Assembly (NCBI GenBank): GCA_002633005.1
Contig: NMRA01000066.1
Location: 337,144 to 401,143, forward strand
From: Phoronis australis
Taxonomy: Eukaryota; Animalia; Phoronida
Reading direction: 5' to 3'
DNA: 64,000 bases
This document shows, one piece after another, positions 1-64,000 of the stretch; positions within the stretch are counted from its first letter, which is position 1, and the number at the start of each line of letters is the position of its first letter. The notes beneath the pieces are model-generated. The model searched no databases. It saw only the letters and a program-made list of their open reading frames with translations, and was not told the DNA's origin. The translations under genes and the position numbers were made by a program.

Positions 1-921
1 GAAGAGTCGAGAAAGGTAGATCGATTCACTGCAATGCTTATCGTTTAATATGTGGTATAAATAGATTATACATGTTCTCAGTCGTTATCCCTACATAGAG
101 CTCTCGTGGATTTTGTAGAATTAATACCCTCGGAGCTATATGTATATTTCATTGAAGACAAGACTTTGTTCAGTTTTTACAAATTTAATTTCGGTTCTTT
201 CAAACTCTCTAAATATAAACTTTCTATTACACAAAACTGCAATTTGCTCGGCGTTCGTTTCGTGAAGGCGAAAATTTGCGAAAGCGCGAGACATGCAAGA
301 TTTCATAAAACATCGCTATGTATTACAAGAGAGACACGTGATTACACAAGCTTCCTTAGCGAGGTTCTTGCGTCAGCGGAACTTTACCCAGGTAAACTGT
401 CAAGCATTCAATTTGGCACAACTGTGCCATTTCGTGCCACGAATGTTGACTGACATGATGGGCGTGGCAAAAGACAATCGGTTGACTAAGCGACCGAGGA
501 AGAGCATGCACTGGTTATAGATATGAAGACTGTATGTCACGTAATGTGTGCTTTTATAATTTTTATCAGACTACGTGGAAATAATTGGAAAGCTGAGGCC
601 AAAAGAATGCAAATCTGTAGTAACGATACCTTTCACAATTCTGTATGCCTCAGTTTTTAAGTCAGCTCCCATGCTGGTTTTTGACCAAACTACTTGTAAA
701 GTAACCGCATACATGTCCCACCGTCAACAGGATTCATAGTTACCTGTATATAAATACTTATTCAAAAAACTAGCCGACAGTCTCATAGTGTTCCATTATG
801 AGCACAGAAAATGTGACTTATATGTACAGTGATATGATGCCGGGCGTTTGTCGTAATTTGTTCAGAACGCCACCTAGTGAATTTCGAGTCACTCTCTCAA
901 ATCTACATTGATAGCACTTAC

Positions 922-985
922 TTTTTACCGCCGTATAATCCAGGATTCACAGCAAGTGGTATTACTGTGAAGAGCAAGGGCACTC
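922..985 (-). CDS. aGPCR exon: end of TM4 / ECL2 (GVPLLFTVIPLAVNPGLYGGK)
   Basis: TTTTTTCACTTGCAG acceptor, GTAAGT donor; phase 1 continues W-G from the 5937 exon. Confidence 0.8.
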
Positions 986-3900
986 CTGCAAGTGAAAAAA
1001 TACGAGACTGATATACTCACAAAAATACTATGTAAATTATTGGGGACAAATAAAACAAGAAGAATAATTTGTATTTTAAGTTGTATTGGGAATTTCAGGG
1101 TCACAGCTCTACAAATAAATATTTCACAGAAGGAACCAGATGGGTTCCTTAAATACAAGAGATAACACACACATTTAAATTAATTGACAAACTAGCTGTA
1201 CCGGTACTTAGCATAGCCTGGTACCAATGCAAACTTTCAAGGTTTGTTTTCAACTCACGTAACCAAAATGGCATACTTAAACTTGAGTGAATCAAGTTAG
1301 CGGCGGTGAAACTTCCTTTGAAATCGGTGTAGTCAATTCTTCTCAATATGAATCAAGCAAAAGCTTTCGAAGGTGGTGCAGCAAAATGTTCCAAGGATTA
1401 GCTATGACTTTAATGTACTTATTTTCGGCCTATATTACATTTCCAACTTCAATTCACTTTTCAAGCCGTGAAAGGCCGACAATAAGTACATTAAAGTCAT
1501 AGACAATCCTTGGAACACTATGCTGCACCACCCTCGAACCCCTTCCCCCCAAAAAACAGGTGGCGCTTCGAAACATGACGGGTGTGTTTTAGAATTCGAG
1601 AAGCCTGCAAAAATATCAGCTCTAAAACCTAACCATGGAAGCGAACACGTTCATGCAAGGCATAAAATCTCCACTCCAGGACTCGGATATAGAGGGACTG
1701 TTCATAGAAATGTTCAAACGTACTCTCAAGGAACGGGACGAAACTGACAGTCTAAATAGAAAGGTAAGTGAACTGGATGAACGTTTAGACGACAGCGAGC
1801 AATATTCCAGACGAAACTGCCTGGTAATACACGGTGTAGAGGAAAATAAGGGGGAGGTTACTGATGAGCTAGTAATAAACATAGCCAAGGAGTTGGAAGT
1901 TGACCTGCCCACGACGGAATTGGACCGTACCCACAGGTTGGGTGCTTTTAACAGAGATGCCAGGGGTAAACCTAGACCGATCATCGCTAAGTTTATTTAT
2001 CGTAACCAAGGGCGTGTCTCGATGTGAAAAATACATATCAATGAAAATCTCACAAAGAGGAAAGCTGCTATTTTTGTACAGTGTCGCAGATTAGTGAAAC
2101 GGACAACCCTGTTTATGGAAATCCGTAACACCACTACAGACTACTCAAAAAGAAAGAAGAAAAAACACATCAATTATGAACGTAATTTAGAAGAAATCAT
2201 TAATAGGCTGGTAAGCAAAGGCAACCCGACTGAAGGTGATCTAACAACTTTAGAAGAAAAAAGACTAATTTACAAGAATTAAGAACAGACACGTTGAAGG
2301 GCTATGTTGTCCGATCAAGAGCAAACTAGATTGAGAGTGGAGAACGCCCTACCAAATATTTTTGCAACTTAGAATGAAGGAACTTTTTTAGTAAGTGGAT
2401 ACATGCTATAGAAACAGAAGAAGGAAAAACTATTACGGATCAAAAGGAAATTTTATGGGAGACAATGATTTTTTTACAAAAACTTATATTCTTCGAGGTC
2501 TGAGAGTGAAGAAATGTTAAATAGTGTACTCGGACTTTGCCAGTTCCCGGTACTTTCGAAGTTGGAGGCAATCCAATTAGAAAATGAAATTAATATTGAT
2601 GAATTATTTGAGGTTTTAAAAATACAAAAAACGAGAAAAGTCCAGCCTTGGATGGCTTTACGATGGAATTTTTGAAGTTCTTTTGGGAAGAAATAAAATA
2701 TTTTGCATTGTGGCACATTAAATGTAGTTTTGAAAAAGCACAAATGTCTACAAATCAACGGACTGCGATTATTACATATATTCCAAAACCAGACAAGCTG
2801 AAACAGTTTCTGAAAAACTGGCGACCAATAACTTTATTGAATAGTTTATACAAACTGGCTTCGGGATGCGTTTAAAAGTTCTAGACAAGCTGATTGCAAA
2901 CACCCAAACTGGATTTATCATAAAATATTTTCATATATCGAATAATGTTGGCTTTGAAATTGAAATTATCCAGGACTTCGAATACAAAGTCCCAGGAAAC
3001 ACTATCAAAAGCCTTTTCAAAATCTATCAACACAAGTAGTCCTGAAATGTTGTGTTTGTCTGTATAATTAATAATATCATAAATTAGTCCTGTGTTCTCA
3101 ACCATAAATCTTCCTTATAATAAGCCAATTGCCCGTGTCATGCAAAATGGATTTCTGTCAGATAACATCATACTGGAACACGGATGTCGATCAGGTGATC
3201 CTTTCTCCCCTTGTATTTTTATATTGTGTGCTGAAATTTTGTAGATATTGATTAAACATGATCCTGAAGTGAAAGGTTTTAAAATCGACGACGAAGACTT
3301 CATTATAACACAATACGCAGATGACACAACTTTCACATTAGACGGAACTCCAAGATCTTTGGCAGCATTTATGAACAACCTAGAGTTCTGTGCAGGGATG
3401 TCGGGGCTGAACACGAAAGTAGTGTGGATTGGAAGTAGAACATTCTCTCAAAAACTGTTTCACCGCACGCTTTGGAAACTAAACTGGGGTAACGTTGGTT
3501 TTAAGCTTCTGAGAATTAATTTCAGTGTGAACTTGGAAACTATGTCCAAAGATAACGTTGATGCAAAAATAATGGAAATGAAGAAGCTGATTAATATATG
3601 GTCTCGTAGAGAGCTGACTATCTTTGGAAAGGTCACAGTATAAGAAAACACTTGGGTTTCCAAAAATTATACATCTGCAAACGCTGCTCTTAGTCCCAAT
3701 GATATCACTTTTGGTGATATTGAAACTTTTTAAATTCATTTGGTACGGAAAACCTGATAAAATAAAAAGAGTACTCATTAAATCCATACAAGGGGGTGGA
3801 TTGAGGATGATTGATGTCAGAAATGTAATATGTCTTTAAAAATTTCATGAATTAGAAGATTCTTTTTAACAACATCTCCATGGACTTATTCGTTGCAAAA

Positions 3901-6900
3901 AGACATCGGGCTTACTAGAGATGGAATATTGAGTTATGGAGACTACATGTTAACTAGATCGGATAACTGTAACTCTTTTTGGAAAGAATGCTCTGCAGTA
4001 TTGGAGCAATTCTTAGTTCGCAAACAAACTATTTCAGGTCACGAAGATGCGATGTCAATTAATGTGTAGTCCAGCAGTAGTATTGCGGTGGAATACAGTC
4101 CTTGTATTTATGAGTCATTCGTTGAAAAAGGTATATATTTGTGAACGATTTTTAGACTGGAATGGTAACTTCTACACCGTCCTTTGAAAGTTTCAGACGA
4201 TTCATCAGATTAATGTCAGCTTTCTCAAATATTAGTCAAATGTTAGTGCAATAAAAATATATGAATACGTTTTCCAAAAACATAAAACTAAAAACAGGTA
4301 GAAGGACCACTTGTACCTTTTTCTCTAAAAATATCAATTTGACGAAAAACAGATGTCAGACATAATACCATCGGCACAAAAGAAATTCGAAGTTTTGGGA
4401 TTTACGCTATCAGAGAAGATGTGGAATTTCTACTACAAACTTCCACATGAATGTACGAATGACAAAAGCTTACTTTTGTTTTAGTTTCGCTTACTGCACA
4501 GAATTCTACCTACTAATTATTTTTTAAATAAGATTAGACATGTGGACTCAAATGCTTGTACTTTTTGTAAATACTTTCCCGAAACTCTAGAACATTTATC
4601 CTTTGAATGTGAATATGTTAACTCTTTCTGCCATGCAGTACGTCTCTAGTTAATCACTGCAATGCAAGTAAATTTTGAAATAGACAAAACCACCATTGTA
4701 TTTGGTCTTCAAAATGAACAGAATATAATTTTGAATTGGTTCCTTTTACAAACCAAAATTTTCATTTTTAAAATGTCTTAACATTTTTTTTGAGGGAGTG
4801 TTTTAATGTAGAATTAAGTGCTTCGTTAAACACATGAAAATTTAATGAATACAAAATATGGAAAGATTGGAAATGAAGGGAAGCAAAGAGTTGACCAGAT
4901 GCCAGAACAGAAATTTAAGTAATACTGTTTAACTTGGAAGTAATAATGAAATGTTTTCTCGTCATTTTTGCACAGTTCTGTACGTTGTTGTGTTGTGTTG
5001 TGTGTATCTGTATATGTACCTGTCTTTTGTAATAAATGTAAAAAATATGATCATAATTGATGAACGTAAAGAAAGTGAAACATTGGGACGGTCCCGGACT
5101 ACATGGCGAAAGAACTACCCTTCGTCCCGCAGGTAGTAAGAAAGCGCATGCCTGGTTTTGACCCCGAATATCAGGCACCCTTTCACAGGTCATGTCGGAA
5201 ACCGCCGAGGAGTATGGCTGTGTAAATATTCCCAATTTCAAACCTTCAAAAGTACCGGAAATGAAAAGGGCGTCTTTAAGAAAGGGGATTCTGTTCGATT
5301 CAAAAATAATCTGACAAACGTGTTTCATCCACCACCTCCGAATTTCCTTGTCTTTGTTTGATATCGGGAAGGAGAAAACGAGAAAAACTTGACATCACGC
5401 ATTCAAAGATATTTGCCAAGTTTATCCAACTTTCTCCCGCCGAAGTTTCAGCCCACGGCACAGTAGTAATACTTTGTTGACATTTTATGTAAGGATAGAG
5501 TAATGCAGCCGAGCAAACCTTGTAAAGAATACGACAACAACAAAAAACAGGTGGAAATGCAATGTTGCAAGTTTTTTACTGATGTTGCTACATTATTGGT
5601 AAATACAGCGAGATTAAAGTGTCGCTGTGTAATCCGGGACGGCTGTATTAGTGCTTTATGCGGTTTTTACAAAACATAACTTCGTAAATATCACGTTACC
5701 CACTATCCCACGGTGACCTATTTACCATTTCCTGTCTTTTTGCCTCACTCATTCCACTTCATGGATGTAACCTGACTGGAATATCGACACTCGATGTCTT
5801 ATTGTTTATAACTGATGATGTCTAATGAACAGACGAAACGTTGAATCGATAAGAACTTGTTCATTTGTGCGGCGATTGTCCGTTTATTGATACTATTATG
5901 GCCGAAACTGATGTCGTGTACATAACTATTACTCACCCCACGCGAGTAGATATGCCTTCTTCATAAACCCCGGTATGTATGTAGCCATCACCTTGACGAA
6001 TCTAAGATACTGCAAGACCCCTTCGACCAACATCCAGGCGAAGGAGACGAGAATCAAGTAATGAAGAAGAACCGCCACAGCAATACAACCGCCTTTGTCT
6101 TTCACTTGTTCTACTCCACCTAAGAACAACACCACACTTAGCAAAAGGGCCAGTGATAGGTTGAAGATCGTCTGCTGCGAAGGACCTTTGCCAAGTGCTC
6201 TGAAACCTCTGCCGTAACTATGTTCTGTGCAGCAGCCACTGAAGAACCTGTGTAGAAATAGGTTTACTTTGCACAAATACTGAACCGTGAAGGTATTGAT
6301 TGCATGATTCCTAACTTCTCAAGCACACGCATTAAGTGTGTTATATTCCAGCCGAATCTCATCTCAGTGGCGTTTTTATTTGGGGAATACTCTGAACGCC
6401 CCCCTCCCCCAACTCAAAATCCTGGATCCGCCTCTGTATCTATCTAAACATACAGCGCATTACACTCTAAACTGAAAATTGACAATACTCAGCACCTGTT
6501 TCGAAATAATTTACAAATGAGATGGAGCTTTTATCATGATCAAATACCACTGTGGTCAAATCTTTGTCCAGAGTTACGGCTCCCAGTCGTTACTTCTCTC
6601 AGCTAGTAGAAGGTAGGTAGATCAAATTTCCGGTATACAACCAGGCAAAAAGATTTTCGAATTTGAAACAATAGACTGCCACCCCAGAATCTCTATTACC
6701 TAAATTTGGATTGATGAGCGAAGAAACGCCCATTGGCCATGTGCCAGGATACTCACCTGGATAGCAAGAACGTAACAATGGTGCAGAGAAGTCCCACAAT
6801 GGACAATGACAGACCAGCAATGCTGATGACGGACAGAGCGAGCTTGTTACCTTCATCCATATAATTCCCATACGTCCCGTGGTTGTTGTTAGCGGTTGTA

Positions 6901-9900
6901 CTATTTTTCCCCTGAGTCGTGTCCTCATCATGTACACCCTGACCTGGATCAATTGTTATCCCGTTTACATCTTGACCTTTATCAACGGTTGTTCCATCTA
7001 AACCATGAATGTTGCCAACACTTGACTCATTTTCATCCTGATCTTTGCCAACACCTGTCCCGTTTACATTCTGACCTTGGTCAACACCTGTTCCGTTTAC
7101 ATCCTGAACATTGCCAACACTTGTACCGTTTCCGTTCTGATCTATGTCAACACCTGTCCCGTTTACATTCTGACCTTGGTCAACACCTGCTCCGTTTACA
7201 TCCTGACCATTGCCAACACTTGTCCCGTTTCCGTTCTGATCTATGTCAACACCTGTCTCCTTTACATCCTGACCTTTGTCAACACTTGCCCCGTTTGCTT
7301 CTTGTTCTTCGTCATTAGGTGTAACTTGTTGATCCGGGTCTTGACCAATAGTTGACACTTGTTCAGCCAAATCATAACCAATAGTTGTCTGATGTTCAGC
7401 CGGACCTTCGTCAGTGGGCTTGTCGTCATCACTGGGTTTGTCTGGTTCATCCTCATCACGGTCAGCAGATGTCTCATAATAATTCTCAGCAATAAATGTA
7501 CTGTGCACATCCTAAGAAGCAACAAAATGGTGTCTTTCTGTAACTGTGCAGGCATTTCTCATCAAAAACTAGAACAGCAGTCGTCCAGTTGATACAAGTG
7601 GACCGATTGCGCACAATGGACTGGAATTCTCTAGATGTATCAAACACAGTTGATGAACCAAAGCAATTCACGTGAAAGGCTAACGCAAAGGCTATATACA
7701 TGTATAGGTTATCCCATATAGGCCCACACAGGAATACTACTGCCATATCCTATCGAGAATTCATTCGTTTGGGAATGTTCCAACTAGACCAAACGCTGGC
7801 TCATGTACATGTAGGATTCATAACAACCGCGAAACACCAAAAGCTACTTGGTACGCAAGGCCATGGTTCTAACAGAAGACCGTTGTGCTACTTTCTAATT
7901 TATGGTTTTAAAAAAGCATAGGACGATTCACTAAATAATGGAAACTTTTTTCCAAACTAACCACACGTAATGTTATGCGTGTCCACGTTGATGTAAACCT
8001 TTGCACACATTCTAAAAATCATTGAAAGAATTCGAAAATGAAAATTACTGGTTTTCAAACCAAACTGCATTGTTTTGATTGACGTTGGAAGGCCAATATG
8101 AATTTAGGTGTCAAATCCAACTGACAGATAAAAACATTACGCTCTTTTTCATCATCCGGGTGAAGTTTTCATACTTCAACATTATCGTAACTTAGTCTTT
8201 GTAATGTACTTCAATGCAAAATTCTGTTTGCCTAATGTTCTTACTTACCAGCAATAGCGCAAAATTTGTTAGGTGATCGCACATACAAACGTGTCGTAAA
8301 CCAACAGTACCGTTGGACCAACATCCTTCTTGACTGAAGTCTCCAAGTTGGTAGTCCCAATAGCCGCACACCGTGGTGACGTTGGTAGCGTTGTCCTGTG
8401 CATAAATTACCACGGCATTTTAACGCCTTCAAACGTTTATTTTGCTGTGACGATTGGCCATGATTTAGGTAAAAAGTGTCGTCGTGAACGCGACCTTCCT
8501 TCAATACCTCTTTTCACAGCTTTGCTGTTCTTGTAACGACAGACCAATACACTGTAGATCTATTGGTAATTCTAAATTTATGTTCGTTAATACAGAAATC
8601 CGTAAATTGTAGATTTTGTTGCTACGTCATTTTCTTTTAACATTATCCTTACCCTGATACTCACTCTTTTAACTGGAAGAAACGACGTTGTAAGAGGATC
8701 TTCAAGATTGAGCTGCATTGCCGATCTGGTGTTAATTTTGGCCGAGATGACTTTACTGTAGGTCTCCCATTTACGAACACTTGAGTAGTTAGCGGAGATT
8801 TGGAAACGAGTTTGGAACAGTTTCCAGTTGTTGTAAAGGATGAAGCTTGTCTGCTGGCCTAATGACCACTCTGAAATAATAAACAGAGATTACCAGCGAA
8901 TCGAGAGTCAATTTATTTACCAGCGGTAGTAATTCCTAATGTATAAGGCAACTTAAGGACTTGGTTACCAGCACTGCAAATATTCATTAAGGTTCTTAAA
9001 GTTCTAGAAAAATGTCGGCTTACTTTGGAACAGCATATCTCATAAATGGTTACTTGAAAAGGACTATATTAACCTTGATATGTTGGACAGCCGTGCCTTC
9101 CACAGGAAATTTGCTAAATTTATTCGTGAATTCTGGTGAACTTAAGTTGTAGACTGCAACGGTTTACCAGTTAAATTTATGATCCAAAATTTGCTGAAAT
9201 TAGTGTTTACGGTTGCATGAACTTCGAGCACTTTGATCTGATAGACATTTACACTACGCACAGTCACCAAAAATCACACCCCTCGGCCTGGCCGACATGT
9301 GCGAGTTTCTTACGAACAGTTCTCTCTTCATCAACAGTGCTCTCACAACAACGATCTTCAAAAGAAATAACTACTTTTCGAATACACTGGGGAAAATACT
9401 TAATGGCTATGAAAGCATCGAGAATATTGTCTTTGTTCCATTACCAACAAGTATCTTCAAGTTCTTTAAACTTGCATTCTTTCGATGGCGGTCAATGAAT
9501 GCTATTAATACAACCCCCATTTTGGCCGATTGTTCCACATGTCTTGATGCTGCTGTTCGTCACATGATGAATTTCCGAAGTTTTACGAACAATTTAAAAT
9601 GTCATCTACTTCCCTTAGTGAATAGCAGACAGCATTAGATTGATAAGGGGTTATTGCCTTCAATAGAGGACCCAGTCTGATAGGGGGTCCTGACACTCAA
9701 TTCCACCAACGATTGGCTCTCGAATATGGGCACTCTTTTAACATAAAGTTATCACAGAATAGGGAAAATCCATTTCAAAAGCGGATCTTTACTAAGAATA
9801 GGATGACAAGGGCATGAAAAAGTGGCCATGGAGGCCACCAATAGACCCCCCTCCCCCAAGGACTGGGGCTCCTAAAGGTGATAAAACTTGATGTCTGAAA

Positions 9901-12900
9901 TACAGGAAATGAGTAGCAATTGGTGCTATCACCTGAGGGCCCCTATACGACAGGTTACCAATGTCAAAAATAGAAGAAAGAGACCAACACAGAGAGTGCA
10001 CATAGAGAAATGCATTTGTCTTCCTAAATTTACATCTCTGAATCAGCAGTAAGACTATCTATACTGAAAAATGAACCCCACCCCCGCACACGCAAAAATG
10101 TCCTGGTCAGGGTCTCCAAAGGTTAATCCTGCAGTGACAGTTGACGCAAGCTCTCGTAAATTTCTTATCTTCTGCAACCTCCGCTCTCTTATTCTCCTCG
10201 GTCCTACGCCTAAGTCTGTCACCACGATTTCGAACCCGGACTTTTATTGCAACATTGTCACATTTTAAACAAGATTAATACTAAAGAAGGTTATTGAGGC
10301 AAGTCGCAAATTGTTTAATTATGGATGAACTTGCAGCACCACCTGTCGCAATTTGGACAAAGATGCGTGCATGCACGGAAAACGCACCTGCCAAGATTTC
10401 GTCGAGCTTCTGTCAAGATTTAGCCAAAATTAAAATTGGTTCTAGCCGATAGGAAATGGATACTACGTTTTTTGCATTAAAATTGCATCGAATTTTGACG
10501 CTGTCCATTTCATTTTGAAAACTACCTAACGCAAGCCGGCCTTGTTCTTCTTAGTCTTGTTAAGGGAAAGAGAACTTATAGTGTTATAAATGCTTGTCTT
10601 AAACCTTACGTACCTGGAACATAAACGTAAGACGACCAGCCAACCTCCGGCGCTAGGTATTCGTACGACGTGAAAGTATTGCAGAGTTCGCAAGTTTTCA
10701 ACGCTCTGTTAAAGTTGAAGCCGACGCACACTTCCGACGACATTGTGCTCTGTAGCTTGCCAGTACATTGAAACGCGCAATCACTGACATTTGTCGAAGC
10801 GACAGTAACCTTTTTACTAAAAAGTATTTTGGTATTTCTCGTCTCGTTAAATAGATGCAGTACACCTGCAAATCCAAATATAAAGTTTTAGCAAACAAGT
10901 GTAATAATTACCCTGGACTTGAGAGACGGGATTCAAACAATGATCGAAGACTCAAGTCGGTAATTTAATCAAAATGTGCTCTACAACAGGTCGAGTTTCA
11001 AGTTTTAACTCTTAAAAGAGTTAAGCAATTTGGGACCCCGTCGTACTTCAGCTGGCCTTGGGAATCGCTTCAGTCTTTAAGCAATTGAAAAGAATGTCAA
11101 GGCATTTAACTGTTGAAACTTTTATGTAGTTTTCTTCGTGCACAACTATTTTTTGTATTCACATTTCTCAAAAATGTATTCCTTGTTGATCAATTTTCAT
11201 TGAAACCGGGGCCTGGGGTCTAACCTTTGTACCCGAAATCGAATTTTCCATTTTTTTATTTTAATAAGAGCACTGTTTATCGACCTGTGCTATAGTATAC
11301 TAAGGTTTATCAAGTGAGTTTCTAGTTCAACTTCCAACCTGATAACCCCAAGGTTCGAGCTACAGACTACGGGGTAAAAGCTCGAGATTTCGAGTTCAGA
11401 CAAGAAATATCAAATCAAACCTTCGGTCATTAAGTGCAAGGTGTAATAAACCACAGTATACTACATCACAGAACAACAGATACGCATCGTGAGTTTGCAC
11501 AAAAATGGAGTGGAAATATCAAAAAAATTAGTTCAACTTCGAGTTCAAAGATTATAGACTCGGGGCCAACCAGTTCCCGTGAAATACTGAGAAATACACA
11601 CTTGAAGCAAGCCATTTAAGATACACTCAGCATATTGGCACTAAATGAGGCAGCTAACTGATAGCGCAGTTCTTTGTCTGGGCTATGCCCATGAAAGGAC
11701 TACCTGCACGCTGGCGAGTGTTGCAATGACGAATTAAAGCAAAGATAACGAACCTTTAGGGTCTACGAGAGACATGGGCAGCTTGATGGTCAAATCGGTT
11801 GAGTTAATGCTGCGATTGACTCCAACGTTATACAGGGGTTGCACGGACGTCTTTCTTATACCATCACTTGTTGCGTTGGTGAACAGTTGAATGCCACTGA
11901 CTTTGTTTGTTTCGTTCACGCCTACGTAAAACGTACCGATGGCAATATTGGGCAAAGTCTGCACAAAGCTAGAGCTAAGGTCGATGTGCACTCTTCCGGT
12001 AATTATCTCCATAGCTCTTGTCAATCTGAAAAGTTACGTGTAAAATTGTGGACGCCATTTGTACGACTCTCTGCTGCGATTGTTCTAGACAAGAGCTTTG
12101 ATTTACAAAGAAGCACTGAAGATGGTTGATAAGTTGTCACCAGGGCGCGCTACATGAACCAGATTTCCAGTCCATCTGCTGGGTCTATCCTTCCCGAAAT
12201 AGAAACGAACCTTACACGTTTCACAAAACAAATAAAATACGCGACAGAGCTCTTTTAATTCACTGTTGAAGCACCGCAGTTGTAACAATATCGGTCTTCT
12301 TCAGACTCTCCATACCGTAATGGGGGCAGTGTGGTCTCCAGTGATAGAGTCGACACCTTCCAAAGTGAAGATTACGGATAATAATCAATTTTACTCGTTA
12401 TCATTACTAATATCAATATCATAATCATTACCCTTATTTTTATTATTAACCATAATGCAGGAATTTTGCTAATCTCTATTCAAGCGTCCCCTGAAACACT
12501 GGAAGTCCGCTTTTGCAAACAATACCGTTCTAGGGATAGTCTACCTTGACGACGCTCCGTCGACCTCTTGAGAATTCGCAATTACTGAATCATTAGCGCG
12601 CATCACGTTGTCAAAGATATGTAGAACGTTTTTGACTACCTGCAAGAACACAAATTTGACTAAATATCACTACTAACAATATCACTTAACAGTCTGTTAT
12701 TCTTCTCAGTGCCACGCAAATAAATATAGATTATACCTCAATGTCAGCCTAGAATGGCCAATACAACCGTGTAAAAACCCATTTGGTTATCTCGCTAGTG
12801 AGTATTTTGTATCTTCAGACTTCTCCCGATGCAACTGATAACCTTCGGTCAAAATTGTAAAAATACAACTCACTTGTACGCATCAACATGTGATTATATC

Positions 12901-25000: not shown

Positions 25001-28000
25001 CTGAAATGATTAGCGATTACGCTTGTGAATTGTCGTTTTCCTGTTGACCTCTAGAAATGTGTAGTAATCAAAATGAAGTATTCCTTTGTTTGCATTTGAT
25101 TTGTTTGTGTGTGTAATTATTTTTAGAGCTTTCTTAAGAAGGCCTTTGAACAATTTTAAGTTTTGCGTTAACTTGTCCACAACAAAAGTTTCACATGCAA
25201 GAAAAGTATATAAAGAAACAACATTGTTAAAAACAATTTTAATTTTCCCACGCAATGGAGTCCATAATCAGGCATATCATGTCCAAAGGTAAAATAGACG
25301 GTCAGGCGGTTGGTTTCAGTTGTTTTCTCTCACCTGTAACAGAGTAGTCAGAGAAATATTTACAAATTATGAAAGAAAACACAAGAATACTTTAGTAAGG
25401 CAGAACATACTTGACGTTTCATCTTCGTGTTTATATGTAGAAACTAATAATATTTGTACCCAAGTCTTATTTAAAATCTTAATTAAACAATGTGAAACAG
25501 GCTAAAAGTGATTTAATAATGTGTATTTTTCACGGCACCTAAAATGTGCATCTGACCTCAACAAGTAAAATTCATTCTAGGTGTCAATTTTTAATCCAAT
25601 GCAATGCTGTGACGTTTACTGAATAGCTTATTCGTGTTAATTCGGTAACTAACCTGGTAGTCCTGGGGGTGGGGTCCGCTATAAAATAAGGAAACTCACT
25701 CGTCTAGTGGGTTTTATTCGACATAGCATAGCTTTGAAGAGAAACTGCTGTGAAAAAGTCACCCTTGACTTCTGAGCGTCACGCACCATACACTTCTTAC
25801 AATGGGCACATTCCCACCCCTGGAGGACAATGTATTAACATGTGCTGCTAGCCTACGCGGCATCCGAGTCCTGAGTGAGTTTCCGAAAAGAGTCACATAG
25901 TTCCATTCAATAAACCCGTTATTCAGTGGGGTAACTGGTGGTGATAACATCACTGAACAATGTCGATAGAAACTTGATTGCTAAAAACTTACCAAGTAAC
26001 GTTATGCAGTCTCCCAAAGGGGCTTCGGCATCCACACACTTTTGGTCAGTTGGTTGACCCTTTTGACCACAATGCTCCACGAATGTAGTAACCTTAGGTC
26101 TTTTGGTACATATAATTTGTGGCCACCTGTCGAAGACTTGCACCAGGGAAAATAGCAGTAATAGGGTTTTGCGCGACGACGTACTTTGATAACAATCCGT
26201 CTTTTTTACCAGCTGTTTACATGCAGACAGTGACGCATGTGCGATTCAATCACCACTAGTACAGCAGCGACACCGCGAGGAGAATTCTCCGAATAGTCCC
26301 ATTCATTCTGTCGCCCCGAAATGGACTGACTGTATCCACTGCAAGTCTATTCACTGAGAGAGACACCATTTTAGTTTGTGATTTAAGAAAAACACCGCGT
26401 TCAGCCCAAGAAGCAAATTTTTGATTTACACCAATTGCCACACTTTGTCTCAATTTGTTCTTTTCTCAAATGAGAAGTATTTTCTGAGTTTGCAAACATG
26501 ACAGATCCTTGAGACCAGGGTCGGCACATACATGTAGTTGACACGCAGTGACAGGTCACATGCTTGTTCCTTCCACGCACAGGAACCACATCCAGTCTAA
26601 ACAGGGGACAATCTGATATCAGTTTCACACCGTGTTAACGATGAGTAAATTAATGTTTACGGTAACCGGGTTTGTGGGAGATTGAATCCCGGAAAATATT
26701 TGCCACTATCATATATAATAAAAACCATATACTGTACATAACCTGTTTCATGTCTGCACAATCGAGGATAAATGGCAAACACGCACCACGGAAACATGTT
26801 GCCAGTGGGAGAGTTTCATATGGCAACTTGGCAGCGTGGGACCGGATAGGAAGCATTTTATAACTTTTGTTTAAAAACACATTCTGTGTAATCACATACA
26901 CTGACTGTAAAACGGTATTTTCACGAAGTCAAATTTTCCCCTAGGCGAAAACAAAATAACTTCTGGTTCAGCTAGGCGGCAATATAAGTCAATGGTCCCA
27001 CGTTGCTTCTTGAAAGTGTCCCATCGAACACATGCAGCACGATTTGAGGACTGAGGAAAACTATCGCTTTTCCAACTTTAATAATGTACATGTACTCGGC
27101 GGCCAACTTCAATTTCCTTACTGGTAACAGTCCGCAGAGCATTTCTAATTTTACACGTTCGCAGTGATCAAGACTAATCGAAGTTCAATATTTTCTCGTG
27201 TACATCTATATTTTCAGCAAACTTCATGAAGACTTTTTATAGTCTGCCTGTTCTATTATCGCCATAAACTGCTACATTTTTGCGTGAGCTTGCAAATAGG
27301 CGTGGTCCACCTGCCCGTTACCAGGGTTCAGGACAAGAATAATTTTTAGATGTTAACAACCTTCAGTGGATTGTGGACACCGGAAAAAGATCTAAGGTGA
27401 GCTAAAAGAACATGTGTCATCTAGCACTTGTTGCAAGACTCTGAAAAGGCGTCTACTGCATTTAATCCCTTTGAAGGCGAATTTAACCCACAAAAAATAC
27501 CACTCTCCGAGACATGAGGCGCATCGGCACCAGAGCTAAGATTCTTAAGTGTTACCTTAGATAGATTTCTGAGAGTGCCGGTAACGGATGACTCTTGTTC
27601 GTTGCAAGGAATCACACGGGGGCTGACCCACGATAGACCAATGGTAAAGTTCCCCACACACGTCAACTCACCCAAGGGTTGGCCAGCTAGAAAATACATC
27701 AATATCACAGCAATAATTCAAATGCACTAAAATCTTGTTGAGGAGGGATGTGAGCAAAAATAGATATACATGTACTGTGATGCTTCTGTGGCCTTTGCAT
27801 CCCTGTACACTATGGCCCATTGCTATCAGTGACGCATTTCATGAAAAGTGACAGAAATTTGGTCTTACGCTTCCACTTCGTAATTGTTGAAAAAATGTTT
27901 TTCCGAATAACGATGAGCGCATCACAGTCTAGAAATAATTTATAGAAATAATATCTGTAAGAAACAGTTAATATGTGTATGTTGAGAGACTTAGAAATTC

Positions 28001-31000
28001 TGCTCAAACGAGAGATCATTGTTTTTTTTTAAATAGTTGTTTGAAGCATAAGACAACATTTATGGCTGAAGTCTTGAGTCACTTTTCAGGAAGCAGAACC
28101 CTGGTTGTGACTCGGTTAAATGGTTTTGGCAAGTGCTTAACGTTAGTGGCACGTTACAGTGCTCATTTCTGAGTTAAAACCTTCTTTGCAAAATAACGAA
28201 AAGCACTTCATTAAAACTAGCGATTTTGATTTTCTCTCAGCCTGAGCCATGAATTCGAACGGTTGCCGAATGATGTCTTCATATAAAATACAATTTGCTG
28301 TACTTGGGTAGCACGTTTTCAGTTGGGCAAAATTGATTAAATACACGACACTTGTCGATGTTGACTATCTTCTTTCCGTTCCGTTCGTATCCTCAGAACA
28401 AAGTGCGACATTCAACAGACCATTGGTAAAGTAACTGTCCAAGAGACATGATAAAAAGACGCGTGATATTTCGAAACATACATGTACTTGTTTCATTCTC
28501 AAGTGAAAACAAAATGGCGCTGTAATACCAAAACAGAGCAATAGCTAGAAGCATACATAGTGGGACACGCCGTCTGGAATACTGTAAACAATGGCACATG
28601 GAGGGATTAACGGCGGGGAAGTCACGCAAATAAGTGTAGCGTGCGGCGAGACCCTGTTTACTGCTCATTAAAAATAGGCTTCTCGAATACAATCGATGTC
28701 TAAAACACGATGTGATGCGATTAAACGCGTTGTAGACGCTTTTGATTGCAATCTAGAGCTACTAGCTTTTTCGTGGGCGGCGCAGCACTGAAAAAAGTGT
28801 GGACTATAGCCTTCCCGGCCACCTATGGTGCGCAGCTCTGTGGTGCTATTGCTGCGTCATTTTACATCGATTTGAGAATGAAACAAGTAGCTTTCAAAAT
28901 ATTGTGTGTCTTTTAATCGTGTCTCTAGGTTGGTATACCAATGTTCCGTTGAATGTCAAACTTTTCTCCAAGGATACGAACGGAATGGAATAAAGATAAT
29001 CAACAACGGCAAGAGTCTAAAGTTCTTCGCGCTTAGCGCGAACATTTCTGACACGTTACAACACTGCAACACTGGTTATTATGGGAAAATTCTCACTTGT
29101 TCCGCAAATCTGTTCGCTGGGTATGGTACCAGGAGAAGACATCGGGAATGTTATCATTACGTCCCCGTCCGTAATTCTGGTGGGATAACAATACTCTGAA
29201 AACAAAAATTTCAGATATTTGAAATGACTTCATTTCACATGTTAGTCTCTCAAGTTCTGACTATTGCTGCATTCAGTAGATCCTCAAAGACGCATTAGGC
29301 ATTTATGTACACGCGAGCCCAATCAAAATACATGTAGGTTCTATAAGTACAAGTTCTAACTGGTACAGAGACCTTTTTATTTTGTGAACTGCGAGTAAAT
29401 CTTCCTTCTAACAGAAGGAAAACATTACAAGTGGACTGCGCATTGGTCATGAAACAAAGGCTTACCGGCCGATAAGAGAATAATACTCTGCAAGTCTATG
29501 TGTCCACCCGTGAAAGTCTTCATAGCTAGTTGGAGCACGTCAAGTAGGTTCTCTAAGTCGCTCGGTGGCTCCTGATATTGGTCAGAATAAGTCGTCAATC
29601 TAAAGTCCACCCCAAGCCCCGATGTCCTTAAAAATGGTAGCAGAATATACAGGTAAATGTTGTAAGGTATGGTTTGAGGCAACCTTTCCGAAACATCTTA
29701 CTGTTTCATTCCCTACCTTTACATTGACATTGACATAAGCAGTAGCCAACATGTACAACAAATTTCTTCCATACAAAAACGGAGAGCAATGTTTCTACTT
29801 TTTCATTTTATATGAATTAACATTCGCAAAAAAGGAGACAAATTCACGTTCATGGACTAAGTTGTACAAATCTGTTTGGCACAATAGCTGTGCCAAGGGC
29901 ACGCTTTTGTTGTAGTTATAGCAGTAGTAGTGGAGATGGTTGCGATGGTGTTGGCGATGGTGTTGGCGATGGTGTTGGCGATGGTGTTGGCGGTGGTGTT
30001 GGTAGTGATGGTCGTTGCCGTGGTTGTGCCGGTATTGGTGATGATTCTTGTGGTGGTACAGGCGTTGGTTGTGTTACACTGGTGGTTTTTTGTAGTTGGT
30101 AGTTGTGGTGGTGGTGATGGCGGCGTCGGCATGCCCCAGTACCGGCGGTGAACAGTAAATGTAACTGTTGCGAGATAAGAAGCACGGTGGGAGAGGGAAT
30201 TCGGCTGAGGCTTGTAAGATCTGATGCAGCTGCAGAGCTATAGGCCTTACACAGTTTCGTCCCATGTTTTTGGCAAGTTTGCGAACCCGCGAAAGGCATG
30301 TTATCTGTCGGTAAGATCAAAGTTCTCTGATTTGCTCTAAATTACCACACAGTGCTACGTCATAGTCTCTTCTTCATCCCCATCATCTTGTTCCATAATG
30401 AACAAATATGGACCGTTCTCGAGAGCATTATCAAGCTATGCATGTAGATGGACCGAGAAACAACAGTTTCAACAATAAACTAGACAAGACTTCGACAGCA
30501 CTCTGTCGGACTCTGTCGAACTCGGAAAAAATACCTTATCAAAATTATTTGTCAGTTTAAAATATCTTATTTTTCGGAGTTTCATGTGACTTAAGTGCGA
30601 ATAGCCGTTGTTCATTTGTCTATGTATTCACTGGATGTCGACAACGCAAGTGGAGAAACATCTATCGAGAGCTGGGATTCTAGGAGAAAATGTATGCCTT
30701 AGTCGCGCTTTTTGCTCCAAGCCTTTGTCAAATTTAACATTCTGCAATGTTGCCTGACGCCAAAGGGCAACAATGCTCTTCCCAAATGACCGCTAAATTT
30801 ATATTTGCTTAAAGCCACTGATTCTTCTTTCCTGCGATTTCTTCGACTCTTAATAAGTTTCTTTGAAATTCTGTTTTCTATACTCTTTAACTTTATTTAC
30901 AGAAGCAGTGGCTTACATGTATACTTTCTGCAGCGTGTAATTGGCCTGATCACGAATACTGGCATATAACCTCCAAGAGGCGTGGATGGAATCTAATCTT

Positions 31001-32697
31001 ACATGGATATCCGGGCAAATTGCCTCATCTTGTAATACACGTAAGTACCACCAAATTTTAAAATGCAAGAAGTACTCACAGATTATTGAACGACACCACC
31101 ACTATGCTGCCATAATCGACAAAAATTTTTCCCGGATACGCCTGACCAACTGCATTGTCGAGGTGCAGTCTAAGAGTTGTTTCGACTGTTTTGACTTCCG
31201 CTGGAGCCGGTGAGTATCGACTGAACCAGTTGTACAGGGCATGGCTCTCTCCAAACGTAGAGTTAGGCATTTTTAACGATCCAACAAAGCTTCTGGTTCC
31301 TGAAAAAGGAAATGGAACAACTACTTCACCAATGACTACGGTAATGCAAAGACATTTTCTCAAATCTCGTTTTCTACACTTGCCCACGCTTGTTACACTG
31401 AACAGAGGGCTGATTAAAAAAAATTCCAAGTTTACCTTTTGCATTTCCTTCGTTATGAATTGAAGTGACTAAAGGAACGAGAATCCATTCAATCACTGTT
31501 TTCATGAACTTTGTGCTCATTTCTATAGTTTTGTCATCTGTGAGTTGTTGGCACTTTAGTGCCAAACTTTCAGCTATGACGTACAACTACATCACTCTTC
31601 AAATCGTGCAATTCAGACTTTAAGCTTCACAATAGTACATTAAGAAAGCGGTTTTTAACAAATTGTGTTCAAAACTATTTGGTAAGAAACCAGGGCCCAT
31701 GTTCTGATCTCTGTACTCGAATTTCGTCTCGAATATTGGCCAGCCACAGTGTTAACTTAGAAATTTCCATTCGAAACATGCAACGTGGCCTCGAATCTGA
31801 CTTTAAGTTGAGTTTGAGTCCAAAGATTCGATCTGTGGACCCTGAGGACACGGAAGAAAGTTGGCAGTCATAATTTAATTACTTTTCTAATACTGTGCTG
31901 TGTAGTGACTTTTAAATAATTAGTTTTGCCGGGTGATTCTGCGGAAACATGCCTCAAACACTTGCCAGCAATTTCATTTCCAATAAATTTAAAGCTGTGA
32001 ATTTTTTAATTGAGCTCATGCTCACGCTGAATGTTTTTTAATGCTACCGTTTTATGTGGCGCCCTCTAGCTCTTTTGCCAAGGCTCGTTGCATTTAATCA
32101 TATCAAGCACGAGGATGCTTGAAGTAACATCTCTAAACATGACCTTGTTGAGTTGACAAGATAGTCTACTTGAGAAAAAAACTCTTACAACTATTAACTC
32201 CAGCACTTTCAAAATAGGTGCTGGAAATGTCCCCATCAGCATCTAGGCCCAACTGTAAATTGAAAAACACGCCGAAATGCTGTTTCTATGTCTCCTAGCA
32301 AGACGTCTTCAAAACGTCAACAATATTCGTTCAGTGGTACCCATCAAAGTTTATGGTTTCCGATACTGACACATACATGCAATGTCTCCACATGCGGCGG
32401 TAGTTGACCCTTAACTGAATCTAGTGTGGATACATGTTATATAAAATTATCTATCTCGGCATTTGCGGGAACTGTAATGCGGCATGGGAAAACTACATCG
32501 TTATGCTTGCCCGAGAAAGGCTTGACCGGTTCCATTTCTTATTGCAGCACAAGGTGTTGAAGACTTGGGTACTTCGGCATCCACTCTTAGGCGGCACGGA
32601 TGTTCCCTCTTTGTCTTAACAGAACATCGCTGAACAATAGTCTCTGAAAAACTGTGTGGGACACCGATACAATACCGCTGCTCCTGCTAATTTANCC

Positions 32698-32731
<34 letters not shown>

Positions 32732-35700
32732 TGCTGTTAGGAACAACAAATTCATGTGGTATCAAATGTAAGCAGTGTTATTTTTGCATAGCAAGACTTT
32801 CTACATTACAGCACCTTCTGAAATTCTGACACATTAGCACTGCCTGTAGCATGTTAAACTAACGAAGCGGAAATGTAGTCACGCTTAAGTTGTTTGTCAT
32901 TGTTTTTGAACAGACAAACCACGCTTATAATCAAGCCTCGTTCCTTCTAACTAATTCATGTATCAGCCGCGGGCATATGAGAGATTAGAATTTTTAAGCT
33001 TAAAAGGCTTTTGGTGGGGTGATATGCCACCCTTCAGAGTCTCTGGGGTTAAAATGCACTGTTTTCTAAAGACACGTGTGTAAAGAAATGTTATTTTAAG
33101 GACTATTCGGCACCTTTGCTTTCGATATTTAGCTTTGTCTAACACTTGACACGTCACACATTGAATTGCAACAGCAACTAAATGAAAAGTGAAATAATAC
33201 AAAATATGGCAGATGGCGATGTAATGAAAATAAATTCAAAAGCTCACTCGTATATAAATTATCTATACCGTGTTATACTCAGACTAGTCGGTTAACATTA
33301 GACACACAACTGCTCTGTATTTATAGTTAACGCAGTTAATATGGCTGTGAAAATCATTACAGAAAACATGTAAGTTAATTTAGTATCGTTCACTCTGGTA
33401 GAGACAAAGTAGGTCTAACACAAATTACCAAATTGTTTTATTACAACTGCCGGAGACCTAACGGCCGAGAAAGGTTTATAATTCCAAGCTTCACATATAA
33501 AAACGCCGAAGTCGTCTGCCCCCACAACCTTGGTATCACCTGACTCAGATCTGTGAAGAAAAAGACAAATCGTAAAATATCAAGCAACGAAAGAAGTTGA
33601 ACATTATTCTTTATCTATTTTGTTTACTACAATATTAATGTCCACACTAAGTACTCTATCAAACCACCAAACCAAGCGGAAAATGGGCTTACTTAGTCGT
33701 TATTATTTCATTGTCAACTGTATCATCGTGTACAAGTCTAGGCAAATTAGTACAACTTCTCCACAACAGTGATGAGTAGACTAGTCCTCTGAATTAAACT
33801 GGCATTCATACAGTCTGGCTTGTGAACTTTATAGATGGCATTCACCGATATACTAATCTGTTTCGATTTTTGTCCGAAAACGACTAAAACTTTTTTGTTT
33901 TTAATAAAGATGACATTTGTTCGGAAGAAGTTTTGTGGGATAACAGTTCTAAACGTGCTTCGTTTCTACCAAACAAACATTTCACTCTAAGCAATATAAT
34001 CCATAGCAAGAAACAGCAATGCAACAAAAGAGTACAAACAATTCCACGCATGAGCGGCGCAACCTCGGCCACGCGTGATCGAAATTGGCATGCCGTTCCC
34101 AGAGTTCCTTGTGTTGACTTACCCTTGAGTAGGCAGTCCATTTACACGGCTGGACACAGCAAAAAAGTCGCCAGCAGGGGCACAAGTCGGGTAATACAAG
34201 TGTGTCGTGAGGATGACGAAAGAGGCGAAGTATAGCACTTCATCTGACGGCTGCTCGATAATGCTGACCGGAGCTGAACATAGACAAACACCACACTGTT
34301 ACAAGCAAATTTATAACAGTCTTTTTGAAAGAGTTGCTGGTCAAGTTTAATGCAAGCAACCCTCAAACTTAGAACCTCAATCTGTTTAATAATGCAGAAA
34401 GACCTCCTGGTAATACGTAGGGCCTTTCTTGCACATTTGACTTAAAAACGTGGTTCCGTCATAATAATAAAGACGCAGTTGTAAGAAGCATATTTTTAGA
34501 ATCCTCGATCTTTCTCCTTTCAGAAATACACATTTTCAGTAGTTGACAAATCATACTTTTTCGATATTTGACTTAGAAGTGAGGAGTTAAAGTCTCAGAT
34601 AACCTTAATCTAAATCCACGGGTACTCACACAAACTCGCATTCTTCTCACAAATAAAAGGGTGTAACTCCGTGCAAGGAACTTTCTGGTAATGATAGGAT
34701 TGGTTGATCATTATACTCTCATTGACCATGACGTAGCAGAAATTCACCAATTGCGTCTCGTTCGCCGCGAAGTGCTCCTCAACGTTAAATGACGGGTCGA
34801 CAACATTTCCATCCGACCATTTGAAGTTACCATCAAATGATAAACCAATGTACGTCTTATCGGACGCAGACCCTGAAATCACGTGGAGATAATTTCACAT
34901 GCAATGATATCTTGATTTGTTCCTGTTCGACCACACCATAACTTGTTGACCTGAAAGAAACGGTCAGAACTTAACAAATGCCGCCAATGATCCCTGGTCG
35001 CACTGTTTCTGAAACTGCTGCCGCAGTTTGCACAATTGCCTTTTAATCGTGATCTTTCTATCCACATTCGGGTTATCTGGAAGAATGTGTGCGAAGCTTT
35101 AACTTCAGGCCTGTTGGTGATTAGAGTTGACTTGCAATAAAGAGAGAATCATTGGTGGCGGAAATAAACTGTAAAACAAATAGAAAACATCTGAACGAGT
35201 TTTAATTACACTTGTTCCAAGGTGCGAGGAAACATACTGTTCAGCATTTCCGAAGTGCTAGCAACAGCCGCTTTTGCGTGCTGTCGTAAGAATTCGTCAG
35301 ATGGCCTGGCAAGGTGCCCGCTCTCATTCTGGCAGCGCTGCTCAGCATCGGCATAAAGCAGAGGCTCGGAGTGATGTTTGTAACAGATGTCGAGATGAAC
35401 AGCGCCTAGCCAACCGCTTCCGCATTTGGCAACTGAAAACGAAAGTAAACAACGTGAACACGAAGCACTTAACCTTGTAAAGAACAATGGACTTTTTAGT
35501 TAGGTTTGTATTTCACTGGAATTTGATATTAATACCAGTCAAAGCAATTCATTACTGGTAGTGTTTTCAGCTTTTAATTGGCACTACTTTTTGAAGTGTC
35601 GCACTAAAATATGATTTTTGATTTCCGTTGAAGCGAAACCCGACTATTTAAATGTTATTTGATCAGCTAATAATGCGGAACTAGGAACTAAGGGAAAGTG

Positions 35701-38700
35701 TGTATTTTGGTAAATGAAAGAGTATGTGTATTTTGTTAATAAAAGACATATTGCTCCGCTGCCTTGACAATACGTATCGGAGATGGTGATCGGATTTCTA
35801 TTCATTAGCAGGCTACCTATCTTCTAGCGGATCACCCTGTATGTCTTTATCAAATCACGCAATTAACATGCCACTGTTCAGCATACCTGTCTTTAGTTTT
35901 GGAGTAAAACCTTTATTCTCGCAGACAACTGGAAGCATTTCGTCACAAGGTCTCGTTCTTAAAGTCTTCACTGTTCCATTCAGATTTAAAGACACACAAT
36001 CACCTGTCTTTGTGAATGGTGTCGGAAAAGAGCTCCTGGCAAAAGAAATTTACTATATCACTGCAAGATTCGACCACTTGTATGTTCTCTACAAGGCGAA
36101 GCTATTCATACACTGTAATTCTAAAGATCACAAATAAAAAGTTTAGCGATGCCCACGTGTTTCATGATAGGTGCCGCTAGAGTAAAATTACGAATAAATC
36201 AGGCTCACATAAGGAGTCGAACTATTCGCCATAATAAAGTAGTTTAGAAACGTTCGCAGAACTGGTGCAGAAATCTAAAACAAAGTAACAAATTCTTCCC
36301 TTAATCTAACTGCGATCTTGACATAGAATTTAGACGGCAGGAAATTAAGATACTTACGACCACTTCATGTTTAGCAGTGGAATTCCGTCCCAGTAAAATT
36401 TGCCGCTTTCATCATCGAAATGACCCCCAGTCCAATAGTCGCCAGAATGTAGAACTAAAACAACACTAAGTGAGTAAAAAACAAACATACAGCCATCCTT
36501 GTTTCTAGTAGCCTTGGTGCTCCATCAATATAGGATTCACCACATTCGTAGTGGATTTATAGGGTGCTCTTTCTTTGTGTCTTTTTATCATTTCGGTTCT
36601 TGGTCAGCTTTCGACCTAGGGTGTATCCTTCTTATTTTGTATTCCGCGCATACACGTCACAGTTATCCAGAGGAAACCCGTATTCACACGAAATGATAAA
36701 ATGCTTTCATAGAGTTAACACATTTTTATTGTATGCCTTTTCATGGTCAGATTCAAATTTAAGATCGACACCTTTAGTAACTTGGTCCGCCGTTTTGACG
36801 GTACTTTAAGTCGATCGACCAAGGATTTCTTACTCCCCGAGGTACATGTAGGTGTACCATCTTCATCCACTGCAGGTACCAGATATGACTTTCTCAGTTT
36901 ATGATTAACTAAATGCGCTCCCTAATACTCAACATGTATGACAGTTTATCTACCCAAACCTCTTTTTTACAGAAAATGTGCAACTTAAAGCGTCGAAAAT
37001 TTTGAAATGATGAATTATACATGTTTTATTTAGTCACAGAAAAAAAGTATTTTTTCAAGTGAAAGTACATACAAAATGCTTCCTAGAGCTCCGGGCCCAC
37101 TGACTAAATGTTCCTAATGCTCGCGCCGGCAAACACATTTCCATGAGTGATGCCGGATAACGTGGCCCGAATTCTAAACTTACTCACCGAGGCATCAAAG
37201 CATTGGTTGTTTCAGTTTCATGATCAACCGAATTTTCAGGGTTTTGATGTTTAGACGTGTATCAGAGGCCTAACAAGTAAAATGAAGTGGAAAGTATAAA
37301 ATAGGAAGTCATCTGACAATCTTTGACACCTGAGCATTGCCGGAGAAATGACTAGATGGTCCGTAGCACTTACTGTGATCAGCAATAGGGATGACATCCG
37401 CTGAGATCATAAAGCCTAGCTGTTCTCCACATATTTCCTTTCCTCGACGCCATGAGTTGGACTCCACAACTTTTTTGTAGCAAACATTTTTATTGTTACC
37501 AGTCAGGGTCACGTTCCATCCAGGCAGACATATTTGCTGATCTGAAGATAAATTCAGAGAAGGTGACATGAAAACACGTTATCTTTCTTCTAAAAGGGTT
37601 CTAAAACCCGTTTTGGTGATTTCGACAAACACTGAATAGCTACTCACCACTGTTGCACGGTTAGCACGTTCCCTAAAAGATAAATGCATTATTCAGCTGG
37701 AGCAGTAGACCTAAGACAGGTGGTCCCTCTGGCCTTCAGCCATCGATTTGCTCACCCAAAGCGTTAGCAACCTTTCAAGAGTGTAAGACGTTTTCAACAT
37801 TGGCTTGATTTGAAGGTTGAGAAGATATACATGTTTCTTTGCTTCAAAGGTTCCACTAGTAGAGTTGTCTAATCGCAGTCGTCATCTGTTGTTAAAACGA
37901 AGTTCCTTAACATTTAACCTTTGGCCCCAAGAAAACAAGCAGTAAAAATAAGCAGTAAATTTTTAGGGGGGGGGGCTTATACTTCTTAGCAGTAATATTT
38001 GGCGTACAAGGCGATAAAAATGCAAAATATTGATAAAAATGGTATCATGGGAATATGTTGCGACAACATCCGTGTTTGCCTACAATACAATATAAGGCAA
38101 AGGACAATCGGACGAAATACCGTTTCCCTGTCCTGGCGGCTAGTTCTATCAACGGACAAGTGGTAACAACTAACAGGACGTCAAAATTCTAATTACAGAA
38201 TGGCCACCATACCAACTTTTCTAGTAATTCAACTTCATTCTCGGTCATCAGGGGAGACAACTCTGACGGTGAGTTCGGCTTCCACCCAGCCGTCATGACG
38301 GGAATTTCCGGGTCATGTACTGTATGTATTAGGACTGTATCAAGTTAGGCCCCTATTTCCCTTACTGAGATTTAAATTTGTGCAAGCTACGCTATAGTGT
38401 TTTAGTTTATGACAATCACGCTGGTGTTTTGTGCCATGTTCCCATGTGGAAGAAGGTAGATACATGTAGGACGTCCGGTATAATGGTACTGGGCCACCCA
38501 CTTAACCGTGCATTCACAGAAGTAAGCCTACATGTACCTATATCCACCGTCTTACTAGTAAATAGCATACAATTAAAGTGCTAACTGTCGCCTGTTGCGA
38601 TTTATTCCGTGCCCCTGTACTTGACACGATACTGTTGCGTTGAGTAACGCTAAGCTTGGGACTTAGCTAAAATCGAACCAAAGTCACGTGTTCTCATTTA

Positions 38701-39021
38701 AAATACACGGCAATATATCTTGTAATCTCGCGAAGTATTTCTTTTTAACGAGGTCCTAGANTTCGAGGAGCTACACCGCATTTGCAAAAGCTTTCGCGAG
38801 CTCAACTGTCGTGTACGGTGTCCTTTTCAATTGCTGCATTCATTTCACTGGCGTGCTTTGAGTCTGGGACCCACTAGAAAGGCTCCCGAGTACATGTATA
38901 GCTTAGACATTTAATTACGCCCCCAATGTCGCTTTAAGCCCTACTTACCTGTCTGTGTGTATGCCAGCACAGTGAAGTGAGCGATCGACAAGACGAACCA
39001 AATTACCGCTTGGGGGCCCAT
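922..39021 (-). CDS. Adhesion GPCR (CTLD x2, Ig-like, SEA, HormR-like, GAIN/GPS, 7TM); multi-exon, 3' part beyond the left edge
   Basis: 20 phase-compatible GT-AG exons (3782 nt, ~1260 aa): 39021-38949, 37541-37374, 36454-36358, 36035-35887, 35432-35238, 34872-34630, 34273-34123, 33550-33429, 31299-31080, 29626-29466, 29195-29097, 27686-27556, 13069-12920, 12639-12545, 12025-11754, 8870-8665, 8395-8249, 7484-6757, 6247-5937, 985-922. GPS CGYWDY...CMCDHL/TNFALLL; class B2 TM3 motif LLHYLILVSFAWMLVEG. Confidence 0.9.
1635..5045 (+). mobile_element. Decayed L1/Tx1-clade non-LTR retrotransposon (ORF1 fragment; ORF2 RT and C-terminal zinc knuckle with stops and frameshifts), antisense in a GPCR intron
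   Basis: ORF1-like RRNCLVIHGVEE..DRTHRLG..PRPIIAKF. ORF2 motifs RSRAN*IESGERPTKYF, DGFTMEFLKFFW, NWRPITLLN, DFEKAFDSV (inverted piece), QYADDTT, RILPTN..CTFC..ETLEHLSFEC. AATAAA plus short A-run near 5030-5045. Boundaries approximate. Confidence 0.88.
5937..6247 (-). CDS. aGPCR exon: ICL1 and TM2-TM4
   Basis: IFNLSLALLLS..GCIAVAVLLHYLILVSFAWMLVEGVLQYLRFVKV..AYLLAWG; CAG acceptor, GTGAGT donor. Confidence 0.9.
6365..6436. mobile_element. Short non-autonomous element with CAG(T/A)GGCG...CGCC(T/A)CTG ends; related ends at ~22485, 42977-42993, 63796
   Basis: CAGTGGCGGATC(C/T)AGG-like terminus, or its reverse complement, recurs at four sites next to G/C runs. Confidence 0.45.
6757..7484 (-). CDS. 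aGPCR exon: acidic 11-aa-repeat spacer plus TM1
   Basis: Open frame ends in ALSVISIAGLSLSIVGLLCTIVTFLLSR with GTGAGT donor. A phase-0 acceptor (rare GAG) gives TNFALLL-NYY. Confidence 0.75.
6930..7295 (-). repeat. Coding 33-bp tandem repeat (~11 units, consensus NGTGVDxGQDV) with a 99-bp higher-order duplication
   Basis: Units read directly from the translation; GVDIDQNGNGTSVGNxQDVNGxGVDQGQNVNGT occurs twice. Confidence 0.9.
8249..8395 (-). CDS. aGPCR exon: GPS motif and Stachel
   Basis: DNATNVTTVCGYWDYQLGDFSQEGC..HVCMCDHLTNFALLL; CAG acceptor, GTAAGT donor. Confidence 0.92.
8665..8870 (-). CDS. aGPCR exon: GAIN subdomain B
   Basis: SFILYNNWKLFQ..SKVISAKI..NLEDPLTTSFLP; phases match both neighbours. 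Confidence 0.85.
11754..12025 (-). CDS. aGPCR exon: GAIN domain
   Basis: LTRAMEIITGRV..PNIAIGTF..TIKLPMSLV; TTTTCAG acceptor; phases match. Confidence 0.8.
12545..12639 (-). CDS. aGPCR exon: GAIN subdomain A
   Basis: VVKNVLHIFDNVMRANDSVIANSQEVDGASSR; phases match. Confidence 0.8.
12920..13069 (-). CDS. aGPCR exon: GAIN subdomain A
   Basis: VAFNVSNIKSLTKEIAEVTSNASTELNYADIIYVSRMV; CAG acceptor, GTAAGT donor. Confidence 0.8.
14881..15350 (+). pseudogene. YqaJ / lambda-exonuclease-like remnant of the ISL2EU element (second copy ~24265-24720)
   Basis: AVLHGTMHKSVAVEKCESQY*VTIRQC..GMFVYEEKLYL..LIGEDAL..LKLKKT..VQGQILGTK, with multiple stops. Confidence 0.7.
16577..16801 (-). pseudogene. THAP zinc-finger remnant of the ISL2EU transposase (second copy ~25995-26190)
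   Basis: CYFPWC..HKFPKD..W..AIK..W..VCSMHF matches the THAP C2CH pattern. Confidence 0.8.
17239..17262. repeat. (GT)n microsatellite
   Basis: Direct inspection. Confidence 0.95.
17517..18731 (+). CDS. LRAT-domain (NlpC/P60 circularly permuted, PLAAT/HRASLS-like) protein, intronless, nested antisense in a GPCR intron
   Basis: 404-aa ORF from ATG 17517; LKPGEHL..YWHHALF..VTH..ARSLLGKKDYNIFFKNCEHFVRWAKQG; C-terminal hydrophobic GxxxG-type segment GAFGGMVLGAII. Confidence 0.88.
   Translation: MQSASTKNREYGKSTSLASELSYASAESETHGTLQPHEFDESPQTSNLGDTSEINWEVTDSGFRTNFDMDDCLYSHELPDLYYSSYEKETRTKYLKCEGRHKGCGFMWTIDDVDQFKDNITSTPITEDCWHRLKPGEHLKFYNHAGDYWHHALFESYDSETREVTVTHLSNEEKEAIQSLGRASSSKASPYKASVRTERKQVSPKVTVYREIYAKNDCFDPQLCLENARSLLGKKDYNIFFKNCEHFVRWAKQGRPRSSQVNDFVIQKRNRTFAMVGHNLARAICKRLKFAPDMFLPTTFIRDLAKILPVLTSVGIEITMIVVEVRKQYKRYEAGEIIFDELRTFTIKRITESSAQCLTSIIETTTANTKEAIVRGILKSLIGAFGGMVLGAIISATVYYLILQ
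18951..19009. repeat. (ATT)n microsatellite
   Basis: Direct inspection. Confidence 0.95.
20630..20715. repeat. Two adjacent inverted repeats (19-bp and 16-bp stems)
   Basis: CACTTGTGACAAGCAGCTT-TT-AAGCTTCTTGTCACAAGTG; ACGAATAGATACGAGC-10nt-GCTCGTATCTATTCGT. Confidence 0.9.
21200..21720. repeat. Diverged direct duplication (~360-bp period)
   Basis: AACTAAGTTCAGTGAA..TTTTCGTAGATACATAGACGTGTAATCAGAAG recurs as AACTAAATTCACTGAA..TTTTCGTAGATACATAAACATGTAAATCAGAAA. Confidence 0.55.
23479..26300. mobile_element. Decayed ISL2EU-type DNA transposon, copy 2 (same orientation as copy 1, ~890-bp internal deletion)
   Basis: TIRs GGGGCTATTCGGAAAATT / AATTCTCCGAATAGTCCC; AT on both flanks; collinear with 13199-16906. 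Confidence 0.8.
27556..27686 (-). CDS. aGPCR exon: HormR-like domain, C-terminal half
   Basis: GQPLGELTCVGNFTIGLSWVSPRVIPCN..LRNLSK; phases match. Confidence 0.8.
28347..29017. mobile_element. Foldback / MITE-like element with long (~190 bp) imperfect terminal inverted repeats
   Basis: TCCGTTCGTATCC..ACATTCAAC..TACTTGTTTCATTCTCAA is mirrored by TTGAGAATGAAACAAGTA..GTTGAATGT..GGATACGAACGGA. Confidence 0.7.
29097..29195 (-). CDS. aGPCR exon: HormR-like domain, N-terminal half
   Basis: EYCYPTRITDGDVMITFPMSSPGTIPSEQICGT; phases match. Confidence 0.75.
29466..29626 (-). CDS. aGPCR exon: SEA-like domain, C-terminal half
   Basis: TSGLGVDFRL..LENLLDVLQ..HIDLQSIIL; phase 2 to 1 bridges its neighbours. 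Confidence 0.75.
29932..30010. repeat. 12-bp tandem repeat (GGTGTTGGCGAT)n within a low-complexity stretch
   Basis: Direct inspection. Confidence 0.85.
31080..31299 (-). CDS. aGPCR exon: SEA-like domain, N-terminal half
   Basis: SFVGSLKMPNSTF..VETTLRLHLDNAV..IVVVSF; TTTTTCAG acceptor, GTGAGT donor. Confidence 0.75.
32696..32730. repeat. C-run plus (TC)n microsatellite next to an N base
   Basis: Direct inspection. Confidence 0.9.
33429..33550 (-). CDS. aGPCR exon: Ig-like domain, C-terminal part
   Basis: DDFGVFICEAWN fits the Ig F-strand D-x-G-x-Y/F-x-C-x-A-x-N pattern. Confidence 0.75.
34123..34273 (-). CDS. aGPCR exon: Ig-like domain, N-terminal part
   Basis: PVSIIEQPSDEVLY; phases match; GTAAGT donor. 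Confidence 0.7.
34630..34872 (-). CDS. aGPCR exon: C-type lectin domain 2, C-terminal half
   Basis: YIGLSFDGNFKWSDG..CYVM..PCTELHPFICEK. Confidence 0.85.
35238..35432 (-). CDS. aGPCR exon: C-type lectin domain 2, N-terminal half
   Basis: CGSGW..ICYK..YADAEQRCQNESGHLA. Confidence 0.85.
35887..36035 (-). CDS. aGPCR exon: C-type lectin domain 1, C-terminal part
   Basis: DCVSL..PCDEMLPVVCE. Confidence 0.82.
36358..36454 (-). CDS. aGPCR exon: C-type lectin domain 1, middle part
   Basis: YWTGG..FYWDG..W. Confidence 0.82.
37374..37541 (-). CDS. aGPCR exon: C-type lectin domain 1, N-terminal part
   Basis: CLPGW..VCYKKV..SWRRGKEICGEQLG. Confidence 0.85.
38949..39021 (-). CDS. aGPCR first coding exon: signal peptide MGPQAVIWFVLSIAHFTVLAYTQT
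   Basis: ATG lies 2 nt after a TTTTAG acceptor; hydrophobic core; CAG/GTAAGT donor in phase 1. Confidence 0.75.
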
Positions 39022-42000
39022 GCCTAAAACATAAGAGTATTTTGAGGTGCTTGCTTAACATGCTGGGAATGTTTAACTCTCCAGTGAACATTTGCAATCA
39101 GAATGCTTTCCGACTGCGTCTGGAAACAATGTATTAAACTTAGGCACAAAACTAAGTTAAATCAGCCACAAAATTTTGTTTCGTCGATTCACGCTTAAAG
39201 AGACTGCAGGCGCTCCGCAATTTCCCGCCGGCTGTCCCCTACAAATCCGGCTCTGTTCAAGAAGTGTATTTCAAATTGGTCGGGAAAAACAAAGAACACA
39301 TTCATGTGAAGAGCATTTGTATCAAGAAATGTGACCTAAACAACCAAACATGTATCGTTTCAACCATCTGAGGATTGAAGATGACTTCGCAAATTACCCA
39401 AAGGCAATATTACCGATGGTTTTACAGTGTATAGCGATAAAAATGTCAGTACTCGTAACAAAGGATTCTACTACGATCAGGTTTTCTTTTGAAGAGCGTC
39501 ATTGTTTTTTTTTTTTGTTTTTAATGTTTTGTTTTTCGACTTTGTTTTTTACTATTGTTAAATACGCAAATATGTAATACAGAAAAAAATATCTCGGCGA
39601 CAATACGCGTTTGTGGTTTGTGTAATGAGACCGGACGATTCTTATCTTACACTCCGTTTTGCAAAAAATCCACTATTTCCCATCTTATTTAACCTTTTAC
39701 GGCTTACCAGGAAGTGTGGAAGTGTAACACAACTAATTAATTGTACAGGGATGTATATTTTTCACACCAACCTTCCAACCTTGTTTTTCTTTTCCTTCTG
39801 TTTAGTCAAAGGCTTTAATAGAAAGGATGTCGGAAATTGTCTCAAGTATAGAGAAAGTGTGAGAACTATTTTGGATGTTTTCGCTGTCATATTTGGATAT
39901 AGTGAGCGCAGGTACAAGTCACTGAATGTTTCATTACTCTAGCTAAAAGACATATTTTAGTCCGCCAAATGCAGGAACAATGACCATTTATCGCAGCTTT
40001 CATAATGAATTACGTAATTTATTATTTGGAAAAGATAACTATGTTTTCATGAAAAAATGTAAACGCATAATATTTTAAAAAACGAATGGCATATTTGTGA
40101 TAATAATATCTGGCGTTACAACGAGGTAATGTATGTAGTGTGCGGGGTTGTGTTGTGAACGCACCACGTCAGTTCGATTATAAACGTAACAGGAAAACCA
40201 TTGTTGGGAATTTTGGGTGGCGGTGTACAGAGTATTTGCCTAACGACTTGAGGGGCTCCTAGCACATGTACTGTCAATCGTAAACAAAGATTTCTGCTAT
40301 TTTGAAGTGCAAGTTTAAATCATAAACTGTAACAGATAAATCAGAATTCACGTTATCACGAACATATTTGAAAATATTTTGGGAGGGAGCCCGACCCACC
40401 CCCACCCCATTGGATGCACTGTTTCTCATGCTCGCCCGGTTGACTATCAAGAACGCGTATTTGCGAACATGCCTTTGGAAATCGCCCAAAGAGTCCATAG
40501 GGGCCTACTGTTAACTATGTATTTTGAAAACATTTCGCAGAAGTTTTCTATGCCACATTTATTTCCCTTAAAAAATAATTTTGACTTCTTAAAACAGAAT
40601 TTCATCAAGAACACCCCACAAAAGTTCATATTCATACCCTAAACGCAAAACTTCGTCGAAGCACGGGTACCTAGATTTCTGAGGTCGCACGCCTTTGATG
40701 GATGGGGAAAAATTGGCGATGCTTAGGACAGGAGGAAAACGGGTGACGATAGGGGGAATCTGAAGTTTGGATCCTTGTAAGGGGGCAAACTTCTGGGGGA
40801 ATTGCGCACCCAACCCCCTAAAACATACCTTCGTACGGACCTGCACTCAAGCAAAAACGCTGACGCTTATCTTTCCATATTAAAAGAACTATGAATGGAT
40901 AAATGATTCACAAAACATCCAACCTAAGAACAGGTATATACATGTACAAGGTACCGGACACATGTGTCTACGTATATGAGTGAACCTCAGACGTATGTGC
41001 CTCTGTGCGAAAACATTTAAGTGAGCCAAATTATAAAAAACACAATTTTTCATGGGTTGAATACATGACTTTTTAGTTAATTCGAAATCATTCTTGCAAA
41101 ATACAACTTCTCCGCTGCATGCAGAGGCGATTAAACTGTCGCTTTTAAGTTGTAATTAATTTGTTTGCTTTTGGTTCTGACAGACAGTGCAGGGTCGTCA
41201 TTATCAAAGCTTGGGTCGCGCTATGGTTTCAGCGCTTGCAGCAATTATTCAAACGCTCAAGATTAGCAAGTTTGAAATTACATACATGTATGCCCGTTTG
41301 ATATTAGAGTACTTTTGTCATTTTCTTGTTTGACGGACACACCCTCTTAAAAACTATAGGGTTCAAAACTTAGGCCACCCTCATTTCTTATTAATAGATA
41401 TCACATTTTGTGTACTTTGCTATGATCGACGAAACTTATAGAAAAGTCCAGCTGTTTTGCATTTTAAATGAAGGAACAAAAGATATCAGCTCTCCAACAT
41501 ATCACTCAAAAAAAGAAACGGTTGAGAAGGTTTTTACAGACCTTTGGTACTTAGCGCATTCATCTCTTAAGAAAACTCTCGGAAACATGTAAATATTTTA
41601 AGAATAAACACTTGTATGAAGCACGTTTGTATGTGTAGTACAATATTTTCCTTGTCTAAATCTGCACGAGCATAGGTTTATAGAAAAACTGTGTCAATCG
41701 AAATTTAGCAAGGAAGTTATTAATTGCATCGGTCATATTGTTTGTATGTATTTAAACAGCTTTTGTATAGGTTCAAGACCTAATTAATAACCTCTGTTAA
41801 ATTAAACCCGACTGGCTAGGTCCATTCAGTACGTTTACAATTATATTTGCCTGCCCTTTCAAAGCTTGAACCTCAAGTCGAATCGTCGTATAGGTTGAAT
41901 CAACAAACACCGATCAGAATCAAACAATTTAAATAAATATAGACACATACGTCATGCTTTCACAATACGGCTAGCTACACGTATATGCCACTTCTAATGT

Positions 42001-42707
42001 AACCCATGTTGTTCATGCGCGGGGGCTCCGAAGTGGCCAAAAAAGTCCGCCTCAGAGAAACAAAAACTCCGAAAAAAGAAGAAAAACGAGACAAAAGTCC
42101 AGTAAAAAGGCATGAGCTCAGTATCAAAATTCGGCGAATGCACAATTCATAGCTGTGAACGTACCCCATGAATCTTGGTAAAAGGTCCACATTCTCAAAA
42201 ATTCAAGACCCCATTTTTTGGATGTTTGCACGCATGTTGTTGTTTGGCGTTTAATGAAAAATTAGTTCGCCTTGCAGCAAACAAGAACCTCAACTAAATC
42301 ACAACAAAACAAAAACAAAGCAACTCGAACTCACTAAGCAACCGACTGGAAACGTTTAATGGTCCCAATTTCGAAAATGGAATCTGAGTGATGATGAAAA
42401 AACAAAAGCTGCTGATAAGATGTCAATTTTAATCGAAGCCTTAGTGAATCACTCAGAAACTCATAATTCTCTCTTTGTCAAACCTTAACTCAATACAATT
42501 TCCAAAGTAATCGCGTCATTATTGCCAACACAAAAAAGGATTTGGTCTTTTGGGCAATTGAAGACTATTTTTAATACAACAAATTTGTTACGAACTGATT
42601 GCACAAAATATAAAACATGTAATAAGCATTACAAAAAGGAGGTTTCGTGCGCAAACGCTGCGAACTATAAACAAGTAGGTCTCTTAGTATCAAGTTAGGC
42701 GTTAAAT

Positions 42708-42785
42708 CGTGGTGGCGTAGTGGTAAGGCACGTGCGCTTTGTCCGCCAGGTCGTGAGTACGAAACTGTGGTATATGCAGTTTTTC
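42708..42785 (+). mobile_element. tRNA-derived SINE-like head (degenerate Pol III A and B boxes)
   Basis: TGGCGTAGTGG A-box and GAGTACGAAAC B-box-like motif at tRNA spacing; does not fold into a clean cloverleaf. Confidence 0.35.
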
Positions 42786-43468
42786 CTGTTTGACACTTTT
42801 TCGGTGTTTTTTTTTTTCTTGGATAATACTTCAGGAATCAAGAAGAATGCTTGATTTTAGAGGAAAAAACAGAAAATTTTCCTAGGCGGTGCTATTCGTA
42901 CATGTATCTACAATCGTGCTTTGAGCAAATGTTTACAGACAAAATGTTGCCTCCCCCTCGGCCCCTAATTGTGATATCCTAGATCCGCCACTGCTTTCCA
43001 CAACTGTTGTTGTTCCAAATAACATTGAGAGCATTTACAAAATCTAAAAAACGACTGACTAAACCTTTCAATGATCTCTTTGCTCTCTGTAGATTATCTA
43101 ATAGCATATTGAAACAGATGTCACCATCATCATTTTTATGACCAGTTTGCGTTTCAGGCGCTTTCCGAATTGTGGGCTTAGACGTGCCGTGCAGAAAGAA
43201 AGACGTGCAACTTCACGTAATTCAGGATGATATGCTGTGTTTCTTGACGGAATAGAAAAGATTTATTTGGATTAGTCTTGAAGTTATAATTGGACACCAA
43301 AACCAAATTATTCCCAGGCGGCCACATTTTTGGTTAGATTTCTAAGTTTCGTCTCCTCGTTTATGAGTCAGCATGTATTAAAAAACTTGCAGTTAACATT
43401 TCTGCCTTTTAGCCTCTGACCAAAAATGCAAAAAAATCCACACAATTCTAAAAAAATCATTTACTTAC

Positions 43469-45420
43469 CTTGACAGACGCCGTAACAGTTAGAGGGACAA
43501 AAATTACGCGCAACGTTTAAGTGAAATTGTCACAAGACGGCGGATTGTGCATGTATGGTTAAAGAACGGGTGAATCGAAGCTTTTTATTTCCTTCATTCT
43601 TTGTAAGCAACAATTTCCTCATTCGGTGAACAAACGTTAAAGACCTCAGGATTAATAATACAGGTACACTTGTACAGGTGTGTAAAATGACCTATTGAAT
43701 CGGCATTGTAATTACAAGGGTCTGACGTAGGCGGTATGTCTGCCATTAAATGCTGGAATTCCCTGTTCATCGCCCTTAGTAATAGCTGTCGTTGGGTTTA
43801 CTGCGTTTCCGCAACGCACCACAGATGACCTTGAGTGCTGCTGGAGAGATCACGTGCAAGTTGCGATATTCGCAGACATTAGTGATTTCTCCACACCCAG
43901 CTTGCTTACAGTACCTGCGCTCTGCTACAAGCGGTGCATTTTCCTTAGCGGCCGTATAAAAAGACCAAAAAGATTTGAATGCTAGTAAGGGAGTTGATGC
44001 CATGGAAATTCGCCATTACAACATATCTATATTATGTACGTGCCAAGTTTTTAAAAACATCGGGCTGCGTTGTAGCCCAAACCCACAGTCCCGGCGGACA
44101 GCGCTTTCACCGGTACTAGATGCAATGCAACTTTGCATGAAATTAATATGGTCCATAGAAATACTTAATAGAGGCGACTGTACAAAATTCTTACCCACAC
44201 GATTGATCAGCAGATGCATGTAAATACATGATCGCAATACGTTGTACCAGACGTCCATAAGGGACTCGGGCTGAGGTGGAACCGATTGCGGTGAACACTC
44301 GCTGGAACCAATTGAATTACTGACACCAGTTAAAATTTCATGAAGTCATGGATGAACGAGACGATTTGTGGCCTGCTGTTAATGTTACCATGTCAAATAT
44401 GTAAGATTTGTTTTTAAAGCACGAGTGTTTCAATGTGTTCTTCAGTTGTGTAAAAATGTCAGCACAACACTGCAAGCCAATTAATTCTCAGTGTCACCGG
44501 GACCGCAATGATAGCTTGAAGGCTTGGGAGAATTCTAGCACAGACACTGTACGATGTTTCCTGACAGTGTATCAGAGGTAAGTGCATGAGGACACGTATA
44601 TTGTCAGCCAACTAGGGATTTCATAACTTTGTTTCATGAAGACAAAGACAGAATGATTACTGCAGCCGGTCCAGATCCGTGGAGTCCGCAATGGCGACAC
44701 TTTTCTTCGCGGATTCGCCCGGTGCAGCCGGGAGCCGGCGGCGCCCGTGGACATGCCGTGGTAAACTCAGTGATGTCGCAGAATGTGTTATTGTGTTTTT
44801 GCTTCATTTAGTTTAGTCATCGTATTACAACATCACTTACTGTTGTTGCATGTTTACTCAGTACCACTTTGGCTCCGCATGCAGAAGATATGAGTAATAC
44901 TTCCTATTCCTAGAACTGTTTCTCAGCATATAGTGCATCCTTTATTTGTTCGTCTCATTTTTTTTGTTTTGATTGGTTAATTCGAGTTTTAGTCTGGTCT
45001 CTATATATATATCATTTTCACTTAGGACTATCATTGACTCCCAGGTAGCCAGGTTCACCCACTGCATGGCATTTCACCAACTGAACGCCCGCAGCACCTA
45101 TTCGAACTAACGTGGACCTTCGTCATCTCTTGCGCCTTCTATTCGAAGTTGGCGCCGATGTTTTAGTCCCCTCTCTCGTCCTGGTTGTCCACGTGATTTT
45201 CATTCCCCGGGAATGCTCACTTGCGAGCCGTCCCCGTTCTTTGGTCGGTGAAGGCGCTGTAGGCCTACCGCCGCACTGCTCACTGATACAAGAAACCAAC
45301 AAAAGACCAGCAATATGAAAACCGTGTCAAAAGGTCAATAATTATTGGCATTGAGTGAGCGCCAGCGGAGGCGGTCTGTGAGGGAGTCGACGATTTGCCT
45401 GGTACGTTTGCTGACTTTCT
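43469..45420. promoter_or_regulatory. Putative divergent promoter region between the GPCR and PNPLA4, with candidate 5' UTR exons
   Basis: Both ATG exons are preceded by splice acceptors. Candidate donors at 43468 (-, GTAAGT) and 45402 (+, GTACGT). CpG-rich stretch at 45080-45420. Confidence 0.35.
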
Positions 45421-47114
45421 AGCTTTTAATGGTTTGCAGGTGGACATTCTGTAACGACAAGATACCAGTTTGAGCTTCCAGTAATTGTTAAATTAAGACA
45501 TTGGTCAACGTATGTTCAGCGTTGTACGGGACGTAGGCCTACATGCAGGCCTACTGCGAGACGTTAGCGTTTAGTGGTTTAGTCTCTCACTCTCACTCTC
45601 GGTGTGACATTGTATGCTTGTCTTTGCCGAGTGCTACCGGAGCAGCAGGTTTTTAAAGTGCATTGTCAGTTCATTTAGACACTCTAAAAAGCCACCATAT
45701 GAAATGATATCTGTAATCCAGTTGCAGGCGGGTTACGTAGCCTGCTTAGCCCTCATGCCCGTATCAGTTAATGAGCAGAACTTCACCAGTCCTCAGTCAC
45801 TGGGGACCTCAGTGACTGAATTGAACAAACCTGTATACCTAGGACTACTAGGTACATAGCTGACAGCGCTGTTAACAACAAGTCACGGGTAGCTGGCTAG
45901 CCACTTTGAAATGTACTCATGTATTGGGGTTTGGCCGGGTTTATAGTTCTTAGTTCTCTTGAAAAGTTGATGACTTCAGCCTACAATCACTAACGTTCTG
46001 TACACTTTAATGCTGAATAAAAATCCAATTTAGTTTAAACCAGATAAGGAAATGGATTTTGAGTCCATGGGCTGAATTTCAAAATTGGCTGTGTAATGGT
46101 GTTTTTTTCAACAAAAACCCTAAACAGCACCATCTGAGGCGGCACAGTTCAGACGGACACGTAGCAAGAGTTGCCCTATGGCCGCTGCCAAGCTGTTCAG
46201 CAAATTCTCCCTCGCGTTGGTTAAACCATATCAAAGTTATTTGTCACTATAAGTACCTTCTGGACATAGGGACGCCTTAATAGGCTGTTGATGTCTTTAA
46301 CGTTGCCCAACTATAGAGCAAATATTACCATATGAAATTATCATGATTGAACTGATTTGACCAACTATATGTTGCTGCACGTTGTTGCTTACGAAGCAAA
46401 CAGTATATATTGCAAATGAAACCCCAGTTAACAGGTCGTCTGGATAGCCTAGTGACTAGGGTAATAACATTCAATCATTTAGGCGGGGTAACAACACAAA
46501 ATCTGGTTGAACGATAGCCTTCATTGAGCTGAGACGCGTGTCTAATTTTATCAGAACTACAGCTAATCTACATAAGAGACTACATGCCTTATATGTTTCA
46601 GGTATTTCTGCCATTTACTTTATTCGCATAATGTCATTCCCTGAGTGTAACTTTGCCATTGTCAGGTCTTTGGGACCCATTTAGTGAAATTAATGAATTA
46701 AGGTTATTCACTGCCAACTTAACTAACATTTGTCACTGGCCTCATTATACAAATTTAAGCTCTATACCACCAAACTTGTATTAAAGCATAACAACAAAAA
46801 CTTTTCATGCAAGTACCTTAATTTTTTACTCGCAGGTAGACTATCATTAATGCATTGTTGTTTTCTCTTTTTCTGACTTCCTTGCCCTCAGGCACAATAA
46901 TGTTACATCAAACTCTGGCAAAAGTTTGACAAAAGCGCTATTTTAATAAAATTTATGGCAAAAGAAATTTTACTAAATATCCAAATAATTATGACAAGTC
47001 ATTTATGCATGCTTGGCAGAATTCAAAGTCTGTTGAGTTCATTTTGATAAGTACTATACATAACAGCTTTTAAAATTTCCTTTCTTGTAGCTCGCTGTTG
47101 TATGAAATGTACTA

Positions 47115-47303
47115 ATGCAAGCCACTCAAGCAGTGAACCTGTCCTTTGCTGGCTGTGGGTTCCTGGCTGTCTATCATCTCGGTGCAGTAACCAGTCTGTC
47201 CAAATGTGCTCCGAAGTTGTACTCAAAGATCAGAAGGTGCGCTGGAGCCTCTGGAGGAGCCCTAGCCGCTGCCGTTGTAACGCTCGATCCTAACATGGTG
47301 CAG
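47115..47303 (+). CDS. PNPLA4: PNPLA4-like exon 1 (Gly-rich loop, GxSxG)
   Basis: In-frame upstream TGA at 47103; CAG/GTGGGT donor. Confidence 0.85.
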
Positions 47304-50300
47304 GTGGGTCGGATGTTACATCCAAGTGTGATGCTAATTGCTAAGCATGTTGTTTTGAGTTATTGTTTTGTTTCAAAGTTCTGTCCAATTTTTTATCATT
47401 ACGGTCAAACATTTAATTTGAATCAATAAATTCTTTGTTAATTCTCTGGCACAGCCTGTGCAGGACAGGCCAGTAGAATGTCATTTTGTTCAAAATCGCT
47501 AAATCAGAGTAGTTTGGCAGCAGCCCGTCTAGTCCGTAATATGCAGCAATGTTGTCTATGTACAATTTTAATGGATACTTTTTGGATGATCAATAAACAC
47601 TTCGCAGTTTGAGAGTTTCCATTCAATCAACTCTAAACATCTGTTTAAATATTAACATTAAGAAATTTTTATTTGGCTTGCACAGTTCTGTTCAAAAATG
47701 TTCACGATAATGCTTCTTGTTGGAATTTGGGGAAACTTCAAGGCAAATTTTCCAACTTAAAACCAGACCTCTTATGGGTTAGCTGGACTTTGCTTCCCAT
47801 TGAAAATAATGTGCCTATTTTTCACTACCAGTGGTTTCATTTCATGGCAAATGTATGTCAGGTAAACAAAAATCATTCTCCCAGGTGTCACACACTATAT
47901 GGATTAATGAAAATGCTGCGTTGACGGCAATGTTTGATAATTTTGTTATGTGCTGCCAATTTATTTTCAGACTGTTGAAACAAACTGCAGTGCTCGAAAT
48001 TTGAGAAACATGATGAACGAATGCAAAAATTCCCCATGCCGCAATCTTTATAATCAGTAAAATTCAATTTCTGATGGAATGCCTGTGTATCAAATTTTCA
48101 TATGATGATGGAATTTAACAATATCCATCAACTACAGTACGTGCCAAAAGTATTCAGACAAAACAACTCATAATTCCTCGTCATGACAACTGCGCGGAAG
48201 CCAGATTCAGGGACAGTGTTGTTTTCCCTCGTGACCCAGAATGAAATGGAATTGTAAGAAAATTTATTAGTAAGGTGGTTAAGGAGTTATGTAATAATAA
48301 TTTTGACCCCTTGGCACTTAGTACAAATCATTGTTGCTGTTAACTGAATTTTTTTTCTTATTATTATTACACATAATACTTTTTACAGGTACGTGAACAT
48401 GAAGAGAACGCATTCATACTCTCATTGCACACTGTGATGGGGGTCATTTACAACTCAAAAATAAACTGCCTCAAAATAAAAGTACCATAGGGGCCCATTT
48501 TTTGTAGATTATTGTAAAACAAGTATTTCTCAGTTTTGAAATAGTCAAAGACTTCCCTTTTAAAGTATGTCAAATTGGGTGTCCTGTTTTTAAGATGCTG
48601 TCAATAAATATATGAAATTTCCTTTGACAAATAATTATATTAATTACATCTTGCCCTTTAACCGAATTAGCCTTCATAACGAGGCAACACAATTTTTTGT
48701 AGTTACTTTTTGTGTACTACTGTACTGTAGCATGATCTGCACTGTGGAGCTGTCATAAAACAGCTCCTTGTGAGTTGTAAACACTATCTGTAGTCTGGTA
48801 GACAGCCTCTCAATTTAATTATTTTTGTATGAAATGTGTGAACAGTTACTGTTTAAAAGCTTACTGAATGTTCACATACAGGTAACAAATTTCAAAGCAC
48901 ACGCGTTAGTCCAGTCTGTTAATGTTGCATTATTGCACCTCATATGTCTTACCTTGCTGTTGCATTATTGCACCTCATATGTCTTACCTTGCTGTTGCAT
49001 TATTGCACCTCATATGTCTTACCTTGCTGTTGCATTATTGCACCTCGTATGTCTTACCTTGCTGTTGCATTATTGCACCTCATATGTCTTACCTTGCTGA
49101 TTGACGCTGAATCGGTTGATCATGAAAGAAATGAGACGACCTTCAAGTTATGGATGAGTGTTTTGTTGCTAGACAAGCTCTGTTGGAATGCAATTTTGTC
49201 ATCCAGTACTAAGCAGATCACGTAAAATGTATAAATTTTAATACCTTTTGCAGGAAAGTGTCAAATTTTCATTTGAGCTTGCTAAAGAGGTCAAAGGTCT
49301 TCCATTTGGTGCCTTGACCCCTGGATTCAGCATTCTGCAAAGGGTTGAGGAGTTCCTGGACAGGGCCCTACCACAGAATGCGCATGAGCTTGCCAATGAC
49401 AGACTCTTCATATCAGTGACCAACGTGGACACCAAGGAAAACCAGATGATTTCTACGTACAACTCCAGAAGCGAGGTTATCCAGGTGCCTTATTTGTTTT
49501 TTTTTTTACTCTTTTTAAAGTGGGGAGTCGATTGACTAATTGAACTCTGTAGTCAGGTGGTGATCATTTAGCGTTGGCCGTGGTGTTTTCTCAGTGAAAA
49601 ATATGACAGTAATACAACACTTAATGCTTAATGTACCACAAACCCTGTGTTGCTTGCACAGCTCATAAGTATAAAGGGAAATATCGCTAAACTTTCCAGT
49701 TAATTATGTTTAGTAACAGTACCACGGCAGACGTTGGTGTCCTCGTTAATGCCCCCTTTAACGGTGGCATTTTACTTCCAATTAGTCTTCCAGAGCAACT
49801 TTTATTGAAATTGAATGCCATAATAAGCAATGTGTATTGAAAGTATAAAGATGTCATTTAACTGTGTTACAGTCAAATATGAAGCTGCTAAGCTTACTGA
49901 TGCATTCAGACCCTGACAGCTGACATACTTACGTCAGAAAATCAATCAATCTACGTCCCAGGTGTACTGCACTATACTGAGGTCCCATGTGTACTGCACT
50001 ATACTGAGGTCCCATGTGTACTGCAATATACTGAGGTCTAGATGAGTTATAGAGTTAGAGTTATAAAAATTTGCCACCCTTTTTCACATTACTGTACCTT
50101 GTTATGAAGGACAGTAATAAACAAATAAATAATGATAATAAGACATTACTTACCTTGTTATGAAGGACAGTAATAAACAAATAAATAATGATAATAAGAC
50201 ATTACTGTACCTTGTTATGAAGGACAGTAGTAAACAAATAAATAAATAAATAATAATAATAATAAGAATTTGTATGGGACTTGCCGTATAAACACTTTGT

Positions 50301-53300
50301 TGTGATTTAGTATCACTCAAATAAAATCTGCTACACGATTAAATGATTTACAGGTTGTTTGTGTTACATGTGAAGAAATTTGTGGCAGTTTTATGATCAT
50401 GAACGCATAACCCCATATCCACTTATTAGTTGTAGCTGTGTGCTTCTGTTTTACAGTTTTGAGTTTTACATTCTACATTCGTTCAGTGCCAGTGTGATAA
50501 CAATTGTCTTAACCGGTGTTTATGTCATAATCTCACCTTCACCATATTATTATGATTTCTCACCATGCTTTGTTTGTTTCCATTTAGTGGTTGTTGTGTA
50601 GCTGTTATATTCCTGTGTATGCAGGCATTAAAGCACCTCAGGTCAACGGAAAGGTAACTATAGTCTTGCATTTTACAATAATTTTCTTTCAGCCGTGTTT
50701 AGAACACATTTTTATTTATTTTACTTAGAAGCTTGATTTGATCAATTACATCAGCTGTTCTTTTTTTATTTGGTGTACTTAGGTTTTCAATTGACATATT
50801 ATTTATGTTGACCCTGAATATATGTACTGTTGAACAGTGCGTGCACTTTTCAGGAAATGTTGTACATTTCAATTAAAAAGTTAATAAACCACAAACCTAT
50901 TTGGGTGAGCTCCCAAATGGTATTCCTTCAACATCTAATCAAATGTTTTCAAAATAACTTGAATTAAGTAACACTATGAAAATTTCAAAATATGCATTGA
51001 ATGTCTGGTTGGCACCAACAAAATAACTTCCACAAAGGGCATTAAACTTAGTTTTAAACGAATCATTGGTTAAAAACTGATAATCGTTCTGGACTCTATA
51101 CAAAATGTTCCTGTTTTGGGGATGCCTGTCAACTGATGAAACTCTTTGTGTTTTTTAAAACACAAAGGCTTAAAGCCTTTGAAAAATTGAGGTAAAAATT
51201 TGTGTTAAGGGCATTGATGATGTTCTATAGTTACTTTAATACCATAATCTTGTGACTATATTGCCATTACTATGTCCTTATAAGGCATGGTTGGAAGTCA
51301 ATGTTTTGCTTCACAGTCACCAGTTACTTAATGTGCAGACTTGGGAAAAAAGTCCAAAATATGTTGGATAGTTTTGAATATCCTCACAATAACTGTGTAA
51401 CTGTCCATAGTTTCTGCTATAAGAATATATTTCTGAATATTTGATGACTAAAAAATATTAACAGTGTCTTAAAAACGTTTAAGCATTTGTTTTAAATTTG
51501 TGTATGTTGGAGGCGAATTTTACCTTAAGCAAGCGGTGTTGAACCAGGATCGCTTCTGGGATCTCAAGTTCCTCAGCGTCCCATCATCAGCTCTCAATGA
51601 CATGTGCTGTTGTATAGGCACGCATTACATAATTTTCACATGACTGACATTTTTGGGAATAAATTTTGTTGCTTTGAACAAGAATTTGTTACAAAACTAA
51701 ACAATAGAGCATTGGTTTTGAACTATATGAAATGGTTTAAATGCAAGGAACTCCATCTCAAATTCTGTAATACTCAAACAGCTAACATTTCAGCCATTCA
51801 AAGGGGGAAAATCTGAGACACGTTTCCCTCTGACCTGAAACAAGTGAGCTAAATTACTTACAAATTGATTGGCGTGCCAAAGTTAAAAACTGACAAACGT
51901 GACTAAAAACCAAAAGGCTTGAAAACGGCCAATAGAGAATTCCCACATACGGTAACTGATGTTTATTCAAGTCAGCCCCAATTACTTGCACATCTGGCAC
52001 TTAAATAACGGATTTTGTGGGTATCAATAAAAATTAATGATCAAATTTTATGTAATATGTGGATATTGCATTTAAAAGCCACAGTATTTCAAATAAGTAA
52101 GTGTTTGAAATATAAATTATCTATTCTATTTCCTGTGAAACTGCGAAAGCTGCCCATTTTGACTTTATGCACTTTTCCCCAGATAAGCTCTGTAAGCAAA
52201 TTTTCAGTAAACTGCTTGTAAGCCCAATAAGCCCAAATTCAGCTGGTCTTCTCGATGGGTGTCTCTCTTCATTGTATCACAGTCTTGAAGTGGCCAAAGA
52301 ATCAATCAATTAGATTTGGGGTTGATTCCGCATAACAAATTCGTGTAGACCAGTTTATATACAGAGCAATAGCTTGTCTTTGGGTTCTGTTTTTGATGTA
52401 TCAAAAGTGCAGACTCCCGGATTTCTCTTAAACACCAATAGACATACACGTGGTGTTTTTGTGAATGTGCATTTGTGTGTAATCACTTTATGGGGGAGCA
52501 ACTGTGTTCTAGAGTTGTATCAATGGTTTCTGTTTCGTTATTAAGGTGTTGTTCTGAAACCTCTTCGACCCACCACTCACTTTGCCCAAAACCAGGTTCA
52601 ATTCCGTCACTGAGGTTATGAACTTGACAGTCCGCAAACTAAAGGTTATTCATTGTAAAGATATCTAACAGTAACATCTGGTATATTGTATTCAAGTATA
52701 TTAAGGAAAACAAAATGCTGTGGAATCATTTGCGTTACACATTAATGCCCTCTTACCTTAAGTTTACCATGGATCGTTCCATTGACACTCCCTAAAAAGC
52801 AAGACCTCGAAAGGTCACGGGAGTGAAAGGGAAGGGTATCACAAATACACCTGATACCTTATTGTCACATCAGCAATGTGGCATCCTCTGTGATTGGTCG
52901 ATGAGGCTGGAATGTTGAATTATGGAACACTATTCACTGTTTCCATTCCATAACCAAAGATTTGTTGCCACAAAAGCTTCATGAGTCTTTCGTTATGGAA
53001 CAACACAAACTTTTTTATGAAAGCATTGAAAGCAGAAGTCCTGATGTAGCTGACAAGGATTTACCATGTGACTGAAGTCAATGATGTTGAAGTTGGCCCA
53101 AACATTTTGCATATTTGCCCGTAAATAATGTGTTCAAAGAATTGCTGTGAGTAGCAATGAAAAATATAGCGTCAGTGTCATTCAACACAATCATTAGTAT
53201 TAAATTTTTGAGGAAAAATCCATGAAGATTGACAGTATTACCTTGATAAGTATACTCTGACAATGACAATAGGTTATCATTGTTACATCTCTATCAAAGA

Positions 53301-54092
53301 AGTGACCAATTTGTTAAGATAATTTATGTTCATACCAAATGATTTGCATTGTCTTATTAAATTGAGAATGCGCAAATGAAGTACTAAATTTACAAACAAC
53401 CCTGGGTCCTCGTGTGGGCTGGAAACTATCCGAGAACCAGTTACAATCTAGCAAAAGTCTTGTTTTGCAAGACTAATTTTATGTTAATGAGTATGGTAAT
53501 ATTTCATTGTTACCCCAATGTAAAAAGGCACACTTTTTATTATTTGTTTATTTCACTGTCAAATAATGATTGCGTAATATTTGGAATTACTAGGGTTATG
53601 TCCTCACTTGTTTTTATGTGTATCTTTGTTGTCTTTAAAACCGCAATTTATTTACAAATTGTTTCTCTTCCTGATTATACTTGTACATACAGTTCTCCAG
53701 GAAATCAGTAGGTGGCGTTTGCTACTAATTTAAATATTCAAGGTTTAAATCATGCATTGTTAATTTAATTGCTGACTCGGATGTATGACATATTTCAGAA
53801 ATACATGGATGGCGGGTTCACCAACAATTTGCCCACTTGTTTCTCTGATGGTAGAACGATAAGTCTTTCACCCTTCTGTGGGCGACAAGACATCAGTCCA
53901 AGAGATCCTGATGGATTGGGGATGTTCGTCACAGCCAAGAATCAACACTTCCAAATAAACTTCAAGAATATAGTCCGAGGCACGCACGCTTTGTTCCCTT
54001 CGTCTTCCAATGACCTTGAACTTTACTATCAAAAAGGAGGTCATGATGCGGTGAGATTTTTAAAAACGCATGGTTGGATTGAGGACAGGTGA
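47115..54092 (+). CDS. PNPLA4: Patatin-like phospholipase domain-containing protein 4-like (259 aa, 4 coding exons)
   Basis: Exons 47115-47303, 49254-49484, 50588-50653, 53799-54092, all phase 0. Motifs NLSFAGCGFLAVYHLGA, GASGG nucleophile elbow, YMDGG, SPFCGRQDISP, ALFP. Short patatin-only protein ending FLKTHGWIEDR, as in PNPLA4/GS2. Confidence 0.85.
48923..49099. repeat. 35-bp minisatellite, 5 copies (TGTTGCATTATTGCACCTCATATGTCTTACCTTGC)
   Basis: Head-to-tail copies with no spacers. Confidence 0.95.
49254..49484 (+). CDS. PNPLA4: PNPLA4-like exon 2
   Basis: FGALTPG..LPQNAHELANDRLFISVTN..ISTYNSRSEVIQ. Confidence 0.88.
49955..50038. repeat. 27-bp tandem repeat, 3 copies
   Basis: GTCCCA(G/T)GTGTACTGCACTATACTGAG. 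Confidence 0.9.
50086..50265. repeat. ~57-bp tandem repeat, 3 copies
   Basis: ACATTACTGTACCTTGTTATGAAGGACAGTAATAAACAAATAAATAATGATAATAAG. Confidence 0.9.
50588..50653 (+). CDS. PNPLA4: PNPLA4-like exon 3
   Basis: WLLCSCYIPVYAGIKAPQVNGK; TTTAG acceptor, GTAACT donor. Confidence 0.85.
53799..54092 (+). CDS. PNPLA4: PNPLA4-like exon 4 (DGG catalytic Asp, stop)
   Basis: KYMDGGFTNNLP..; TTTCAG acceptor. Confidence 0.88.
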   Translation, partial: KYMDGGFTNNLPTCFSDGRTISLSPFCGRQDISPRDPDGLGMFVTAKNQHFQINFKNIVRGTHALFPSSSNDLELYYQKGGHDAVRFLKTHGWIEDR

Positions 54093-55249
54093 TCGAGGAT
54101 TGATTTGCTTGTTAGCGGATTTTTGATTAAATGTTGTTATGGAGGATTCTTAACTTTTTACAAAAAGATTGTTGTTGTTTTGTGAAAAACATTTGAATTC
54201 TGTAGTATTGTACTATCTCTGTAGTTTTGGTAAACATTGGGTTGATGTTGGTAGAAAATTTTGCCATTGATTTAGGCACATTTTTCTTTTGTGGGTGTAA
54301 CCATGTTTCTAGTCTAATCAAACTTTATTTTTATTTTATTTATTGGGTATTTATTTTAGCCTGTGGAATTTCTTATCCCTTAATAATTTGAGCTTCAAAC
54401 AAATAACCAGACAACTGTGCAGATATTAAATTCAACTTTCTGAATCTTTGTTTTTCCTGTGATTTTTTTATTAAGTAGGTTTTGTATTATTAGGAAATAA
54501 AACAAGATGAGATCTTATAGTTTTCACAAAGTTTTTACTAATTGGCATTTGATTGCCATTGTTTTATACTTTTCTGAGCACAATGTGGTTATTGTTCAGA
54601 GGATGCAAAGACATGCGTTGTAGTTATATAACCCGGTTGAGCATCTTTCATACACTCATTGGTTGTATCCATAAATTACCAGTGTCCAAAGAGGTTACTT
54701 ATATTGCTTGTGCCTGTTCTGGAACATTCATGTCACTGGTCAGTTGGCTTGAGGTTGTAGCATTTGATTTTGCTTCACACTCACGGCTATTTGATTACAA
54801 CACTCACGCTGTCTATGTCAACTTGGTGCCACAATGTGTTGGAATTTCATTTTTTTAATAAATATCCGACTGCGTAATGTTATTGTAATTAATTGACTTC
54901 AATTAATGACACTCTTTTCAACACACAGGAAGAGTTTTATCAACCGGTTGACGACACTAACTTATAATCATGGTCCTATAAACCTGCCCATTTACAAACA
55001 ACTGCAGTTTATGTGTTAACTTTTATAAAACTTAAGGCATTCACGTGGTTCGGTTTATAGAAGTTCATTATTGCACCAGAAATATACTCTCGGGGTGCTG
55101 CGTATGGACAAAATAAATTGAACACAATCGGAGCGCAATGTCTTATTCGACGGTGACTTGTGGTGGCTGGCCCACTAAGAACTGGAAGTGCCGTGATGAA
55201 GTTGACTTGATCACTTCCTTATGTTTAATTTAGGCTCACTTAGGATTGT

Positions 55250-55301
55250 GTATCAAGAATTAAAAGCTCTTTTTAAAAAAAGAGCTTTTAATTGTTGATA
55301 C
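55250..55301. repeat. 52-bp near-perfect palindrome
   Basis: GTATCAAGAATTAAAAGCTCTTTTT-AA-AAAAAGAGCTTTTAATTGTTGATAC, one mismatch in the stem. Confidence 0.9.
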
Positions 55302-57537
55302 CACTGCCTGGTGTTTCTGTGATATTCTTTGATACATTATCGAAACCGGTTACATTAAATGTCTATGTGGACAGCAAAAACAATATCAATGAAAAGCAAA
55401 CCCGAGAAGTCGATGTCATTCCGGTCACCAGTAGATCCCTTTAAAATGTCACGCCAAAACTGTTGAATTTCCATTGGCGCTACAAATCAATGGCTTTCAG
55501 TTGAGGTAAAATAAGAAGTGTGTGAATTCTGCTATCGCACTTCCTACAGAGATACTTATTCACAAATTTCGTTTTTTAATAACAAGCAAGACTCAGTTAC
55601 CACACTGTGTCACAAAATATTTGTATTCATTAATTAACATTGATTTACATATTTCCAAGCCTATGTTACGTGACGGCATTCCAAACGCTTTCGTTGCCTG
55701 CGCACAGAAAAATAATGATTACAATAATGTTTCCCAATTGATCTAAGTAACTACTGTGTAACGTAAAACACTATCCTATAAACAATAGTAACTATATAGC
55801 TAACCACACAAGTCTTACTAATATTCTCTCTGTGAAATTAACATTAAAAACCAGTGCCCTGTTTATTGCCTCTTCACAACTGTGACCTCAATATAAAGAA
55901 TAGGTTTTAACCAGTAGGAACACATCGTGACAGTTTTTGTAATAATACAGCTACCGTGGTGGTTTTAATGACTACAATGCCATCTCCCCATCTCGATTAT
56001 CCGCACTTGGGTTAAAATTAGAAGGTATTAAAAGAGGTGTACGGAAGGTGCCGCTTGTATGGGTGACTTACGACCATTTTTTACAATAGGGTGCTCTTTT
56101 GATAAAATTTCTAACGAAAAGGTACCTTCCCAACACAATTTCGTAGAAAAGGGTTCACTTTTGGAGCTCGAATTTTCATCAATAAAGTTCTTTTGTTCAG
56201 CTACACAACTCTACTGATGGGTTTTCAATATTCTCTAGTGTGTCGAGGATTGTGTTTAAAATTTGTTGCAAAAGATGCACTCGTTATTGAAAACATCGTC
56301 TTTGCGGGTTTATGTGGGTTATAAATTCTGCTGTCCAAAAATCCCTTCTAAATGGTTTGTATGTGGAATTATAGGGGCCGTACGAAATGTTAACTTCTTT
56401 ATATGAGCCCCTTTCTATAGTGTCCTCTCTCTCAGTAGGTGGGTATCTTTGATTTTCCAGCTGCCCCCCAAAAATATAGTGGAGTATCCTCGTTGTGTCA
56501 AAACTCACCACTTACAGTGCTTGCTCATGCTTACATAGATTCGGATATGTCCTCAAAGTTAAGCTGTCTAGTAAAATTATCCGAACTGATCAACTTCATT
56601 GAAATTATTGCATTTTTTGGTGTTAAACAGACCAAAAATCCATAACAAGACATTTCCGAAGGATTCGGAACGTCCGTGCTCCAAAGGTGTCGGGCGCCAC
56701 TTTACTGGAGCAGGCCGCGGGTCCATTAGTACAGAAGTTCTGACTGATCAAAAGGCAAGGCTCACAAGCCCAGTAAACACAGTTCATTGATTTGCAAACA
56801 AGCAGTTCACCAGACATGTCTGTGAATCGTGGTAGACGGTCAGTGAGCCGTGCTTTCAACGTGAAGAACTGTGTTGCATGAATGCGACAACAATGTTGTA
56901 AATGGAACTGACGTGCTCCAGTTAGTATTGTGATTTCGTTTCCAAAAAAGAGGCCAGGGAGTTTTTGAGGAAAGTGCTAGGGCTCTTTCAGAAGCTTGTT
57001 TTGCTGAACGGAATTGTTGCAAGGGGCACTTTGCACGTACGCCGGGTTTGCATACACTTCAATTGTCGTACTTTAACAAGGAAGTGCTCGGAGCCTCGAT
57101 CAGTGCGATTGACAAGTGATGGCCCAGGAGAGGGAATTTTTTTCAAGCTCGGTTTCCAAAACTCATGTGGACTCTTTCGTGGTAAGGACTCCTTCGGAAA
57201 TCCCCGGTAACCAAAATTACGCAATAATTACCCCTACAAAATGGACTTCGAATTTTTTCTAATGATAGTCTTGTGTATCCGTTGTAACGGAGAACATGCA
57301 CTAAAGTGCACTACGAATCCCTGAAAAATCGCAACCCGACACCCCACTGAATTTTAGACAGCTTGAATACAATTCCATACTGTTTTTAACTTTCAACTAC
57401 ACTGTAAATGTTGGGACCAATTCGTTATGCTTGATGCGCAGACGTCTTGATTTCGCAAATGAGCAGCATGTACAGCCAGATGAACAGAGCGACCAAAGAT
57501 GCCGCTGGTAAGGGAGGTTACGAGATTGTGTCACGTA

Positions 57538-57800
57538 TTAAAACGATATAACAACTTCTCCCTTTGTCGCTTTTTTCAGCAGAACATCAGTTGTCATGCC
57601 GCCGAGAATGTCTAGTTGGGAAATACTCATCCCGAATTCCTTGTTCACCCAGTTCACCATGTCGACCGCCATTAGGGAATCTACACCGTAGTCGGTCAGT
57701 GGTCGACTTTTGTCGATGGCCTCCTTCGATATGTATAACAAATCACTCAATTTATTGATGAATTGCTCCTCTAGGTCTTCCTGGGACACCTTGGGGGCTT
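57538..57800 (-). CDS. PKS terminal exon: acyl carrier protein
   Basis: TTCTTACAG acceptor; PLTDYGVDSLMAVDMVNWVNKEFG phosphopantetheine motif; stop codon. Confidence 0.85.
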
Positions 57801-60800
57801 CTGTAAGAACAGTGCGTTTTATGCGTTCATACACGTTATTAGAAAATCTATTATCACAGACCTATACCAGGAGAGTTTCCCACAAGTTTTTTTCAGATTA
57901 AGTGCGCTAACAAAGTATGTCGAAACGTCGGGCCACGACGTCCTTATGTTGTCCTTGCAACAACATTGATTATATTGTCTCTGTCTATCAACTACTGACG
58001 CGTTCGCGGCAACGCCTCTGGGCACAGGCATGCATGCCGTTCTACATCGAATCCCAGGCATAACGCCTCTGTATTCCAACGATAATGAATAACTACTGTA
58101 TGTCGTTATATGGTCTCCAGTAACAGCGAACCATTTTCAAACTAATACTTGCTGGTTATGACTTTTAAGGATACATGTACACATAATGCAGATGCGTGTA
58201 GGCACATATATACGGTTTCAATAAAAAGGGGTTTACAGATACTTTTTCCTCAAAAATACATGTTCGCGATATCGCATTACAGCTTACCTACTTCGATGTT
58301 TACGAGAAGCAACTGTTACATAAACAACGTGGTTCATATCGTGTTTCCTGAAAAATGCGTCGATGCAAATGTACTTACCCGACACGGTGTTTTCTGTAGT
58401 CGCAAGATGGCGGAACTTCAGCATGTCCTTGTGAAGAAACAGCACTTGGTTCCAGATCTAAAACGTTACGTTACATCATGACAATCACGGTCAGTTTAGA
58501 TGTAGGCTTATTACCTTTAAAAAGGTGCATATGACCTGATGTCAACGTGTGCAGGCTACATAACCGCACCCGTTGCACGAAACACCAGTGAGAATGAAAC
58601 TCATTATAGCCCTGCTATGTGAAGGACGTTTTCAAGTCTACCAGAAAGTCGGGAAGCTTTATTAAATTTGTTTCTATGCGCTACAGGTAACTGATGACTG
58701 TCATCCAGGACTCAGTCGTGTATAGACAACCGTCGATATCGGTATCTGAGGTCGTGGTACCAGAAATATTCTTTGCTTCAAATCCCAATATCTCCAGGTA
58801 AACCACTCCTTTCTTGTTAACGAGCTGGACGTCTGCTTTAAGTCCTCCGTACCAGTGATCGGTAATTTTTGCATATGCTATCAACGCCTCGTTCGTTGGC
58901 AGCTTACGGGCGTATAGATTAAGTTTGTTGATCTTTGTAGGTAGGAATACAGTCGATCCTATACCCACAGCTGCAAGCGCCACCTGGAAGCAACCATCTA
59001 ATGTTGGTATGTGAATGTATTCTTCTGCTTTGGCGTTTTTCAAGAAACCTATTGCTTCCCCTTCGGAAACCACGATACCTTTAATCACTTGGAATTGGGG
59101 ACCATATTGGAGACCGAGGGACTTCATGTTCAAGTACAGTGACTGTGAATCAATTTCAATGAATGTTTGGTTCTTACATATTGTTTCGATATCCAAATTT
59201 TGTGGCCTTGTCGGGCAGGCTGTAACCTGTGCCTCGGCATGCAGACCCTGTGGCGTGAACAGTTTGACAGTTGAGCCGTTCCTTGTGAACGCTATCCTTG
59301 ACTTTTCTTTCTCGCCAAGGACAAGAACCTGTTTGAACTGAATATGTTGCAGACTTGATTTGTCGTTGTTCTCAATGCACATTTGAAGTACAAACTCTAT
59401 GTAACCGGCTCCTGGGAAGACAATGGAGCCGTCAACAACATGGTCAGCTAAGTATGGAAACGTGTCTATACCAATACACCCATTTTGCCCTTTAAATGTT
59501 CGATCGAACAAACCAAGTCGATTTTTCTTCATGAATTCAGATTCTGTTTGGAATTTCGTATGATCCCAGGCGTAAGTGGGAGCCTCCGCCCATTGAGAGT
59601 TATCATGATACACATTCGACCAGTTGATATTCACGCCATTGCCATATGCCGTAGCCAGTGAGCGAAGGACAGAAATTCGGTCATCTTTGAGACGCTGGCA
59701 AGACGGTATTAGTAGCGGGCTCGCAGTGTTGAAGTTGTTTACTGTTTGTGCCACAGATGACAGCAATGTCGGAGATGCACTATATTCCAGGAATATCGTA
59801 ATTTCCTCTGTTTCCAAAATGGAACTCGTTGCAGACAAGAAGTCTACGGGCATACGGATATTGTCCCACCAGTAATGTACGTCTAGACTACCGGTGACTT
59901 TACCTCCTGTCACTGAGGAATAAAATGAACAACTGGTTTTAGAGCTTGGGTTAATAACCGCTGACTTAAGAAACTCGTTTTTCATGGGTTCCATATGTGG
60001 CGTGTGAAATGCACACTGAACTCGAAGTTTCTTCGCTATGTTTGGCTTGTTATCAACAAGGTCTTGTACAAGCTTGGCATCGCCAGCTATTGTTACCGAG
60101 TTTGGACTGTTTATGCAAGAGACAAACAGGTCATTCTGAGCAGCACAGTAGTCCTGTGCATCATCAGGTGAAGCGCGATATGCAGCCATTGCCCCTTTGC
60201 CAATGAATTTGGCTTGCAAACGACTGCGGTGGTAAATGACAGCCACAGCGTCTTCTAAGCTCAAGGCTTCACTGGCAACGGCAGCGGCAATCTCGCCTAA
60301 GCTATGGCCGACAACTACATCCGGCCGGACTCCCCAGGACAGCCAGAGTGCATGAATAGCTACTTGGAAGAACAAAATTGAGGGCTGGGAAACTTCCACT
60401 TGACTTATAACAGACTCAGACGCCATATTTCCATAGTTGTCGTTTGTGAAGACCCCATGTGTGCGTATTAGGGAGTATCCACTCAAAGCACAAAATAATT
60501 TGTCGCACCGTAAAATTTGGTTTCGAAACACGGGCTCGGTTTTGAAAAGATGACGCCCCATATCACACCACTGCTGACCCTGTCCTGGAAACACTCCACA
60601 AATTCGGATGGTTCTGTTCTCGTTCGCGGTCCCAGTGATAACATGAGAAGTCGATGTGAGCAGATGTCGGTATTCTGTGGCTAACTGTCGGAAATTGTAC
60701 CCTGAATCGGCAAGGAACGCTGCTCTTTTATTGTAGTGTCGTCTTTTTGTAGCGATGAAACCAACAACACTTTCAGCATCCACGTCAGAGGAGAATTTCG

Positions 60801-62171
60801 CCCATTTGGAAATTAGTGACAAAAGTGACGTGTCGGTTTTTGCCGATAATGGAATAATTATTGGAATCCCTGTCTCTGGATTTCCTCCAAATGTCCAACC
60901 ACATCCTCTTTGGCGCGGCTTTGCTGGTAAAGGTACATTTTCGAATATCATATGGGCAAGCGCACCACCGAAGCCGAATGAGTTAACCCCAACAACATTT
61001 TTCTTCTCGCTTGCAAGTGAGTCCACTCGTTCTTGAACGGTTAACTTCAAACTTTCAAAATCAATGTCAGAGTTAGGCTTTCTGTAGTTTGCTGTTGGAC
61101 AAAGCTGACCATTATGTAGTACCAGAGAAGCTTTGATGATGCTGACAATTCCTGCAGCGCATTCCAAGTGCCCAAAGTGGCCTTTGACCGACCCAATTCT
61201 TATCTGCTTCCGTTTAGGAGATTTGAAAGCTTTACCAATCGCTTCGGCTTCAATGGTGTCCCCAACTGGAGTGCCAGTTCCATGAGCTTCTACGTAGTCA
61301 ACGCTGGACATAGGAACGCTGAATTTTGAATATGCCGATCTAATGAGTTGTTCTTGGGCTGTGGCTGACGGCATCGTTATGCTTTGGTTGTGTCCATTGT
61401 CGCCTATGACAGAACCAGAAATAACGGAGTATATGTGGTTTCCATCTGCAACCGCTGTGTGGAGAGGCTTCAGAATGATACTCGCCCACCCCTCGCCTCG
61501 AACATAGCCATTGGCAGATTCGTCAAATGGACAACATTTCCCTTCAGGAGAGAGAACTCCTAGTTGACTAAAGCCGACTGTTACCTCAGGAAGAAGGAGT
61601 ATATTACTGCCACATGTAACGGCCATGTCACATTCTCCGTTCCATAAGGCACGGCATGCCAGGTGGCTTGAGGTCATTGAGGACGCACACGCCGTGTCGA
61701 TTGCTAGACTTGGACCGTTGAGGTCGAAAACGTAAGAAATCCTATTGGCAGCCACACAGTGTGAAACACCAGTGTGTAAGTAAGAATTGGCAAGATGTCT
61801 GTCACCTGAAAGGAGGACGGTGAAATCAACCATGCCGATGCCCACATAAACGCCGCATCTTTCTTTGCGGTTTCCATAAATGATGCCGGCATCCTCGAAC
61901 GCCTGGTGTGTAACCTCTAAAAGATGGCGCTGTTGAGGATCCATCATGGCGGCCTCTCGAGGAGAAATTTTGAAAAAGGCGTTGTCAAAACCATGAACGT
62001 CCGATACGAAACCAGACCTTTTAGTGACGTGTGTACCAGATTTATTATCGCTGCTATAGTAAACATCTAAAGACCAGCGGTCTTTGGGAATCTCAGTTAG
62101 GACGTCTTGCTTTTGGGATATAACATTCCAAAAGTCTTCGGTGGAGTTGACGTCTCCTGGTAGACGGCACC
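57538..62171 (-). CDS. Type I (animal-type) polyketide synthase: KS-AT-DH ... ACP; MT/ER/KR not found; first exon probably outside the window
   Basis: KS DTACASS / EAHGTGT / GHFGHLE; AT GHSLGE and CAFH; DH LADHVVDGSIVFPGAGY and LDGCFQ; ACP YGVDSL. The link between DH and ACP is unresolved. Confidence 0.8.
58379..58457 (-). CDS. PKS penultimate exon (IWNQVLFLHKDMLKFRHLATTENTVS), post-KR linker-like
   Basis: TTTTAG acceptor, GTAAGT donor; phase 1 matches the ACP exon. Confidence 0.55.
58681..62171 (-). CDS. PKS large exon: KS-AT-DH
   Basis: ~1160 uninterrupted codons after an ATTTTACAG acceptor (GCRLPG..). Confidence 0.92.
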
Positions 62172-64000
62172 CTGTAAAATATATAAATTTGTTCTCGCAT
62201 GTGATAACAGTAGTTTTCAAAATAAACTTTTCAAAATCAATGTACGACAAATTCTTGCGGCCTAACACCGCCTGATTTTCCTAACTGAGTTCCACCTCGT
62301 GATAAAAATTCCTGTTGGTCTTGTTTATATGCGTTTCCAAAAATCTTTTAAATACAATTATTTTTACAATCACGATTTAGCACAGTTTGAGTTTCGTCAG
62401 TCGAAAGGCATCAACAAAATGTTAACATTCCGTTACGTTTAGCCCTGTTTGTCACGTTGCCTCATTGTACAATAAATAGTTAAACGTGTTTTTCTAAAGT
62501 GGGCGGGATTTCCGCTGAAGCCTCATTACGTATGACGGCAGTTCAGTGAGTTCCCACAATGCATGAGTCAGCTGTCACTCAGTACTGTGCCCATTTTAGT
62601 TGGTAGTGGACCACCAAAAATGAAAATTAAATTTAAAAAAATTCGTATTAAACTTAAATGCTTTAACATCCGTTTGATGAAGTTTTTAACTACATGTAAA
62701 TGAAGCGAAATTGGTATATTGTTTGGGTGCAACGATTTTTCTGATAGAGGGAGCTGTGCTGCCGGTCGGACCCAATGCAATGTCTTTCTAATCCTAGTGC
62801 TTACGTCGACTTGATTTTGATGTGATGAAACCTAGCTTTTCCCCAAGAGAAAAGTTTCCATCCCCTCCACTTTCTTGATCGGCATAGAACCACCAGCAAA
62901 GCTCTGTATTTTGTGTGCCGTTCGAAGTCATACACACCTGATGAAGGTTGCATTAAAGCTCGTCAATGGTTTCTTTGTTGATCTAATCCAGATTGAGACA
63001 GTAGACTGCATATTTTAAACCTGGTTTTACTAAACCCTCTCGCTTGTTAAACCAGGCTTTCAGGCTTTTTGAAAACGCTGATGAAATTCAAGTCGGGTCT
63101 AAAATTAGACCAGGTTTAAGAAAATCTGTTTTATTAAACCACCTCCATGAAATCGGCTGACATGGCTCGTTATCAGCAGCTGTAACTCCGGTCGTAACAA
63201 CACCCCAATCTAAAATTTTTCCTGGCAAACAATTACATGTAATTAACGTGGTTTAGGAAGGTGGGCTTTAACATGTCACGTTTAGTACGTTAGTAGCTCT
63301 TACAAAATATGCAACGTCGCAGTAGCGTGCCTAAGACTACACTCTTTCACAGTGCTACAAAAGGTAGCACTGTGGAATGTTGTTCATCATGGCTTCTCAT
63401 TGGTTAAAGTAGTGAAACCTACGTCATAACATTCAGTCAGTGTCATTGGTTGAAATCTGGGAAACCTCTTTCAGTTTACTGTTACGTAGTATGCCAACCA
63501 CTTTTGACTTGAATAGTTGCAATTAATTAAAACGGGCAGTGATCGAAGTAAACGAAATCAAGAGAAGGCCTATCCCGTGACTAAGCCCAAACAAGTACAC
63601 TGCATTGAAGGCGTGTGCAAGTGGTGGCGATGGGATCGATGAACTTCCGACCAAGCATGCGCATTGGTGCCCAAACACGGAATTCGTTGTGTCGTTCATC
63701 ATGTTTCCACATTGCCACTTTTCAGTATAGGTGGCGCTGTGATATAGGGTAGCCTAAGACCTAGAGCTTCTACTGAGCATAAAAAGGGACTCTTACAGTG
63801 GCGGATCTAGGATACCATAAGGGGGCCCAACATGTGTAGTTGCCTCGGTGAAACTGGCAAAGCGCCAGTGAATGTGAGCACGCCGCCCGAAGTGCGCCGG
63901 GGATGTGGTTCTCCTCAGTGTTCAGAGACTCTGTGGACTAAAAATAAAACGGGAACACGATTCCGCCACGGCCTGGGCTCTGAGCCCCCCCCCCCCCCCC

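Follow-up and report, generated by a model that had tools for sequence, protein, structure and literature searches.

A phoronid adhesion GPCR gene with a repeat-rich spacer of 218 residues between the Stachel and TM1

How far adhesion GPCRs (aGPCRs) depend on their tethered agonist, the Stachel, is a matter of dispute. The closest described relatives of the gene reported here are molluscan aGPCRs annotated as ADGRG2/G4/G6-like, namely the C-type-lectin aGPCRs of Pinctada (FSP39_006407), Tegillarca (KAJ8320959), Saccostrea (XP_061169878), Haliotis (LOC124132157) and Liolophura (XP_064605625); several of these bear C-type lectin domains at the N-terminus. Among solved structures, the nearest relative matches vertebrate ADGRG6 and ADGRG2 best. 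Both have the same order of GAIN, GPS, Stachel and seven transmembrane helices (7TM), and through the linker that relative aligns without a gap to ADGRG6 and with a two-residue gap to ADGRG2. Unlike the gene described below, neither vertebrate receptor has a long linker. Long glycosylated stalks are known in this family, for example the 2000-residue region of ADGRG4 (PMC13197933), but they belong to the shed fragment and precede GAIN, whereas the spacer found here follows it. Spacers between GAIN and the membrane anchor are known from engineered ADGRE2, where a fluorescent protein placed between ectodomain and anchor lowered cleavage from 45% to 10% and at least four helical turns caused the same loss (PMC12488864). 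These constructs were artificial, with folded or helical spacers on single-pass anchors in mammalian cells, whereas the present spacer is natural, repetitive and combined with a 7TM region. Lastly, ADGRB3 (BAI3) functions in neurons without Stachel or GAIN and provides a precedent for G-protein signalling independent of both; its independence was shown by mutation, and a long linker is not described for it (PMC13322242). In literature listings and openly readable text passages we found no natural long Stachel linker.

The gene lies on the minus strand of a 64,000-nucleotide stretch of the Phoronis australis genome (contig NMRA01000066.1; hereafter the window, to which all positions refer). From GAIN to TM4 its frame stays open across eight exons with GT-AG borders, comprising 650 codons without a stop or frameshift, and the gene continues past the left end of the window, with TM5-7 outside it. 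As far as TM4 it reads as an adhesion GPCR (class B2) of mollusc type with ADGRG-like relatives. The name was taken from labels in databases and from similarity, and the tree, which contains no vertebrate ADGRG, joins the gene firmly to none of the molluscan relatives. The features are as follows.

34613..37569, minus strand: C-type lectin exons, putative N-terminal adhesion modules of the same gene (Pfam Lectin_C; N-termini of relatives match)
29860..30237, minus strand: Thr-rich mucin-like open frame, putative part of the N-terminal fragment
12920..13069, minus strand: GAIN exon 1, subdomain A helices (profile of 14 relatives; GT-AG and phase)
12545..12639, minus strand: GAIN exon 2 (match to relatives; GT-AG and phase)
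11754..12025, minus strand: GAIN exon 3 (match to relatives; GT-AG and phase)
8665..8870, minus strand: GAIN exon 4, subdomain B (Pfam GPR128_GAIN_subdom_B; sense RNA depth)
8249..8395, minus strand: GPS exon (Pfam GPS E 1.9e-10), ending HL/TNFALLL at a GTAAGT donor
8270/8269, minus strand: HL/T site between these positions, with the Stachel core TNFALLL at 8269-8249 (comparison with GPS consensus)
7512..8248, minus strand: GPS-to-spacer intron, 737 nt, GT-AG, phase 0, with a canonical TAG acceptor at 7513-7512
7484..7487, minus strand: GAG acceptor, possible minor alternative with a product nine residues shorter
6858..7511, minus strand: spacer, 218 residues (open frame, composition, RNA depth)
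6936..7430, minus strand: 33-bp (11-codon) tandem array of 15 units (33-bp and 99-bp periods)
6757..6857, minus strand: conserved pre-TM1 segment and TM1, with a phase-2 donor (GTGAGT) after 6757
5937..6199, minus strand: TM2 to mid-TM4 exon (Pfam 7tm_2 E 8.9e-12)
922..985, minus strand: remainder of TM4 (match to relatives; GT-AG and phase)

Five exons align along the entire GAIN of nine relatives, and with the molluscan receptors GPS, Stachel and TM1-4 align as well, at 55-64% identity in the TM region and about 26% in GAIN. GAIN is not clearly decayed, since its identity to relatives is 24-28% against 25-34% among pairs of relatives with similar TM identity; its fourth exon matches the Pfam domain at E 0.002-0.006, under the curated cut-off. 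An earlier note on this DNA had described an intact GPS ending an exon, and this is confirmed: all four Cys and the His, Leu, Thr, Phe and Leu agree with the consensus. The second GPS Trp, present in 94 of 95 relatives and kept in the molluscan ones, is Phe in the window gene, and RNA reads from a look-alike copy have no change listed at this codon. TM1-4 retain 41 of 46 conserved columns, which equals the relatives' median. The pre-TM1 and TM1 segment, whose motif is shared by Pinctada, is 70% identical to Pinctada P0004 over 33 residues and is modelled as a helix by AlphaFold. The acceptor of the TM2-4 exon at 6199 agrees with relatives; an in-frame alternative at 6247 would add 16 residues.

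The distance from the cleavage site to TM1 is exceptional. The distance to the TM1 Gly is 23-33 residues in 95/95 measurable relatives, the molluscan ones included, against 239 in the window gene. In a comparison that examined 159 relatives, the distance to the TM3 His is 83-102 residues in 101/101 with a detectable GPS, against 304. The short linker that the earlier note took as normal is thus borne out, and GAIN does not directly precede TM1 here as it does in canonical aGPCRs. In this sample few parts of aGPCRs vary as little in length as the Stachel linker. A receptor that is natural, intact and transcribed and whose linker is twenty times as long offers a ready-made test of how distance affects Stachel dependence, within the scope of one gene in one species.

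The exon that ends with TM1 (7511-6757) has 251 codons plus 2 nt (755 nt), not the 242 codons counted before. Just one of its frames is open, as the remaining two contain 10 and 30 stops; stop-free frames occurred in 0 of 20,000 base shuffles. The shorter version had required a rare GAG acceptor, which is not needed because a canonical in-frame TAG, 27 nt upstream, starts the exon at 7511. Its pyrimidine content of 0.75 is the best among all AGs from 7700 to 6790. The end of one RNA read (run X2) at 7485 would agree with the GAG being used now and then, but is not decisive. The peptide of the 7511 form reads TNFALLL followed by D-V-H, and the N-Y-Y ending of the peptide proposed earlier (TNFALLLNYY) does not apply. 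The exon begins at Asp, as in two relatives' models of the same exon. Exonisation of an intron was ruled out as the origin of the spacer, because this Asp at the exon start is conserved and the insert is internal to the exon. The previous statement that there is no pyrimidine-rich acceptor near TM1 holds: no in-frame candidate between 7000 and TM1 exceeds 0.45 pyrimidine over the 20 upstream bases. Gene predictors may discard such inserts as introns.

The spacer contains 45 Asp/Glu, 8 Lys/Arg, 34 Gly and no Cys, with a net charge of -37, and seven N-x-S/T sequons, in line with the earlier estimate. AlphaFold in single-sequence mode gave pLDDT below 50 for residues 38-212 and no strand of three residues; for a folded beta-solenoid this result speaks neither way. 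Pfam had no match for the spacer. A search for homologues of the spacer exon found none among 4,961 candidates and one for the GPS exon gave no candidate (both weak negatives), an Atlas search gave 7tm_2 leads only, all below 0.9, and no orthologue carrying the spacer emerged from the homologue searches. The 11 or so repeats of 11 residues noticed previously correspond to 11 clear units, to which four degenerate units upstream have to be added; the array has no indel. Both its 33-bp and its 99-bp period could be reproduced. The core is a young 99-bp higher-order repeat (92% identical at lag 99), and the edge units have just 55-60% similarity to it. Its sequence shows that the spacer arose as tandem repeats expanded within the TM1 exon, by which the linker lengthened from some 10 to some 220 residues.

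RNA from the species consisted of raw-read runs X1, X2 and X3, whose depths rest on 18-19% of reads, and assembled contigs (X4), which held look-alike pieces only. Sense depth over the spacer was 1.69 in X1 and 2.07 in X2, compared with 2.17 and 2.12, respectively, for the TM1 bin; spacer coverage amounted to about 7 and 9 read-lengths, respectively, with none in X3. Depth edges in X1 at 8395 and 8248/8249 coincide with the GPS exon borders, and depth in the GPS-to-spacer intron is zero in every bin except where a genomic repeat of 30-40 nt lies near 7726-7765. No splice joint reached the listing threshold of three reads. Binned depth implies one read split from 8249 to 7511 (60 + 91 = 151 nt), not to 7484 as the earlier note expected; the X2 read ending at 7485 is what speaks for the latter. 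The data, thin in sense RNA, support that the spacer is exonic and transcribed and, as had been read from the letters, not spliced out near TM1, with similar spacer and TM1 depth in two of the three raw-read runs.

We propose, and give it an even chance, that growth of the linker uncouples GAIN and Stachel from the seven-helix core, so that the Stachel would probably no longer be the main switch. The spacer would be disordered and N-glycosylated, forming an acidic stalk that keeps GAIN some 10 nm away from the membrane. By analogy with the engineered spacers it could lower autoproteolysis, to which the Trp-to-Phe exchange beside the cleavage site perhaps adds; mutation of either GPS Trp impairs rat ADGRL1 (PMC11697300). 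Against uncoupling speak the conservative nature of this exchange, the reads of the look-alike copy with no listed change at its codon, and the fully canonical HL/T site and Stachel core, though these residues are also structural. In ADGRL3, GAIN is near the membrane and its motion limited (PMC11615224); here GAIN would be unable to rest on the 7TM, with a loss of allosteric coupling. A Stachel freed by shedding would be diluted 70-500-fold, because the effective concentration of a tethered ligand scales with an exponent of -1.46 to -1.7 (10.1101/577536). In that case the receptor would serve chiefly for adhesion through a lectin head, and its 7TM, still intact, would signal for the most part independently of the Stachel. 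TM5-7, with most of the Stachel pocket, and the pocket residues of ECL2 are located beyond the window, which limits this reading. Of the three activation modes suggested earlier, decoupling is the best supported from outside, a tunable tether is possible and trans activation is unsupported.

A possible but rather unlikely alternative to uncoupling is that the receptor is still cleaved and the Stachel switches it after the N-terminal fragment has been pulled off, with the soft tether removing basal leak and setting the gain; repeat number could tune such a tether. The canonical HL/T site and Stachel core favour this, as does the 10% cleavage that persisted in ADGRE2 despite the spacer (PMC12488864). 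A freed Stachel could still activate, because its leashed concentration, estimated at 0.3-0.5 mM from polymer constants, exceeds the EC50 of 17-107 uM for free GPR116 peptides (PMC9489211), but seven glycans and the net charge should expand the chain further. The young 99-bp core also fits. The length polymorphism expected earlier did not appear, however, as no indel is listed at an RNA depth near 2, and selection tests, weak or null, detected no amino-acid-level constraint among repeat copies. We find decidedly unlikely a class of receptor in which cleavage and Stachel agonism are kept, the glycosylated 11-residue repeat tether governs how frequently the freed agonist meets its pocket, repeat number acts as an inherited control of gain, and neighbouring receptors may also come within reach of the peptide.

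Neutral growth of a coding minisatellite also seems unlikely; the gene would then be a redundant paralogue on which selection is relaxed, with poor or no signalling and a spacer without a selected role. The uninterrupted eight exons and intact conserved TM columns argue against it. In its favour, look-alike copies do occur in the species' RNA, where reads match the GPS, TM1 and TM2-4 exons over just 40-60 nt, expression is low and the homologue searches found no counterpart of the spacer. Also in its favour, the five unit pairs that lie 99 bp apart and are most alike differ by 14 changes, 2 of them synonymous, where synonymous sites make up 22%, and stop avoidance in the array is not significant (P 0.17). 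On the other side, an array with such divergent edge units is free of indels (P about 0.01-0.11, depending on the indel rates assumed). The end branch of the gene, 0.84 against a median of 0.3, would fit neutral growth too, but may come simply from a lack of close relatives.

That most transcripts splice near TM1, or that assembly inflated the repeat, is very improbable: the junction is one inferred read and the repeat length is that of the assembly, but a usable in-frame acceptor near TM1 is absent, spacer depth equals TM1 depth, introns are empty, the starting Asp is common to two relatives' models, and the repeat units differ from each other and are therefore not a copied unit. A substitute or trans agonist is hardly credible. 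With its contour length of about 80 nm, the leash could bring the Stachel to neighbouring receptors, but nothing points to a partner. The G-T-Y-G-N-Y-M-D before TM1 would be the stand-in ligand and by eye has aromatic, aromatic, Met and Asp at Stachel positions 3, 6, 7 and 8; its distance to the TM1 Gly, 21 residues, is smaller than in any of the 95 true Stachels, however, and in the alignment it falls on the end of the normal linker.

By the sequence features tested, the window gene on the minus strand is an adhesion GPCR, and it lacks the short linker that marks a canonical Stachel-activated receptor. Two of its exons flank the unusual insert, or spacer, between the Stachel (tethered agonist) and TM1:

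8395-8249, minus strand: GPS exon (Pfam GPS, E 1.9e-10), 3' end HL/TNFALLL at a phase-0 GTAAGT donor
7511-6757, minus strand: spacer and TM1 exon, TAG acceptor at 7513-7512, GTGAGT donor after 6757

An intact GPS thus closes one exon, as the earlier note had it. The second exon starts at 7511 because the TAG at 7513-7512 is in frame with the best pyrimidine tract (0.75) of all AGs scanned from 7700 to 6790, and a 252-codon open frame begins there. The rare GAG acceptor of the earlier model is in frame yet unneeded with this canonical TAG; the exon is indeed open, with a frame of 252 rather than 242 codons. It was right that no pyrimidine-rich acceptor lies near TM1, where the in-frame AGs (6938, 6923, 6911, 6842) have tracts of just 0.35-0.45. 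Together with four more GAIN exons, a TM2-4 exon and a final one for the rest of TM4, in-phase GT-AG joins give 650 stop-free codons, and the gene runs out of the window past TM4. The minus-strand TM2 exon has two in-frame acceptors: the upstream one (6247) follows the richer pyrimidine tract and would lengthen intracellular loop 1 by 16 residues, two of them Cys, and the downstream one (6199) agrees with the relatives.

The RNA sample comprised three raw-read runs (X1, X2, X3), about one fifth of each being read, and one contig set. In both X1 and X2 each of the eight bins spanning 6682-7513 had sense depth, with means over spacer and TM1 of 1.69 versus 2.17 (X1) and 2.07 versus 2.12 (X2); intron bins had zero depth except at short genomic repeats. 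X1 was uncovered near 7370-7450, a stretch covered in X2. The fraction of X3 read held no spacer reads, and its 40-60 nt matches to the GPS and TM1 exons, with several differences, are read as paralogues. No splice joint was listed at a threshold of at least 3 reads. In X1, 33-nt bins show a 60-letter stretch that stops at 7510. They also show two reads on the GPS exon, of which one reaches its edge at 8395 and the other stops at 8338; the sums are 60 + 91 = 151 or 60 + 90 = 150, a shared G leaving one base ambiguous, and exactly one of 20 X1 reads has no unlike part. This fits one split read 8249 -> 7511, a single molecule inferred from depth, rather than the 8249 to 7484 junction expected earlier. 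For the latter, one X2 read ends at 7485 and counts imply a loose end of at least 20 letters on one of two spacer reads, consistent with GAG use and also with a poor read tail. The spacer-bearing receptor is real and transcribed, as seen for one gene in one species with thin RNA. At 8249-8395, 6768-6815 and 6015-6084, reads and a contig match over 40-70 nt only, with several differences and some in opposite orientation in X2; we read these as close paralogues present in Phoronis australis.

The relatives, found with the TM2-4 exon as query, were 10 proteins and the best 150 of 1,808 representatives, 159 in all; those named come from bivalve, abalone, chiton and priapulid and are labelled ADGRG2/G4/G6-like or hypothetical. 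From cleavage site to TM3 His, the 101 of 159 with a pattern-detectable GPS have 83-102 residues and the window gene 304; the remaining 58 are mostly fragments beginning downstream, and six with atypical GPS have linkers short by eye. To TM1 Gly, a stricter set (n=95) has 23-33 against 239, bearing out the short-linker norm assumed earlier, for predicted proteins, where gene prediction may have left out an insert of this kind. In a tree of 37 rows the window gene stands without near relatives (end branch 0.84, top identity 64%), and a search for spacer homologues found none. In two relatives the gene model omits the GPS exon and restarts at the same Asp; the insert therefore grew within the exon. 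No natural long Stachel linker was found in listings or matched passages of the literature (including PMC13197933, PMC13470171, PMC11697300, PMC6667449, PMC11039983 and PMC12716839).

Up to the conserved motif ahead of TM1, the spacer takes in the first 218 residues of its exon (Asp/Glu 45, Lys/Arg 8, Gly 34, Cys 0). Its seven sequons, the number noted earlier, compare with a shuffled mean of 3.2 (P 0.02). A 33-bp period runs through 15 units (7430-6936): 11 match the core consensus at 23-31/33 bases, corresponding to the roughly 11 repeats counted earlier, and four diverged upstream units, missed then, match at 18-20/33 (codon-shuffle P <=0.003). No indels occur among the 15 units. Since edge units have diverged and core identity at lag 99 reaches 92%, the array is old at the edges and young in the middle. 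Single-sequence AlphaFold predicts the TM1 helix confidently but gives residues 38-212 a pLDDT <50, weak evidence that fits a disordered spacer.

TM1-4 retain 41/46 columns conserved in >70% of relatives, equal to the relatives' median, and GPS cysteines, triad and Stachel core are all kept. The second GPS Trp is Phe (Trp in 94/95 relatives, Phe in 0/95); by position it would be W S11.50 in the VWWL motif, where Trp mutations impair rat ADGRL1 (PMC11697300).

Our best explanation, to which we give about even weight, is that the spacer uncouples Stachel and GAIN from the 7TM. The mechanism is drawn from three published results. By holding GAIN off its membrane anchor, the spacer would lower self-cleavage, as spacers between ectodomain and anchor do in ADGRE2 (45% to 10%), with similar effects in other subfamilies (PMC12488864). 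GAIN-7TM coupling would be lost, by comparison with ADGRL3, whose GAIN lies near the membrane, limited in motion and coupled to signalling (PMC11615224). The Stachel would be diluted 70-190-fold, since effective concentration drops with linker length at an exponent of -1.46 to -1.7 (10.1101/577536), or up to ~500-fold if, the chain being charged, an exponent of 2 is assumed. BAI3, functional without Stachel or GAIN (PMC13322242), offers a precedent for such independence.

The chief argument against full uncoupling is that the leashed Stachel is estimated at 0.3-0.5 mM (from polymer constants, for a chain without glycans), above the EC50 of 17-107 uM of free GPR116 peptides (PMC9489211). A weak leash, active only upon dissociation, is a serious if rather unlikely alternative. 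Neutral expansion is somewhat less probable still; two tests of selection on the array were weak (synonymous changes 2/14 in the five closest unit pairs; stop absence, P 0.17). An artefact or minor form is improbable, with depth across the spacer in two runs set beside the single split molecule, and a substitute or trans agonist is the least likely.

Other elements accompany the gene. Inside a GAIN intron, a 252-nt minus-strand PAN/Apple exon (10614-10865; PAN_1, E 1.3e-5) has phase-1 ends; its inclusion keeps frame and places a PAN domain in a GAIN loop, and it could instead be a terminal exon (a stop lies just past the donor) or a piece of a nested gene. An intronless plus-strand frame of 415 codons (17484-18728; LRAT, E 4.8e-10) lies antisense in the receptor's large intron. 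Two copies of a ~3 kb element (13200-16900 and 23500-26300; 81-86% identity), one with a THAP-domain remnant (E 1.4e-5), are likely a DNA transposon. Broken plus-strand frames within the TM4 intron (1600-4100) are presumably LINE-like. Plus-strand exons at 47051-54089 resemble, by eye, a patatin-like phospholipase (PNPLA2-type), one piece giving no match in a Pfam scan. At 57541-62280, minus strand, lies an animal-type polyketide or fatty-acid synthase, its KS, AT and DH domains in one long exon.

What the first reader, a model, noticed from the sequence alone, without database searches (positions are those of the whole stretch)
57538..62171. Animal type I PKS apparently reduced to KS-AT-DH-ACP (no MT/ER/KR/TE)
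Seen: all KS, AT, DH and ACP catalytic motifs are intact, and the KS-AT-DH frame is unbroken for ~1160 codons. Only ~880 bp separate the DH end (..GCLYTTESWMTVISYL*) from the ACP exon, holding one 79-nt exon that resembles a post-KR linker, so there is no room for reductive domains. The large exon has no strong donor; a weak phase-0 GTCATC after WMT would join in frame. Established: animal FAS and PKS normally carry (MT)-ER-KR between DH and ACP, whereas non-reducing fungal PKSs use a DH-fold product-template domain to make aromatic polyketides. Inference: either a functional non-reducing-type animal PKS (pigment or aromatic product), a split enzyme using trans partners, or a recent deletion allele or misassembly.
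Basis: partly seen in the sequence, partly recalled or inferred. Interest (0 to 1): 0.7.

Follow-up and report, generated by a model that had tools for sequence, protein, structure and literature searches.

The report
Deletion allele of ordinary animal PKS
The gene looks short because the assembly shows a version lacking about 4 kb, while DNA from the same sample also holds a longer version that carries the gene on in frame, so this is likely a broken allele of an ordinary animal polyketide synthase and not a new enzyme design.

Summary
The sequence is as described: intact KS-AT-DH frame, stop at 58683-58681, a 79-nt post-KR exon, an ACP exon, and no MT/ER/KR in the window. Contigs of two DNA runs of one sample fork at exactly 58712. 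Flanks are 46x. A 59-bp arm equal to the window junction is 18x. A long arm (contigs of 3782 and 381 bp, 22-28x) adds at least about 4.07 kb. Its first letters, read by eye, continue the frame as WQSPGACLPP, the family's post-DH motif. Relatives need 1110-1131 codons here. All 32 ACP-bearing relatives counted keep KR. So the window is a real, roughly half-frequency deletion version of a full KS-AT-DH-MT-ER-KR-ACP animal PKS. The deletion likely took the exon's natural donor too, leaving nine foreign codons and a stop, so it is most likely a null. RNA is too sparse to test splicing. The only two own reads at the site fit the long version. Aromatic-forming animal PKSs are already known and keep the full scaffold with an inactive KR. 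Low interest.

The parts
58712..62171 (-). Surviving 5' part of the family's giant exon: KS (about 62171-61084), AT (about 60594-59656), DH (about 59472-58759), up to the break
   Evidence: Pfam, translation, motifs; 42-49% identity to full-length animal PKSs
58712..58712 (.). Deletion breakpoint; this one base is shared by both sides. At least about 4.07 kb present in the other version of the locus is missing here
   Evidence: Contig fork at 58712 in DNA runs X1 and X4, short arm 17.7x/2.3x, long arm 22.3-28.1x/2.8-5.4x, flanks 46x/8x; arithmetic
58458..58711 (-). 254-bp remnant, inferred to be the 3' end of the intron that followed KR; gives nine foreign codons, TAG at 58683-58681, weak GT at 58698 and an AATAAA at 58663-58658
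   Evidence: Sequence; donor lists; no match to the post-DH profile; AATAAA
58379..58457 (-). 79-nt exon coding the stretch between KR and ACP
   Evidence: AG before, GTAAGT after; matches relatives about 30 residues before their ACP
57801..58378 (-). Last intron (GT-AG, phase 1)
   Evidence: splice not seen in RNA (too few reads)
57538..57800 (-). ACP exon with GVDSL and stop; no TE, as in the relatives
   Evidence: Pfam PP-binding 4.5e-12; 40-58% identity in the 23 of 26 relatives with an ACP match

Best explanation
The window shows a version of an animal type I polyketide synthase gene that lacks at least about 4 kb which other DNA molecules of the same sample carry at base 58712, so it is most likely one allele of a heterozygous deletion that would knock the gene out. 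The long version likely encodes the usual KS-AT-DH-MT-ER-KR-ACP iterative enzyme, which would extend malonyl units into a polyketide whose reduction level depends on KR and ER sites that could not be read. The deletion begins ten or so codons after DH and ends inside the intron behind KR, joined over one shared base, which fits end-joining repair (inferred). It would remove MT, ER, KR and the giant exon's natural donor. Transcripts of the short version would run into intron sequence and stop after nine foreign codons; any stronger donor further on leaves that stop well upstream of a junction, which should trigger nonsense-mediated decay (rule recalled). The catalytic motifs are intact probably because the deletion is young.
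For: SHOWN: in X1 and X4 alike, two flank contigs meet at 58712 (5039 bp at 45.9x and 3814 bp at 46.1x in X1). A 59-bp contig equals the window junction (17.7x). A 3782-bp contig (22.3x) leaves the exon at 58712 and a 381-bp contig (28.1x) rejoins at 58712. Short-arm share is 0.39-0.44 in X1 and 0.30-0.45 in X4; arm sums are 40.0 and 45.8 against flanks of 46. SHOWN by eye: the loose end continues the frame as WQSPGACLPP. Hand-scored on the profile it gives about 19 bits; the best of 74,484 stop-free 10-mers of the window is 15.6; relatives score 5.7-30.0; the window's own read-through scores -11.4. SHOWN: 15 of 16 relatives with both anchors have 1110-1131 residues (3.33-3.39 kb) between them, which fits in the 3752 new letters. 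SHOWN: 32 of 32 motif-selected relatives with ACP keep KR, 31 also MT and ER. Ten with KR and no ACP, from unnamed assemblies, run into a Val right at the place where the small exon begins, as a read-through GT donor would give (inferred). INFERRED: the two own RNA reads at the site in X5, another sample, are only partly laid and their bases in the junction bin total 86 = 2 x 43, as if both break at 58712.
Against: Only 30 letters at each end of the long arm were seen; that it is an unbroken MT-ER-KR frame is inferred. The two long-arm contigs are not shown to join. X1 and X4 are one sample and may be the source of the assembly, so they are one individual or pool. No genome-wide depth was available, so alleles cannot be told from two near-identical copies. 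In X4 the upstream arm sum (5.1) falls short of the flank (8.1). RNA shows no splice joint anywhere in the gene, not even the normal last one, so 'null' is untested. An AATAAA 18 nt after the stop could let a truncated mRNA survive. The RNA break place is deduced from bin depth, and 2 x 34 bases in the lower bin would fit a break at the other end as well.
Confidence: 0.87

Rival explanations
1. Two near-identical copies of the gene (a very recent duplication), one whole and one with the deletion, collapse into the same flank contigs.
For: The same fork and the same depth ratios would result. The family is often multi-copy: several Ptychodera, Patiria and Branchiostoma copies. The window holds another, older duplication.
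Against: Flanks of 5.0 and 3.8 kb are single contigs with at most 4 other letters in the 1373 bp and none in the 728 bp compared, including introns; allelic likeness is the simpler reading. The short copy would still be a broken gene.
Confidence: 0.07
2. The short version is spliced from the weak GT at 58698 to the 58457 exon and makes a working KS-AT-DH-ACP, non-reducing synthase.
For: The phase fits and all four domains keep their catalytic residues. Echinoderm relatives make aromatic products without an active KR (PMC11414698, passages).
Against: The donor matches 2 of 7 variable positions and lies in former intron; stronger donors lie behind the stop. No relative with ACP and without KR among 32. 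No such joint in three RNA runs, though depth is too low to test. Known aromatic-forming animal PKSs keep the MT-ER-KR scaffold.
Confidence: 0.03
3. The short junction is an assembly or library artefact and only the long form exists.
For: The runs that hold the junction may be the ones the assembly was made from. The two RNA reads of another sample fit the long form.
Against: The junction is its own contig with 29 letters on either side of the shared base, in two runs, at 30-45% of local depth; there is one shared base and no repeat to collapse.
Confidence: 0.02
4. The short form is ancestral and the long arm is a later insertion such as a transposon.
For: Most of the long arm was not read, and repeats are common in this region.
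Against: The long arm starts with the family's conserved motif in frame and has the size of the missing domains; the short form ends in a stop without a good donor; no target-site duplication beyond one base.
Confidence: 0.01

Closest known systems
Canonical animal PKS clade (SpPks1/CrPKS-type, KS-AT-DH-cMT-ER-KR-ACP, no TE); nearest named hits are Branchiostoma, Ptychodera, Glandiceps, Owenia, Gigantopelta and echinoderm proteins of about 2400 aa
   Same: 42-49% identity over KS-AT-DH; same post-DH motif, post-KR stretch and terminal ACP without TE; falls inside the 43-row animal group against 4 bacterial rows (SH-aLRT 100, quick tree); one giant exon with few introns, as described for mollusc PKS genes (PMC10764717, passage)
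   Different: The window's version lacks MT-ER-KR through a deletion. Its branch is long (0.83) and unresolved within the clade and is not inside the echinoderm group, so orthology to SpPks1 and the product are open.
Echinoderm aromatic PKSs SpPks1 and CrPKS (PMC11414698, passages read)
   Same: Functionally non-reducing animal PKSs already exist, with neither PT nor TE
   Different: They keep all seven domains and carry an inactive KR; domains are not deleted
Fungal non-reducing PKS (SAT-KS-AT-PT-ACP-TE; layout recalled, PT and TE role as in PMC11414698)
   Same: No reductive domains; a double-hot-dog domain between AT and ACP
   Different: The hot-dog domain here is a DH with His and Asp motifs, there is no TE, the weak SAT hit lies inside AT and under its cut-off, and the layout is an allele-level deletion
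Loss-of-function PKS alleles in parrots (PMC11739604, abstract) and hemizygous structural variants in mussels (PMC7653742, abstract)
   Same: Null alleles of animal PKS genes segregate in living animals; large variants present on one haplotype are common in some marine invertebrates
   Different: The parrot variants are point changes tied to a colour; here it is a 4-kb deletion with no phenotype known, and the animal group was not determined

Membership tests
Canonical animal type I PKS | KS-AT groups with animal PKSs | tested here: met
   inside the animal group, SH-aLRT 100; quick tree only, 47 rows, 2 bacterial rows left out for short alignment; no FAS, AFPK or fungal rows were included
Canonical animal type I PKS | KS, AT, DH and ACP with catalytic residues | tested here: met
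Canonical animal type I PKS | MT-ER-KR between DH and ACP | tested here: inconclusive
   Absent from the window's version. The long version starts with the right motif and has the right size but its body was not read
Canonical animal type I PKS | Complete KS start (IAIVGI-like strand) in an upstream exon | tested here: inconclusive
   Not in 62172-64000; may lie beyond the window; no genome held
Non-reducing PKS (fungal type) | SAT, PT and TE/R domains | tested here: not met
   Pfam gives PS-DH and PKS_DH_N; SAT 17 bits under the cut-off 22.8 and inside AT; nothing after ACP
Non-reducing PKS (fungal type) | One transcript linking KS-AT-hot-dog to ACP in frame | tested here: inconclusive
   No joint in X5-X7; depth too low even for the normal last intron
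Non-reducing PKS (any) | Aromatic product from malonyl-CoA | not testable with these tools
   Needs expression and LC-MS
Heterozygous deletion allele | Both long and short forms in one sample at about half depth, forking at one base | tested here: met
   tables 2, 7, 8
Heterozygous deletion allele | Flank depth equals the diploid single-copy depth; forms segregate | not tested
   No genome-wide depth in hand; both read-laying runs were used
Echinoderm pigment PKS (SpPks1 orthologue) | Inside the echinoderm group; KR lacking the catalytic Tyr | tested here: inconclusive
   Outside the 21-row echinoderm group (95) in the quick tree, on a long branch; KR not readable

The most novel reading that the evidence does not exclude
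The deletion allele is alive: either the weak donor at 58698 yields a natural KS-AT-DH-ACP minimal synthase, or the AATAAA 18 nt behind the new stop yields a stable stand-alone KS-AT-DH protein that pairs with full-length subunits and changes the polyketide made. This would be a reducing-to-non-reducing switch caught as a polymorphism.
Probability: 0.04. Interest if true: 0.65.

Novelty: new member of a known kind. Interest (0 to 1): 0.1.

Why it matters
As it stands it matters little: it is one more animal PKS gene with a likely null allele, and a clear case of a haploid assembly showing the shorter of two versions and so suggesting a domain layout that is not the gene's. It warns against reading PKS architectures from one assembly. 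If the allele is common, homozygotes would be a natural knockout to link this PKS to a pigment or metabolite. Only the unlikely living-allele case would be of wider interest.

Tried and rejected
No whole genome is held, so paralogues and the first exon could not be searched. The search of 50% representatives was filled by large multi-module proteins of 32-39% identity and gave nothing useful. A search with the neighbouring exon to place the animal group gave one unnamed hit; the group stays undetermined. No RNA holder listed by index; X8 shows no depth in 56641-61875; neither is evidence on expression. No splice joints were listed; depth is too low to count this for or against. Depth at 60131-60479 and at 57550-57759 is mostly reads of a paralogue (many other letters), so it was not counted as expression of this locus. 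The careful tree did not finish; the quick tree is reported. Earlier findings: none for this genome. Paper searches, listings only: 'polyketide synthase + animal + KS-AT-DH-ACP' gave 5 papers, all on fungi by title; 'polyketide synthase, metazoan, domain loss, ketoreductase, pseudogene' (4 of 5 terms) gave 4, none on this layout by title or abstract start; 'animal PKS + deletion + heterozygous + polyketide synthase' gave 0. No supplements were opened; those of PMC10764717 list mollusc PKS layouts and could hold a KR-less animal PKS. No folding or complex job was run, since neither bears on the verdict.

Full report
Observation. The gene lies on the minus strand. An open frame from the acceptor at 62171 gives 1163 codons with KS, AT and DH, all catalytic motifs present, and ends at TAG 58683-58681. 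A 79-nt exon (58457-58379) and an ACP exon (57800-57538) follow with matching phases. tblastn with 14 relatives finds no MT, ER or KR in the window. The first coding exon is not within the window's last 1.8 kb, and no genome is held to look further.

Family. The nearest named proteins are animal PKSs of about 2400 aa from lancelets, acorn worms, echinoderms, an annelid, a gastropod and a coral, 42-49% identical over KS-AT-DH in the 25 of 26 tested that cover KS. A quick tree of KS-AT (47 rows; two bacterial rows dropped for short alignment; no FAS, AFPK or fungal rows) puts the protein inside the animal group at SH-aLRT 100, on a long, unresolved branch outside the echinoderm group. Of the 240 proteins from the two searches, 47 carry the post-KS GWxF motif, 46 reach the end of DH, 32 have an ACP, and all 32 keep KR; 31 keep MT and ER too, the exception being a myxalamid-type protein. 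The motif filter leaves out some true relatives.

Where homology ends. Relatives read C-[LI]-Y-T-T-[QE]-W-Q-P... after DH. The window follows them to YTTE (58712) and then reads nine unrelated residues and stops. The small exon matches the stretch just before the ACP in 16 of 26 relatives; in 15 of these 16 the gap between the two anchors is 1110-1131 residues, and 779 in one shorter gene model. Ten relatives from unnamed assemblies have KR but no ACP and run into a Val at the place where the small exon begins. I infer that the family's giant exon runs from KS to the end of KR and closes with a phase-0 GT. A passage in PMC10764717 reports few introns in mollusc PKS genes.

The decisive result. 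Contigs of DNA runs X1 and X4, one sample that may be the source of the assembly, were laid on 57340-59439. Both fork at 58712. In X1 the flanks are 5039 bp at 45.9x and 3814 bp at 46.1x. A 59-bp contig equal to the window's junction has 17.7x. A 3782-bp contig at 22.3x shares its last 30 letters with 58712-58741 and then leaves. A 381-bp contig at 28.1x shares its first 30 letters with 58683-58712. X4 shows the same five pieces at 8.3, 8.1, 2.3, 2.8 (611 bp) and 5.4x, with the same loose-end letters. The short arm is 39-44% of the total in X1 and 30-45% in X4; the new sequence is at least about 4073 letters. Read by eye on the minus strand, the loose end continues the frame as WQSPGACLPP. Scored by hand on a profile from 32 relatives this gives about 19 bits, above the best of 74,484 stop-free 10-mers from the window (15.6) and within the relatives' leave-one-out range (5.7-30.0); the profile rows were picked with Gln at one position, which lifts that column, but 27 of 28 rows have it without that rule. 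The 3752 new letters hold the 3.33-3.39 kb needed with 360-420 to spare. The two sides share one base.

So both forms exist as DNA. The long form is ancestral by motif and size, and the assembly shows the short one. Limits: the body of the long arm and the link between its two contigs were not seen, and without genome-wide depth a heterozygote cannot be told from a pool of animals or from two near-identical copies.

RNA (18-19% of each of three runs from other samples). The libraries are stranded, as the neighbouring plus-strand exon shows. The PKS gets only sense reads of its own: depth up to about 1.7 in X5 outside the paralogue bins, and less in X6 and X7. No joint is listed anywhere in the gene, so splicing of the short form is untested, and these animals may not carry it. 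Two X5 reads at the site are only partly laid; their 86 bases in the junction bin equal 2 x 43, the count up to 58712, which fits unspliced RNA of the long form (inferred from bin depth; a break at the other end is not excluded). About 150 X5 reads under 90% alike cover the ACP, and 27-30 the AT, so a paralogous synthase is expressed much more strongly there.

Mechanism. Inferred: a double-strand break repaired by end joining removed MT-ER-KR, the donor and most of the next intron. The short allele would give KS-AT-DH plus nine foreign residues. Use of the stronger donors at 58569, 58535 or 58514 would leave the stop more than 100 nt before a junction, a likely decay signal (recalled rule). 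The phase-0 GT at 58698 matches 2 of 7 variable positions. An AATAAA at 58663 leaves room for a truncated mRNA. Intact motifs and at most four other letters in 2.1 kb between versions fit a young deletion. The long allele likely works as an iterative malonyl-extending PKS; its product cannot be named without the KR and ER sites.

Comparison. Aromatic-forming animal PKSs are known: SpPks1 and CrPKS keep KS-AT-DH-cMT-ER-KR-ACP with an inactive KR and have no PT or TE (PMC11414698, passages). Null PKS alleles occur in parrots (PMC11739604, abstract), and hemizygous variants are widespread in mussels (PMC7653742, abstract). Three searches (listings only) showed no paper on a KR-less animal PKS or such a deletion; supplements were not opened.

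Verdict. Observation confirmed; the exciting reading is not supported. A likely heterozygous deletion allele, probably null, of an ordinary animal PKS (0.87). Interest 0.1. The living-allele case has about 0.04.

Noticed in passing
window 57593-57720 and 60220-60241, RNA runs X5-X7: Reads of a paralogous synthase, under 90% alike: about 150 on the ACP in X5 (5 in X7) and 27-30 on the AT in X5 (15-18 in X6). A second PKS is expressed far more than this locus and may cover its function.
   Followed up: partly
window 57650: The X4 contig (8.3x) has another letter that would turn the ACP Trp, present in 25 of 25 relatives, into Ser; the X1 contig has the window's letter. A heterozygous site or an error; not phased. 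Other differing sites: 57915 (X4) and 58664-58665 (X1 and two X5 reads).
   Followed up: partly
window 58663-58658, minus strand: AATAAA 18 nt behind the premature stop; could be chance, could let a truncated mRNA be polyadenylated.
   Followed up: no
window 53769-54092, plus strand: Last exon of a patatin-like gene facing the PKS; 62% identical to an unnamed protein with PF01734; expressed in all three RNA runs, with a 3' region to about 54900.
   Followed up: partly
window 62207-62340 and 63270-63950: Dispersed repeats in the first PKS intron: reads on both strands that fit only in part. The first coding exon must lie beyond them or be missing.
   Followed up: partly
window 13196-16909 against 23476-26303: Older direct duplication, 81-86% identical over about 2.9 kb.
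   Followed up: no
window 5929-7511 and 12815-13183, minus strand: Exons that look like an adhesion-type GPCR (recalled likeness), one with a 33-nt-based tandem repeat of Gly/Asn/Asp/Gln-rich units.
   Followed up: no
window 17484-18731, plus strand: 415-codon open frame with an NCEHF motif as in LRAT/NlpC-P60-type acyltransferases (recalled, not scanned).
   Followed up: no
window 1626-3835, plus strand: Fragments that look like a decayed LINE element (ORF1-like and reverse-transcriptase-like pieces; recalled likeness).
   Followed up: no
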